Shown piece by piece: positions 1 through 64,000 of a DNA stretch of 64,000 nt. Positions within the stretch are counted from its first letter, which is position 1. The number at the start of each line of letters is the position of its first letter. The position numbers and the translations under genes were made by a program. The stretch lies in the NCBI GenBank assembly GCA_964234715.1, contig OZ174277.1, one strand, 5' to 3'. The DNA comes from Podarcis melisellensis (taxonomy: Eukaryota). Under the pieces are notes generated by a model that saw only the letters and a program-made list of their open reading frames with translations, ran no database searches and had not been told where the DNA came from.

Positions 1-890
1 TCAACTACAGCTCCTATAATCCCTGACCAGCAGTGTAGTATTAAATTTTCTAATGCAGGGGTTCATCATGACGGACTCCGTAGCCGTAACGAACAGTTGT
101 GATCCTTCTTCCTTTGGTTGTTTAAATATTTGTGGAATGTCTTCACCTCTCTGCCCCTTCTGGCTTAGAAGATAAGCATGTTTTGGTCCCTCGAGGCTTT
201 TTGCTTTGTTGTTCATTGTAACTTTTTAAGTTATACTAATATGATGCCTACTAAAGCAGTTATTCTACCACATATGACCCTCCCTTATATGTCAGCAACA
301 CTTACATTGGGGTGGAAATCATTCGCCTTATACAGTGCTAGCTATGCAGAAGAGACAGGGACCAGCAGGCTTGGGAGAACTCCGAGGTTTGCAGAAATGG
401 GGAAAATAATAATATATATATCAAAGGAGGAAATAGCCCAATGAGGTTGAGCACGCTCAGTAGCTACAGAACTCTGAGTGACTTTTAAAGGATGGGGCGG
501 GCAGAGAATACAAGAACTAAACACTACAACCTTTTATTTATTAAAAAAGAAATTATGTACCACGTAATGAAAAATAGTAATAAAGGTGGTTGTTCTGACG
601 CAAGCTCCATCCATATTCCTCATCTCATTTTACAGGGGAGGTACTATATCTCTTCCTTGGTATTCACGGGCCACATTGGTTCTCCATGAATCCCTATCAA
701 TTCTGTGATTTGCCTGCTAAATTCCTTTAGGGTTCTGTTTGGTGCTGTTTGAATGCAAGCAATTTGGAGGCAGCTATTTTTAACAATATCTTTCAAAGAA
801 TCCATTTCGAACTGCAAGCAGCAAGGCTCTGAAGTGCCAAGCATCTGTGACTTCAATTGAATTCCTGTACAGTTTACTAAGTGATGAAGC

Positions 891-892
<2 letters not shown>

Positions 893-930
<38 letters not shown>
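893..930. repeat. (CA)n microsatellite
   Basis: Read directly from the sequence. Confidence 0.95.
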
Positions 931-932
<2 letters not shown>

Positions 933-3813
933 GATGTTTTTAGAAACTTGCAAGACCAAATTCCTCTTTACCACACTTCTTGGACCCTTTAGTCTTTTTG
1001 CACTAAATTCTACACATAAAGAAAGGCAAGGATGGTTTGTTTTTTCCAAAGTAGATTGTTTGTTTGTTACGTTGAATCAAGGGTACAGTTCTTAGGCGTA
1101 GCTGTGATCTTTCCCATCACCAGCCCAACCAGAGCTGGGTGATTTTGCGCCCCTGGCAGAACTGTCCAGATTGTGCCCCCTAGCCATGGACAAATTAGCT
1201 CTTCTTTCCGCCTCTCCTCCAACCCCCCCCTCCACCCATTCAGTTCACCCTCTAATTAAAACCTTTTCTTTTGAGGCAATAATCAATATTTTTATTTATA
1301 GACATATTTATGTACATATTTTTAACCAATTTTGTGCCCACCCCTGGCGAGGGCCCACTTTGCCACCCCCTAACTATGGCCCTGACCGAAACCAAAAGCT
1401 ATAAAACAGGCAAACGTTCTAGTTTCAATCCATAAATAGATTGTTGTCCTATCTCTTTGTAAAGTATCTTTACTTCTACTGCCCTTAAGACTCAGCAGCT
1501 GTTAATGGGATTATATAGTTTGGTGTCAAACGCGATAATAGTTCTTAAACGAGCAGGGTCACTATTTTCCTCTGAGAGATAGGCAGAATTACGGTACCTC
1601 CTCTTTGAAACTGCTGCACTTAACAGTTTCCAATTACTTGCAAGGTGTGTCAGCACTGCAGTGCATGCCTGTAGAAATTGCCTGTCCTGTGTGAGTGGTT
1701 GTGCAACATGAGCCAATATCAAAAGTTATGATATGCATCATATCCTGGAAAATGCTCCCCACCCATTTCAGATTGCAGTAATTTACCAAAAATGCTGTTT
1801 AAAGGTAGTAGTTCGTATTTGGTATTATGTAGCTAACCTGCATGGGAGTCTTAGGAACTGCATTTTTGTGGATCCAACCCTCTTTCTCTGTCACTGATAA
1901 GAAGCAATTTCACATCCTCCAGCCATGCCCAAATGTGCAGTTTCCACAGAAGTATGCAAAACCTCAGTTGTTCCCATCAGTAGGAGTCCTCCCCAAAAAA
2001 GTTTCTTTATACAACTTATGCTAACACAACTTAGCCACTGTTGAGCTTCAGTCTCTCTATTTCTGCAGAATAAACCATGCTACTGGCTTAAGTATAGAAC
2101 TGACATATCCATCCTTCCAAAAAGCACCTGGTTTTTTAAATAAAGCAATACATGTTATTTATGCGCAGTATGAACTTGACTTTTATTTTTTTGTTAGCTC
2201 TGGAAAAGATCATTCTATATCGTGGTGGGCATTACATTCTTCATACCTACTTCTTGACAAAGATGATTCCTGTGTATATGTGATGGAATGGAGGTGGACT
2301 CCTGTGAAGGACCAAGTTCACAGATTGGGGCAGGGGAGCCTGTAGAGGGGCAAGGGGGGGGCAGACCCCCTTCCTTCAATCCCCAGCTTGCTTTCCTTCC
2401 TTCCTCAAGTGAGTTTCTAGCATTTGTAGACCCCAAGATGTGCAGGCACTGTTCTCCTCATTTGTTTGATAAGTAACTAGCCTTGTGAGAAATGCCTTTC
2501 AGTGTAATTTTTTGGCTGATTAATGAAGTCATAGTAATTATTGACATTTAAGAAAGCAGACCAAGCTCATTGGGCAAAGAAGACAACAGTGAAATACCTT
2601 TTGGTTTCTTTTTACGCCTTTGCTGCTGGTCTTCCCTATTGGACAAGTGATTTTTGGCCAGCAATTTAGGTACCCAGAATTTTAGTGCACCTGTTTGGAG
2701 TGTGTTAATTGGAAAAAAAGGTAGCAGCGAAGATAAGATGTCATGAACTTTCTAATTTCATTGATTCCAACCCCTGAATTCATAAAAAGTTTTTAAAAAT
2801 TGTCTAATGCCAGTGCTGATAAAGTTATGGGCCATTATTATGCCCACATTACAGAGGTCAAGGCTGTGATTGAGAGAGTATGGGTCATGCCAGCCTCGCA
2901 AAGTCACCCATGTTCTTATATCAATTTTGCTGGGGTGAGCAGGTTGTTAGTGCGTGACAATATTGATGTCTGGCATTGGTCTCCCAGTGTGCTGGGTTTG
3001 TGTTGGGGGGTGGGCTGTGAAATTTTAATAGTGCAGTTAATTAAGCCCTAGAAAGAGTGAAATGAGAAGCCAGGGCAAGAATGGGGGGCTTTCAGCAGTT
3101 GGCACAAAAGTACTGCCCGGATGTCAGACCCATCCATTGCAAAAAACAAAAAAAAAATAAAAAAATGAAACAAAACCCCAGAGTGGCAAGGATCTGGAGT
3201 ACAAGTTTCTCAGGGGCTGAGTCTATCCAGGCCTTTCCTCCATTCAGTCACCAGATCTACCATAAATGATAGACTTGATTTCCAATGCTGGAGGTGTGTG
3301 TTTGTTCTTTGTCAGAAAAATTCTTGGCAGAAGTGGCAAGGAGTGTCTTTTACCAACTTACGGCTATAGCTGTCACTCCAGCTTATGTAGACCAGTCTGG
3401 TCTAGCCTCTGTTACTAATGAACTGGTAACATCCAGAATAGACCAGTGTCATAGCATAGCAGTGTCTATGTGGGGCTGCATTTTGAAGACAATTCAGTAA
3501 TTTTCACTGGGGCAAAATATAGCTGCTGCCCAAATAATGTTGGTGGGGATCAGGTGGTCTGAACTTGTAAAACACATAGTTTACCAATTGCACTGGTTAC
3601 CAGTGTATTACTGAGCCCAATTCAGAGTCTGATGATTACTTTAACCTGGCCCTAAATATTTAGGGTTATAATATGGAGGACTGCATGAAAGATGGCTTTC
3701 TTTGTGGTGGCCCCCAAATTGTGGAGTTCGTTTCCAGCGTCAGTTGATCTAGCACCAGCTTTTGACGTATCTTTACTTTGGCCTTTGACAGTAGTATAAT
3801 ATTACTAGGGGTT

Positions 3814-4506
3814 TGCAGGGTCAAGGGTCCCCTAAAATTCCTGGGTGCCCCCATAATTCCTGAAATCAATAAATGTGGGGTTTGATCAGTGGATTTAGCA
3901 ATGCCTAAAAGATAAGTCCTCAGGAGATTGGCTGAGAGAGATGCCATCATAGAAGAAAACGGGGGTGGGGTCATTACCTGACAAAAGGTGAAGCATTGGG
4001 ACATTCAGTGTCAGACAGGAAGCGGGATGGAGTCCCTCCCCCAGCTGTGTGTTAGTTAGCAAAAGGAAATAGCAGAGCTGGGAGTGGGAGGTTGTCAGGG
4101 TTATGGTGGGGGCCTGATGTCACCACAGGGGAAAAAGTTTCCTTTTGCATGAGGTTTGGGTTGCATTTTAGCCAGGGATTTGGGGAAGGGGGGCGCGGAG
4201 ATGCCATTTGGTCTGAGGGATGGACAAGCTGTGTGGAGGAGACACAGAAATGTTGTTTTGGCTGCTTTTGAATCCTGTGCTGTGCTACTGTGGGGAGCAG
4301 GCCCCTCTTGATGCTCAGAACTCTCCATCCTCCATCCAGACTCAGGTGTAAATATGTGTAGGTAAACCATATTTCATAAAGACACTACAGTCTCCTCTGA
4401 ACCTCATTCCCCCCCCCCGCCCCCCAAGGAAACACAAACCCTGGTTAAATGCCAAGGCCCCTGGAATCTTGCAATGCTCAGCAGAGATTGTGGTGGCCAG
4501 TAACCA
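3814..4506 (+). mobile_element. Possible degraded solo LTR
   Basis: GC-richer island with an LTR-like layout (CATAAA poly(A)-like signal near 4375); no clear TSD. Confidence 0.3.
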
Positions 4507-5164
4507 TATGTTTGTGTCCTACCTGAAAAATCATGGTTTTATCTTGTTTTAAACTGTGTTGTGCTTGCTATTGTAACTTGCCCTGTGACTTTAAGGTGAA
4601 ATGCAGGTAAGGGATTTATGAATAAATATAATAAATCTTGGATTTCTGATTATAATCATGGGCTTGGCATGGCTCAGAAGGTTTCTGTGGCCTGTTGGCC
4701 TGCCATTTGGGAGAGCCTGGTCTTTTATTATTTACTTGTTCATTTCATATTATATATATATATATATATATATGGTGCTTGGTTGTAGGAAAACCTCAAA
4801 GTGGTTTACAAAAAGATACACAATAAGATTATCTATAACAATAACAACAACAACAACCTATATTTAAAACATACACAGTAAAATAAGGCTAAAACGAATT
4901 AAAATGCCTACAAACTTTACAAACAACTTGATAGACTTGTCTTGATCTGGGATGCTTTTACTTGGATTAATCAATTCAGCAGGCTGAGATGTGCAAGGAG
5001 TAAAGGGAAACTATTTTCAGAGTCGCTCTCAAACAGAGGAACAGCTCTTGACTCACTGGAACCAGTTTGCCCAGAAACTAGTTTCACTCTTCTTGTCATA
5101 TAGTTGTTCTACTCCTGTGGTATAAACCTTATTTTCTGATATCTTATCCCGTTCCACCCTTTAG

Positions 5165-5165
<1 letters not shown>

Positions 5166-5195
<30 letters not shown>
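5166..5195. repeat. (GATT)n microsatellite
   Basis: Read directly from the sequence. Confidence 0.9.
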
Positions 5196-5296
5196 CTTTT
5201 GAAACAGTGCAAATTTCTTCTCTTCCCCAACCCCCAGACTTAGGCAATGTTGTAATATACAGTTCGTATCTCCTGTACCATACACTGTACACAATA

Positions 5297-5521
5297 CAGT
5301 GGTACCTCAGGTTACATACGCTTCAGGTTACAGACTCCGCTAACCTAGAAGTAGTGCTTCAGGTTAAGAACTTTGCTTCAGGATGAGAACAGAAATCATG
5401 CTCCGGCGGCGCGGCAGCAGCAGGAGGCCCCATTAGCTAAAATGGTTCTTCAGGTTAAGAACAGTTTCAGGTTAAGTACGGACCTCCAGAACGAATTAAG
5501 TACTTAACCTGAGGTACCATG
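5297..5521. mobile_element. Tc1/mariner (Tigger/pogo-like) MITE
   Basis: TIRs CAGTGGTACCTC...GAGGTACCA(C)TG flanked by TA. Confidence 0.8.
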
Positions 5522-6515
5522 TATCGTTAACAGCAGTAGTAAAAAGAAAGACCACTTGAATAAAAACTCATCTGAACAATTCCTTGTAAAATACTCTGTT
5601 AGTAACCTTGTGAAATGCTCATGCTAGTAACTGTTTGGAAGCTCCATAAATGTGAAACAGGCTTCCTTGCTCAGTAATGCAAAGGTGCGTAGTTTCTCCC
5701 ATGCATGAGGAGCGAAAATTAATTTTTTAACAGCTTTCCTCTAAAAGGGGCGTTGCCTTTTTTCTAACATTGCATAAAAGAGATCTTTGTGTGCGTGCAC
5801 TGAATAAATTGATAAAGTGCTTGATTACATAGCATTCAAAATACCTTGATTTGCATGGCATGGTTGCTTTTCTTGGTATGGCTCACTTAACTTTCAAGTA
5901 TCACTTCTCTGAAGCTGTCACATGGGAGAGATTGCTGTCTCTGTAAACAATATATGGGCGGTTGGCTCCTTTAATTGTTTGCTCAGAGAACTGGCTGAGC
6001 AACTCCCTTCCAGCAGAGGAAATGGATTGATGAATTCGAACTTGACACAAGATTGTGCATATCCAGAGAAGCTGTATCCTTTGCAAGGGGAAAAGAACTT
6101 GGATTCCTGCCATGCAAAGGACTTGGACTCCAGCCACATCGTACCCATTGTGTTTTGAGCAAATGGCAGAAGCCACATGCTGCTTGCCTGCTTTATCCAT
6201 AAGCAGCTAGCTAACATGAAGAGAGTATGAACTAAAAGAACAGAATCTGACTTGCATCTTATGGCATGTAAATGCCGTGTTGCGGCTCTGCCTTCCCAGC
6301 CTGTCATGTTAAGAGTGCTCCTTCATTTACGGGTGGAGAGTTCCTGTTATTCCCATTCCTAAAAAGTACCCAACTAGGGAAAGCCTACCCCAGTTTCCTA
6401 AAGGAGCACCCTTCTCTGAAGTAAGTCTCTGCCTTCCAATTTGGCTGGGCTTAGCAATCGGTCGCTCAAAGCTACCTGAACACAAAACACAACAAATATC
6501 CGTAGAGTCCCTGTA

Positions 6516-6879
6516 AAGGTAAAGGTAAAGGTACCCCTGCCCGTAAGGGCCAGTCTTGACAGACTCTGGGGTTGTGCGCCCATCTCACTTAAGAGGCCAG
6601 GGGCCAGCGCTGTCCGGAGACACTTCCGGGTCACGTGGCCAGCGTGACAAAGCTGCATCTGGCGAGCCAGAGCCGCACACGGAAACGCCGTTTACCTTCC
6701 CGCTGGTAGGCGGTCCCTATTTATCTACTTGCACCCGGAGGTGCTTTCGAACTGCTAGGTTGGCAGGTGCTGGGACCGAGCAGCGGGAGCGCACCCCGCC
6801 GCAGGGATTCGAACCGCCGACCTTTCGATCGGCAAGTCCTAGGCACTGAGGCTTTAACCCACAGCGCCGCCTGCGTCCC
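6516..6879 (-). mobile_element. Sauria SINE
   Basis: (ACCTTT)n tail, tRNA-like head with B-box GGTTCGAATCC; TSD GTAGAGTCCCTGTA on both sides. Confidence 0.88.
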
Positions 6880-7867
6880 GTAGAGTCCCTGTACTGATCC
6901 TCTTATCCTGCAGCTGATGTCGGAAGCTGCCAGTGTCAAAGGTGACCATGCAGAGTAAATTTTGCTATGTGTTTTTCCTAGTGTAGGATCAGCGGGGTCA
7001 GCAGTAGTCACCGTAGTTCCTTCCAAGATGATGTTGGGCTGCAACTTCTGTCAGTCCCAGCAAGCATGATCAATTGTCAGGGGTGATGAGAGTTGTCATT
7101 CAGTAACATCTGAAGTGCACCATTTTGGCTATCCCTGAGTTAAGAGCAATATCTTGGTGTGGGTGTTCTCCCCCTCTCCATACATCTTGATCTTGCATAC
7201 TTACTGCTTCTCCAGCCAGCAGTCCAGAACATTATCTCCATTACCCCCTTACCCTGTGGACCAAATTTGACAGATGGGTGGGGCTGCCAATGTGTCAGTC
7301 AGCTTGTGACATGAGGCGATACGGCAGAGGGCTCTGCTGGACTTTTAAGTGTTGAAGATCAACTGATCACCCGGACTTCAGAAGTACTCTGCACAAGGCT
7401 TTTAAAATGCCACTGGTCAGCTTATTAGCACTTCAGAAGCTCCTTTTTGTCCATCCATCTTTTTACCTTTCCACACCTGATGTCATATATAGTGACAGGT
7501 GATTGACAGGTAAGTGTGACTTGGCCAAAATGGCCTGGCAGGCTAAATGGGGTCTAAGGCCTAGAGGTTATCCACCTCTGATTGTATAATATGACCTATC
7601 TGCTGCCAGATCTAACCTTTCCACCTTATGACTGATATTAAGTAAGAAAGATCATGCAGGATTGCATGTCTTTAGTCAGTCTCTGGATAGTTTATGCTAA
7701 GGAGCTCTTAGAAGAACTGGATTTATTTGGTCATACACCCATAAAACTGTTAACAGTTAAAGGTTTTTACAACTTCTTTCTTCAGCAAGAACTGCCTGCT
7801 GTAGTTTCAGCAGAGACATTCCATAGGGGGTGAAAAAGCTCTATTAATAGTTTTCTACTAGCAATAT

Positions 7868-8217
7868 GGGATACTGTTGGCACTGTGTCTTAAACCACTG
7901 AGCCTAGGACTTTCCGATCAGAAGGTCGGCGGTTTGAATCCCCACAACGGGGTGAGCTCCCGTTGTTTGGTCCCTGCTCCTGCCAACCTAGCAGTTCGAA
8001 AGCATGTCAAAGTGCAAGTAGATAAATAGGTACCGCTCTGGTGGGAAGGTAAACGGCATTTCCGTGCGCTGCTCTGGTTCGCCAGAAGCGGCTTAGTCAT
8101 GCTGGCCACATGACCTGGAAGCTGTACGCTGGCTTCCTCTGCCAGTAAAGCGAAATGAGTGCCGCAACCCCAGAGTCGTCCGTGACTGGACCTAATGATC
8201 AGGGATCCCTTTACCTT
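7868..8217 (+). mobile_element. Sauria SINE
   Basis: Same family body with CCTTTACCTTT tail; TSD TACTAGC(A/G)ATAT. Confidence 0.88.
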
Positions 8218-8851
8218 TACTAGCGATATACAAATTTATGGTGCAATATTTAAAACGCTGTATTCCCTAATAGCTATAAATGTTGACACATGATTAGCAG
8301 CTTTTCTGTGAAAAGATTTCAGAAGTTAGGTATGATTTCTCAGTGGTTGTTGCATTTTTCAGGTGTACTGTCTTTGTCTTACAAGAGCTATCAGAACCAA
8401 GCTGTAGGAAGAATGCTAGGTTTTTCACTTGCTGAAATTATTTACTGAAAACAACATAGTGTCCCCCACTCTGGAAGGTTTTGACTGCCTGGACAGCTAA
8501 GACTACATCAGATTAATAAATATATCAGCAGCAGAAAATAAGGTGTGAGCTTCCAAGCTGGGGAAAGCTAGTGATCTGTTTTTGTAGCCAGTAGTTCTGG
8601 GAAAGGTGAGTAGTAATGTTGTGCAGAAGCACCTCTTTAATAGCCTTTTGATGTGTTCAAACAACTGGAGAATTCATAGACAAGACCAACATGACCTACA
8701 TTAGTTTGAGAAGAAAGGTCCAATAGACTCCTAGACCTCATCTGAGTACCGCACATATATTGTTTGCTTTTCTATTCTTCGAAGGAATTCAGGGCGGCAT
8801 GCACTCAGCTGTCTCATTTTATACCTCGCAAAAGACCTGAGAGACTAAATA

Positions 8852-9093
8852 CAGTGGGTACCTTGGTTATCGAACTTAATCCATTCTGAGATTGTGTTCG
8901 ACTCCTGGAACCGTTTGAAAACCAAGGTGCGGCTTCCAATTGGCTGCAGGAACTCCTGCACTCAATCGGAAGCCGAATCGGACGTTCAACTTCTGAAAAA
9001 CATTCGCAAACCGGAACACTCACTTTCAGGTTTGCGGTGTTCAGGAGCCGATTTGTTCAGGAGCCAAAGCGTTTGACAACCAAGGTACCACTG
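8852..9093. mobile_element. Tigger-like MITE
   Basis: TA|CAGTGGGTACCTTGGTT...AACCAAGGTACCACTG|TA. Confidence 0.8.
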
Positions 9094-9525
9094 TACAGTG
9101 GTGACTTGCCCACTTTCACCAAAGGCATACTTCTGGTTTGTAAGAGATTCAAACCAGATTTGCCTCCGGCTCCCTGAGTGCTATCCCACCCTGGTGCATT
9201 CAGGACTCCCTCCCTTTTCAGTTAGATTTGTCCGGTGAGGTGGTCATTGTTCTACTGAGCATAGTGGAAATTTACCAGACAGTTAAAGAACTTGTAAACA
9301 GAACTTGTTAAGAGAAAGTAAATTAAGTTCAAGAGAACCCCTTTCATTAGAAAGAGAGAGAGAACCCAACTTTCCAGTCTGCAAACTGAGGATTTATGCC
9401 ATTCTGTGACATAGAAGATTGACTTGGAAGTGGGCAGAGGCACTGAGAAATGTGGCCCACTAAGTTTCAACCATTTTGGTTTGGCCAGATTACAATGCCA
9501 AAACAATGCCACATAGTCTCTAACA

Positions 9526-9848
9526 CAGGGGTCAGCAAACTTTTTCAGCAGGGGGCCAGTCCACTGTCCCTCAGACCTTGTGGGGGGCCAGATTATATTT
9601 TGAAGGGGGGGAAATGAACGAATTCCTATGCCCCACAAATAACCCAGAGATGCATTTTAAATAAAAGCACACATTCTACTCATGTAAAAACACCAGGCAA
9701 GCCCCACAAATAACCCAGAGATTCATTTTAAATAAAAGCACACATTCTACTCATGTAAAAACATGCTGATCCCCAGACCATCCACGGGCCAGATTTAGAA
9801 GGTGATTGGGCAGGATGCGGCCCCCGGGCCTTAGTTTGCCTACCCATG
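9526..9848. mobile_element. hAT non-autonomous element
   Basis: TIRs CAGGGGTCAGCAAACT / AGTTTGCCTACCCATG; 8-bp TSD CTCTAACA/CCCTAACA; internal ~63-bp tandem duplication (9630-9692, 9701-9763). Confidence 0.8.
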
Positions 9849-12227
9849 CCCTAACAGGAGTAGTAAGCATGTTCAATCCACTGAACCAGAGCTATTGAGT
9901 TGAACAGAAAGCATGGAGGAGGCCTGCTGATTTTTCTCTTTCTAAACGGTTTTGCTCCTGCAAAATGCAGCAATGATGCTAGCATTTTGTGTGTGAACTT
10001 TTTACTTTTAAAATAACAATGTGGATTGTTGCAGCATCTGTTTTGAGCAACATTAAGGGACAGAATGGCTTCCCTTAGGCTATCAGTACAGTATTACTGG
10101 CAAATCTCTTTTGAATTCTTAACGCCTTTTGAACTAGGACAGAGGGTTCTTGGTTAATGAGTGAGTGAACAAAAAGTATTTGTGGTAAAACCATATCTCT
10201 CCTGAGGCAACCATTTGTGAAACTATGTTCAGACATGCTTCTCTAGCTAGAATCTGGCTACGAATGGCACACTTCTAGTGGATATTCACAGTGGAACAAG
10301 TGTCTTTAAAATAAAGGCACACAACAGTTTTGTATGCTTGCAGAGACTATGTTCATACAGAAAATCCTTAAACATGGTGGTACCAGGCTATTTGTGCTAT
10401 GTCTTACCAGCAGTGGAAAAGCCAGTCTTTGAGATACTTCAAAACACAAAAGGTTCAAAACACTGTTAAATGGGTTTGACAGATAAGATGATTCCAAATG
10501 TAATAAATTCAGGGCACTCATTTGTTGTCTTGTTGATAAATAATTTCTAGCAACCTGCCCTTGGTTTTTGCTTCCATGATGGCTAAAATCCATTGTATTG
10601 AAACAGAACTTTTGCTTTCTTTTTCTGTAGTTGATGCTCTTAATTAATATGGTCAGGCAGGATGCCCTCCCTTCATGCTTCTAGTTTATTTAGGGGGGGG
10701 GGAATTATATACCGCTATTCATAAAAATATTAGCAGTTGACAGTCATACATAAAACTATGCAGTAAAAACCATATACAAATTTTAAAATCAGAAATAAGC
10801 TAGCTGTTATGGAAAGATGTATTCTTAATGGCCGGCTGGAATAGAGAAATTTTCAGCAGTATGTCATACAAGACCAGACTAAAAGAAAACTAGATTTCCT
10901 CCCCTTCCTGCAAAATCAGCCACTTTTGGTAGACAAATAACTTCATTCCAAGCTACATACTGCATGAATCTACCTTAAAAGCTACACTTGCTAGGCAAGT
11001 AGGATAGCGCAGCAAACGATGACTGCTGGACTCAGGACCTGCTTGCAGGTTTCCCATAGGTATCTGCTTAGCCACCCAGGATGCTGGGTAGATGACCCTT
11101 TCGTCTGATCTTGTGGGGATTCTCTTAATGTTCTTATGATGGAATGCCTGAGATGGAAAGCATGGGACCCAACACGCAAACACACACATTCACATTGCAA
11201 GTGAGCAAAGACATTCTGTGAGAATGCCACACAAATAAGGTGAGTAGCATTTAGGCCTGGTTTACAATCTGAGGAGTCTATGCAAAGCACATGGGATGCA
11301 AATAAATTTGCTCCAAGATTGCATGGATAATCTTAAAGTTCATCTGTTTGTCTACTGCCTTTGTTGGTAGCCTGAAGGTCAGAATCTTTAGTATCTCCTA
11401 CATTAACAGAGATTTGAGAATTTGTGGTTTAAACAAGCGGCATACCCTATAGGTATAGGCACCTTCTTTCTACAGGGCTTTCCAAGTACAGGATAATACC
11501 AGTTCATTCTCTGCAACTAATTTTATAAAAAACTCAAACTATTTGGTTCGAACCTAGTGCTTTATATTGCATTGCCTCCCTATTTGTTGTCTCTCCTTTA
11601 GCATCTTGTCTTAAAATGCATTATGATAGAAGCTGGCTCGCCTCAGACAGGATTTATGCAGTTCAGAGCAAGGAAAACATGAAACTCAAGAACATCACTG
11701 AGAATGGAGACTAAATCTGGTGACCGTTTGCCAGAGGAAAAAAGGAAGGATAAACAAGATCCAAGAGTGTAAAAACATTTAATAAACTTCTTAATCTCTT
11801 CCTTCTTAATCTGCAGATAGTTTGTGACAGAGGTACAGAACTCAATCCAGGGGTTATGGGTGGGGAGGAAGGGATGAATACTACTTGTAATATAAAAATA
11901 TTTTGGTTTACAATGGTCATTTTTCTTCATTTATAGGAACATCATCATGAGGCTTGGGAATACCTTGACCTGAAATGGGCTGAATCCTGATGACACTGAT
12001 CTAATGTAAGCATACTGAACCTGTTAATCCTCTGGAGATGTTGGAAGCTTTTTGCGTGAGAATTCCCTCCAAAGTATTGCCACACTTTCTGCCTGCAAAG
12101 AAAACACTGGATTTCTAAGAAACTAGTCTCTCCCTAATGCAGTGGATCTCTCCAGGGCCCCCACCTTACATCTGCTTATGAACTTCAGTGCTTGGTTTGC
12201 ATTTGATCCAGGAGAATTCCAAGTGAC

Positions 12228-12302
12228 AGGTAGTGTAAACATCCTACACTCTCAGCTGTGTGGAAAAGAAGAAAGCTGGGAGAAGGCTGTTTACTCTCTC
12301 TG
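12228..12302 (+). ncRNA. MIR30C2: pre-microRNA mir-30c-2
   Basis: miR-30c-5p TGTAAACATCCTACACTCTCAGC (12234-12256) and miR-30c-2-3p CTGGGAGAAGGCTGTTTACTCT (12276-12297) form a hairpin. Apical UGUG and downstream CNNC (CAGC, 12313-12316) motifs are present. It lies convergent to OGFRL1 as in mammals. Confidence 0.96.
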
Positions 12303-14025
12303 CCTTGGAAAGCAGCTGAAGGAGGAAAACATGGAGATCTTGCAAGTTCCCCCCCCCCCCCTAAGCCCTGTTTGGCGCTTGCTGTGTAGCAGTTTGCATG
12401 TGTATGTTTTGACGCCAAGTTGAACAAACCCTGGTGAGAATTTTAAAAATAGAAGTTAATTAGTGTACAATGCTTGTTTTTAAAATTACTGTGGGGTGTA
12501 ATTAGGCACTAAGGAGGAAAAGCTACCCAGAACGTACCTCCATAACATGGGAAGAGCCATCTAGTTCAGCATTGTGTTCTCACAACAGCCCACAAGCAGG
12601 TTGTGAGGGCCTTAGCACTCTTTCCCACTAGCGATCCATGGTCATATCTCTCTTAATAAACATAGTATCATGATAAGTAATGTGTAATGGATAAATGCCA
12701 GCTTTCATACTGAAATGGAATAAACTAGAATTAACTTAAACATCACTCAAGAGATTTAATGAGAGGGGGGCAGTTCTTAATAGTCCAGGCAGCTTGGTTT
12801 TGTTTGGATACCATTGCCAGTGCATCTGACAAGAAAAAATTGGGGCCTAATGTTTTGGAATCGTCAATAAACTTGAAGTTTGAAAAAATGGGATGGAGTA
12901 TGTATACTTAATTGGAAAACGTTTTGCAAAACTAAGGATGCCATTACTTTTATATTGACAATGCACTTACTTTTTAAGCAGAAGTGCTGTGTAGTACAAT
13001 TGCATTTTTATCACATGTGATCCTTGTTGATGTGCAGGAGATTTTGATCCTTCTCTTCACACTTAAGACTGTGGTGTGGAACAGCAACATTTCTGATAGA
13101 ATAGCATTTTATAGTTGGAAGGAAACGTCAATGAATTGGAAGCTTTGATAATTGGAGCATCTACTATCGCAGATTCAAGGCGCGCATGCACACACACTAC
13201 AAAGGAAAAAATAGCTCTGGCATCTCTGGAACATGCCTTAATGGAAGAAGCTATATGTTAGTTACAACCTTCCTATTAACAATTTACAGATGTAGTACTG
13301 GGCTGGAGCTGGGCTTGTGAATCCAGGATTGGCTTTTGTACAGAGACAGGCAGTTCCCATATTTATTAGAGTAACAAGCTCCAAGAGTTTGAGACACTAG
13401 ACTTCTAAAGTGTGGGTCATCCTTCAGTCTAAAACTGAGGGCCAAACTAGACATTACTTTCAAACGTGCAGTGATTGCTCAGCAGCGCTGTGTTGGATTA
13501 AAAGCTAGTACTTTATATTTTTATTCAATTGCAGAAAGTTGGGAAATAAATTTTCATGGTGATCTGTTTTGGAGGGCAACGTTTTCATTTTTGTTTCTGC
13601 TCCAAATTCCCCTTACCAATGACTTTTTCCCCTGTAGGGTTTTAAATGGTGTGTTTACCTTTTTTAAAAATGACTTTGGAACAAGAGAATGGGCTGCTTT
13701 GCATGGGGTTTGGATCAGGTGAGGCAGGAAAGCATGAAATTCCCTGCTCCAGTGCATTGCTCTCCATCTCTCTTGCCTGCAACAACTGCTCTTTGGGGAG
13801 GGGGAGTGGTGTTGGGGTTACCAGGCTGCTGCTGGATTTGTATGCAGCAGGTAGTTTGCTCTTGGTTTGTTACAAGTTGAAGGTCTTCAGCCAGATTGAT
13901 TATGAAAGGTTTGCTCATACCCACTTGCATTCATGAAGGGATGGGATCAAGACCTTATGAAACTTTATTTTTATTTCGTAAAATCAATGCACCACTTGCT
14001 TGTAAAGAAAACAACCCATCAAAGC

Positions 14026-14027
<2 letters not shown>

Positions 14028-14064
<37 letters not shown>
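14028..14064. repeat. (TG)n microsatellite
   Basis: Read directly from the sequence. Confidence 0.95.
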
Positions 14065-14066
<2 letters not shown>

Positions 14067-14145
14067 GACATGCAGAAGCAATCACCTCAACCTATCTTTT
14101 TGACTTTAGAGCGCATGATTCATTTATCTATCCTATGGCTAACCC

Positions 14146-14602
14146 CGTATAGTTAAAGCTATGGTTTTCCCAGTAGTGATGTACGGAAGTGAGAGCTGGA
14201 CCATAAAGAAGGCTGATCGCCGAAGAATTGATGCTTTTGAATTATGGTCTGGAGGAGACTCTTGAGAGTCCCATGGACTGCAAGAAGAACAAACCTATCC
14301 ATTCTTAAGGAAATCAGCCCTGAGTGCTCACTGGAAGGACAGATCCTGAAGCTGAGGCTCCAATACTTTGGCCACCTCACAAGAAGAGAAGATTCCCTGG
14401 AAAAGACCCTGATGTTGGGAAAGATGGAGGGCACAAGGAGAAGGGGACGACAGAGGACGAGATGGTTGGACAGTGTTCTCAAAGCTACAAACATGAGCCT
14501 GACCAAACTGCGGGAGGCAGTGGAAGACAGGAGTGCCTGGCGTGCTCTGGTCCATGGGGTCACGAAGAGTCGGACACGACTAAACGACTAAACAGCAACA
14601 AC
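14146..14602 (+). mobile_element. BovB (RTE) LINE, 5'-truncated
   Basis: WRRLLRVPWTARR...LQYFGH...SLEKTLMLGK...GVTKSRTRLND is the BovB C-terminus; (CAA)n tail; TSD ATGGCTAACCC at 14135-14145 and 14603-14613. Confidence 0.92.
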
Positions 14603-16624
14603 ATGGCTAACCCAGCATGGTTTCCTTCAGTATCTCTTAGGTGTAGATATGCTACCTTTGAAAATAGAGGTTCCATTTTTCATTGTGGGAAAATTCATGG
14701 CAAAGTCTAATAGCAATCTTGTTGACCATAATGTGTTCTGAAGATACAACAATGTCTTAGTGTATACCATTCAAGAAGAAATCTCTCTACTGCCTCAGTG
14801 TGAATTTAGTAGCTTCACAAATTTTGTGTGCAAGCACTATTCCTAATAAGCTACGGTCCTACGTGTGAGTCTTTATGGTGATTTTGAGGCGTTCTCTGCA
14901 TGCTGTAGCTATGTGTAACTAACATTTTTTTAGGTTACTTGAAACTGCATTAGAACTTTCCATATGGTACAGATTCTAGATTGGAAGTAGAATCAGGAAG
15001 CATCCAAGAGAAACTGGCCTGTAGTGTATACATTCATTTTTGTTATCTGGTAAACTGGCTGTTTTATGAAACTGGGAGACTGGAGCAAATTCAAAAACAT
15101 TTCCTATTGCTTTCTGGTATCAAACCTCCCCTGCCCCCAGCTGTAGACAAATGAGCTGTGTATTTAATATGCCTCGTTATTCTACGCATGTGAAGGAAAA
15201 CAGTCTAAATGTTTTGTTTTGAGATGACGGTCACTTGGAGGTTCCTGGGCTCACATTTCCTGGAGTCTTTGTTATAACTTCATCTCTGTTAGAAAGGAAA
15301 TGGAAAGTTGCTTTTAAAAAATAACCCTGTGCTGCACTAGGGGTGGGGTTGGGGGGGGGCTATCTGGCAGGATTTTTTCTTTTCTTTTTGAAGTGCCAAA
15401 TCCTTTCAAGTGGTTGAGAGAGAGAGGATTAAAAGTGAATAATGTTAAAGACAAATTGAAGTTGATGCTTGACTTGTCAGTCTCTGGAGTTTCCTGAACA
15501 GACTGAATGAAATGTTTTTCAGTTGAAGCCCACAAAGAATTTTTTTTAAAAAGAATCTGAATGGAGAACAGCAAGGATTTGCATCCTTGTGTCCAGTTTC
15601 GTTCCTGGCTTACTAGTGATTATTCCGTTCCTGAGGAATCTTGGCAGCTGGAGAGAATGGTCCAGTTCACAGGACAGGATTTTGACTGTGAATCCTTTGA
15701 AAAGAGCTACTCCTAGCTGGATAAAAAGTACAGTGAGGAACAAAAGAGTGGGATAAAAGCAGTATGTGTGTGTCTCGTGCGTATGCATTGTCTTAATTGT
15801 AAAGACAGTAATGTTTTTTTTTAATAATAATTGTGGTGGTGTTTTCCCATGTGCAGGAATTAATATTTTCCTCCATTGGGTGAGATACGGGATATAAATA
15901 AATTAAAGTGATCAGATGTCTTATCAGCTGTGTGTGTGGCCCACCTTGACAAAATGCTGTACTTAAATGTAAAAGGTTGCATATGCAGCTTTGTTGAACT
16001 GGGTTACATTTTATGCAAAGCAGTCCTCTTGGCATTGAGGGAATGGGCATGCACACATGGACCCCATTCTTTGCTAGCTTCTATAAGAGCTTTCGGAAGC
16101 ATTTGCTATGCTTGATCACAACATTGTTTTGATCTGTTTGAAGCGGCTGGTGATGTGGTTCAAAGCCAAACCCAAGCCAGCTCTTTACACATAACAATTT
16201 GTAATTGCGTCCAGAGTTGTGGGGATAGGGGAGGGGCTCAGGCCAAATAACTTGACTGCTCCCCAGGCAATCGGGACGACTGAAAGGAGATCAGGTCTCA
16301 CTGGATTCCCTCCTCTCGAAGGATCATTGTGTGTATTCTTATGATACTCTATACTGCCATCTTATGTTTTCAGGTGTTTAGTGTTGAGAGACCTTTTACA
16401 GACTTGCCAGCAGCTAAATAAATTTTAGTGGGCTGTTGTAGTTTTTGTTTCTTGGTGCCGCCCTCATTGCCTGTCACTTTTTCACCATTCTTATGTTTAC
16501 TCCGTAAAGAAACACGTGGTTGGGATTGACCTGAAGTCACACCACGTGTGGTAATTTGTATGTTGAGCATCATAACTATAGCAAGTTAAGAGGTGGTCAG
16601 TATATTCATTTCTCTTTTAACAAT

Positions 16625-16800
16625 GTAAGAAACACTTCGTTGGATCAAGCCAAAGGCCCATCTGTTCCGACTTTCTGTTTGCACAGTGGCCAACCAGATG
16701 CCTATGGGCAGCCAGCAAGCAAGTCATAAACACAACAGCCCCTCTCCTATCTGTGATTATCTGCAACTGGTGTTCAGAAGTATACTGCCTCTTGATAATG
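16625..16800 (-). mobile_element. Old CR1-type LINE 3' fragment
   Basis: AAGA...GGATCAAGCCAAAGGCCCATC...CACAGTGGCCAACCAGATGCC; relatives near 51160-51300 and 12540-12640. Confidence 0.5.
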
Positions 16801-18609
16801 GAGCTGGAGCAGTCACATGCTTGCAGTACTTATGCAGACAGAATGATTGGACGAGTGCAATGTTTAATCCCACTCTCTGTTCTCACATGGATTTTATTTT
16901 TTTCAAAGAACTAAGTTTATCTTAAGTCATTCATTACCTCCCTGGTCTGGTCTGTCAGGCTGTCTTTAACAGCAAGTCAATGTGCTCCTCCATATAACGG
17001 TGTTACTGATCAAAGGCCCAGAATTTGTCTTGAATAAGGGTTATTATGAAAGAGTAGGGATGCCACCTGAACACTGTCCATATTTCAGTTTTGTTTTTGC
17101 TTTTGAGCCCCCCAAGCACACCAGAACTGGGTTGTTCCAGGCCTCGCTTCCATGCACAGTGTCCGCCAGTGTATTGTGCAGGTATTTTCAACCTAAGCAC
17201 GATGCACCTCAGCTTTGCAGATAATTAAATGCAGCTTGTATCTGTCACACACAATTTCATAACCTTGATAATGATTCATATATTAAGATGAGAAGGGGTA
17301 ATTGAAATAAGAACATACTTTGGGTAAAAAGAAAAAAAAACATTCTTCTAAAAGAAGGAATAATATCCACCTTATGGATTTTTCGAGGACGGAACTTGTT
17401 TAACTCTGCAGGCTACAAAGCTTCCTACTAAATGAAAACGATGCTTGCATACGTTTTGTTCATCAGAATCTTTCTATTATGCCTTTTGATATGTCTGAAA
17501 AAATAAAATTAAAAAAAAACCACAGGGAAACAATTATCGTAAAACTGTAGAAACATTAAGGAACTAAAAATACAGCAACCATAGTTAGTTAAGCAGCAGT
17601 AAACTTCCAATACACCCGGAAACTTTCTGGAATAAAACTACTCTTTGCCTGGTGCCAAGAAGCCATCATGGATGAAGTAAAGCCAATTCCAGTGGGGAAG
17701 AAGTGCCATGGAATGTGTCACTTCTGAGAAGCCTCTTTTATCTTCTAATCTAATATATCCCAAAGGGAATAGTTTACCCTCTGAGTGCCTCAGATCTTTG
17801 TGGCTGTGCATATTTCTCCAAAACATATAACATGTGGTGGGGGGTGGGGGGTCTTTGTAGCCGCATTCGTCTCAATCCTATGCAGAATTGAGTGCACATA
17901 AGCCCATTTATTTTCAATATGTGCATGAGCAATGTTCAGAGCTTTTGACCTCGTCCTTCAAACTCATTGCACTGCCAAAAAGATTTGAGGCCTGACAGCG
18001 TTCTTTAGGAAACCTTGTTCTTTAGAAAACCTTGTTTACTGTTTGGGATCATTGGTTGCTCTATGACCAGTCTGTTACAAAGCAATGGAAAATTTAAGGA
18101 ATGAGGTCCTGCATTTGGAACTGCATGATTGCAGATGGTTGCTTCATGCATGCTTTATGGATGCCACCAGAGGGCAATGCAGTTCTTTCACAAACTTAAA
18201 AAGGTCTCTTGTTTAAGATCCCGTGAGTTGATAACACAAATCTGACTTGCCCATGGAAGTGTGAAGTTTTGAACTATACGCTGAACTTGGAATTTCGCAG
18301 ACGTAGGTAAGGAGCCAGGTATTAAAAATGGATGTAAGGCTTCATATAGGTGACTTTGGGAAAGGAAAATTTGCAATATGCAATGTGACTTTCTTTGATA
18401 GACAGTGGGGGATACTCGGCATCAAGGCCAATGTATTGTGTAAACACAGCAATAACCCTACAGCCTCAGATCTATGTTCAGCCCTCAAGTCTGGATGGGT
18501 AGATCGTCATCTTGGCCACAAGCTGAAAATATATGTAAGAATTTTAAAGAGCTACTCACTCTTATTTTTAAATAAGTCACACAGGGGTGGCTAACCTGTG
18601 GTCCTCCAG

Positions 18610-18956
18610 GTAAAGGTAAAGGGACCGCTGACCATTAGATCCAGTCGTGACTGACTCTGGGGTTGCGGCACTCATCTCGCTTTATTGGCAGAGGGAGCCA
18701 ATGTACAGCTTCCGGGTCATGTGGCCAGCATGACTAAGCCGCTTCTGGTGAACCAGAGCAGCACATGGAAACGCTGTTTATCTTCCCGCAGGAGCGGTAC
18801 CTATTTATCTACTTGCACTTTGACGTGCTTTCGAACTGCTAGGTTGGCAGGAGCTGGGACTGAGCAACAGGAGCTCACCCTGTCGCGGGGATTCAAACCG
18901 CCGACCTTCTGATCGGCAAGTCCTAGGCTCTGTGGTTTAACCCACAACGCCACCTG
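18610..18956 (-). mobile_element. Sauria SINE nested in a palindromic MITE
   Basis: AAAGGTAAAGG tail and family body; the flanks rejoin into the CTCCAG..TGTT.GACT.CAATTCCCATCA MITE. Confidence 0.85.
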
Positions 18957-20829
18957 TGTTAGACTCCAATTCCCATCAGCCCCAACCAGCATGGCACATG
19001 GTTAGGGGTGATGGAAGTTGTAATCCACAAACATCTGGAGGGCTAAACTGCTTTATAGTGTATTATCAACACATAACAACCCAGTTGATGTTTCATTTAA
19101 ATTATATCATGGCTTGTTTTAGAAATACTGGTTGATAATCTTGCCATGGGCTGAAGGCAGTTCTTTTCCCAGGAATATCTTTCATGGTTGCTCTGTTGCT
19201 GCTTCTCCCTTGTGGCTGATCGTTTGCGTAATGTGTTCAGTCCCACAGGACTGGAGTGGCTTATCGTGCATATTTGAACCAGTGACCCGGAGAAGGCTGT
19301 GCTAGTACTTGACACAGCAAAGCATTGCAGCATACTAGAAGAGCATTAACAATATGTAAATGTTTTGTTCCCAAGCTTAGGCAACTAAAACCTGCCAAAA
19401 GAGAAGCAATGCATTTTTTTGTTTTTGTTTTTTGGCTAGGGATTTAAATACTCTGTATAGAATAGTATTACTAAATAATCCTTGCACACAGAAACACACC
19501 CCTTTTTTTGTTTCCATGCAAAAGCATTTCATCTCTCTCATGTATGTGTTTCTGTAACTGTATTTTTGTAAAGCTTTGCTTAAGTTGTTTCTGCTTCAGT
19601 TTTCTGTACGCTGCTCAAAAGATATTTTGAATATAGTAAGCGGTATAGAAATTAAGTAATCAAAAGGTGGGGAGCCTGTGGCCTTCCAGATGTTTAAGAC
19701 TATACCTCCCATTATCCCTGACCTTCCATCATTCATGATAGGAGTCCAGAAACAGCTGAGAGGCTGCGGGTTCCTCAGCCTTGCCTTTTATGAGCTGCTT
19801 GCACTCTAAAAATGAGTGCAGCCTGGTCACAAGTTTACCATCTCATCTGTGCTTTGGTGACAACCATATCTTAAGTTTTAATACTTTTTCCCCTCTTGAT
19901 TTGGATCTGCCTGACACTGGTGGGGAATCTCTCCTGGGTAAGACATTGATCTGTTTGGCGGGAGAAAAGGTTTGCCTATTCCACATTATTGCAGCCTGCT
20001 TCGCTTTTTGCCTACACCAAAATTGACAAATCGGGTACATGTGCAGCTAAATGTATGATAAATTAAGCAAATGTAAAACTGGTTCTTCTAAGTGATGGTG
20101 CATGTGGAACACTTGACTGCTCAGACTTTGGGGGGGGGGTTGTATTTGGAAAAATAATGAATAGACACTGTCAATCTTCATATTACTTGCGTCACCTGTG
20201 CCCATCAACTGCATTGACTTCTTCCAAGCAATCTGAACATTGCAGCAGCACAGCCTGTTCAGTTCTTACTTACCCGCAGTTTCCTCGGCAACCAACAAGC
20301 AATCCCAGAAACAGATTCCACACAATGGCAAGAAACCAAAAAAAAACCCTCCTAAGCAACACTTTCAGTTCTTTGGCAGCTCTATTTTTAATGCTAGAAA
20401 TGAAAACTCTCTTAAGATACCATTCTTTGAAGTACCATAGTGGAGAACCCATAATACTAAAAAGATCCAATGGCAGTGGGGTGGGATGTTATCTCTAATG
20501 CTAGTCCTTCTTAAGAGGACAACAAAAAGGCATTTTTTTTGTATTTGTAAATAGCTTGAAAATGAACTCCCTCCTCTGCTGTCATGCTTTATAAAGTAGA
20601 TTCCATCTGTGGCTTTTATCCTTGGTTCCTGATTTACTAACGTTTCAGGTCGGAAAAAGGTTGGCCACAAAAGGTCAGTTTGCCCCGCCCCTTCCTTAGT
20701 TCTTATGTTTTCTGACACTTTTTAAGGCTGGAACAGGAACAGTTCTAAGTTCTTTTCTGCAAATTATGAAGATGAATATATTCTTGATGTGCAAATATTT
20801 ATTGTCATTTCAATAGTTATTTCACATTA

Positions 20830-21082
20830 CAGTGGTACCTCTGGTTACGTACTTAATTCGTTCCGGAGGTCTGTTCTTAACCTGAAACTGTTCTTAACCT
20901 GAAGCACCACTTTAGTTAATGGGGCCTCCTGCTGCTGCCGCTGCTGCACCGCCGGAGCACAATTTCTGTTCTCATCCTGAAGCAAAGTTCTTAACCTGAG
21001 GTAATATTTCTGGGTTAGCGGAGTCTGTAACCTGAAGTGTATGTAACCTGAAGCGTATGTACTGTAACTAGAAGTCCCACTG
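20830..21082. mobile_element. Tigger-like MITE, inverted relative to 5297-5521
   Basis: Same TIRs and internal sequence; TA TSD. Confidence 0.8.
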
Positions 21083-21202
21083 TAGTTGAATTCAGCAGAT
21101 CTACTGAATCAGTCTCTTCTCGTTTCCGAACTGTTTCCATAACAGCTGTTAATTATAAGAATTTATATTTAACATAATTTGTGCCTGTGTTTGTTTTTAC
21201 TC

Positions 21203-21254
21203 CCTTCCTTCCTTCCTTCCTTCCTTCCTTCCTTCCTTCCTTCCTTCCTTCCTT
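21203..21254. repeat. (CCTT)n microsatellite
   Basis: Read directly from the sequence. Confidence 0.95.
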
Positions 21255-24200
21255 GTGACACAACTACTTAGATTGTAAGTGACCAGGGACATTTTTATTT
21301 TATTTGACTGAATGTAAGCTGGAAGCCTTTGAGGGTGAAGAACTGAGTAAAATGCCTATAGTAATAATTCATTAATTTACATGTGCAGTAAGATACCATG
21401 TAATGTGCAGCCTGGCATTTCCCACACAGGCATAAGTAAGTTTATTTACATGCCACATTTTCCACAAATTGTGCTTGAAGTGCTTCACATAATTTAGAAA
21501 ATTCAAGTACATCAGTAGGCGCAATACATAATTTTACCTCTACAGTGTAATGTTTGACAGTTCAACACCAATTCATTTCAAAGTACAAAAAATGTTTAAA
21601 TAAGTATAAAACGGGTAGATAACACAGTAGGTATCCTCCAGAATTAGACTATAGCATCCATCAGCCCCAGCCAGCATGGCCAATAATCAGGAATGATGGG
21701 AATTGTAGTATAACAATATCTGTGGGGTTGGGGGGGCACTGTGTTGGGTACTCCAGTATAAAACATGGCAGTAGGTCAATTAACAATACCCACACAGCAT
21801 CCACATTATATGCACCCTAAGTCAGCCAACCAAACAAGGCCAAATGTACTGCTGAACAACGAAAAGGCCCACTGTTGTCCTAGATCAGGGTTTCCCAAAC
21901 TTCGGTCTCCAGCTGTTCTTTGACTACAATTCCCATCACCCTGACCACTGGTCCTGCTAGCGAGGGATGATGGGAGTTGTAGTCCCAAAACAACTGCCCA
22001 AGAGGAGAGGTTCCATCAACAGACATCCTCTTCTCAGCAAAGACCCTTGCCTTGAGCAACCGCTGAGGTATGTTTTGGGCTATTAATAAGTCTATTGTAG
22101 AACACCATTTGAGTTCAAAGAACTAAACTTCAGTTTTGAAACCAACATAGGGCAAATGATTGTAGGGCAAGCAAGTTCAGCCAGAAGAAGAGGAGTTTTC
22201 AGCAATATGTCGTGGCGGGAGGAGCCTTCAGCCACAATCCCTGGTATGAGGCAAGTGTGCCCCTCGTCTTTGAAAGAAAGACGCTTGTGCAGTTAACCAT
22301 GAGGCACAATTGCGTTTCGAAGGAAGATTTTGTTCTGCTCATGAGGCTCTTGTTTCTGCCATGCCTGACAGGAATCACTTCTAGAAGAAAGTGGTATTTT
22401 TAGGTTGAGGTATAATGAGATCCTTCCTTGCTTTCGGCATAATTGTTAAGAAATATACATTTTGTGTGTGTGTACAAAATTGGATAGAAATGCTGACAGG
22501 CTGGCGTTCATAGCTGCTGACACAAACTTTCTGAGCATAGGCCATACACATTCTGCTGACACCAACACTCTCCTTGGGAACAGCTGGCAATGCCTGCTGA
22601 TCCCTTCCCTCAGAGCACATCCCAGCCATTGACTATGTAGATGGTTTTAAAGTACCACCCCTAATCTATTCATTACCTGAAGTAGTGAAAATCTTAAGGC
22701 AAAATGTCCCTACATCTCTTAATTGCATTCCTAAGCACTTTCCCCTGCTCTTAACATGCCAACATCGCTGTGATGTGGGGAAGAATTACCATGCACAATC
22801 CTTCCAGTTAGTGTGGTTGACTCACAATATAGGTTTGTATTGTGACTCTATTTACACATGAGTTATATTCATTGGACTGAATAATTCCATTTAAAAACTG
22901 GCCCAATGTTGAAACCTTATGGATGGGGCACAACAGTTCTAGACTTAATTTGGTTGCCTAATATACAGCAAATGAGAATAAACAAACATGCTGTGATCAA
23001 GTGAAGGCCTTTTCAATCAGCCTTGATTTCATTAGATGGGTTTAGAGGTAGAATACAGATTAGTATTAACCTGTCCTTGCCTTAATTTAAGGCCAAACTT
23101 ATAATTTGCTGTATTATTCTACAATAAATGGAAATTGAGTATTTTGGTCCCCCCCCCCCTGTGTTGTCCACACTCAGTCTAGATCTATTGCATTTAATAT
23201 TTTATTTTATTTTTATTTTTCCTCTGAAAAGTGCTTCTTGAGAAACTGGTTTCGTTCCAAAAATAAAAACTCATTGCAAATTGATTCTGCGTTACCCTAC
23301 AGAGTGTACATTAGAAAGCAAATGAAAACAGATATAGGCAGATGTATTCACACCTGCTCAATGACATGGATGGACATATACCAAGATCACAACCGCAATG
23401 TCCTTCATTCACTAGGGACATGTGCAGGGAGGAAAAAAGGCATAGATGTTCAAATGCATATCAAGTAGCCATACCTACCCACCCAGTGGAGCTGAAATGG
23501 ATGTGCTCTCTCTCTATGTATTATCCAGGTGCTTTTTGTTTACCGAAAGAAAATTGTAAATGGCTGAAGTTTGAGGACCCTACTTACTATTCTGCAGAGG
23601 ACAATGTCCTAGAATGACTACATTATAGGTCTACTTCCCTGTAAATTTTGCCATGAAAAATGCACCTGGGGTATAATTTCTTCCCCAAAGGTCTGGGTTA
23701 GTGTTAATCCCAAAGTAAAATACTGCTTTAAAACGTTACTATACTTGTATCTTGCTGAAGTTTTTTTAATACACATACACACACACTCACACACGCATAC
23801 AGCCTTCAATTTCATTCATGAAGGTACCATACCTTTTCCTCAATGTTTGCTCCCTTGAGTCGAATGAGATTGATTCTTCTCACCTTGCGTTGAGCAATAC
23901 TTTTAAGTAATGGTAACTGCAGGGATTTGGTTTCTATTCCCCAATATTAAGAACATGTATAATAATATAAAATATGGCCAGTAGGTCAAACATCAGCTTG
24001 TGAACTATTCAATAAAATTGTTATTTATTTCAATATTCTTAAGGAAAAATAAATGAGAGTTCCCTGTGCCAGACAAATTCTCAGACATTAATGCTTCCTC
24101 TACCCATGGGCCCTGATATATTTCCCCCTCAGCAATGGGAGCCCTCCTTGTGAAACACTTCCTATACAGAAGCTCACTGGGCCCACTTAACCACCTTTCG

Positions 24201-24345
24201 CAGCTTGGCAAATATTAATTTTTAATTTTTGCTATTTATGTTTTACTTTTGGGAGGGAGCTAGCTATGGGTTGTATCTCAAGTTCTCAAAGTTGACCAAC
24301 ATGAGTCCATTAATTTTAATGGGTCTTTTCTGAGTCGGATGTTTG

Positions 24346-24829
24346 TGTTATTCTAAAGCACCAAGGCTGCAGCAAGCAAAGGCAGCACAGTCTGCTGCTT
24401 GTGGCTGGAAAGCCAAACAGGATGTTTGTGACTGTTGCCATGGGAACAAAGGGGCAGTCCATTCTGTACTGAGCACCGGATGTTAGCTCAGTGGGTTTGT
24501 CATATGACCTGTACAGGATGTACATGGGTGAGTTTCTCTCTGTATGTTGAAGAGAGCAGACATGTTTACTGGATGACTGCTGAAAGACACAAATAAAAGG
24601 AGATGTAGATACGTTACTGTCTGTGTCTGATTCCCCTCCCTGGGGATATGCAGGGAGGAGGAGAGAAGGAGAAGCAGTTGGTGTGTTTTCCTCACAGCCT
24701 GAGGAAAATCGCCGGAACGGACCTCGTGTTGTTTATCCTGCCGGGAGTCGCCGGAGGGAGGTCTAAGGAATTCAGCCGGTGCCTGATCAGATAGGCACAT
24801 ACCGATGACCGGGTAGCAGAATTCCAACA
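24346..24829 (+). repeat. 5' LTR
   Basis: TGTTATTC...TTCCAACA, direct repeat of 27856-28339; AATAAA at 24592-24597. Confidence 0.95.
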
Positions 24830-24830
24830 T

Positions 24831-24848
24831 TGGTAGCAGAGGATGGTT
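24831..24848 (+). other. Primer-binding site, tRNA-iMet
   Basis: TGGTAGCAGAGGATGGTT is the reverse complement of the 3' 18 nt of vertebrate initiator tRNA-Met (...AACCATCCTCTGCTACCA), 1 nt after the LTR. Confidence 0.92.
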
Positions 24849-25311
24849 CCTGTTTTCATCGCCCTCTGCATCAAGAAGTGGCTTCCATGGATGCCTGACC
24901 TGAGAAAGCTGATTCTCTGCAGCCAGAAGCTGACCAGAGCAAGCTGGAGGCAAAAGCCACGGAGCCCAGGTATGTGATTTTCGGGCTTAGAAGAGTGGAT
25001 GCAGACTGAGTTATTTCTCTGCTTCGAGGGAGCAGCGTATGGGAAACAGCTCCAGTTAAAAGTGAAACCGCATACCAAACATTCCTGTGGCTTTCTTCTC
25101 CAAGGGATTGGAATGTACTGTTGCTAAGCGACGCCTTTCAGTGAAGGCTAATCCTCAGAGAGGAGAAGTGAAAGCAACAATGGAATGTTTTGACTACAAA
25201 GGCTGAGGAGCTCCTGGAAATTTCCAACGCAGCCAGCGTTGAGAGCTGCCAGGTGCACAGAGTGTAAACAAGCCAGCTATTGGATTTTAGAGGCTTGTGT
25301 TTTGAGAGTCA

Positions 25312-27996
25312 ATGCAAGGACTCACAATGGATGCCAAGAAGGGGGGAGCTTTGCCTTCTCCGCCCCTTTTGACCAGTGACAATTATGCATCTTGGTCTAT
25401 TAAGATGAAGGCTCTGCTGCAGAATCAGAGACTGTTTGACGTGATAGAGAACCCCATTCCTGCAGCGCCAACGCGTGCTTGGGAGTCACAGGATGTGAAG
25501 GCCAGAACTGCCATAATTCTGTGCGTGTCAGATTCGCAGTTGATCCACATACAAGGCTTAGAGCACGCGAGAGATGTTTGGAACACGCTGAGAAGGACAC
25601 ATCAGAGAGATGCAGGTTCTTCAGCGTTGCTGTATTTTGAGAAGCTGACCAACCTGAGGCTTGCGCCTGATGGAGATGTTCAAGCGCACCTGACGGAAAT
25701 GAAATTTCTGCGTCAACAGATGGTGGAACGCAATTTCCGTTTGCAGGAGGAAGTGTTTTGCTTCATGGTGATCAACAGCCTGAATCGGACTTACAAAACA
25801 GTTGCCAGTCAGCTGGGGTCTCTCCCAGCGAATGATCTCACGTCGGAGAGGGTCTTTGCCGTCGTGTTGAATGAACATGACAGGCTTGCAGCCCTGGACG
25901 TGAAGGACAGAGGGAGGGAAGAACGGAGTTCTAACGCCCCCACTGCTCAAGCTACTGGAGGAGATGCTGTAGCTATGAACGTTGTCCGATGTTACAATTG
26001 TGACCAGACTGGGCATATTCAGCGGAACTGTACGAAGCCACGTCGGAAGAAAGGAGCCAAGGGAAGCTCCACAAAGTCTGACACGTCAGACAAAGGTCAC
26101 ACCAAGCCAAAGGCAAAGACTGCAAAGGCTTTGATGTCGCTAAAAGCCACACCAGAAGCGGGGAATTTCTTTGTTTTGGATACTGGAGCCACAGTTCACA
26201 TGACGGGACACAGAGGACTGTTTTCTACGTTTAAGAAGCAAAGCTTCGCTGTACAACAAGCCAACGGTCAAAAGCTGGAAGCGACCGGAATTGGGACTGT
26301 ATATCTTAAAAGTCTGAACTTGACTATAAACAATGTTTATTTGGTTCCAGAGTTGAAGTTTAATCTGCTCAGCGCTTCGCAGATTGCCAAGAAGGGACTG
26401 AAACTGTCCTATGATGATGAGAAATGCGAGATCTACAAAGATGGAGAGCTGTATCTTTCTGCCAAAGAGAAAGATGGACTGTATTTGTTGACTTTTGATC
26501 AAAGTGATTACATGAAATGTAATTCTTGTGATTCTAACATGATCTCTTTTGCAGGTGTAGCTGAGAAGGACGCCAAGCAGGTGACCTCGAGGGGCAAAAG
26601 AGCATTTCAGCGGGTGTATGCTGATGTGATTGGTCCTTTAGAACCATCTAGAGGCAATGCAAAGTATTACCTAATATGTGTTGATTCTTTTACAGGTTTT
26701 ATCTGGATTTATCTTTTGGAGAGACCGAAAGAAGCCTTAGAAAGGTTTAAGGAGTTTTGTGACAAGGTTAAAAATATGCATGATGCTGACATAGATTGTC
26801 TTTGCACAGATGAGAAGCCAATTTTTCTTTTACAGGAGTTCCAGAGGTTCCTGAAGAAGAAAGGGATAAAACACAAACTTGCAGCTTCCGAAGAAGCTTG
26901 GAATAGATGTGTTTGTGTTAGGGTGAACAAAGAATTGCATAAGGGAATGCATGCGCAATTACTTAGTTCACATCTGCCACATGAGTACTGGGCTGAATCG
27001 CTAATGTCATATTGTTATACCTGGTTGAGAAAGTTTTCAAAAGAGTTGGGAAGTTCTCCTTTTGAGAAACTGTTCCACAGAAAACCTTCTGTTGCCCATT
27101 TCAAGGTTTTTGGGTCTCATGTGAGAACAGAAGCTCCAGGTGGAGTAAAGAATGCCAGAGGCATTTTTGTGGGTTATGAAAAGGGTCTCTACAGAGTAAT
27201 TTTGTCTGAATCTGGAAAGGTGATTCTCACAAAATTTCTAGAGAGTGCTCCTGAACAAGAGAGAGTGATTGTTCACACATTTCCCACAGGTGATGATGAT
27301 TCTGATGATGATGATGATGATGTTGATTTTATTGAGTTCAGTAGTACTGATGATGACAGCGATAGCTCAGAAAGCTCAGTTGTCACAGTCATTGAGAGGA
27401 AATCTCACACAATGACTAGACCCTCAGAAGAGGAGGATGAACCACTGATTAAGCTTAGTACTGGTTCTCCAGAGAGTTCAAAGGCTGAACCAGAAAGTAG
27501 AGAAGAGCAGCACCTCTTACGTAGGTCTGAGAGAGCAACGAAGGGTGTACCACCCAAGAGGTATTCACAAGAGTTTGCTTACTTAGCTGTTGCTGTTGTA
27601 AACGACCAAGGTCAGATTGAAGCTGTGTCTGAGTCAGAGACAAAGGCACAACAGAGAATTGTTAACCAAGGTAATGCAGAAGCACTCATTCCTTGGAAGT
27701 CACACAACCAGAGAGGTACATTGGTAAAACCAGTGGCGGGTAGTTCCAAGGGTGGAACTGAAACAACAGGGGAATGTTATAAGTATAACAACTGTTTGTT
27801 TTCTTCTCTGGATGACGCTTTGCTCGCAGCACGCATTGATACTTTAGGGGGAGGATGTTATTCTAAAGCACCAAGGCTGCAGCAAGCAAAGGCAGCACAG
27901 TCTGCTGCTTGTGGCTGGAAAGCCAAACAGGATGTTTGTGACTGTTGCCATGGGAACAAAGGGGCAGTCCATTCTGTACTGAGCACCGGATGTTAG
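25312..27996 (+). CDS. Copia-type Gag-protease-(pseudo)integrase polyprotein, 894 aa
   Basis: Gag N-terminus (NYASWSIKMKALL), UBN2-like core, CCHC knuckle CYNCDQTGHIQRNC (25990-26031), aspartic protease LDTGAT (26179), rve-like ADVIGP...VDSFT...TDE, and GIFVGYEKGLY. No YxDD RT or RNase H. The second ATG (25327, ACAATGG) has the better Kozak context. Confidence 0.88.
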   Translation: MQGLTMDAKKGGALPSPPLLTSDNYASWSIKMKALLQNQRLFDVIENPIPAAPTRAWESQDVKARTAIILCVSDSQLIHIQGLEHARDVWNTLRRTHQRDAGSSALLYFEKLTNLRLAPDGDVQAHLTEMKFLRQQMVERNFRLQEEVFCFMVINSLNRTYKTVASQLGSLPANDLTSERVFAVVLNEHDRLAALDVKDRGREERSSNAPTAQATGGDAVAMNVVRCYNCDQTGHIQRNCTKPRRKKGAKGSSTKSDTSDKGHTKPKAKTAKALMSLKATPEAGNFFVLDTGATVHMTGHRGLFSTFKKQSFAVQQANGQKLEATGIGTVYLKSLNLTINNVYLVPELKFNLLSASQIAKKGLKLSYDDEKCEIYKDGELYLSAKEKDGLYLLTFDQSDYMKCNSCDSNMISFAGVAEKDAKQVTSRGKRAFQRVYADVIGPLEPSRGNAKYYLICVDSFTGFIWIYLLERPKEALERFKEFCDKVKNMHDADIDCLCTDEKPIFLLQEFQRFLKKKGIKHKLAASEEAWNRCVCVRVNKELHKGMHAQLLSSHLPHEYWAESLMSYCYTWLRKFSKELGSSPFEKLFHRKPSVAHFKVFGSHVRTEAPGGVKNARGIFVGYEKGLYRVILSESGKVILTKFLESAPEQERVIVHTFPTGDDDSDDDDDDVDFIEFSSTDDDSDSSESSVVTVIERKSHTMTRPSEEEDEPLIKLSTGSPESSKAEPESREEQHLLRRSERATKGVPPKRYSQEFAYLAVAVVNDQGQIEAVSESETKAQQRIVNQGNAEALIPWKSHNQRGTLVKPVAGSSKGGTETTGECYKYNNCLFSSLDDALLAARIDTLGGGCYSKAPRLQQAKAAQSAACGWKAKQDVCDCCHGNKGAVHSVLSTGC
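27846..27855 (+). other. Polypurine tract
   Basis: AGGGGGAGGA directly abutting the 3' LTR; Copia-type PPT. Confidence 0.88.
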
Positions 27997-28339
27997 CTCA
28001 GTGGGTTTGTCATATGACCTGTACAGGATGTACATGGGTGAGTTTCTCTCTGTATGTTGAAGAGAGCAGACATGTTTACTGGATGACTGCTGAAAGACAC
28101 AAATAAAAGGAGATGTAGATACGTTACTGTCTGTGTCTGATTCCCCTCCCTGGGGATATGCAGGGAGGAGGAGAGAAGGAGAAGCAGTTGGTGTGTTTTC
28201 CTCACAGCCTGAGGAAAATCGCCGGAACGGACCTCGTGTTGTTTATCCTGCCGGGAGTCGCCGGAGGGAGGTCTAAGGAATTCAGCCGGTGCCTGATCAG
28301 ATAGGCACATACCGATGACCGGGTAGCAGAATTCCAACA
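27856..28339 (+). repeat. 3' LTR
   Basis: Identical to the 5' LTR, preceded by the PPT and followed by the TSD. Confidence 0.95.
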
Positions 28340-31300
28340 GTTTGTTGGGGGGGGCGAGCCCCTGCCCCAATCTTGAGGGATCAGAGGATGCTGAGTGCAA
28401 GAGAGAAGGAGCTGCCATTGAAGCTGCACCGTGCTGGGCTCCGCACTCAGCTTCCTCCCAAACAATGCGCATGTGCTGTGGCCTGACGCCACTGCCAGCC
28501 CCCTGCCTGCAAACATGCCTAGACCGCCTTGGTCTGCGCTGTCACCCACCCACAAGTGTGCTCAGGCCACCTTGGTGGGCTGCATCATTGTGAGGAAGCC
28601 TCTTTCAACTGGTTGGTTGTTGGTTTTTTGGTCACTGGTCAAGTGTTTTGAGAAATAAAAGGCTGCAAAAGACTTCCAGTGATAGGCTGGAATCACTCAG
28701 AGGTCTACTCTTACACAACATGGACCCTTAGGCTTGTGAGGGGAAGGTGAAGCAGCAAGGCATGAGGAATTATGGGTAGCGGTAGCAACTGGGAAGGCAG
28801 CTACAGAAGGGCTCTCATAATTCGTGCAGACTTCAGTGCTAAAGTAGGACGGAATTAGTACTGATTTAGAGTAGGGCAGTGTAAATGTGGTGACTGATTG
28901 GAGTTATTGTTTCTTTCAAGGTGGCCTGTAAGCATACACAGTTACTGCCATAATGAAATTATCCTAATGAAGGCATTGGATCACTTTTACTACTGGATTG
29001 TCTATTTTATACGTACAGCTGGGATGTATTACCCAGAGTGGAGAGGAGACATTTGTTAAATTGATTCGGCAGACTCATTTTATGTATTCTTAGTATAAGA
29101 GCTTCAGCTCTGATTAATAGGCCACGTGCAGTTGCCATCTTAAGTTTCAATACCAAATAATTTGTGACGCTGCTTATTCAATGAGGGAAGTTTTCAAAAT
29201 GCCACCTGCTATGTTCCTTTAAGCCTTTCAATGGCAAGCTATTCTGAAGCACTCTAAAATGAAAATGTATTTACTTTCCCCATGCAAATCTGAGAATGAG
29301 GCACTTATTCCCCCCTCCCCCATTTTGTTCACTCAGCTTCTGTTTGCATGTGTTGCAGATATAAGTTTGTGCTGGCTCTTATCAAATTAGGCTGAGTTCT
29401 GGACTAACCCATCAGATTGGTCCTCTTTTCCAACAACCTTTATATTTTAACATGGCAAATAATAATAATAATAATAAATAATATAGCATATTATTTTAAA
29501 TACACACACAACTGTTTGTGGGATATTTAATCCAGATTTTGTCTGGAGTCTGTACCCCAGTATAACTATTACAAGATTGCTGAGCTTTCTACAGAACCTT
29601 TTCATATGGATTATTCATATGAAAGAAGGCATAGATGTTTGCAGCCATCTCTTCTGGCCCTTTATTTTTCAGGTGGCATCTTGTCTTCAAGTCTGATGTT
29701 TCTGCTGTTAAAATACCAGGCTAGTGCACAGTAAGACCACTCATTCATGATTGAGCACCATGTGGGGTGGGGAGGAGTCACTGTTGAGGAAGCATGCATG
29801 AGAAGATTGTGATGTCAGGGTATCTTCGCATAAAAGTGATAAATTTTCTGTTGCTTCCTCCAGTAGCTGTAAATCTGCATTGGCCAGAATGCTCATTTGC
29901 ATTACAAATACCCACTCCTCAGCATTTCTCTTTAGCAGAGGTTAACAATAATAGTATCTCAAAAGTGACTTGGAGTCTTGCGTGTGGAAACAGGTAACTG
30001 GTGCCATCCTAGAATGCCTGCAGCACTATCATTTTTTGCATTTTTGTGAAGGATTTTACTTATTGTATGTAAGCTACTCTGGGAGCCAATCTTACCTGAA
30101 ATACATGGTACAAGTGTGATCTTAAGTACATATGTATCTAATAAAGCAAAGTTAAGGGAGTGTTGAATTAAAACAAAGTTTATGGAGGTGGTCCTGTTCT
30201 TCAGAAAATAACTACTTTTCAGAGAATCAAAACTGCTAAATTGTTTCAATTCAATGCATGTGCTCCTATAACTGCACACAAATGAAATAATGTTTGCTTA
30301 GTAGGGGAAGAGACTTAGCTCCAGGCAACCTTGTGTACACGGAGAAATCAAGTCCCTCACTTGTTACATTTTGATAGATTTAATCATTCATCTTTAGAAA
30401 TAGCGATAGAAGCATGCGGAGACTTGACAAAGTTTGCTGGTGGCTCAAATCAATGCCAATGTCTGTGGCAAAATAGATTCAACGTCCACTTGTTAGAGTA
30501 TCTGTTTTTGTAGAAACTGTGCAGAAGTGAAGGGAACTGGGAGGGGTGGTATGCTGTGCTTCGAAACCTGCGCTGAGAGTGAAGGAAGGCCTGTGAAGAA
30601 AAAAATCAAAGTGTCTTGGAGATGCTAATCCCAAGTACACCAAAAGCAAGTTTTGCTTAGGTTTTTTTTTTAAAAAATAAAATAAAAATGCACCTGTAGT
30701 CACTTTACATATGTTGCGTGCCATCCCAATCTCCAAGCGGTGGAAGATTCCAAGTGTTCCAGACATGCCTACCCAGGATCCATGTTTCCTTTTGGAAATG
30801 AGGCACAGCAGAGACTGTGGTATCTTTAGGATATATGGTTTCTTTACAGACATGCATATAACCTGGCCTGCAGTGGAGGGCATCACAGCAACAACACTCC
30901 AGTAGGGTCTTGCTTCTCCCATAGGTACAGCTCTGGATTCAAACCTGCATCAGCCATGGCTCTGACCCTCTCCTCAGCTTGCCGCCTTTAATGGACTGCC
31001 ACCTTTTCCCTCGCAGCCACATTCCATCCAACTCTAAACTCTGAATACTGACTTTTGTTCTTCTAATTAACTCTGAGCAGAGCGAGAGGTTCCACCCACT
31101 TGCTGTCTGGCAAAGATGTTGCCTTCTCAAGGGGTCATTACCTTCCCTTTCTTAATGGCTCGTCTCCCAGGCAATTCAATAGAATCTGTGCTGAATCCAG
31201 GAATTAGAAGGGAGATCCAGGCATTCAGCCTACCACCCACAAAACCCCTCATAACACTTAATAATAACTTGAGAACAAGAAACAGTTACACACATGAACA

Positions 31301-33442
31301 GAAAGAGGCTGGAGTTTACACAGTTAAGGCAGACACTGGGTTACAGACATTAAAAATGCACTGTTGGGCATTTTCCAAAGTCCCTCCAGAAAGAAGCATG
31401 GTGTCCTGGCTCCCTGGGATGAGACACATAAACTCAGATGCTGATGATTTTCAAAAGCTTTAATGCTCAAATCTATACGATGCATATGCAAATCACCAGT
31501 CAAAGACACAACAGGCAGTATTCATCAAGGAACACTAAGGAAGCTGGCCACAGCTATTGCCATAGTTGCTCCCAAACATCATTCTATACTGCTTTATTTC
31601 AACAGAAAACAATTGTCTTTCTAAGCTTCCATTACATCTGTAAAGTGACATTCAGGAAAGCTGAACTGTCAAATGAATATTGTCTCCCCTGTGTGGTTAA
31701 GTTGTCGTCTGCCTGCTGGGATGAATTTGCCAACTGCTTTTGTGGAGAGAAATCACTTGTAGTCAGTTCTAGTTCATCAGCACAGCACGGGAGTATAAGA
31801 GGCTAAACTTCCTCCTGCCTATTTAGATCAATTTCAGTCTATATTGCTCACCAATGTAAAGAGTGAGCATTACTCTTGCATCATTGCTAGCGGGAAGATC
31901 ATAGAAAGTGAGGAAGGTCATTTGTTGGTCACAGTCACAATGTGACCTGGATGTAGACAAGGCCACTGTAAGGATGATTGGCAGTTCCTTGTGCTAACAT
32001 TGACCAAATTAAGCCTTTACTGATTGTGCAGTCCTGTTGTGCTTGGAACAGCAGGTTGCGGAGATAGCTCCGAGTGCTTTCCCCCAACACCCACCTTTTG
32101 TTTCTCTTCTAGACCTAGAAATAAATCCATCACACATCCTGAAATGTGCAGCAGATTGCTATGTGCTTGAACTGACTGCTCTTGACACATTTAAAGACTC
32201 GCCTGGCACTGTAGGAACAATCCCCTGGAAAGGGGTGACTCACATTAAATTGGTTCTTCAGCATCTGCACAGTCTCCACAGCGGCCTGATTTGCACAAAA
32301 TGCTAAACCATTGTTTAAAATTAAACTATGGCTTAGCCAGAACTCATCAGAAGTCCCCAACACACTCCCTCCCTGCTTCTTCCTATGCTGCAGAGGAGGA
32401 AACAAACAATAGGCTAGTTTGCAAGCTACCTTGTTTGTTTTCTCCTGCAATGCAAAGGGAGGAGTGGGGTGGAGAGCTCTGTGGTTTCCCTTCTTGCGGC
32501 GTATATACTAAGCTTGCTATGTGCTCAGTTTAAATCATAATTTAATTTTCACGATGGTTTTAATGTGGTGTGCAACTGTTGCCTCTCTCCCGTCGTATTC
32601 TCTTAGATTTGCTGAAAACATCTCAACTCTTTGACAAGCCCAGAGAGCAGGGATACGCAGAGAGCAATTGTTTGTGAATCCTCTGCAGCTAAGGTAGCAT
32701 CCTTTCATTCAAAACACACTCAAGCTTATTTTTTTTGTTTGTTTGTTGTACTAGATGCATTGCATGATCACTTTAGTAGCACTCTTACCTGAGGTTGGAT
32801 TTAAGCCGCCAAGTAAAAAGCAGAATTCTAAAATACATTCCTTTTGATTTTTCATTTTTCATTTGTGTTGGCAGTTTAACTCATGCTGAGTCCTAGGGAT
32901 GGGGCAAGATACATATTTCAAACTATAGGAAGGATAAATTAGAACTAATATAAAATGAAATGCAGACATTTAGGATTCTTACTGAATTGTTAGTTAGCAT
33001 AATAAAGCATAGCCAATAAAGCATACTCAGCTGGAGGAATAAGAACTTTAAAAAATAATAATTCTCAAGACTTTAATATTTTTGCTAGGACACATTTCAA
33101 TTTTCTTTTCCCAATATTTCTTTTCTAGCTCTTATTTCTTTTCCCTCTCTCATCCCATACTATTGTTGCACAGTGAGGAAAAAAAATAATTTATTCAGGT
33201 TGTTGTGCAGGGGAAGCTGAGAACACATAGTGAAAAATCTATCTCCGTATTTCCACATAGTGTTTTCTGAGTTACACAACACTCCCCCAACCACCATGCT
33301 CAAGATGTTTAAAATGGCCTCTCTCTCTTTCCCCCCCAAAGAAACGTCTAGAAAGTTCTAGATTTTATTTGCGGAAGACTGACTTTCTTTCAATAACTCG
33401 CTCTCAAAAGAGTTTTGCACTGGGTACCTCTGTATATAAGTA

Positions 33443-33672
33443 CAGTGGTACCTCAGGTTACAGACGCTTCAGGTTACACGTTTTCAGGTTGCGGATTGTG
33501 GGAAACCCAGAAGTACCAGAAAGGGTTACTTCTGGGTTTCGCCGCTTGCACATGTGCAGAAGCGCTAAATCGCGCCACGTGCGTGTGCAGACACGGTGCT
33601 GCAGGTTACAAATGCTGTGGGTTGTGGACGTGCCTCCGTCACGGATTACGTCCGCAACCTGAGGTTCCACTG
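33443..33672. mobile_element. Tigger-like MITE
   Basis: TA|CAGTGGTACCTCAGGTT...AACCTGAGGTTCCACTG|TA. Confidence 0.8.
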
Positions 33673-34749
33673 TAGTATGCAGAGCCTGTGTCACAAATAA
33701 ATATAGCAGTCAGGAAGAAAGCACTTGAGTGAGAAGTAATGGCTGCAGCCTTAGTCATGAACTCACAGTAATGTACATAACCTCTTGTAGGGCAGGGGTG
33801 GGAAACCAGTTTTCTCCAGATGTTGTTGAACCACAGCTCACATTAGTCCCAGTTGTCCCAATTAACATCTGGAAGGTCACACGTCACGTCCCCCCTCTGC
33901 TGTGGAATTCACAATTAGCGTGTATGTGTGTTCTACAAAAAAAAATACATGTTAGTTAGTGTGAAATAGTAGTTGGGCGACGAAATAGTAGTTGTTTGAC
34001 AAAAACTGAAAGATGCTTTTTCAGCTATGAAGCTCAATGTATTTCACCTTGAGCCATCCACTGTCAGCCTAATCCTACCTCACAGAGTTTATTATGAGCT
34101 CAACCGGGGGTAGAGAAAAGAACCTCATATGGTGTCTAGAGCTCCTTGGAGGTAGGATGAATAAAACTGCAATGACTCCAATAAATAGCATAGCAACAAG
34201 AAATTCTTGCCCTTGTATTGTTACAGATGTGGCATTGTCCACTGACGTAGGTGGCTTTAAAAGTGGATTTAATAAATACATGGAGGTAGACATGTGACTT
34301 TCATGTAGAGCCTTAAAATGCAACTTATTAAAGCATAGCAAACAGAACTGTGTAGCCAGCATAATTTACGCCAAGGTACATTATGCTGGCATAACATAGA
34401 GGGAAGTCTGCCCCTGCCCTGTGCCACCTCACCGCTCCCTCACAATACTCCTTTTGAAAAGGAACTTAACCCATCTGAGCTAGGATTTATGCCAGGGTAT
34501 CTCTAGCTGAGCTGGGATGACAGACTTCAGTCGACATAGTCCCACCTGAACCCAGGCTGGAGCTCTGCCTGTTCCAATGTCTGCTCATCCTGGCAGATCT
34601 TAGGTTTGGATTCCTCCCTAAATTGTTGAAATGTTATTGTTTGCTGAAGTAACTCTTTGTAAAACAGCAAGTAATGGTATTCCGACGATTCCAAATCAAT
34701 TTAATTTAGAAAATGATGGGAGCTCTTACTTGGGAACTGGTGTCTAAAG

Positions 34750-34896
34750 CAGTGGCGTAGCGTGGGTTGTCAGCACCCGGGGCAAGGCAAGTAATTTGCG
34801 CCCCCTAACCCGTGGATTTGCGCCCCCTAACCCTAACCCCCAGATGTTGCGGCCGGGGCAGCCGCCCCCCCCTGCACCCCCCACGCTACGCCACAG
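34750..34896. mobile_element. hAT-type MITE with CCCTAA units
   Basis: TIRs CAGTGGCGTAGCGTGGG / CCCACGCTACGCCACAG; perfect 8-bp TSD GTCTAAAG. Confidence 0.82.
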
Positions 34897-36240
34897 GTCT
34901 AAAGGGAAAAAGCATCATTAGATGAAAGAACTACAATGCCATTTAACTGAAGTTTCATATTTTCTTGATTGTTAGAAATATAAAATATGCTTTATAAACT
35001 AATGCTCAAGGCATTGCTTAAAAATCAAATGCTAGCAGGAAAACTACATCAAGGATATAATTTAATTACATAGGCAGTTTAAAAGCATACTACTCAACTC
35101 CCTCTTGCTTAGCATTGGCTGCTAAACAGTTTCATAAGCATAAGCAAGCTTTTTTGGGGGGGGTAGTAGTAGTAGTAGTAAATGTGATAAAAATGCAACT
35201 GAATGTGATTTTTTTGTGTGTTCATGGATAAATGGTAGTAGTAATGGTATTCAATTATTATTATATTACGACAAAGTATTAATAAAACCATCAGCAAATT
35301 ATTAATTGAATTATAGACATAATACTTACGGTGGCAATTTTATTCCAATTCCATAGCGTGCCTAAGGTAGGTCTGCTTTGCTACCTCTCTGTGCGGTGGG
35401 CAACACTGAGGAGCTGAAATGCAGAGCAAATTTTGTCTTCCTAATGGAAGCTTCACAGACTGTGCAACTCAGCTGTCTGTGAAGTGACATGTTTGGGCTC
35501 TAGAGCAAGTAGCCTCCGATGCGTCTGCTCCATAAGATAGCATATTGCGTAACGTTTGAAAGGGGAGGCTTATATCCCAAGCCTATATTTGCAATTTAGA
35601 ACTGAAGTTGTTGTCTGTTCCACCCCAACAGCTTGTCGGTATCTGTGGCATGGTCCTGTGATCCAATAAAACTGCACAGGCTTTCCAAAATACAGAGTGA
35701 CAGTGTAGAGGAAATAGGCACAGTGTAGTGCACAACAATGGAAAATAGAAAGCTTAACCATTTGATGTTCACGTGCCATCAGCTGTATACGCCAAAGACA
35801 GCATGGGCGGGGGCGGGGAAGCCCTAATAACCAAACCTGCACATCAGAGGAGACATAGCATCCACAAAAATTATTATGTGCAAGAGTCTAGGATAACTTG
35901 CTTCAGAAATTGGCAGGATCACTGTGTGACCGATCCATGCTTCCTTGCACCTCCAGCTGTTGAGTAGTTAGAAATGCCTGCTGTTCCTTCTGGTTTCCTG
36001 GAGGTTCTGTATGTTCACTTTGCATCTGCTTTGAACACAGCTCAGGGCCAATTTACATTCCCTTGAGTTAACCTTGCAGGCCTGCTTCACACACATACCG
36101 GTACATTGATATCCTATGCTGTTGTAGACAATACGTGTGAGTATTTATGCTTATATCCCATCTCTCCTCCAGAGCTCAAATTGTTGTCCACAGCTCTGAC
36201 ATATTATGAGAGGGCGGTATGTACTTTTATAGATAAGTAG

Positions 36241-36770
36241 TTACAAGTAGGTAGCCGTGTTGGTCTGCCGTAGTCGAAACAATAAAAAAATCCCTTCCAG
36301 TAGCACCTTAGAGACCAATTAAGTTTGTTTTTGTGTGCATGCACCCTTCTTCAGATACAGTGGTACTTCGGGTTAAGAACTTAATTCGTTCTGGAGGTCC
36401 GCTCTTAAGCTGAAACTGTTCTTAACCTGAGGCACCACTTTAGCTAATGAGGCCTCCCGCTGCCGCCGCACTGCCGCCATGCAATTTCTGTTCTCATACT
36501 GAAGCAAAGTTCTTAATCCGAGGTACTATTTCTGGGTTAGTGGAGTCTGTAACTGAAGCGTCTGTAACCCGAGGTACCACTTTACACTGAAACAGAAGTC
36601 AGCAGACCCTTATATATAGTGAGAGGGTGGGGAGGGGTATTACTCAGAAGGGTAGTGGGAATGGGTAATTTGCTGATAGGTGTGGTAAACCTGTTGACAA
36701 CTATTAACGACTGCAATTGGTCTTAACGGGAAAAAGCAAGGGGTGAGATGGCTAAAAACAGCTTATCATG
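36241..36770 (-). mobile_element. Penelope-like element terminal fragment
   Basis: GTAGCCGTGTTGGTCTG...TAGCACCTTAGAGACC...CTTCTTCAGATAC resembles reptile Penelope termini (recalled, not searched); hammerhead-type CTGAAGA box on the minus strand. Confidence 0.55.
36358..36582. mobile_element. Tigger-like MITE nested in a Penelope-like fragment
   Basis: Same subfamily as 20830-21082; TA TSD. Confidence 0.8.
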
Positions 36771-36838
36771 TATAGATAAGTAGTCCATCTGATGCTGTAT
36801 TATGCTTGTGGCCAGGAAAACTTGCCCCTACTGTCATT

Positions 36839-37027
36839 GGAAAAGGACTGCAGCTCAGTGGCAGGCCATCTGCTCTGCATGCAGAAGGTTCCAGATTCAA
36901 TCTCTGGCATCTCCAGGTAGGGCTTTGAGAAGGGCTTCTCTCTGAAACCCTGAAGATCCACTGCCAGCCTGAAGAGTTAGATGGATCAATGGTCTGACAC
37001 ACTGATAAGGCAGTGTCCTGTTTTCCT
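36839..37027 (+). mobile_element. tRNA-derived SINE, old squamate family
   Basis: A-box-like GCAGCTCAGTGG and B-box-like GATTCAATC; an inverted relative lies near 38230-38406. Confidence 0.6.
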
Positions 37028-37939
37028 GTGGAGGACAGTATAAAGGAGAAGGAAACAATATTTGGGATAAGGTCCAGTAGAAGGAAGTGGGAGCTCAGGC
37101 AGGCGGAAAAAGGTAAACAGTGTGTGAGGGTTAGGATCAGGTGGGAAAGAGAAACATGGAAACTGGAGCAGGGAGAGAGCACTCTCTCACTGATGCATTG
37201 ATTGGACACCTTGCAATATGTCGGCCAAAACCTGCTTTCCCTAATTATATTGTGTTTTGAGTGAAATTCTGCTGATTAAAACATTCATCTCCACCGTCTG
37301 TTTTGAAGTGGGCAGAATTGTTCTGGAAGTGCTGATAGGAGCCATTCCTACATTTGTCTGCAGCTTTTAATCATTTTAACAAACAGAAGTTGTGCCGGAC
37401 TTCAAATATATTTAGAATGTTCCCAAGTATACTTGGCAAATGCTAAGTAGAGGAAAATATTTACTAAAACCTGGCAGTCATCAAAGACAACAGATTGAGC
37501 ATTTTAGCTTTAAAAGGATGAAACAACCCAAAAGTGCTGTGTGTGTGATTCTACCTAGTAAGCACACTTAAAAAGAGTTCCTGAATGAAGTGGGATGGTA
37601 TACATCAGTATAAGGACATTTTTCCACACATTGAGGGTAGAGGAGAGGCAATAATGATATTTTGAGCAAGTATTCTTAGGTTTGAGTATATATCTCACGA
37701 CATTCAATGGGCCTTGCTTTGTGGGTGGATGGGGAAGAAAGTAATATGAGGAAATTAGCAATCACCCTGCAACACCATTGTATGTGGAGGAGGAACAGAC
37801 AGACCCGCCTTTGAGGCTTGCCAGTCCAAGGGAACGAAGTCAACCTCTCTAGGACATATTATTAACAATATTTTATTGCATTTTTACTCTTGCATTAATT
37901 GTATATTTGTAAAGTGGTTTTAGCTATAAACCAGTTGAG

Positions 37940-37941
<2 letters not shown>

Positions 37942-37973
<32 letters not shown>
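37942..37973. repeat. (TG)n microsatellite
   Basis: Read directly from the sequence. Confidence 0.95.
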
Positions 37974-37976
<3 letters not shown>

Positions 37977-40900
37977 GTCTACTGTCTGTCTACTGTATAT
38001 ATAAGCACAGAAGAAGCCTTATATAAAGGCTGGGCAGTTTGAGACCTATACTATTGCTTATAGCTCTCTCAACTACTTGAAAAGGTTGGCTGTGAGAAAC
38101 GGGGCAGATCTCAGGCTAAGCATCCTCATGGAGTACCAGTAGTTTGTAGGATGGTGATGTTGCAGCCATTAACAAGAATGTGGTGCCCACATCTCACTGC
38201 AGATAAGGTGCTCTGCTGACCCTGTGTGGAAAGCTCCCTTACACTAAATCAGACATTGCTCTATCTAGCTCAGTCATGCCTATATTGACTGGCTATGGCT
38301 CTCCAAGGTTTCACATAGGGTACATTCCCATCCCTGGTCTGGATATGCTGGGGAACTGAACCCAGGACCTTGTGCGTGCAAAGCAGTTGCTCTGCCACTG
38401 AGCCACAGGATTTATATATCGGGTGTAAGGACAAGTAAAGCTGCAGTTCTGAGCAAACTTAACATGGAAGCAAGCTCCTTAGGTCTAAATGGGACTTCCT
38501 TCTACGAAAACATTTTTAATATCAGATTTTCTGTGTCTTTTGTAGCTTCTGTACTTCATCTGGTTGGTCCCTCTTGCGTTCTAGGATGTTATTAATGGCA
38601 GTAAAATAGTAGATATTTACGAGGTGAGGCAGAGGCTACGAGGAAAACATTTCTTCTAAGTGTATCTACTCAATGGATAAATTGCATGTTTCATGTTAGC
38701 ATCAGCTGCAAAGTTAGAATGTTATAAACAGCTAAACAGCCTTTTTGAAGAGGTATCGTCAGGCTTCAGGGCCAGCTTCCTTCTCACTTTGACCGTAGAT
38801 AAGCAGTGCAAGATAAAGTAGTCTCTTACCAGCAACAGAAATGTTTAATGAAGGCAGCAAAAGAACAAAAGACCATTCTCGCAGTGCAGGTGCCCCCAGT
38901 TAAGTTTCTCCCACTTCCCTCTAGTCACTTCCATCTTCGTCTCCTATTTACCCCATCTCTCAACCAATTAGCCTTCTGTGAAGTTACCTTATCCAATCTC
39001 CTAGCCCTGGGACTAAGAGGCTGTATACCTTCCAGTGAGGGAGAATCGGTTAACTTTCTCTCCTCCCGTTCTGCCTCTTCTTGTTGTTCACCTCCCAATT
39101 CTGCCCAACTCCTGTCCTCTGAACTGTGTCCCTCAGCAAACCATTGTTCCAGGTCAATACTACTCTCTTGCTCCTGTGGAGCCCCAGGATCAGGGGGAGA
39201 GGGGGACGCCCACCACTCCTCACCAGAGTAGTACTCCCCAGCCTGATCTCTGACAGATGTTGGGTTACTGACGGTTTCTAAAACCGGCAGATATTAAGAT
39301 ATTTTGGCATAAAGGTTTTTTCGTTATGCAGAAAAAGAAAAAAGGAGACCTTTACCTGTCACCCTTTATTATCTCGGTACTGAGCAAGCTCTCTCTTTAA
39401 CTTACAGAACTGTCACAAGCTGAAGGACTTTGACACCAGTGGATAGGTTAGGTGCTGAACCAAGCACCCAGGCATATATGTCTTTCATTGCCTACTAAGA
39501 GGAAATCATTGATTCAAGCTTAGATCACCCACATTCTTCAACTGAGTTTAATTTCACACCATTCAGCAGAGAGCAAGGCATTAGAAGCTGGAAGCAGAGG
39601 CTACAGCTGAACACCAGTAGATGGCTATGGCCTTCATGTCTCACCTATGATTTTCCCCAGAGGCATCTTGTTGTCAACAGAATGCTAGATTAGGGCAACA
39701 TCCTTTGCACACTTACTAGGAAGTAAACACAGTTGAAGGCAATGGAATAAACATGCTTGTGCTACACCTGATATTTGGTCTTACCCAGAAAGTCCCTACT
39801 ATTATTATTTACATAGGAAGTAAAGAGCTTTCTACTTCTGTACCTCCATGCTGGGAGTTTCTCAACATCACAAGTTTTGTCAGTCATACAGGAATTATTA
39901 TTATTATTATTATTACTACTCATGCAGGGGGGAAAGTTGGGAGAAACTCAGACCATTCAGTCACTTAAAAGGTCTGCTTTAAAAGAAGAGGGGAGATGAA
40001 ATGTTCACCTAACAGTAGCATGCAGCAAAATAGGGGACTTCTGAGATTTGCACTCTAGCCAAGGTGAGGGGAATGTTAATTGTTGCAGGTGAAAAGGATT
40101 AAAAACAAACAAACCTTTATGCAGCCAGAATTTACCAGAATTCACTTACTTTGCTAATACAGTTGTAAATAGCTGTGGCATGTCAAAAAGAATGCAGTTT
40201 TAAAACACTTGACACTTCTGAGTAAAAAGCACATGCATATATCTATTGTAGCAGGCAGTCCCGTCCCCCCGCCCCTCACCCATTCTTCACACTTTGGCAT
40301 TCCAGCTGGTCAAGGGAATATTCAGTATAAGAGCTGAAGAGAGGACTACTGGCTAATTTTAGCACGTTGAGTAGGAAATTCCAGTGGTTTTACTATAATG
40401 TTCTCCCAAGAGGAACAAGGAAAACCCCATTTGCTTCTCTGATCAGCTGCAAAAAGTACAGCCAACATCCCAATTGTAGATTCCAAGTTATGTCTTTTTA
40501 TTACATTTCTTCAAACTCTTCTCCTCTTATTAAAGAATAAGCTCAATCGTTTATCCCAGCTGTATTTATTCTGCCAGTTTAGTCCCATTTCCTCAAAAGC
40601 AGCTTTGGAAATGAACTGCAGAAGTCCAGTACTACACATCTGCACTGCTTGAACATCTACTGCATTGCTGTAAACATAGTTAATGCAAAACAAGCTTTAT
40701 TAGAAACCTTGGTGCACACTAGAGTTGCCACTTGAAAAGTTTTTCATATTTTACTTCATAAACCATTGCTTTGTAATAATTCATTTATGTCATTTGGCAG
40801 AAGACTTCCATGCAATCATAGAATCATATCTTTTACAATACCTTTCAAATCCAGAAACTGGTTACAACTTCCACCACGTACATATGGTAAATGGTTCTAA

Positions 40901-42079
40901 CAAGCGTGCCCAGAATCCTTCCATTTCGTACTGCAAAAGAACACCAAGTTCAGCACAGCCCACCCATCTGACATGACACTGATGTTTTCAAATTGAAAAT
41001 AATGTCCCCCCACACTAAATATGTTTAAAGAAAAATTGGATTAAGAAAAACACACTTTAGTTCTTTCCAAGGCTTATCTACCCGTCTGTTGCTGAATTTT
41101 CAGAATACCTGCCCTCTTTGAGTATTCCTTGTGTGAAAGGGTTTGTTGGGGTGCTTTTCGTACGCATGGAGGCCTTGTGGGGTACAAAACTCTTGACTGT
41201 CCCACTGCCCTTTCACCACACTCAGTGTACATGATGCTAAAATGCAACTATAGAAATACTTGCTTGTGATTAAATGTTTCTCAATGATTAGTGTGCAGGA
41301 ACAGATTTCTTTGCCTACGTCTGCCCACCACACATATGCAGGAGGCTGCTGCAAGTTCCCAGGTGGTGGTGGTATCTCCTCATCCAATAGACTATAGAAC
41401 ATGTGCAACAAACCTGCACCACATGCATACTACCAAATAGACTATCTAATGGTTTGTCCATGATGCAGGCTGCCTACCCATGTGCTTCTCTATTCAGGGC
41501 TTATCCACACTTCCTCTTGTTCCGCTGCTTTCAGGGAAAACACTCTTTAGCGTTCAATGGGAGAAGATAGAAATTCATTTTCCCCTCAACTGCCATTTGT
41601 TCTGATCTGCCTCTAAAGGGTGGATTTCCCCTTGGAAAGGAGCAGGGCAAGGTGAAAAACGCTCAGACCCATGCGTAGAAATCGTGGCTCAAGCAGAGGA
41701 CCCCTTGGACCCATGCTTTCTAGGTATGGCACAAATGGAAGTGTGTATTGGTGCCACCAGTTTTGATAGCTGCCAATCATTTGTTTGGCAGGGGAAGAGT
41801 GATCCCCATCCACAATCAGCACGTGCACGGTTTGCTGCTGTGCAAGAGCAGGGCCGCTGTCTTCCATGTAATTATTTTCCTAGTGCTTTCTTGTATTTCT
41901 TTTTCTTTAGATGCGCTCTGAGTTATGAAACACAAAATAATGGTTTCTACTATGCTTATTCAAAAGGGCGTTCAGAAATAATTTAGTTCCCAGAGCATTA
42001 AGCTAACTTCTTCATTTTTTTTCAAAGATACATACAGAAACACACATACATACTTGACATAGATTTATCTTACCGCACA

Positions 42080-42087
42080 ATATATAT

Positions 42088-42150
<63 letters not shown>
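42080..42150. repeat. (TA)n microsatellite
   Basis: Read directly from the sequence. Confidence 0.95.
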
Positions 42151-42156
<6 letters not shown>

Positions 42157-45100
42157 AGGGAAATAGAGCCTTACAGAAATAATGCAGTTTATGCTAAAGG
42201 GCTGTGTTGAGCAAGATACTGGCAGCAGCACTGCTGCACCTTTTGTGTGCTTCAGCAAGTATGCAATGACATGTCAAATTGACTGATTAGGTAATACGTC
42301 GCCAATTTACATTATGCAAGTTTACCAGACAGATATATAGGAGAAACAGTGACCCACCATTGGGAACAAATCTGCCAGGAGTAGAAAACAAACCCTGACA
42401 AAGATTTATTGCACAAAGGCAGGAAAGGCAAATACTGGGCGAGGAGGAAGCAAAGGAACTGGAGGGAAGGCTAACTTTAGAATGGGAAGGAGCCGTGTCA
42501 TGAACCTTCCTGTGAACTTTTCCTCTTCGCAAAGGTTACCAAAAGTGGCGTGGGATCCAGTCCTGTGCCATCGGCTTGAGTGAAACTTTGGTAATATGTG
42601 AACTGAGCCCTCAGGGAGGGCCTCCTTCTTGTGTATGTGTTGCTTGCACTAGAGATGTGTCCCTTAGTAAACCCAGTGCACTTAAAAGTCTATAAAAATG
42701 TAAAAACAAATTCAGCCGGAATGCAGTATATTTTATTTATATATACTGCACTCAAGGTTGTGTGCATGGATCTTTCTTTCGGGTTCACTCTTTTATCTGC
42801 ACAAGCCTGTGAGTCGGGCTGAGAGACAGTGACTGGCCCACTGAGCTTCATGGCTGAGTAGGGATTTGAGTCTGGGTTGCCGTACTTAGACACTCTAGTC
42901 TAGCTGCTGTACCACACTGGTGCTTCTCGTATTGCCCACAAACTTCAAAACGGCTCAGGCATACCTGCTCCCCTCTACACATTCTGAACACAGCCAAGGG
43001 GGTTTCAAGATGTGAGTGGAGAATGAACAATTTGAGGCCAAAGTTGCTACCAGGTAGTTTCCCACTTGAAACGTGCTGGGATAAAAGTTTTATGAAAACA
43101 TCCCCACAGACTTAGTTCACAGTTTAGTTACAGTGTGCTGAATATCACTAGAAAACGATCAGTTTTCAGGATGAAATGTCTTGCCATTTTTATCATGCAA
43201 AACCACACTATCTTCTTGCCACTTCTTAAAAGCTGGTGTATTTCTGAAGACAATGCCAAAGACTTATTTTGATATATAAAGCTCTAGATGTTAACGTCAG
43301 CTACCAAATCCTTTCTCTAGGTCTCACTATCCTATGGGAAAGGTAAAAGGATAGGAGTTTTTTTATGCTCAAGGGCTCCATCTTTAGTATTCTCTCTTAT
43401 AAAAGGTGAGACAAATAAAGCCTTCCTCATTTGCTATGCTGTTTTAACTAGCACTTAATTTATTGCATGGATGTTTTCCTGTATTTTTAAACTTGTCATT
43501 GTAAGCTGCTATGGGGATATTGCTTTAGAGTGGTTTATAAATATTCTACAGAAAATTAATTTAAAAATTCACACGGCTATTTTGGGCCATTCTGCACTGG
43601 GAGTTTTATAACTGGAATTCTCAATTTAATTTTGTTCTTTGGGATCAGAGTGACAGTACATGGAGGTTAACTCTTTGCTCTGAACACATTCTTAACTTTA
43701 AAATCTCCTCTCCCTAAAGTAGAAAAATAAACAAGTTTTGCACCCACCTGACTACTAATTCTATACTGGGGTTTTGAGATGGAAACCACCTTTGTTCTCT
43801 GCTCAGCTTCCTTAATTTGTACATTTGCGTTTTAGTGATAATCTTTATTATAAATTTAGATACATTAGAAGTAGAACAGAACAGAATAGAATAGAAGTAG
43901 TTTCCTTTATATAATGTCATTTTTGTACTTTCTAAGACATAGATTATCAGTTTCTATCTGGGGAAAGATAATGTACTGGATATTTTCAAACTGAATAAGA
44001 ATTAGACATGCTTTCAGTTTGTACAAAATAAAGTGATTTTTATAAAATGGGTAAATCATACAATTTTATCACAAAGATCTGAATATAGAACTTGTCGTTA
44101 ATAGACAAAGCAAATGTATTCTAAATGTTAATGTAGAAATGCTAACTCAGGGCTATTTTCTTCTCCTTATCAAACCAAGACCAGTGTCAGACTCAAAGGA
44201 ATAAAATAAAACTTGTCCATTTACTCAACAGTTCCCATTTTCCATTTATCTATATTACACTTACCTTACTGGATCATGTTTTACAATTAAGAAGGAACTC
44301 TTAAAATGTTAACTGTGACTCTATGTAACTAAATATAGAGTAATAAATGACAGAATTATTTAAAGCAGACTACATTTAGAGTTATAAAACACTATAATCA
44401 AATTCTTACACTAAAATATACATTCTCACACTAAAATATATATTTAGTGTGTTGTACATGAACAGGAATGAGCATGGTTGGATGGAGATGTTCAGAAGCT
44501 TCTGAAACCAATTTGAAGACGGCTGATTTAAAACTAAGCATAGTTTGCCCAGCTCATGTACACCATGTTAAACCATAGTTTACTGTGACATGAAAACACA
44601 GCCAGTGTATGAGTATCTAATAAATAGGTCTAATGTATTACTAGATTTTATTCAAAATATTTTCCAAGCAGAGGTTTCTTCACAAGTGCAATTTGTAGTA
44701 ATGGGACACATTATGTTTGTTGTTGTTGTTCGTTTTTTTAAAAAAGAATTGCTTCCTCAACTTTACGGACTACCACCTAAGACAGATAACACTGGCATTG
44801 GTGTTTATTTTGCCCTGAATATATATGGGTTGTTAAGTAGGTGATAATATGAGATATGTCCTGAAGATGAGTAGTATGAAGGTTGGTTGTCAGACATGAA
44901 GTTACCTGCTGCAGTCAGTCATCATTACTCCATTCAATTAGCACTGCATGGAGAGAATAAGACTATCCATGCTATGTGTCATGTCTGTGGAAGAGAAGCC
45001 TGTCCAGTGCATGAAGGCTGGAATACCCAATAGCTGGAACCCTTAAGGTTATAGACACTTCCATCACAGCAGTCATGGAAATGAAATCCCAAGTCCGGTA

Positions 45101-48100
45101 AGTGTCCGTATATAAATTTCTGCAAACTTCAAATACAGATTCCTCTCTCGGGTAATTAGATATTGCAAGCTGCCTTGTTTGTTAAATGCTGTACTGGGTA
45201 TATGTGCATCTAATTATGCAAAATGTGTTGTTTTTTAAAAAAGTTGTGAACTTCACATACTGACCCACTGTTGAATTCAAGATCAGGGAAGGAAGTCTGT
45301 CTCTGCAAATTATCCTTTGAAAATTAGAGATGCAGTGTCGAATACAGCACTAGAATGTGCATGTACAGAAAGGTATCTTCATGCTTTGTGCAGTTTCAAC
45401 CACCCTCCTGTGGAACTGACATCAAACCAAAGTCTGGAAAGCTGTGTAATAAAACCCCTTATAAATGCATTTGGAATAATGATTTGGAGTGTAAGGAAGC
45501 TATGCAAAATATCAGATGCAATTGACTTCTCTATCCTCAATGTGCAAAAAAAAACAAAAACCTTAATTAACTCTAGTGTCACTTTGTTTATACAAACAGA
45601 AAGAAGGCCTGGTCACATTGACATCATGCCATGTATTATTACACAATATTATATTACACTTTTAAATTGGGAAGGTCAATTTCATCAATACGTAAGAAAG
45701 AACTCAAGAGAAAAGAATGTACTGCATAAGTTATTAACACACTACTAGCCCAACAAATCAAAGTACAGAAAAGTAAAAATTCAGTTAGAAAAACAAGCAA
45801 GAATATTAATTACATAGCCGTTTTAAATTATGTTCAACATGAACAACATTGGATTTTACTAGTTTGCAAAATTAAGAGTCTTTGAGCTAGCTAAGGATGG
45901 TACATGCAGTTACTTCCTGCAGCCTGCATTCCTTACTATTAACAGCAGCCTCTTTTGTATCTGTACTCCAATTTACACTGCTACCCTGTATTCAATGGGG
46001 CTTTCTCTCTTATGTGATTAGGAACACTGCCCAAAATGTTGCAAATGTATTGAGTATGTTTGCCGATTTTGGTGTGCTCTGTGATGCAGGAGTAAAAAAA
46101 AAACTATAGAAGCAGCAGCAGCAGCAGCATTCCTAAAGTTGTGAAACAGTTTTATTTACACACACAAAATGAGAATTACAAATTAAAGCACTTCTTGGAC
46201 TAAAAATAAATAAAACATTCCACCTACTTCTACCATGTGAACAGAACACATTTCCCACTAAAACAGCAGCATATAATGCTTACAAATACCATAAGGTTTT
46301 GTTTTTTTAAAGAAAAGTTGTGAAGATAAACACACTTTGTCCTAAGGTAATTCATTACATACTGAAGGGTCCAGGGGAGGATTTATATACTGAAGCATCA
46401 GACAAAAACAAAAACCAAGAAACTGAAACTTGGGTGTGCACATAGTCACCAGGGAGAAATTGAACAGCCCCAGTGCATCATGGTGGGGTCAGGGAGGGTC
46501 CACAAGGCTCTTTGAATCTCATTTGTAGACTCTCTAGTTATTTTTTGTGGCTAGGTATGCAGCAGGCCTTGCACCTTGTAGAGTACTAGTCTTTCCCAAT
46601 CTCTGACTCCTCCCACAAGGGTCCAATGGCCCATCAAAGTAGGACCTCAAGGGCTGAGGTGCAAGGGCTGCCCCACAGAATGGACACGCAGAAGCACTTC
46701 CTGTTTTTATACAGCGCAGCTGGATCTTGCTGTTGGCACTGCAACAACAGGCGAACCAGCCCCCCTGTTGTACTACTACACCTCTTGGTGTGTAGAATTC
46801 TTTGCTCTCAAGCCAATGAATGCAAATTTGATATAAGCAAAACACGGTTCTCTTGCATGTTTCATTTAAAACATTTGTAGATTGCTTCTCTATAATATCA
46901 AAGCAGTTTACAGCAAACAAGCAACAGAATAATAAAGCCACTTAAATATCAATCGAAAACAGTTTGCACTCCCAACCCCCACCCCAACCTCCAGACCCAG
47001 CCAATAAAATAAAACCATCCAAACGCTCACTGGTGAAAAATGGTTTTACCCTGTTTCGTTTTGAAGAAAAAAACAGACACCCAATGAAAGATGGCGATTT
47101 CCTAACATACTCAGAGAGGAGGTCCGAAAGTTTACACCTATCATTATAAAAGGGCCCGATCCCATCTGTCGCAGTGCTAGAACCATGAGCAGTGCCAGTT
47201 GCACTCATCTAATCTTGCCTGGTGTGTGTGTACAAAACGGGAGAAGGTAACGAGTATATGGCCACATAGAACTTGAAAGTTTTAAGAAAAATCTTGGAAA
47301 CAAATAGGTAAACAAAGTCTGGAAACAAACAAGCAACCGGATGAAATGGTCTTGGCACAGGTTGAATATAAGATTGCATCACTTCCTGGCTAAACCTTAT
47401 ATATCTGCTTTATTAAATAATATCTTCTGTGCACTGGTATCTCTAGCATGGGCTCACTTGTTCTTTTGCGAGTCACTACCTCACATAGGATTAACCTGAA
47501 GGATGGATAGGAGGGATGCTATTTTATACATAGAGAATCCTGCATCATGAAGGAACACTAAGAACATTTAAGTAAGAAGGTGTTTTTAATTTCAAAGGGG
47601 GTTGCAGAAAGGGTGATTGGTGTGGTACACATTTCATGAATGCCTCCTCAAATAACAGTCTCCAACATCACAGAATTGGTGCCAGTCTCACCCTCGTTCC
47701 AAATGCCAGGAGGCATCTGCTGAACAGTAAATCCAAGGACAAAACTGGAATTTTATACATGCTTTTTACAGGATAAACCGGAATAAACTCATAGCTATAC
47801 TCTTTGTGGATGTGAAGCTACCAGCTTTGAAAGAAAATCTGGCATCGGCACCAACACTCCAGTACAAGTCCCATCCCCACTTCCAAGCCTGCAGTAGTAC
47901 CACTGATCAGCCATCACTGAAACATTTGTAAGATTAATCCAGGTAAGAGGGAGGTCTAAAACCAAAAGGTACTGCTCATATTTTGTTTCTGTATAAACAC
48001 ACATTTGGAGGGGGGAGGCCAGCAAAGATATGCTAGTGCAGCCTTTCCGAAGCTGGTGCCCTTCAGATGTTTTGAACTACAGCTCCCATCAGTCCTAGTC

Positions 48101-49350
48101 AGCATAGCTGTGCTGATGCTAATAGTAGCTGTCCCAAACATCTGGAAGGAACCAGTATGGGGAAGGCTGTGCCAGTGTCTCCCAGCATAGGGGCATAAAA
48201 GCTCTGAAGAAGCTACTTTTCTTACTGAAAAGGCATTTGAAGGGTAGTATATAAATCTAAAAAACAAAATCCCTCTGTCCTCAAATGTCTTTCCAACTGG
48301 ACTGAGATGCGGAAAGGTTTGCCTTAAATGCACTGGAAAGCTATTTGTGAGCACACTTTTCACTCTGGATTCATCAAGGCTCTGGTTGGTTTAAGATAAC
48401 AAAGGAGGAAATGAAGCCCTTACAGTTATGAGCCCCTCCTTTAAAACAGTCTTTCGGTACCCACTGAGGAGGTTGAGAAGCTGCACAGATAACAATTTTA
48501 GCAGACACCTTCAATTATCATTCTATAAAATACTCTTTACTATTTAGTAAAAGATGTCCAAGCTATCTGGGGTGAAAGAGAAGTTTGGTCTTTTGTATGG
48601 ACTAACCCTTACTAGAACAGGCTGTGTGCGTTGAAGAAGCATATTCCTTGGTTCTGGCAGAGTCTTCTTAATCCATCCTGCTTCAGAGTTCTCCCTCACG
48701 TCCCATGGAAGAAATCTTAAGTTTTCTGGGGAGGGGGAATAAGCAACCATGTGCATAGAAGCGGGTAAAGAGTTACCTGGATCAGGTGCACGATAAAGAA
48801 TTTTTTCTTCTCTGGGTCTTCCCTGCATACCCCCAGTAGCTAGAAGTGAGGATGTAGGCATGATTTTTTGGGGAAACTTGGGGAAGAACAAAGAAAAGAA
48901 AGCTGCTATCTCCCCTTTTGCACGGTGGACTTTTCAAATCCCACCAGAATTTCGAGGAAGAAAAGGTCAATCTCAAAATATTGCTTCTGCTTTAGAAGCT
49001 GAGTGGGCAGTCATTAACTTTGTCTCGGCAGTGCTTAAGCCTTTTCTGACCTTATACTCCTTTATCAGCAGAAGTGGGTCTCTCAGGCAAAATAAACATT
49101 GGCAAAATGCTGTGTCCTGATTTTTAAACTTGTGCAGTTGCATGGGAGGAAAGGAGGGAGAAGAGGCACCAAGGGAAGATGCCGTCACAAACTATATATG
49201 AGTATTTTGGAACAAGGGGTGCTGGTGTGCAAATCTTACTAATAGTTGTTTTTAATGTAAAAGGTGATTTGCTAGCTTTTTTTCTTCTTCTCAGCAGCAA
49301 CACTGGAGAAGTATACGCCATCAGTGGGGGAAGTGAGGCCGAGAGAACAT

Positions 49351-49679
49351 AGGTAAAGGTAAAGGGACCCCTGACCATTAGGTCCAGTCGAGACCGACTC
49401 GGGTTGCGGCACTCATCTCGCTTTATTGGCCGAGGGAGCCGGCATACAGCTTCTGGGTCATGTGGCCAGCATGACTAAGCCACTTCTGGCGAACCAGAGC
49501 AGCGCACGGAAACACCGTTTACCTTCCTGCCAGAGCGGTACCTATTTATCTTTGACGTGCTTTCGAACTAGTTTGGCAGGAGCAGGGACCGAGCCACGGG
49601 AGCTCACCCCGTCACGGGGATTCGAACCACCAACCTTCTGATCGGCAAGCCCTAGGCTCTGTGGTTTAACTCACAGCGC
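49351..49679 (-). mobile_element. Sauria SINE, probably in the OGFRL1 3' UTR
   Basis: Homologous to the other copies in this window. Confidence 0.85.
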
Positions 49680-50158
49680 TATACGGTTGCTGTCAATGTG
49701 AGAGTCATGGGAGAGGTAGGACTTGAACCTGGGTCTCCAGATGGTGGTGATGCTGAATGTACATCTTAAATGAACCTGCTTTTGTTGTTCAAGGAATGGC
49801 AAACATTGAAAAGTTTAGCATATCATTATCATTAAGAAAACATTCCTTGGACGTCCTTGGAACCCTAGCTGCCAAATAACTAAGATTAAAAAATGTATAT
49901 TATAATAAGATTGGGGGGGGGGGGAGGATAACTGAAATCAATAGTTTCCACAAAGAGAGCAAAGCTTAGCATAGGAGTTCTCGGGCTTGAGGATTCTGCA
50001 GTTGTTTTTAAGCTTAATACACAGTTCTGAAAAGTGCAAACAGTTAACAAGAGTCAAATGAAAGAGAGCATAACCCCTTGGTGGCCAAGCACTGGGCCCA
50101 GCGTCAAGATCTTCTTTTCCTTGTCCAATTTCATACAAGTTAACTGAGACACTTTAGT

Positions 50159-50915
50159 CTATGCTCGAGTCTCCTCTTTGTTCGATCCTCCTGGGTTTTT
50201 ATCCTTAACTACACTGTCTTGCAGATCTGTTGATATATTAGTTGAATCGCTTTTACAGTCACGGCAATCTTTTTCTACAAGTTCTGCATTTCTGCAGTCT
50301 TGATTAAGGTTTTCATCATTTTTGCCTTTATGTTTTTTAAGATGGCAAACGTTCTCCTTCTGGTTCGAAGGATTAGCAGTTTCTTCCAGTATGGAGTTCT
50401 GACAATCAGCATTGCTATTCTTTTCACCAATGCTTTGCTTAACAACCTCAGGGCTGGCGTGTTTCCTGCTCCGGTCACAATCGTCATCCTTTTTAGCATG
50501 TTCTGCCCTTTTTTCATTGGTTGCTTTGCCGCTTGAGTTACAAACCACGGGCACATTCTTGCATTCTCTCCCACTTTTATGTTTAGAAACGTAACCGCTG
50601 CGGAGGGAAACTGGCGATGCCAGCTTTTTACTCGGCTTGCTTCCTTCCAACTTCTGCTTCCTCGGCGGCCCCCATATGAAGTGGTCAGAGGGTGTGTAGT
50701 GCTGCTGGGCAAACCGCAGGAGTTTCCTCCTCTCTCTCCGGTCTCTAATAGTATATACAAAATATTCCAAAGCGCTTTGCTTAATGTTGGAGATGGTGTC
50801 TTCCACAAGAGCTTCGTGAAGAATGAATTTTACAAGAGGAGGTTTGAAACTCTCGTACCCAAGTTCGCCAAGACTCTTCAGAATACGGGTGATCCTCAAG
50901 TAGTTATGTTGGGAC
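50159..50915 (-). CDS. OGFRL1: OGFRL1 exon 7 (coding part, TAG stop)
   Basis: CACAG| SQHNYLRITRILKSLGELGYESFKPPLVKFILHEAL...FIWGPP then a charged tail. The seven exons sum to 1611 nt, an open frame of 536 aa. Confidence 0.94.
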
Positions 50916-51987
50916 CTGTGAAAAGGGGAAAAAAATCATCTGAATTCAAAATGACAGGAAGCAAAGGGGGGGATTATTTTTCTTTGCCGGGGATGGGGCG
51001 CGGGGGGAAGAGGATAGAAAAATAATCAGTACCTGACACCTTGACAAAAAGGATTATCAAACCAATGTGGATCTTTCAGAGACAATTCAGATGGAATGGC
51101 AACTACCAAGTGAAAGGTCTTTCAATGCCAGCTAAACTAGAATTGCCTTTTCATACTACATAAGAACATAAAAAGGAAGACGAATATGCTAGATCAGGCC
51201 AGTGGACCATGGGAAGCCTGCAAGCACAACAGCATTCTGCTCACCTGCAATTTCCAGCAACTAGTATTCAGAGATATGATGCCTATGATAGTAGAGATAC
51301 TACTTGGGCGCCACCTGATGACTACAGCTATTAGTTGGGGTTGTTGTTGTTTTGTTACAATTAAGTGGTGTATAAAATTTATGAAATAAGTAAATAAATG
51401 AAATCAGTATTCACTGACACATCTAAAGACATAGGCAAACAGAAATAGTTGCTGATAGACACACAGATGCAAAAACTCTTGACAAAGAATTCATGCTCCT
51501 CAGGAACAAAGGCAGTATGGAACCGAATCCCATCCCTATGTATGGTGGAGAAAACCATATACCTCCTTCCGACCAGCTGATCACATAAAATCTCAATGCA
51601 CCACATATGTGCACTTACAACCTGGAAATCAACCACACTTTTATGCAAGTACTGTTCAAATGTTATGCCCTTATATTGACATCTGGGGGTTGGAGAATCT
51701 TGATTGCCACATGTGCCTTCCTCTTTCTCCCAGCCTTTTGCGGTGGAGGTGGATGTAATTCAGAACCACCTGGTTTCTCTTGCAAAGAGATGGGAATTGT
51801 ATATTGTCATTCTTGTTAGAAGACTGAATGATGTTAAGATTTTATGGTGCATTTATGATGTATTTTTATTGCTGCAACCCACCCTGGAACAGCTTGGCAA
51901 CAAAGAGCAGGATATAAAATGTTGCAAATAAATAAAATGGGGAGTAGCGCAAATAGAGGATTTTCTCTACTGCAAGACATCACTTAC

Positions 51988-52133
51988 TCATTTAAGTGCT
52001 GGAATCGTTCTTGCCAATTAGATGCTCGTGCAACATTTCCAGTTTTATCAATTAATTTTATTCCAAAAAACTCCAGCATCATTTTGTAAGCCAACAGGAA
52101 TCTTCTAATTGCTTCTTTTGTTTTTTTGAATTC
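51988..52133 (-). CDS. OGFRL1: OGFRL1 exon 6
   Basis: TGCAG| EFKKTKEAIRRFLLAYKMMLEFFGIKLIDKTGNVARASNWQERFQHLN-E |GTAAGT; 146 nt. Confidence 0.93.
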
Positions 52134-52245
52134 CTGCAACACGTTTTCAAAAAGAAGGTACAAACAACAACAAAATTAGAGATATAGAATAATTTTACCC
52201 TTAATCATCAAGCAGCAAAGTTATATTGTGAATTATTAGCTTTAC

Positions 52246-52312
52246 CTCAATTTCATATGTTGTTAATTCCTTTGCATAGAAATTCAGTCCTTGCTCTCTT
52301 AATGGAAAAAGC
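52246..52312 (-). CDS. OGFRL1: OGFRL1 exon 5
   Basis: ATATAG| LFPLREQGLNFYAKELTTYEIE |GTAAAG; 67 nt. Confidence 0.93.
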
Positions 52313-52413
52313 CTATATTATTAAAGACACACAGATTTGTTGCGGATTAAGCGAGTTTAGACAAATTTATATAAATGTATTATAAAAGCAATGAAAAGAA
52401 AACAATTACCAAC

Positions 52414-52492
52414 CACTGTATGTAAGTGTGATTGTGTTCCAACTTTTCATAATCTCCTTTCCACTTATTTAGGACTTCTTCAATATAAACAC
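52414..52492 (-). CDS. OGFRL1: OGFRL1 exon 4
   Basis: TATAG| GVYIEEVLNKWKGDYEKLEHNHTYIQW |GTTGGT; 79 nt; phases fit both neighbours. Confidence 0.92.
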
Positions 52493-53909
52493 CTATAAAT
52501 ACAAATGCATGAGCAAATCCAAACATCAAATACAACAATCTGTATATAATATCATGCATCTAAAAATGCTGTGGCATAGAACACAAAAATGTATTTTGCA
52601 GACAAATATACTGTCTCTAATTATTTGAAAATATTAACATTGTCCTTCTAACCCCAGAGAAGACACCAGGCACTATATAGGGCCAAGGATCTACAAATGC
52701 ACTTGCCAGCTTGTTACTGGGGAGTACATATTTTGCTTTGACATGAGCACATCAACAAGGCAACCCTTTGCTCTTCCTTCCTTTGCCGGAGGAGTGTGAG
52801 AGCTCTGTAATGAGAAAGGTCGGAGCTGTCCTTGATGCTGAGGTTTAGCACAATGGGAATAAATGCCTGACCTCCTCAACTCTGGAAAAGGAGAGGTGCT
52901 CACCTCTGCAGTTCTTTATTTCAAGTTCAGCATAATGTTAGAACATCCTGTCCATTCCCTCAGAGGAAGTTGGTAAGTGCCATGGCAAGGAACTGTTTGG
53001 ACTAGCTGCTAAGGCCAGTCTATGTTTTTTGACCTATGCTCAGTGCCACAATGTTATTAATATAAATTATCTGTCTGCCAAGAGCAATTTGCTCTCCCTA
53101 TCACAACAGCCAACCATGCTATAAGTAGTGTGGCTCAGCCCACTCCCCACCAACCTTGTGACTTTACTTAAAACTACTTCCCCAAACAAATGTGTTGGTG
53201 GTGGGGAATGGCAATATTCTATAAATTGCTAACTCTTAAGTAAAACCAATGCCCACTGGACATGATCCACTTAACCCAGTAGCCAAGGTTTCTAAAAAAT
53301 ACACAGTCTGTTCACAATAGTGCAGCACAATAACACCAAAGTTCAAATGCACCAAAGAAATACTGGTTTTATTAATCTGGCACCAACATATATAACATAA
53401 CCTGGAGGGGTTGTTTCACTTGAAGAGCACAATGGTGATGCCACTAATAATTTTTCTAGAGCTTTTCAAGTTATGCTTAATAAATTTGAAAGTTCAAGGC
53501 ATCATGATCCAGATTAATAGGAAACCCACAAGAGATCTGCTTTTCTTGGAGTAAACCAAAAGTAGTGGAAATTTTGCACCATTTGAGGTTGGAGCAGAAA
53601 ACCAAAATCAGGCCGCAGCAGCTCACAAACAGGTCAGGGGTAGTATATTTGAACTTCACAAAGATGAGCTTCTGTTAATTGACTAAAATGAAATCCCATG
53701 CCTTAAACTGCTATCACATGCACACTTTCCTGGGTGAGTGCCTCATTGATCTCAGTATGCCTTATTTCCAAGTAAACATGCATAGGATAGGGCTACAAAA
53801 CTGCTGAAGCCAAACCTGACACTGAATTGGTTTTGATCTTTTGGTTTACAAAGGCCTTGGATATAAAAGAATGAAACAAACACTGTGACAATGCCCATGG
53901 ATTACTTAC

Positions 53910-53991
53910 CATCAGGTTTAAAGGGAATTTTATTCTTGTAAAAACGGAGGTTGCACAAATCATTCTGATACCGCAGATCTTTGAAGTTCTG
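53910..53991 (-). CDS. OGFRL1: OGFRL1 exon 3
   Basis: (Q)NFKDLRYQNDLCNLRFYKNKIPFKPD-G. CAGCAG tandem acceptor (alternative start 53988); donor G|GTAAGT; phase 1. Confidence 0.92.
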
Positions 53992-55103
53992 CTGAGCAGA
54001 GAGATGGGGGGGAAACACAAAGCATGATCAGCCAAATATATCTATAGGAAATAGGCTGAAGATAAGCCGTCATGAGTATGACAGATAAGAATCTGACCAA
54101 ATGAAAGTCAAGGCAGATCTTGATGGTGGGACAAGTGTCCCTCTCTCTCAGCTTAGTTCTATGATTGGGAAACAGGTTTTTATTCAATGCAGAGTAGCCA
54201 TAAGTGGTTTCAGCTTGGGCAAAGGGGATGGATGGCCTGTGGGGGTGGGGAGTATTGGATAGCTGTTCAGGGGTATCCAGTGTGGTGCCCTTCAGATGTT
54301 TTGGACTACAAGTCCCATCAGCTGCAGCCAGCATGGGTATTTGTCAGGAATGATGAGAGCTGTAGTCCAACAACATCTATAGCGCACCACATTGGTTAAC
54401 TCTAGTTTAATCGCTTCTGTGCCAGCCATCTGTCCCCAGCAACTCTTCCTGCCCCATCCATTGTGCAACTTGAAGTCACAATATCTAATACTGTTCAAAG
54501 GAAGGCTAGTGTGGCAATTATATAGTGAGCAACTTGGGTGGCAATTCTATACCCACCTACCTGAGAGTAAGCCCCTCTGAACTCAGTTCGACCTACTTCC
54601 AAGTAGACATATACAGGATTACACTGTTAGTTTTCTCAGAAGTACATCCCAGCGAGTTAAAGGACACTCTCAAGTTAGTGTATTTAGGATTGTCACATTA
54701 CAGGGGTTAACTCATGAAACATGCTATAACATGTATCTGACTTTATATTTTCCCCATTGTTTTTCTGTCATTTTTCTAGCTCAGCTTCTCAGGGTCCCAC
54801 ATCTCATGTAATTGGTGCTAAAGTTTATTCTATCAATGTATGAGAATTTCTGTTCATTTCCTGGTACATTTTTGCCCATAGAATGGCCTTTGGCTGCCAT
54901 CTTTTCTTCTGGGGAGCAGGTTACATTGAACACAGTGGGACATACTTCTGAGCAAACATGTACAGAACCGCGCTTGTTATGCTCTCTCTTAAATGCCCTG
55001 ATAGGAGAGTGTTTGTGGCAATAATTTGCAAATGCAGATATATGTGCTATCAAGACCATCTTTCCTGGTACAAAACCTAGGACATTGTGTCCACTGTCTA
55101 GCA

Positions 55104-55240
55104 CAGGCATAGGCAAACTCGGCCCTCCAAATGTTTTGGGACTACAACTCCCATCATCCCCAGCTAACAGGACCAGTCGTCAGGGATGATGATGAGTTGT
55201 AGTCCCAAAACATCTGGAAGGCTGAGTCTGCCTATGCCTA
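55104..55240. mobile_element. Palindromic hAT MITE in OGFRL1 intron 2
   Basis: Near-perfect fold-back; TSD GTCTAGCA on both sides. Degraded relatives lie near 7010-7137, 18585-19045, 19665-19780, 21636-21750, 21886-21996, 48036-48170 and 54270-54395. Confidence 0.82.
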
Positions 55241-55501
55241 GTCTAGCAAAAGTCTCTGTTACCAGTAGGTACAGTATATGAAATCAAACATACTTGTCTT
55301 CTAGTAGAAGCAGCCAACAGTGGCAGCCATGGGGTTTTCTAGGATTAGTCACCCACCCACCATATATTTTCATAGACTTATGTGATGGAGTTCTGTAGAT
55401 TTGAAACACTACAGCTGGATCTGTAAAATTACTTTAGGGACTTTAAAAAATTGCCACGCCTCTATCTTGGTGAAGATCTGAATACTGCAAAATGCTCTTA
55501 C

Positions 55502-55588
55502 TGGATATTGGTGCCGATATTTGTACAAATCTCTTGCAGCGTAAAAGCTTCTCTTTGGTTTAGCTGCCACTTCAATTGCATCATCCCC
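55502..55588 (-). CDS. OGFRL1: OGFRL1 exon 2
   Basis: TTTGCAG| GDDAIEVAAKPKRSFYAARDLYKYRHQYP |GTAAGA; 87 nt; start of the OGFr_N domain. Confidence 0.93.
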
Positions 55589-57868
55589 CTGCAAAGAGCA
55601 GACATATTCCATGAGCATAATCTTTTTAGACTTGACTGTATATTTGGTAGTGTGGCATTCCATTCAAAAAAAATAAAAAAGGGTTGCATTCATTCCAAAG
55701 GGGCACACATGCTGTTCTGTGTGCATACTGATGCTTTTCAATTCCCTCCCTCCCACATTTCCTTGCATTCCTTCCCAAAAAGCTGTTCCTGAAGTTTGGT
55801 GGAGGTCCCCCCCGCCCCGAGCTGCAGCTGGAAGGGGAATGAGACTGCGTGTTAGTTCACACATGCATGCTCATTGCTTGATGACCGGTATCCAGGCACG
55901 ACTGCCACAAGTGAATAAGTTGAGCAGTACAGATAGGCAATATGGAAGTTTTCTCATCACAGCCAGCAGCACATTGTTTTCCTGTGGAGCTTGTTCACAA
56001 GTCTGGCAGCAAGTCAAGGGCCTATTCACACAGCGTAGTGACCTCATTTCTATTGCTTTGGGGACATTCAAAGTTAGTATCTGACTTGTAAGTGGGCTGC
56101 TCTCGTTTTCAAGCATTATTTGTTTAAGCTATGCTATTCATGTAACTGCCATGTCTTTAATTTTGGTGCTGCTACTTCTTAAAACTTTTTCCTGTAGAAA
56201 ATGAAACAGCTATGTGTTAAGCTGTAGTTATGGATGGATCAGTCTATTTCCAATTCGTGTCACTCAACCATGAAGCTCACTGGGTGACCTTCAACAGTTT
56301 CTTAACCTCACTCTGAAAGATTAATGCGGAGAAGCCAACATGACAAAGGACTGGAAAACAAAACACAGAAATTTCAAACTACCTCAACTGTTTAAACATC
56401 TGCACGCATGCACATGTGTGCACACACAAATATACATCAAACATACATATGCATGTGATTTCCTATTCCAAAGCAATTTATTGGTACTATTAGGGTTACA
56501 CTCAGTGGTTTTTTTATGATGGGTTTCTGGTTACTGAATATTGTCCTTCATGCATTCTACTGAATGGTTCCTGCTGTTTAAAATAAAGAAGAAGAAAGAA
56601 ATAGGTTTATTTTCTCACGACCTTGAGAGACTGACTCTTCTTGCTAAAAGTTGTCTGGCACATGTGGCTAGCCAGCTGGAAGTGACCCCCCGAAAGAAAT
56701 AGGGTACCATTAGGACTTAAACAGATTAGGGCTTTCCTCAGAAATCTGAACTTCTGATTCCAGAATGTGATAAAGGAAGGTACCAGTGACAATGGCCATA
56801 ATTTTGCCCACCTTTCAGACAGAGAATCTTGGAGGGAGGGCTTGATACACACTATGGAGCAAGGTGACATTTTTATTTTATTTTTTGCCTACAAGTATAA
56901 ATTATTCAAGCTTTCAGAAAACTTCAAGGGACTGCTGAACCAAGATCTGCATATGTACAAGTCTGTCTAGTTTGTAAGTGCTCTGAGCTCAGTACTGCAG
57001 ACCATAAAACATTCTGAGTGAGTATTTTTAAAATATTAAATAACCTTGCATTAATATTTCAAATTGCCAAAATAACCATTTATGAAAGGTTAAGAAAGTG
57101 TATGCAAATGTACTTTCAGAATCTATGGTTATTTTCTATACTGAATAATAAGACTTGCACTCTAGCTGGTGTTTGGCTTAAAATTGCACATTAAAGAATA
57201 ATAGGCACCCTCAGTGTGTCAACCATTGATAATTCCATTAGTCACAGTTTTGTTATATGTTAAATCTTAACATAAGATATAATTTAACAAACTCCACTCA
57301 AATAATAAATATATTTTCCATAGATTTAGGGGATTTGTAGCCAAACCTATAACCAAGGAAAAACAGAAACATTGTTGTATCTGCAAAGCCACTGGAATGA
57401 CCCATTATTTGCTTTCTACTAGTGTTCTTTTCTATCTTTCAAAACACTTTTAAAAAAGGGGAACAATACATCTTCACATTGTTACCAATCAGAACTTGAT
57501 ATGGGCTAATGTATTTACTTGCTCTACGGTTCATTTTTAATATTTGGATAAAACCTGGAACTCAAGTTACAGGATTATTCCCTCTTCTTATGTGTAAGAG
57601 ACAGCCTCTCTGGAGTTAATAACTTTTCATGAGTTAATATCTCTGAATAATGACAACTGTCACCGACCCCATCCCAACTAGTCAATGTGCTGCAGGTTTA
57701 AGAACTGCTTATGGATCCAAGCAACATAATTCCACTACTTTATGAATGGATAAAGGACATTTACTGGAACAGGGCATGCGGGGGGAAGGAGTGGCAAATT
57801 TGTCAGAAGTACGGTAACTTTTGCCTGAATGAGCCAAACGGATTGTATTCAACTAACTTTTACTCAGA

Positions 57869-57869
<1 letters not shown>

Positions 57870-57921
<52 letters not shown>

Positions 57922-59279
57922 TTATTATTTATACCCCGGCCATCTGGCTGGGCCTCCCCAGCCACTCTGGGCGGCTTCCATAAAAACCAAAAATACAGTA
58001 AAATCACACGTTAAAAACTTCCCTGAACAGGGCTGCCTTAAGATGTCTTCTGAATGTCAGGTAGTTGTTTATTGCTTTGACATCTGCTGGAAGGGCGTTC
58101 CACAGGGTGGGTGCCACTACCGAGAAGGCCCTCTGCCTGGTTCCCTGTAGCTTTGCTTCTCGCAATGAGGGAACCGCCAGAAGGCCCTCGGCGCTGGACC
58201 TCAGCGTCCGGGCAGAATGATGGGGGTGGAGACGCTCCTTCAGGTATACTGGACCGAGGCCGTTTAGGGCTTTAAAGGTCAGCACCAACACTTTGAATTG
58301 TGCTCGGAAACGTACTGGGAGCCAATGTAGGTCTTTCAAGACCGGTGTTATATGGTCTCGGCGGCCGCTCCCAGTCACCAGTCTAGCTGCCGCATTCTGG
58401 ATTAGTTGTAGTTTCCGGGTCACCTTCAAAGGTAGCCCCACGTAGAGTGCATTGCAGTAGCCCAAGTGGGAGATAACCAGAGCATGCACCACTCTGGGGA
58501 GACAGTCCGCAGGCAGATAGGGTCTCAGCCTACGTACCAGATGGAGCTGGTAAACAGCTGCCCTGGACACAGATTTGACCTGTGCCTCCATGGACAGCTG
58601 TGACTTCAAAATGACTCCCGGGCTGCGCACCTGGTCCTTCAGGGGTACAGTTACCCCATTCAGGACCAGGGAATCCTCCACACCTGCCCGCCTCCTGTCC
58701 CCCAGAAACAGTACTTCTGTCTTGTCAGGATTCAACCTCAATCTGTTAGCCGCCATCCATCCTCCAACCGCCTCCAGACACTCACACAGGACCTTCACTG
58801 CCCTCACTGGTTCTGATTTAAAAGAGAGGTAGAGCTGGGTATCATCTGCATACTGAGGAACACCCAGCCCAAACCTCCTGATGATCTCTCCCAGTGGCTG
58901 CATGTAAATGTTGAAAAGCATGGGGGAGAGGACAGAACCCGGAGGCACCCCACATGTGAGAGCCCAGGGGTCTGAACACTCATCCCCCACCACCACTTTC
59001 TGAACACGGCCCAGGAGGAAGGAGCGGAACCACTGTAGGACAGTGCCCCCAGCTCCCAGCCCCTCAAGACGGTCCAGAAGGATGTTATGGTCGATGGTAT
59101 CAAACGCCGCTGAGAGATCCAGCAGAACTAGGAAACAGCTCTCACCTTTGTCCCTAGCCCGCCGGAGATCATCAACCAGTGCGACCAAGGCAGTTTCAGT
59201 CCCATGATGAGGCCTGAATCCCGACTGGAAGGGATCCAAATGGTCCGCTTCTTCCAGGCGTGCCTGGAGTTGTTCAGTA
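57870..59279 (-). mobile_element. L2/CR1-clade LINE, 5'-truncated, in OGFRL1 intron 1
   Basis: 411-aa open RT frame (QSGFRPHHGTETAL, LLDLSAAFDTIDH, GVPPGSVLSP, YADDTQLY) followed by an (ATT)n tail. Confidence 0.92.
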
Positions 59280-59731
59280 ACTATTGAAACCTATTGAAAT
59301 TAATTACTATGACTAACTTAGGGCCATTCGTTTCAATGGGTCTACTGTGAGGAACAGTGAAATACAAAGTCCCACAGAGCCTTAATTATCCTAGATAGTT
59401 TCCATTACTTTTCATTATACAGGTATCCAGTGATGGACTATTCAAACTCATAGCCTTTATCATAATCCTGGGGTGGGGAGGTGCATTACCTCTGATGGGA
59501 CTGGTGTTGGTAAAGGGAAATATGCAACTGAAAAGAGGCAAATAGCAACAGTAGTGCATGGGGACTTTACTTCACGCACATCAAAGCAGCAAAATAAACC
59601 ACTCTTCTTTTCTTGGCAAAAGCCACAAAAACAAATGCAGACTCTACATTATACATTATACTGTATACTGCTTCCAACATTTCCACGTTTATTAAAGAAA
59701 CCTACTCATGCTTACTTGGGGGTTTGTACTT

Positions 59732-60070
59732 TGGCGCTGTGGGTTAAACCACTGAGCCTCTTGGGCTTGCCAATCAGAAGGTCGGCTGTTCGAATCCCCG
59801 CGACGGGGTGAGCTCCTGTTGCTCAGTCCCTGCTCCTGCTAACCTAGTAGTTCGAAAGCACGTCAAAGTGCAAGTAGATAAATAGGTAGTGCTCCGGCGG
59901 GAAGGTAAACGGCGTTTCCGTGTGCTGCTCGGTTCGCCAGAAGCGGCTTAGTCATGCTGGCCACATGACCCGGAAGCTGTACACCGGCTCCCTCGGCCAA
60001 TAAAGCGAGATGAGCGCCGCAACCCCAGAGTCGGCTACGACTGGACCTAATGGTCAGGGGTCCCTTTACC
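59732..60070 (+). mobile_element. Sauria SINE
   Basis: Homologous to the other copies; CCCTTTACC tail. Confidence 0.85.
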
Positions 60071-60207
60071 CAGTGCTTTTTTTTCCAGGGGGTAGTCAAG
60101 GGTACATAGTACCAGCACCTTTTTTATGCTGTTAAAAAGTGTAGCACTTACTGTAACAACTTCATGGTGAGTACCGGCACCTATTTTTCTAGGGAAATAA
60201 AGCACAG
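60071..60207. mobile_element. Short TIR element abutting a SINE tail
   Basis: CAGTGCTTTTTTT...AAATAAAGCACAG inverted termini. Confidence 0.5.
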
Positions 60208-61299
60208 TTTGTACCATTGATTTCAGTAGGATTTACTTTTGAGTAAATGTGCATAGGACTGTGATGTAAGATCCCTGTTGGAATGCAGTCAGAAAATAAA
60301 ACACAGATCCATACCTTTTGTACTGTGCAAATATACATATGGGAATACTGAATGGCAAAACTGCCTAAAAAGTGCCCCACTTATCACATGAGCCAGGCTA
60401 ATATGTGGAGGTACAGTTTCAATAATAATAATTCTCTACAGAGATGAAAGCATGAGGTGGAAACATAAGGACAGTGGTCTTCAGTTTAATGTTTGTTAAG
60501 AGACAGAAAATAATTCCATGGAGGTAATGATTGAAAATAGAGTCCACGTTGCATTCAGGGTAAGAGTATTTTTTTTAAAAAGTAAAAAGCTGATAATATG
60601 ATCTAGCCTAGAGTTGAATAAGGAGGAGGCAAGTAACTCTCTTTTCTTTGAATAATCTCCTTATTTCTTGGGTTTATGAGTTCTTTTGGTCCTGCACAGT
60701 GATGTGTTGTCTAATACGTGCAATCATAGCTGTAGTTACACTCAGCCAGAATGTCAAATAAGCCCTGTTCTGAAACTGCATTTTGTCACCACATGTGCTA
60801 CTGTAATTTCTATCCCCTGAACAGGCAGGCATGTGATGGGGGGATGATTATACCAAGGAAACAGAGAAGATTAGAACTACTTTGACCTTCTGCATTTTAA
60901 AGCCACCAGAATCTTTTTTCTAAAAGAGAAGATATAAAGCTCTGCTGAACAGCTTGCCAGAGGGAAAATGAATAAATCCCCCACCCCACCCCACCGTTCC
61001 TCCTTGCTACGCATGTCACAGGAAGGAAAACAAAAATCAGGCTGGATCAGCAAGCTGGTAACAAAATACAGCAAACCTGCCAGGCCAGAGTGCTTCGCTT
61101 CCTTGGTCTTCTTTCCTTTGATTGCCACACGCCTCAAATCCATATTTAGCTTCTTTTTTAACCCTACTAAGAATATGATGATGATGATAACAACAACAAC
61201 AAGGATGATGCAGCCACAGCTTGGCTCCTGAGTCACACTGCATGGGGGGGGGGAGGAAAAAAGGGGAAATGGAGAAAGCTGAAAGTGGAAATGTATATT

Positions 61300-62650
61300 T
61301 ATCTCTGTCTCTCTCTCACGCACGCGCGCGCACACGCACCCCAAGCGTTTGCAACCATGGTGTCCAAAAGTCCCCTGCTGCTGCATTCCGAGACTCTGGC
61401 GCACACCTGCCCCTGAACAGAGGGAGGGGAGGCACACAATCTTGGAGAGGCACCAGCACTGGCGGGGGGGGGGGCAGAGGCAATGGCGCTGAGGGGGGAG
61501 GGCTCCAGACACCGCCCCCCCCCATAGCCCCCTGGAGAAGTTTGCAGCGTCCCGAGTTACCTGCTCGGTGCTGGCGGCCTCCGCTTCGTCGTGCCTCCCT
61601 CCCTCTTGATCCTCGCCTTCCTCTTCCTCCTCCTCCTCTTCCTCGTCGTCCTCGTCTTCCTCGAGCTCCTCTTCTTCAGGCTCCTCAGCAACCCCTTCTC
61701 TGGGCTCGGCGTCTTCCGGCCGGCAGCTTGCCGCAGGGAGCGGTTCCCCCTGCTGCTGCTGCTGCTGTTCGTCCTCAGCTGGGTCGCCGCCGCCGCCGCC
61801 TCCTTCTTCTCCGCCCCCCAGCCCCTCGAGCGGCGTCCCTTCTTCCCCTCCGGAGTCCTGGAGCTCGGGCTCGGAGTCCGTCTCCCAGGTAGAGTCGCAG
61901 TCCTCCACCGTGGTGGGCTCCTTGAAGCTGACCCCGCTCAGCAAACTGCCCATTGGGAGAGGCAACGCAGGAGCCTCTCTCTCCCGCCCGGGGAGGACGG
62001 GGGAGGGAGCGCGCGCCCAGGGGAAAGAGGGGAAGGTCGCTCGGTCCGTCCGTAGGTAGGTAGGTAGGTTCCGCGAGCAGGCTAAGAATGCCGCTGCCGC
62101 CGCCGCCACCACCTCTGCTGCTCCTCCTGCTGCTCCGGCTGGGGCATGGTTGGCAGCGCCGGGAGGCCGCAGGCAACGCGAAGGAGGCTGGCGAAAAAGA
62201 CGACGACGACGAGGAAGACGGAGGCAGGCGCAAGCGGCTGAAGCGGCAGCAGGCGATGCTCTGCTCCTCCTCAGCCAGTCTCTCTCTCACCCACCCACCC
62301 CCAACCCACAGACACGCGCCGTGGGAAGGAGGAGCCGAGCGTTTGGGATTTCCACAGGAAATAGTTCAGCCCGCCCAGCGCCCCCTGAACGGCGGCGGCA
62401 GTAGCAGAGCGCAGCTGCCGCGCAAAAGAGGAACCTGGAGCGGACGGAGCGCTTCTCCGTGGCGGGGAAGGGGCGCCTTACGCAACCAGAACTTTCTATA
62501 GAGACGGGCAGGCGGGCGCGCGCTTAGTTTTATCCGGGAGCATTCCAAGGCGCGAGGGAGACGGTGCCCCGGGACCCCGGAGTCCCCTTGCGGACGGTGG
62601 TGGCGTTGTTACCTCCGCTCTAGATGCAGGTGACTTGCGGGCAGCAATGG
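61300..62650. promoter_or_regulatory. CpG island / OGFRL1 promoter and 5' UTR
   Basis: Abrupt GC- and CpG-rich stretch over exon 1 and upstream, with GC boxes (GGCGGG/GGGCG). Boundaries approximate. Confidence 0.8.
61561..61953 (-). CDS. OGFRL1: Opioid growth factor receptor-like 1, coding exon 1
   Basis: ATG at 61953 gives MGSLLSGVSFKEPTTVEDCDSTWETDSE, recognisable as the OGFRL1 N-terminus. Ends at the donor CAG|GTAACT; 393 nt, phase 0. Confidence 0.93.
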
Positions 62651-63959
62651 GCACCTACCTCTGCCACACGGAGAAGAGTACAGAGAACTTCCTTATGTCG
62701 AGTCCATTTACCTCACTAGTGTCAGTTCTGGCTGGCAGCAGCTCCCCAGGCCCAGACCCCGAACCTCACCTGGAGATGCAAGGGATTCCACCCGGCCCTA
62801 TGTGGGGAGCTCTGCTTTGGCGGAGAGCCGCGCAAGAACATGGGGATAGAGCGGGGGGAGGGGGCTAATGCTTGCCCATTTCTGCTTAGCAGACCTGCTG
62901 CACCTTCCGTCTCAAGTAGAAACTGAACAGGTGCATCCATGCAACAAAGAGATCATTGGCCTGTTGGATGTTTGCTGGTTGTGTAGCTTTGAAATCACAA
63001 GAAAGTGGTCTTCTTTCTACACTTCATTGGAATCTACCTTATACAAAGTCTGACAACTGGCCCAGCTTTTTTTTGGCGATCGCTTGTAGTTGAGTAAGAT
63101 TGCCTTCCATGAATATGGCCTTAACTCTGTGTCTGTAGGTGACTGTGGAGGCCAATTCTGGATCAGCACATCCTTCCACAGTGGGGACAGTGGGGAGTTG
63201 ATCACAGCGAGGGTTTGCCAAACGTGCCTTCCTCTAAGCTCTCCTTTTCGTCCTGAGTTTGTGCTTCTTCAAAGTCCATTACGCCTTTGGTAGAGGCTGT
63301 TCTCCAAATGAAGCGCTCTCAGGCAAGTGTTTCCCAGATGTCAGTGTTTATACTACTACCATTATTTTTTTAGGTTTGCTTTGAGAATATATTTAAATCG
63401 GCTAGCTCAGTACTGTCAACACTGAGTTTGAAGAGGCTCTGCAGAATTTTAGGCAGGAGTCTCTCTCGGCCCTGCAATCCTACTTTTATCCTGCAACAGA
63501 AGGAGGAGAGGACTACTATTTATCAACCCGACAGGTTGACAGGGGATTCCTTTTCACCCTAAGTCTCCATGTCTTTTATCAGAGGTCTTACCTTTTGATA
63601 TAAATCTTATATCACTTGATATAAATTTTGTATAATATATATATATGTGCATACATATATAATGACAAATTTTGTTTTAAGGTATTTCTATCTCTTTCCT
63701 TCCTCCTTTGAAATGAAAAAATAAATAAAAACCACTGGGTGCACATTCTAATGCAGGTGGTCCAACACATGGCCCTCAGGCCCCTTTTGGCAGTCCTTGG
63801 CAACATTTGACACACACACACACACACACACAAACAAACACCCAGCCCTTACCCAGGTATGCTGAGCTTTGGCTCTGACAGGGTCCTAGAGTCCTCCTGT
63901 CTCCTTCCCAAAGCTTAGTGCTTTCCTGGCTTTGGGAAGGAGAGGGTAAGGCTCTAGGA

Positions 63960-64000
63960 CATGGGTAGGCAAACTAAGGCCCAGGGGCCAGATCTGGCCA
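63960..64000. mobile_element. hAT element end (family of 9526-9848), truncated by the window edge
   Basis: CATGGGTAGGCAAACTAAGGCC is the reverse complement of the terminus at 9827-9848. Confidence 0.7.

Follow-up and report, generated by a model that had tools for sequence, protein, structure and literature searches.

The 64,000-nt window, the whole stretch of Podarcis melisellensis DNA that was analysed, harbors an LTR retrotransposon on the plus strand (Table 1). Its LTRs are direct repeats with TG...CA ends and are flanked by a 5-bp target site duplication (TSD); the 5′ LTR is followed by a primer-binding site (PBS) for initiator tRNA-Met, and the 3′ LTR is preceded by a polypurine tract (PPT). 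The PBS (TGGTAGCAGAGGATGGTT) starts one base past the 5′ LTR and agrees in all 18 nt with the PBS that PMC1797187 gives for tRNA-Met(i). G-rich tracts resembling the PPT are present at the equivalent position in the Copia copies L001, L002, L006, L007, and L128. The identical 484-bp LTRs, the GTTTG duplication, the 18-nt PBS, and the PPT reported in the initial annotation were confirmed to the base. Its proposal that the element had “just transposed” is supported by the identity of the LTRs but cannot be taken literally, because identical LTRs give only an upper bound on age; by our own rough estimate, zero differences over 484 bp correspond to at most about 1–3 Myr at typical squamate rates.

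Table 1. Features of the retrotransposon and its flanks (positions within the 64,000-nt window)
Feature	Position	Strand	Remarks
Left TSD copy, GTTTG	24341..24345	.	Read directly; same pentamer after the 3′ LTR
5′ LTR, 484 bp, TGTTA...CCAACA	24346..24829	+	100% identical to 27856–28339
AATAAA in 5′ LTR	24592..24597		
PBS, 18 nt	24831..24848	+	Complement of initiator tRNA-Met 3′ end
Untranslated leader	24849..25311	+	Between PBS and first ATG of the long ORF
Single ORF, 894 codons, Gag-PR-IN-like-tail	25312..27996	+	No internal stop
Gag: DUF4219, Retrotran_gag_2, CCHC zinc knuckle	25369..26037	+	Residues 20–242; Pfam
Aspartic protease (Pol_BBD)	26170..26397	+	Residues 287–362; Pfam, 69.6 bits
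Integrase N-terminal zinc-binding remnant	26509..26598	+	Gap relative to P0025, P0180, and other Copias
Integrase catalytic-core-like domain	26599..27066	+	Residues 430–585
Integrase SH3-like C-terminal domain	27073..27231	+	Residues 588–640; Pfam SH3_retrovirus
Acidic Asp/Ser-rich linker	27262..27519	+	Residues 651–736; read from the translation
IN/RT junction motif RRSER..KGVPPKRY..EFA	27520..27609	+	Residues 737–766
Vestige of connection/RNase H N-terminal half	27643..27801	+	Residues 778–830; firm part TTGECYKYNNCLF
PPT, GGGGGAGGA	27847..27855	+	Abuts the 3′ LTR
3′ LTR, 484 bp	27856..28339	+	100% identical to 5′ LTR
Right TSD copy, GTTTG	28340..28344	.	Read directly

The uninterrupted ORF comprises, as initially annotated, Gag with a CCHC knuckle, a protease, and an integrase-like region. 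The internal region contributes 848 codons, whereas the last 46 codons (849–894) and the stop come from the 3′ LTR. Pfam domains in the ORF are DUF4219, Retrotran_gag_2, zf-CCHC, Pol_BBD, and SH3_retrovirus; the three Gag matches score 83.8 (Retrotran_gag_2), 32.8, and 26.0 bits, all above their cut-offs. The protease is apparently active, judging from its D290-T-G active site, whose D290 is invariant across the alignments. The termini and priming sites, the Copia-type Gag and protease, and the integrase-like core and SH3 domain, followed by a junction motif shared with the autonomous Copia P0180, identify the element as a member of Ty1/Copia, and the phylogenetic tree places its protein inside Copia.

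Other classifications were rejected. TR-GAG elements have Gag as their sole coding domain, but here a protease, an integrase-like core, and an SH3 domain are encoded in the same ORF; LARDs and TRIMs have non-coding internal regions, but that of the present element contains 848 codons under purifying selection. A domesticated Gag or integrase host gene is contradicted by the intact LTRs, PBS, PPT, and TSD and by the occurrence of copies at several loci. Related copies sit in introns of different genes, at several loci in three genomes.

Degenerate integrase and missing reverse transcriptase

The integrase (IN) of the element differs from that of autonomous Copias, in which an HHCC zinc finger is accompanied by a D,D,E catalytic triad. 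In the alignments, the zinc finger has retained its CxxC but lost its HH half together with about 45 residues; a match to gag_pre-integrs was not detected by Pfam in the ORF. D438 and D500 of the catalytic core are kept, but the position of the catalytic Glu is occupied by Val536 (26917–26919), and the core scores 24.9 bits with the Pfam model rve, under its cut-off of 32.6. The SH3_retrovirus match (24.5 bits) is slightly under the cut-off of 27, and the domain is 94% identical to that of P0001, a protein of Podarcis lilfordi. The same Val is found in P0001 and in P0024 of Zootoca vivipara, and the integrase defects are common to all three proteins. An earlier hint that IN is inactive is borne out by the replacement of Glu and the missing HH, and the integrase is predicted to be catalytically dead.

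Downstream of an acidic linker, which is the least conserved part of the protein, the IN/RT junction motif forms an invariant block in the window element, P0001, P0024, the RT-less P0025, and the autonomous P0180. The RVT_2 domain of P0180 (residues 861–1103) begins at the aligned position right after this motif and falls into an alignment gap of the window protein; the reverse transcriptase (RT) of the window element should be expected at exactly this point. However, neither the ORF nor the tail matched RVT_2 in Pfam at E ≤ 10, and tblastn with nine autonomous Copia polyproteins as queries found no RT or RNase H in any frame of the whole window, with all matches confined to Gag-PR-IN of the element. 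Both searches uphold the initial claim that RT is absent between IN and the PPT, and the element lacks the RT domain (RVT_2, YxDD) and the RNase H with catalytic residues that characterize an autonomous Copia.

The parallel claim that there is no RNase H applies to the functional domain but not to the sequence, because a vestige of about 50 residues survives, which hhalign aligns to the RNase H motif and which corresponds to the N-terminal RNase H strand. Its Smith-Waterman score against P0180 (63) was reached by none of 500 shuffles and that against Elgaria (40) by 18 of 1000, and the vestige is conserved in Zootoca; it lacks the C-terminal half, and none of its residues aligns with a catalytic Asp. 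Between IN and the PPT there is thus no RT, but the sequence is not wholly unrelated either, since it holds the junction motif and the vestige.

RT-less relatives and selection in lacertids

The RT-less architecture recurs in the genomes of at least two more lacertids. P0001 of P. lilfordi shares 79% identity with the window protein and has the same RT-less tail from IN to the LTR; its ORF likewise continues in frame into the LTR and has the same end point. The P0001 subfamily occupies at least two loci, and window-related fragments are located on three P. lilfordi contigs. The RT-less homolog of Z. vivipara (P0024; 39% identity) has a collinear tail, and the corresponding copy (L001) encodes an intact ORF of 869 codons between LTRs that differ at 1 of 290 bases, begin with TGTTA, and end with TTCCAACA; an identical 18-nt PBS follows the 5′ LTR. 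Recent insertions have thus occurred in two genomes. The DNA available from the window's own lineage comprised a single copy; in its comparison with Zootoca DNA, the LTRs and leader could not be aligned, whereas patches of the coding region, the LTR end, and the PBS could. In public lizard proteomes, ORFs of this lineage are mis-annotated as “FAM168A isoform X1” or “vomeronasal type-2 receptor 26-like”.

The window protein, P0023, and the Zootoca protein form one clade (99), which is sister (96) to a group comprising P0025 and P0180, and the loss of RT in the window and Zootoca copies goes back to one common event. The P0025 family (L002/L003; Logan assemblies ERR14657514 and ERR14657248) consists of RT-less Gag-PR-IN Copias of about 4 kb that share 67% identity with P0180, retain the HHCC and DDE residues of integrase, and carry a C-terminal remnant of RNase H outside the ORF; their primer site corresponds to an internal part of tRNA-Met(i). 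Their RT loss is independent of, and more recent than, that of the window lineage.

Between the window and Zootoca copies, pN and pS (NG86) are 0.39 and 0.74 overall, 0.34 and 0.77 in the IN core, and 0.34 and 0.66 in the tail, with differences of 0.44, 0.36, and 0.59 at the three codon positions; because dS is saturated, the strength of selection is known only roughly. These values indicate that purifying selection has acted on every domain of the protein after the loss of RT, including the presumably dead integrase. The maintenance of Gag, protease, and such an integrase by selection after RT loss points to non-catalytic roles of the integrase and to competition of helpers with the elements that depend on them.

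Proposed mobilization of the lineage and comparison with known systems

The element is very probably a recently inserted, semi-autonomous Ty1/Copia from a lacertid lineage (Podarcis, Zootoca) that lost its RT and most of its RNase H long ago, and we infer that it depends on the enzymes of complete Copia relatives. In the mechanism we propose, the LTR would drive a genomic RNA that is translated into a Gag-PR-IN-like polyprotein, to be processed by the element's own protease. The RNA would be packaged into virus-like particles that also contain the Gag-Pol of a complete Copia in the same cell and be copied by the RT and RNase H of this helper, primed by tRNA-Met(i) at the 18-nt PBS and by the PPT. 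The helper integrase would then recognize the TGTT...CCAACA ends, insert the cDNA, and generate the 5-bp duplication. The defective integrase may have been retained for a non-catalytic task, for example in assembling particles or intasomes, in entry into the nucleus, or in contacting its own cDNA ends.

RT-bearing Copias are represented by P0180/L006, L007 of Elgaria multicarinata, and L128 of P. lilfordi. They resemble the window element in the order of Gag, PR, IN, and SH3, in their TGT..CAACA ends, in their 5-bp TSD, and in tRNA-Met(i) priming, but carry RVT_2 (212–235 bits) and RNase H, both of which it lacks. The autonomous P0180/L006 has TGTTAG..CAACA ends, shares the primer-site sequence TGGTAGCAGAGG with the window element, and has an integrase with intact HHCC and DDE. 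L128 possesses an intact RVT_2 (212 bits) between identical LTRs of 376 bp, which have TGTTG..GCCAACA ends and are flanked by a TSD; the one RT-bearing Copia encountered in Podarcis, it belongs to a distant family (29% identity to the window in Gag-PR), its reading frame is broken once, and its primer site (GGTTATGGGCCCAG), unlike that of the window element, corresponds to an internal part of tRNA-Met(i). The LTR ends TGTT/(C)CAACA common to the window, L006, L007, and L128 amount to only 4–6 bases. Pairs of autonomous and non-autonomous elements are recognized by similar PBSs, conserved LTR termini, simultaneous activity in one genome, and related promoters (PMC9744471). On simultaneous activity, the one relevant observation is the identity of the L128 LTRs. 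None of the RT-bearing Copias seen (L006, L007, and L128) qualifies as a helper from the same genome whose LTR ends, PBS, and promoter match, and the autonomous proteins found were at most 36% identical to the window protein. The chances are about even that the lineage represents an ancient lacertid “satellite” Copia, which has long replicated without a polymerase of its own while its capsid, protease, and dead integrase remained under purifying selection.

It is conceivable, albeit improbable, that the lineage is primarily an interfering parasite or a host-favored restriction factor, whose Gag, protease, and inactive integrase poison the particles or intasomes of complete Copias and whose mobility is a by-product. 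Such a function, for which Ty1 p22 and Fv1-type Gag restriction offer analogies and which is compatible with our preferred explanation, would fit the conservation of the integrase (pN 0.34, pS 0.77), as expected of a dominant-negative subunit, and the broken frame of the complete Copia in P. lilfordi. However, the copies occupy multiple loci and diverge into subfamilies, as a transposon does and a host gene does not, and the conservation of PBS, PPT, and LTR ends together with repeated young insertions (TSD or near-identical LTRs) argues for selection on transposition itself. Mobilization by an endogenous retrovirus, a Gypsy/BEL element, or a LINE is less probable still; although a cognate helper was not found and the window contains a fragment of a LINE RT, the LTR termini agree with those of its RT-bearing Copia relatives, and the 5-bp TSD, TG..CA ends, tRNA-Met(i) PBS, and PPT speak for an integrase-mediated, Copia-type integration rather than LINE retroposition.

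We see very little room for a one-off deletion, in which an autonomous copy privately lost RT and RNase H at or after insertion and became a dead end. LTR elements often give rise to deletion derivatives, and P0025 exemplifies an independent RT deletion from a P0180-like autonomous element, but the recurrence of the same tail, integrase defects, and LTR read-through in P0001 and P0024/L001 and the lack of a nearer autonomous protein in our searches contradict a private event; a post-insertion deletion would not account for an in-frame fusion of 848 codons that different genera have in common. A mis-assembled or collapsed full-length element is practically ruled out by the same RT-less structure in independent assemblies (the chromosome-level Zootoca assembly and a P. 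lilfordi gene model), by the lack of N in the window, and by the continuity of the ORF across the supposed junctions, even if identical LTRs can cause collapse and the Logan/ENA contigs L002 and L006 are circularized collapses.

To our knowledge, the biology of vertebrate Copias is almost unstudied, and our literature search found no paper on lacertid Copia or on vertebrate Copias that encode proteins but lack RT. Birds and mammals have lost Copia, whereas fish, amphibians, and non-avian reptiles retain it (PMC4350176). The semi-autonomous lineage serves as a natural experiment to identify the parts of the Copia polyprotein that must act in cis, and its young insertions may be of use as polymorphic markers in both Podarcis and Zootoca. 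If the lineage is indeed an ancient satellite, a dead integrase would be essential in a non-catalytic capacity, either in Copia replication or in competition with the helper, and vertebrate LTR retrotransposons would form stable two-tier systems of parasite and hyperparasite, as in cereals.

By analogy, the lineage may be regarded as a variant of a known, semi-autonomous kind of element, represented by Quinta/Sabrina and TR-GAG in plants and IAP I-delta-1 in mouse. Like the lizard lineage, the Gypsy lineages Quinta/Sabrina are non-autonomous, RT-less derivatives of autonomous elements with an intact Gag ORF; they persist for millions of years and share PBS and LTR termini with their presumed helper. 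However, they also lack protease and integrase, whereas the window element is a Copia of a vertebrate host that has retained both, albeit with a seemingly dead integrase. TR-GAG elements likewise have terminal repeats, encode only part of the polyprotein, and are supplied with RT and IN in trans, but they encode Gag only, to which the lizard element adds a protease, an IN-like domain, and an RNase H vestige. Among vertebrates, the internally deleted LTR elements IAP I-delta-1 and ETn/MusD of mouse are highly active via full-length relatives, and IAP I-delta-1 still produces a fused, partly deleted protein. These elements are class II endogenous retroviruses with the order Gag-PR-RT-IN, young and close to their helpers; by contrast, the lizard lineage belongs to Copia, and protein identity between its members has dropped to 39% since RT was lost.

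Structure and surroundings of the element

The anatomy described in the initial annotation, which comprises identical LTRs, a target-site duplication (GTTTG) on either side, an 18-nt primer site for initiator tRNA-Met, a polypurine tract, and one long ORF, is borne out by direct reading and repeat comparison. The LTRs begin with TGTTA and end with CCAACA. The primer site TGGTAGCAGAGGATGGTT sits one base past the 5′ LTR and matches, base for base over 18 nt, the complement of the initiator tRNA-Met 3′ end given in a study that engineered this primer site into HIV-1 (PMC1797187); the polypurine tract GGGGGAGGA adjoins the 3′ LTR. At 1–2.4e-9 substitutions per site per year, the 0 differences over 484 bp would bound the age of the insertion to approximately 1–3 Myr or less. 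The window contains 0 N bases and no second copy of the element.

In the ORF, Pfam recognizes a Copia Gag (DUF4219, Retrotran_gag_2, CCHC), the barrel of a Copia protease, and an SH3-like domain of retroviral type; for the integrase core the match is weak (24.9 bits vs. a cut-off of 32.6), and neither RVT_2 nor the pre-integrase zinc domain is found. When nine autonomous Copia polyproteins were searched against all 64 kb by tblastn, the matches were restricted to the Gag–protease–integrase (Gag-PR-IN) region of the element. Both results agree with the absence of reverse transcriptase (RT) originally reported.

A mir-30 precursor and, 38 kb from it on the opposite strand, an ORF with an OGFr_N domain form a pair that presumably matches the OGFRL1/mir-30a-30c2 neighborhood of other vertebrates. 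The element between them would then lie in an intergenic or lncRNA stretch. The window also contains a LINE-type reverse transcriptase ORF and, at its GC-rich end, a second ORF of the same length that is not a repeat of the former. A weak tRNA match, which was not called by ARAGORN, is probably a fragment of a tRNA-derived SINE.

Location of features in the window and in related sequences (nucleotide positions unless residues are indicated)
Sequence	Feature	Position	Strand	Remarks
Window	5′ LTR	24346-24829	+	484 bp; identical at all bases to 3′ LTR
Window	3′ LTR	27856-28339	+	484 bp; direct repeat of 5′ LTR
Window	Single ORF	25312-27996	+	894 codons; stop and last 46 codons inside 3′ LTR
Window ORF	IN/RT junction motif RRSER..KGVPPKRY..EFA	residues 737-766		Invariant in all relatives, including autonomous P0180
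Window	mir-30 precursor	12226-12303	+	Rfam, 70.4 bits
Window	Weak tRNA match	38346-38407	-	Rfam, 31.2 bits (cut-off 29)
Window	ORF with OGFr_N domain	50162-50899	-	117 bits
Window	LINE-type reverse transcriptase ORF	58007-59239	-	411 codons; RVT_1, 97.6 bits
Window	Second ORF	60880-62112	-	411 codons; no Pfam match
L001 (Zootoca)	Direct repeat flanking the element	7002-7242 and 14075-14315		241 bp; 87% identity
L001 (Zootoca)	Insert past primer site, then GGTTTCGATCCA	9675-9717		Insert of 11 nt
L001 (Zootoca)	Second primer-site/leader start	12855-12906		GTGGTAGCAGAG...GGTTTCGATCCACGGACC, then A-run
L002 (RT-less P0025)	Primer site GGTTATGGGCCCAG	~85-105		Just past LTR
L128 (P. lilfordi)	Primer site GGTTATGGGCCCAG	7889-7904		Just past LTR
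L128 (OX395130.1)	Frame break	9600-9980		Between protease and integrase core
L007 (Elgaria)	Chimeric gene model P0217	10001-16163		Copia RT-RH joined to LINE

Loss of the reverse transcriptase and decay of the integrase

Approximately 80 residues of the ORF stand beyond the junction motif, directly after which RVT_2 begins in the autonomous Copia polyprotein P0180 (residues 861-1103). Searched alone, this tail has zero Pfam matches even at E ≤ 10. Profile-profile comparison aligns it with the RNase H (RH) strand KSTSG.CY.YN.C.F, and its Smith-Waterman score against the RT-RH region of P0180 (63) is reached by none of 500 shuffles; for the same motif and the copy from Elgaria multicarinata, the score of 40 is reached by 18 of 1,000. 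These comparisons support homology of the firm part of the tail, TTGECYKYNNCLF, to the N-terminal strand of RNase H, and by them RT is deleted essentially in full, with an RNase H vestige of about 50 residues without the catalytic Asp remaining and the rest of the domain gone. The initial annotation, which had reported no RNase H, was correct for the catalytic Asp and most of the domain but not for this vestige.

Residues 767-800 could derive either from the beginning of RT or from the RT-RH connection. Reading the tail as vestiges of RT motifs (KARLVAQG, DVKSAFLNG, YVDD), as a MAFFT alignment with distant autonomous Copias had indicated, was dropped because the profile comparison and the shuffled Smith-Waterman scores favor RNase H. 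The last 20 residues before the polypurine tract have no significant match; for the RNase H end (AD.LTK), 649 and 909 of 1,000 shuffles match or beat the score.

Alignments with the RT-less P0025, P0180, and other Copias reveal that the HHCC zinc finger of the integrase has lost its HH half, with about 45 residues also missing. D438 and D500 are retained, and the position of the catalytic Glu is occupied by Val536. This Val is shared by P0001 from Podarcis lilfordi and by P0024 from Zootoca vivipara, which additionally lacks the first Asp. By alignment, the integrase of the window element is predicted to be catalytically dead, as implied by the earlier proposal that active integrase is borrowed.

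Comparison of the window and Zootoca ORFs, using Nei-Gojobori proportions and differences per codon position, shows purifying selection on every part of the RT-less ORF, including the presumably dead integrase and the vestigial tail. The pN and pS values are 0.39 and 0.74 for the whole ORF, 0.34 and 0.75 for the protease, 0.34 and 0.77 for the integrase core, and 0.34 and 0.66 for junction plus tail, with 0.44, 0.36, and 0.59 of the sites differing at codon positions 1, 2, and 3; as dS is saturated, the direction of selection is firm, but not its strength. In nucleotide alignment, what still matches between the two elements is limited to a few patches of coding sequence, the junction with the tail, and the LTR end with the primer site; the LTR bodies and leader are not alignable.

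RT-less lineages of the element and its relatives

The proteins nearest to the window ORF come from wall lizards. P0001 (CAI5771638; 79% identity) extends from the zinc knuckle across the junction and tail found in the window ORF, continues into its LTR, and stops at the same place. Additional P. lilfordi loci of the window subfamily (P0003/P0022 and P0023) are located on two chromosomes; P0029 is a Gag with 64% identity. P0002, a gene model of Podarcis muralis, joins a copy of the element to a vomeronasal receptor. An exhaustive search of representative proteins recovered P0024 (869 residues), which is 39–42% identical along its whole length; exact-protein look-up found no record for the window ORF or P0003. 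Public gene models of these ORFs are mislabelled or chimeric (XP_060129920 for P0024, XP_028560296 for P0002, and CAI5771638) and carry names such as "FAM168A isoform X1" (P0024) and "vomeronasal type-2 receptor 26-like".

The locus of P0024 (L001) is a 3.47-kb element within a FAM168A intron. Its 290-bp LTRs differ by one mismatch and have the ends TGTTA...TTCCAACA, its 18-nt primer site is identical to that of the window element, its polypurine tract is G-rich, and its intact ORF likewise extends into the LTR, with a tail that is collinear with the window tail in the alignment. Because P0001 and the Zootoca copy show the same RT-less tail, the loss of RT is not private to the window copy. 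This speaks against a one-off deletion, and the same architecture in independent assemblies excludes an assembly error, the two objections that the initial annotation had raised against itself.

The Zootoca locus has further peculiarities. A second, slightly different primer-site/leader start follows the 3′ LTR and there is no evident 5-bp target-site duplication, which suggests a tandem or recombinant arrangement instead of a simple insertion. Past the first primer site, an insert precedes GGTTTCGATCCA, which presumably prolongs the complement of tRNA-Met(i) into the T arm, as though additional sequence of the tRNA had at some point been copied along. The direct repeat that flanks the element at 7-kb spacing may represent the LTRs of an older element hosting the nested Zootoca copy.

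A second RT-less family (P0025 and P0171-P0173, from Logan contigs L002 and L003) encodes Gag-PR-IN with both HHCC and DDE intact, and an RNase H end is still recognizable beyond its ORF. The P0025 contig is self-closing at 3736 bp, as expected of one LTR plus the internal region. Its closest relative is P0180 (67% identity; 1338 residues; RVT_2, 235 bits). A maximum-likelihood tree built from Gag-PR-IN (quick search, SH-aLRT support) unites the window element, P0023, and Zootoca in a clade (support 99) that is sister (96) to P0025 plus P0180, with P0174 of P. lilfordi and other autonomous Copias outside. A single origin of every RT-less family is ruled out by the sister position of P0025 to autonomous P0180; because of this grouping, RT was lost at least twice in the clade. 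The window and Zootoca lineages share one RT loss, the integrase defects, and the tail, and have since diverged to 39% identity.

Candidate helpers and comparison with known systems

RT, RNase H, and active integrase would have to be supplied in trans to the window element and its Zootoca cousin, because the element is unable to copy itself, yet both copies were inserted recently. RT-bearing Copias are present in squamates. L007 from E. multicarinata belongs to the P0180 clade and is nearly complete (LTRs 99% identical; target-site duplication CAACC; ends TGTCAG...CCAACA); at this locus, a gene model joins the Copia RT-RH to a downstream LINE (Exo_endo_phos and RVT_1), an annotation chimera. 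L128 from P. lilfordi is a more distant Copia (RVT_2, 212 bits) with 376-bp LTRs that are 100% identical, the target-site duplication AAGTG, and the ends TGTTG...GCCAACA. Despite its identical LTRs and clean duplication it has a single frame break, and is either dead on arrival or employs a frameshift. Among the RT-bearing Copias compared, the one closest to the cis signals of the window element is L006, the DNA of P0180 (ends TGTTAG...CAACA; TGGTAGCAGAGG beyond a 2-nt spacer).

The primer site of L128 differs from the 3′-end site; GGTTATGGGCCCAG, which replaces it also in L002, presumably corresponds to the anticodon-arm region of tRNA-Met(i). Such half-tRNA priming is unusual but known in Drosophila copia. 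Because P0025 and L128 carry GGTTATGGGCCCAG instead of the 3′-end site, the type of primer site switches inside this Copia clade.

L006, L007, and L128 are candidate helpers, none of them a demonstrated partner under the published criteria for pairing an autonomous with a non-autonomous retrotransposon (PMC9744471). With the RT-RH region of P0180 as query, no lacertid protein was among the 120 matches listed, and Elgaria was the sole squamate; the absence of lacertids carries little weight, since transposons are masked in annotation pipelines. A metagenome scan for the LTR end plus primer site found nothing with a strict pattern; a relaxed pattern gave 120 loci, nearly all chance matches, and no close Copia.

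Among the endogenous retroviruses of vertebrates, mouse IAP I-delta-1 and ETn/MusD offer parallels. The lizard lineage resembles RLG_Quinta, which has kept its Gag, is mobilized by RLG_Cereba, and has persisted for approximately 30 Myr, and Sabrina and WHAM, which are termed semi-autonomous (PMC11302176, PMC9744471), in being a non-autonomous LTR element with partial coding capacity. It falls outside the definition of TR-GAG elements, which keep Gag alone, and likewise outside those of LARD and TRIM. A literature search, with Repbase reports outside its coverage, found no description of the lineage. It is set apart from known non-autonomous LTR elements by being a Copia in a vertebrate host, and further by having kept the protease and a conserved, inactive integrase and by the deep divergence of its members.

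Follow-up and report, generated by a model that had tools for sequence, protein, structure and literature searches.

A probable pseudo-integrase maintained by purifying selection in an RT-less Ty1/Copia element of Podarcis lizards

What keeps an integrase reading frame open once its active site has been lost? Within the window—the 64,000-nucleotide stretch of Podarcis melisellensis DNA analysed here (contig OZ174277.1, assembly GCA_964234715.1)—the initial annotation described a Copia-type integrase that had become a pseudo-enzyme while its frame stayed open, and proposed long selection for a non-catalytic role. The domain lies in a single open reading frame (ORF) of 894 codons (25312..27996; all features given here are on the plus strand), which indeed contains neither stop nor frameshift and ends 47 codons into the 3′ long terminal repeat (LTR). 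Most probably, the domain is a selected, non-catalytic pseudo-integrase within the Gag-protease (PR)-integrase polyprotein of an RT-less Ty1/Copia element that is mobilised in trans in Podarcis.

The surrounding Ty1/Copia-type element is complete and 3,994 bp long (24346..28339). In keeping with its class, it has direct TG..CA LTRs and a 5-bp target-site duplication (TSD): the 5′ LTR (24346..24829) is 484 bp in length, runs from TGTT to AACA, and is 100% identical to the 3′ LTR (27856..28339), and the five bases GTTTG are repeated on either side (24341..24345 and 28340..28344). The primer-binding site TGGTAGCAGAGGATGGTT (24831..24848), read in the sequence, is of the tRNAiMet type and complementary to what we take to be the 3′ end of initiator tRNA-Met; a 16-mer of this site also follows the 5′ LTR in Podarcis copy L003 and Zootoca copy L001. 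The polypurine tract AGGGGGAGGA (27846..27855), likewise read directly, adjoins the 3′ LTR. The sole other match of the element within the window is that of the LTR-encoded end of the ORF with the 5′ LTR copy.

Pfam domains follow the order Retrotran_gag_2, zf-CCHC, Pol_BBD, rve, and SH3_retrovirus, with Copia-type Gag and protease ahead of the integrase. Gag (aa 32-192; 25405..25887; 83.8 bits) is followed by a CCHC knuckle (aa 226-242; 25987-26037) and by a protease-type beta-barrel (Pol_BBD, aa 287-362; 26170..26397; 69.6 bits), the D-T-G of which is intact at aa 290-292 (26179-26187), with D290 and G292 invariant in alignment A3. A catalytic-core-like integrase domain (aa 430-585; 26599..27066) leads into an SH3-like integrase C-terminal domain with GIFVGYEKGLYR (aa 586-645; 27067..27246), which scores 24.5 bits against SH3_retrovirus, just below the 27-bit cut-off. 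An acidic Asp/Ser-rich linker (aa 646-733; 27247..27510), whose length differs in-frame between copies, then precedes RRSERATKGVPPKRY (aa 737-751; 27520..27564), a motif that marks the IN-RT junction in autonomous Copia elements. RT (RVT_2) and RNase H were not found by Pfam in the 894-codon ORF, and the element is therefore classed as a non-autonomous derivative rather than an autonomous member of Ty1/Copia. MAFFT set the C-terminal tail (aa 753-847; 27568..27852) opposite RT motifs; Pfam yielded nothing for it at E<=10, and on this ground its interpretation as an RT remnant was dropped. No database gene identical to the window ORF was found. ORFs of this kind have contaminated the gene annotation of lizards under the names 'vomeronasal type-2 receptor 26-like' and 'FAM168A isoform X1'.

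The insertion site is empty in run X1 (another individual under the same species label) and in runs X7 and X8 (two other species), and the X1 empty-site contig skips 3,999 nt, corresponding to the element plus one TSD. Because of these absences and the identity of the LTRs, the insertion is considered very recent. Contig depth summed over the element is around 1000x that of the flanks and, while depth is not a copy number, suggests a family of roughly a thousand copies. Transposition has thus been recent although the element lacks RT, RNase H, and a complete catalytic triad. The clean LTR ends, together with the 5-bp duplication, bear the mark of a functional Copia-type integrase; for the window copy they speak against the integrase-independent insertion pathway described for Tf1 (PMC11042837).

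The lesions reported for the active site were borne out. Codons GAT at 26623, GAT at 26809, and GTT at 26917-26919 encode D438, D500, and V536, and the last is two base changes away from GAA or GAG. BLASTP against autonomous Copia, MAFFT, and an HMM alignment of 168 proteins place these residues on the D, D, and E columns, such that the D, D-35-E triad of integrases reads D438, D500, V536 in the window copy. Among the domain hits of the HMM alignment, 155 carry DDE, with DDV (Podarcis) or GNV (Zootoca) restricted to the lizard clade. The alignments also set TDEKPIF opposite canonical SD(N/R)GGE(Y/F), and the WNRCVCVRVN stretch opposite QQNGVAERxN. Against Pfam rve, the window copy scores 24.9 bits and the Zootoca relative 18.4 bits, both below the 32.6-bit gathering cut-off.

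The initial annotation further held that the HH half of the N-terminal HHCC finger was missing and that CNSC remained as its CC half. The loss of HH stands, whereas the surviving half does not: both halves fall inside a deletion of about 50 residues relative to the sister lineage P0015 and autonomous Copia, and the zinc-binding domain is absent as a whole. CNSC belongs to a non-conserved remnant at the former zinc domain (aa 396-429; 26497..26598), where other copies diverge or are replaced (joints 26498-26605); its position is occupied by CNSA in two further Podarcis copies and by CFNV in Zootoca. As judged from aligned sequences, both the catalytic Glu and the zinc domain are lost. The motifs GIFVGYEKGLYR and RRSERATKGVPPKRY are kept and highly conserved, as had been proposed.

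These losses are not peculiar to one copy. The change from Glu to Val and the loss of the N-terminal zinc domain are common to all sampled Podarcis copies (P0001, P0013/L003, P0018, P0165) and to Zootoca P0014, with the Val codon varying synonymously (GTT vs GTA). The Zootoca relative is 42% identical and has the same architecture, near-identical LTRs, and an intact ORF, and its triad of G, N, V means that all three catalytic residues have gone. LTRs are identical along their full ~290 nt in Zootoca L001 and differ by 2 mismatches in 458 nt in Podarcis L003. The latter has two one-base gaps in its Gag-PR linker, possibly marking a dead copy or ONT assembly errors, and this broken junction was bridged with X only.

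The window element and its sister lineage P0015, which comes from Logan runs ERR14657248 and ERR14657514, group together with 100% bootstrap. P0015 has the Gag-PR-integrase architecture of the window element, likewise without RT, and ends shortly past the RRSER motif; unlike the window element, it retains HHCC together with D, D, E, exceeds the rve cut-off at 43.6 bits, has an internal-tRNAiMet-type primer site, and lacks the long tail. A profile search with the RT-less clade returned no further members. Across 148 DDE Copia integrases, 50 sites show at least 80% conservation; 40 of these are retained in P0015, 25 in the window copy, and 20 in Zootoca, and the losses are concentrated in the active-site motifs and the N-terminal domain. 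The clade shows a stepwise loss: RT and RNase H first (P0015 type), then the zinc domain and the Glu (Podarcis type), and then both Asp (Zootoca type).

Selection on what is left was measured between copies that were both already lesioned. In the integrase core, dN/dS against L003 is 0.31 (bootstrap CI 0.19-0.53; Fisher p=1.3e-5), in line with the expected value below 1; the SH3-like domain gives 0.09, Gag 0.09, PR 0.23, and the N-terminal remnant 1.22, these within-Podarcis values resting on one pair of copies (window copy vs L003). The linker gives 0.38 (CI 0.17-1.05). Synonymous divergence is uneven along the element, with dS at 0.96 for Gag and 0.10 for the tail, suggesting recombination between subfamilies. 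In a neutral simulation from PR to the tail, 8.7 stops were expected, with P(none)=0.0002. Against Zootoca, where synonymous sites are saturated, identity in the integrase core is 47%, equal to that of PR (47%) and above that of Gag (41%), while the tail is 41% identical, with dN/dS about 0.3. The SH3-like domain is 95% identical in amino acids to Podarcis copies L003 and P0001, and RRSERATKGVPPKRY is 78-81% identical to Zootoca/P0015 vs 37-42% overall, with dN/dS about 0.1; it lies in one of a small number of short segments over which the DNA of the element can still be aligned to L001 and L002.

The ratio of integrase to Gag+PR branch lengths is 0.66 among autonomous elements, 3.73 on the stem leading to the pseudo-integrase, and 0.64 on the Podarcis stem. 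Relative to Gag+PR, the integrase changed about 5.6-fold faster on the branch on which catalysis was lost and then returned to a normal rate. Codon comparisons show purifying selection on both the catalytic-core-like fold and the SH3-like domain in lineages already lesioned; the loss of catalytic residues from a domain still so constrained is the pattern of a pseudoenzyme. The proposal of long selection for a non-catalytic role thus draws support from dN/dS after the loss, from conservation in Zootoca, and from the burst of change followed by normal constraint. Since selection preserves the domain after loss of its active site, the dead integrase would have a non-enzymatic job.

Structural prediction agrees with this picture. 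AF2 returns an RNase-H-like core with block-mean pLDDT of 74-94 across most of its length, dropping at the C-terminal end, and the best Foldseek matches of the model are the two-domain structures of PFV and RSV integrase (E ~1e-11); the input alignment included real integrases, which biases the model towards an integrase fold. The SH3 part is a low-confidence model (pLDDT 44-59). Residues that determine the fold are retained (GP 441-442, D458, GI 518-519, W560, E562, P583, E585), and several derived integrase residues are common to Podarcis and Zootoca. The domain is thus predicted to consist of an RNase-H-like core followed by an SH3-like domain.

Selection might, however, act only on the open frame, permitting translation of the downstream SH3, RRSER motif, and tail or avoiding mRNA decay, with the integrase core serving as a spacer. 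The strongest constraint does lie downstream, in the SH3-like domain and the RRSER motif, and aa 396-429 behave exactly as a spacer would (dN/dS 0.96 against Zootoca, in addition to the within-Podarcis value). A spacer core should likewise approach a dN/dS of 1, which its confidence interval excludes, and the retained fold-determining residues, the derived residues common to both genera, and the confident AF2 core model all count against this explanation, which is considered improbable.

Much the same holds for the suggestion that the domain acts as a dominant-negative subunit or competitor against the helper integrase, or as a host restriction factor, for which truncated Gag inhibitors such as Ty1 p22 provide a model. 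A dead yet multimerising subunit is the classic design for such interference, and the domain is predicted to retain its core fold. Poisoning the helper would nonetheless be self-defeating for a family that relies on it, is abundant, and is currently inserting with normal integrase-type ends; among the roles raised by the initial annotation, this one fits least well. Nor does a host factor agree with a multi-copy mobile family with polymorphic insertions, as opposed to a fixed single-copy host gene, and host domestication was rejected for a family that is multi-copy, LTR-flanked, and polymorphic. Interference of either kind is judged very improbable.

A neutrally decaying relic, whose frame would be open merely for want of time since the copy inserted and the deletion derivative arose, is largely refuted and would be highly surprising. 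The copy is indeed very young, the N-terminal remnant is neutral, and 28 variant rows from aligned reads comprise 12 synonymous vs 16 non-synonymous changes (p=0.067), a count that is only suggestive and was replaced by the codon alignments. Decay is nevertheless at odds with the low dN/dS of core and SH3 between copies already lesioned, with the improbability of a stop-free frame under neutrality, with the identity of the core to Zootoca despite saturated synonymous sites, and with the return of the integrase to a normal rate. Least credible of all is a still active integrase that relies on other acidic residues, for instance the EE of ASEE (aa 527-528). Both Asp are retained in all Podarcis copies, and the window copy has two Glu 8-9 residues upstream of V536. 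The EE position, however, holds QE in the other Podarcis copies, QA in Zootoca, and RS in P0015 and is no replacement. In Zootoca the triad is G, N, V, yet the LTRs are near-identical and the ORF is intact. The zinc domain that intasome assembly requires is missing, and other residues stand in place of the active-site motifs DxGxE and PQQNG.

For the favoured reading, a selected non-catalytic pseudo-integrase, the following role is hypothesised. Autonomous Copia elements would supply RT, RNase H, and the chemistry of integration in trans, with the pseudo-integrase kept as a structural subunit that binds nucleic acid or a partner. It may multimerise through its core fold, and the SH3-like domain, acidic linker, and basic RRSER motif may bind the element's own RNA or cDNA, the helper's integrase-RT, or both. 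Such binding would bring the element genome beside borrowed enzymes, in particles that the element's own Gag forms and its own protease processes. Among 1.84 billion protein representatives, no close RT-bearing relative was found, the nearest being ~25-31% identical. An autonomous-like Podarcis Copia element, L004, was considered as helper and found unsupported, having a different type of primer site and no DNA similarity; only the short LTR termini TGTT and CCAACA are common to both.

A more specific and rather doubtful extension is that the domain is a purpose-evolved docking module, remodelled after catalysis was lost, that captures the integrase-RT of unrelated autonomous Copia elements into particles of its own Gag, perhaps as a two-component system with a Gag-less, Pol-only Copia. 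Remodelling after the loss of catalysis is suggested because Podarcis and Zootoca have derived residues in common that were conserved thereafter. Were docking with a Pol-only partner true, one retrotransposon genome would be divided over two elements, each dependent on the other.

The usual view of non-autonomous LTR elements is that they are either hitch-hikers encoding no protein or Gag-only partners, and BARE2 is a partner of the Gag-only type. The pol-less Athila families of Arabidopsis have ORFs under purifying selection (Marco & Marin 2008, PMC2410132), and RLG_Quinta-type elements are Gag-only partners of autonomous elements (PMC11302176). Like the window element, Athila, BARE2, and Quinta-type elements are non-autonomous, have complete LTRs and no RT, keep their ORFs open under purifying selection, and are presumed to depend on related autonomous elements for mobilisation. 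They encode Gag or Gag plus Env with no Pol remnant, however, whereas the window element encodes Gag, an apparently intact protease, and a selected dead-site integrase domain, and is of vertebrate Copia type in contrast to the plant Gypsy systems. Autonomous squamate Ty1/Copia elements, exemplified by the corn-snake OCA2 insertion (PMC4657000), resemble it in their TG..CA LTRs, 5-bp TSD, tRNAiMet-related primer site, Copia-type Gag, PR ahead of integrase, and RRSxR...P.RY junction motif; unlike them, the window element lacks RT/RNase H, HHCC, and the catalytic Glu.

HIV-1 integrase is reported to have a non-catalytic role in RNA binding and core maturation, with a 'class II' phenotype (PMC7671690, PMC9144474, PMC12552619). 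It is the best-documented precedent, in which a core and a basic SH3-like C-terminal domain perform an essential job without catalysis, and the role that we infer for the lizard domain would parallel it by analogy. HIV-1 integrase is also the enzyme, whereas the pseudo-integrase has given up enzymatic function entirely. To our knowledge, the structural and enzymatic jobs of integrase are separable in HIV-1 only through engineered class II mutants. The lizard clade separates them in nature, in abundant and currently active families; it thus offers a natural system for studying integrase functions other than integration, and the route by which RT and integrase reach a parasite of parasites from distantly related helpers.

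At 24346-28339 (+) the window carries a complete LTR retrotransposon of 3,994 bp, whose two 484-bp LTRs are 100% identical, start with TGTT and end with AACA, and are flanked by the 5-bp target-site duplication (TSD) GTTTG. The primer-binding site (PBS), TGGTAGCAGAGGATGGTT, starts one base past the 5′ LTR and is complementary to the 3′ end of vertebrate initiator tRNA-Met; the purine tract AGGGGGAGGA adjoins the 3′ LTR. A single ORF of 894 codons (25312-27996, +), which contains the flagged stretch 26500-27240 and stops 47 codons into the 3′ LTR, encodes in Pfam order a Copia-type Gag, a CCHC knuckle, a protease-type beta-barrel (PR) with D-T-G intact, an integrase core that is sub-threshold (24.9 bits versus a 32.6-bit cut-off), and an SH3-like integrase C-terminal domain near the threshold. 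No reverse transcriptase (RT) or RNase H was found by Pfam in this ORF, and the element is an RT-less, non-autonomous Ty1/Copia derivative. Its integrase-derived domain is here termed IN*. Also present in the window are an ORF at 50159-50899 (-) matching the N-terminal conserved region of the opioid growth factor receptor (OGFr_N, 117 bits), a LINE-type RT fragment at 58004-59239 (-) (RVT_1, 98 bits), and a 411-codon ORF at 60877-62112 (-) with no Pfam match.

The closest proteins, at 77%–83% identity, are Podarcis lilfordi and P. muralis gene models that carry a wrong annotation. Exhaustive HMMER searching retrieved three kinds of relative ahead of the RT-bearing Copia proteins, which follow at around 25%–31% identity: further Podarcis copies (P0013, P0018, and P0165); P0014 of Zootoca vivipara (869 aa, 42% identical over its full length), with the same Gag-PR-IN*-tail architecture; and P0015 with three near-identical proteins from Logan assemblies (845 aa, 38% identical), which are RT-less, with an integrase that looks intact (HHCC, D, D, and E present; rve 43.6 bits). 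Family ORFs are annotated as host genes in public lizard gene sets (P0001, P0002, and P0014; L001:4001-6610): as 'vomeronasal type-2 receptor 26-like' in P. lilfordi and P. muralis, with P0002 chimeric with real V2R exons, and as 'FAM168A isoform X1' for P0014 in Zootoca, where the element lies inside the span of the FAM168A gene call.

DNA comparisons covered L001, the Zootoca locus; L002 and L005, both contigs of the P0015 family; L003, a second P. lilfordi copy, located on a different chromosome; and L004, an autonomous-like Copia from P. lilfordi. The Zootoca ORF is intact and its LTRs are identical across the full ~290 nt. Its leader (L001:3675-3717) holds a tRNAiMet-complementary site in two parts, with a short insert between an 18-mer and the second block; a near-identical PBS-like stretch followed by an A run lies directly past the 3′ LTR (L001:6856-6899), and therefore, no simple TSD is readable, an arrangement that may be tandem or recombinant. 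The L003 LTRs differ at 2/458 nt, and the 3′ one is truncated; the Gag-PR linker of this copy shows two gaps of one base each, which may be assembly errors because the assembly was built from ONT reads (PMC10214862); the broken junction was bridged with X only. The P0015-cluster contigs (L002:1-3153 and L005:1-3766; runs ERR14657248 and ERR14657514) are RT-less Copia with an apparently intact integrase and a PBS complementary to an internal part of tRNAiMet; they differ by six synonymous and three non-synonymous changes, and the ends of L005, identical over 30 nt, are read as two LTRs collapsed into one by assembly.

Selection was estimated by Nei-Gojobori dN/dS with bootstrapping between the window copy and L003, a single pair of copies. 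Both carry the integrase lesions, so all of their divergence postdates the loss of catalysis, and the pair is therefore free of the 'imprint of past selection' problem posed for Athila ORFs (PMC2410132). The IN core (aa 430-585) gave 0.31 (95% CI 0.19-0.53), below one as the initial annotation had proposed checking, Gag 0.09 (0.05-0.15), PR 0.23 (0.13-0.40), the SH3-like domain 0.09 (0-0.32), the acidic linker 0.38 (0.17-1.05), and the RRSER basic motif plus tail 0.55 (0.23-1.66). When synonymous and non-synonymous counts were compared by Fisher tests, the core gave p=1.3e-5 and the core and SH3 together 6.5e-8, and random placing of the 232 observed substitutions in PR-to-tail yielded a mean of 8.7 stops, with P(none)=0.0002. 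The reading that only the open frame matters, with the core as a spacer, does suit the N-terminal remnant (aa 396-429; 1.22, 0.48-4.1) but not the IN core. Contigs from three species join across 26498-26605, with ~92-106 nt skipped or replaced; thus, this neutral remnant is also structurally the most variable part of the family. Amino acid identity between the window and Zootoca elements, at which distance synonymous sites are saturated, is 47% for the IN core, 47% for PR, 41% for Gag, 22% for the remnant, and 81% for the RRSER motif. Comparison at the codon and residue level shows Gag, protease, the IN* core, the SH3-like domain, and the RRSER motif to be under purifying selection. Between window 25312-27855 and L003:3265-5764, dS drops steadily along the element (Gag 0.96, PR 0.55, IN core 0.43, SH3 0.25, tail 0.10); recombination among subfamilies is suggested, or else a constraint acting on DNA or RNA towards the 3′ end.

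Site occupancy and depth were assessed by placing contigs of four public runs on the window. One contig from run X1, which bears the same species label as the best-matching runs, skips 3,999 nt—the element plus one TSD—at full flank depth, and runs X7 and X8, from two other organisms, likewise show an empty site. The insertion is therefore very recent and either private or polymorphic. When contig depth is summed, the element stands at around 1000x its single-copy flanks in each of the three DNA runs; this is not a copy number but indicates an abundant family. None of the listed runs that carry the element is recorded as RNA, with X15 a conjectural case. A dominant-negative or host restriction role for IN* is hard to square with a family that is abundant, polymorphic, currently inserting, and dependent on a helper.

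Re-reading the sequence confirmed the codons assigned by the initial annotation to the two Asp and the Val, and D438, D500, and V536 fall on the D, D, and E columns in BLASTP against autonomous Copia, in two MAFFT alignments, and in an HMM alignment of 168 proteins; in the last, DDE was read in 155 domain hits, and DDV or GNV occurred only in this lizard clade. The triad is D, D, E in P0015 (GAC, GAC, GAG) and D, D, V in the Podarcis copies, with a synonymous difference at V536 between the window (GTT) and L003 (GTA). In Zootoca it is G, N, V (GGT, AAT, GTT), the Val being common to both genera as anticipated. From P0015 to Podarcis to Zootoca, the loss of catalysis is clade-wide and stepwise. 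Residual catalysis, for which the EE of ASEE (aa 527-528) had been offered as a possible substitute, is contradicted by the Zootoca triad and by the pair itself, which reads QE, QA, or RS in relatives. The HH half of the zinc finger is absent, as the initial annotation stated; CNSC is not a surviving CC half, as the whole N-terminal domain lies within a deletion of ~50 residues relative to P0015, and CNSC, in a segment evolving neutrally, becomes CNSA or CFNV in relatives.

Across 148 DDE Copia integrases, 50 positions reach at least 80% conservation; 40 of these are unchanged in P0015, 25 in the window copy, and 20 in Zootoca, and the losses concentrate on the N-terminal domain together with the DxGxE and PQQNG-x-x-E motifs. 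Residues of the fold type are retained (GP 441-442, D458, GI 518-519, N539, W560, E562, P583, E585, FG 600-601, and GY 621-622), and Podarcis and Zootoca have several derived residues in common, e.g., K472 to P, P529 to A, and N572 to L. Residues 396-660 were modelled with AF2, with the caveat that real integrases were in the input alignment; the model has a five-strand, helix-rich RNase-H-like core (block-mean pLDDT 74-94 for the greater part of the core) followed by a beta-rich SH3-like part of lower confidence. In Foldseek, it best matches core-plus-CTD structures of the PFV and RSV integrases (E ~1e-11).

The maximum-likelihood tree of Gag+PR+IN, with 100% bootstrap at each node, is ((window, L003), Zootoca), P0015. 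With branch lengths re-estimated per partition on this fixed topology, the IN / (Gag+PR) ratio is 0.66 in the autonomous part of the tree, 0.52 on the P0015 terminal branch, 3.73 (~5.6x normal) on the IN* clade stem, where the Glu and zinc domain were lost, 0.64 on the Podarcis stem, and 1.31 on the Zootoca branch, where both Asp were lost. Hence, a burst of change accompanied the loss of catalysis and ordinary constraint then returned, a pattern that marks a change of function rather than decay. Pairwise comparison agrees: in Gag and PR, the window element resembles five autonomous elements as closely as they resemble one another, whereas its IN core is 27% identical to them against 45% among themselves. 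Together with core and SH3-like dN/dS, this regained constraint supports the initial proposal of long selection for a non-catalytic role; the codon data refute the view of IN* as a neutrally decaying relic.

The window element inserted very recently although it possesses no RT, RNase H, or integrase active site, and its insertion bears the mark of a Copia-type integrase: LTR ends that are exact and a duplication of 5 bp. Integrase-independent insertion, a route known for Tf1 (PMC11042837), is at odds with the clean ends and TSD. Autonomous Copia elements would supply RT/RNase H and integration in trans, and active Copia insertions are known in squamates (PMC4657000). No helper was identified by the exhaustive HMMER search, its best RT-bearing matches being only ~25%–31% identical. 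L004:7509-12456 is a young autonomous-like Copia of 4,948 bp (identical 376-bp LTRs, TSD AAGTG) with a frame broken within the integrase core (ORFs 7911-9623 and 9977-12064); it is unrelated to the window element at the DNA level, has an internal-tRNAiMet PBS, and has only the TGTT and CCAACA termini in common with it.

IN* would act as a non-catalytic subunit. The analogy is with the HIV-1 integrase tetramer, which binds genomic RNA via basic CTD residues and is required, apart from catalysis, for core maturation and reverse transcription (PMC7671690, PMC9144474, PMC12552619); IN* would likewise bind the element's RNA or cDNA. It may also bind the helper's IN-RT, thereby holding the borrowed enzymes in particles that the element builds from its own Gag; in Ty1, RT depends on contacts with the integrase C-terminus. 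We consider it likely that IN* is a non-catalytic domain derived from integrase and kept by selection in an element mobilised in trans; a specific RNA- or Pol-binding role is a more tentative proposal.

Selected ORFs in Pol-less LTR families have precedents in Athila (PMC2410132) and the Cereba/Quinta pair (PMC11302176), and non-catalytic functions are already known for HIV-1 integrase. Our literature search found no account of an active transposon family with a catalytically dead integrase under purifying selection, nor a description of this RT-less Copia clade of lizards. The finding should be of solid interest to biologists of transposons and retroviruses.
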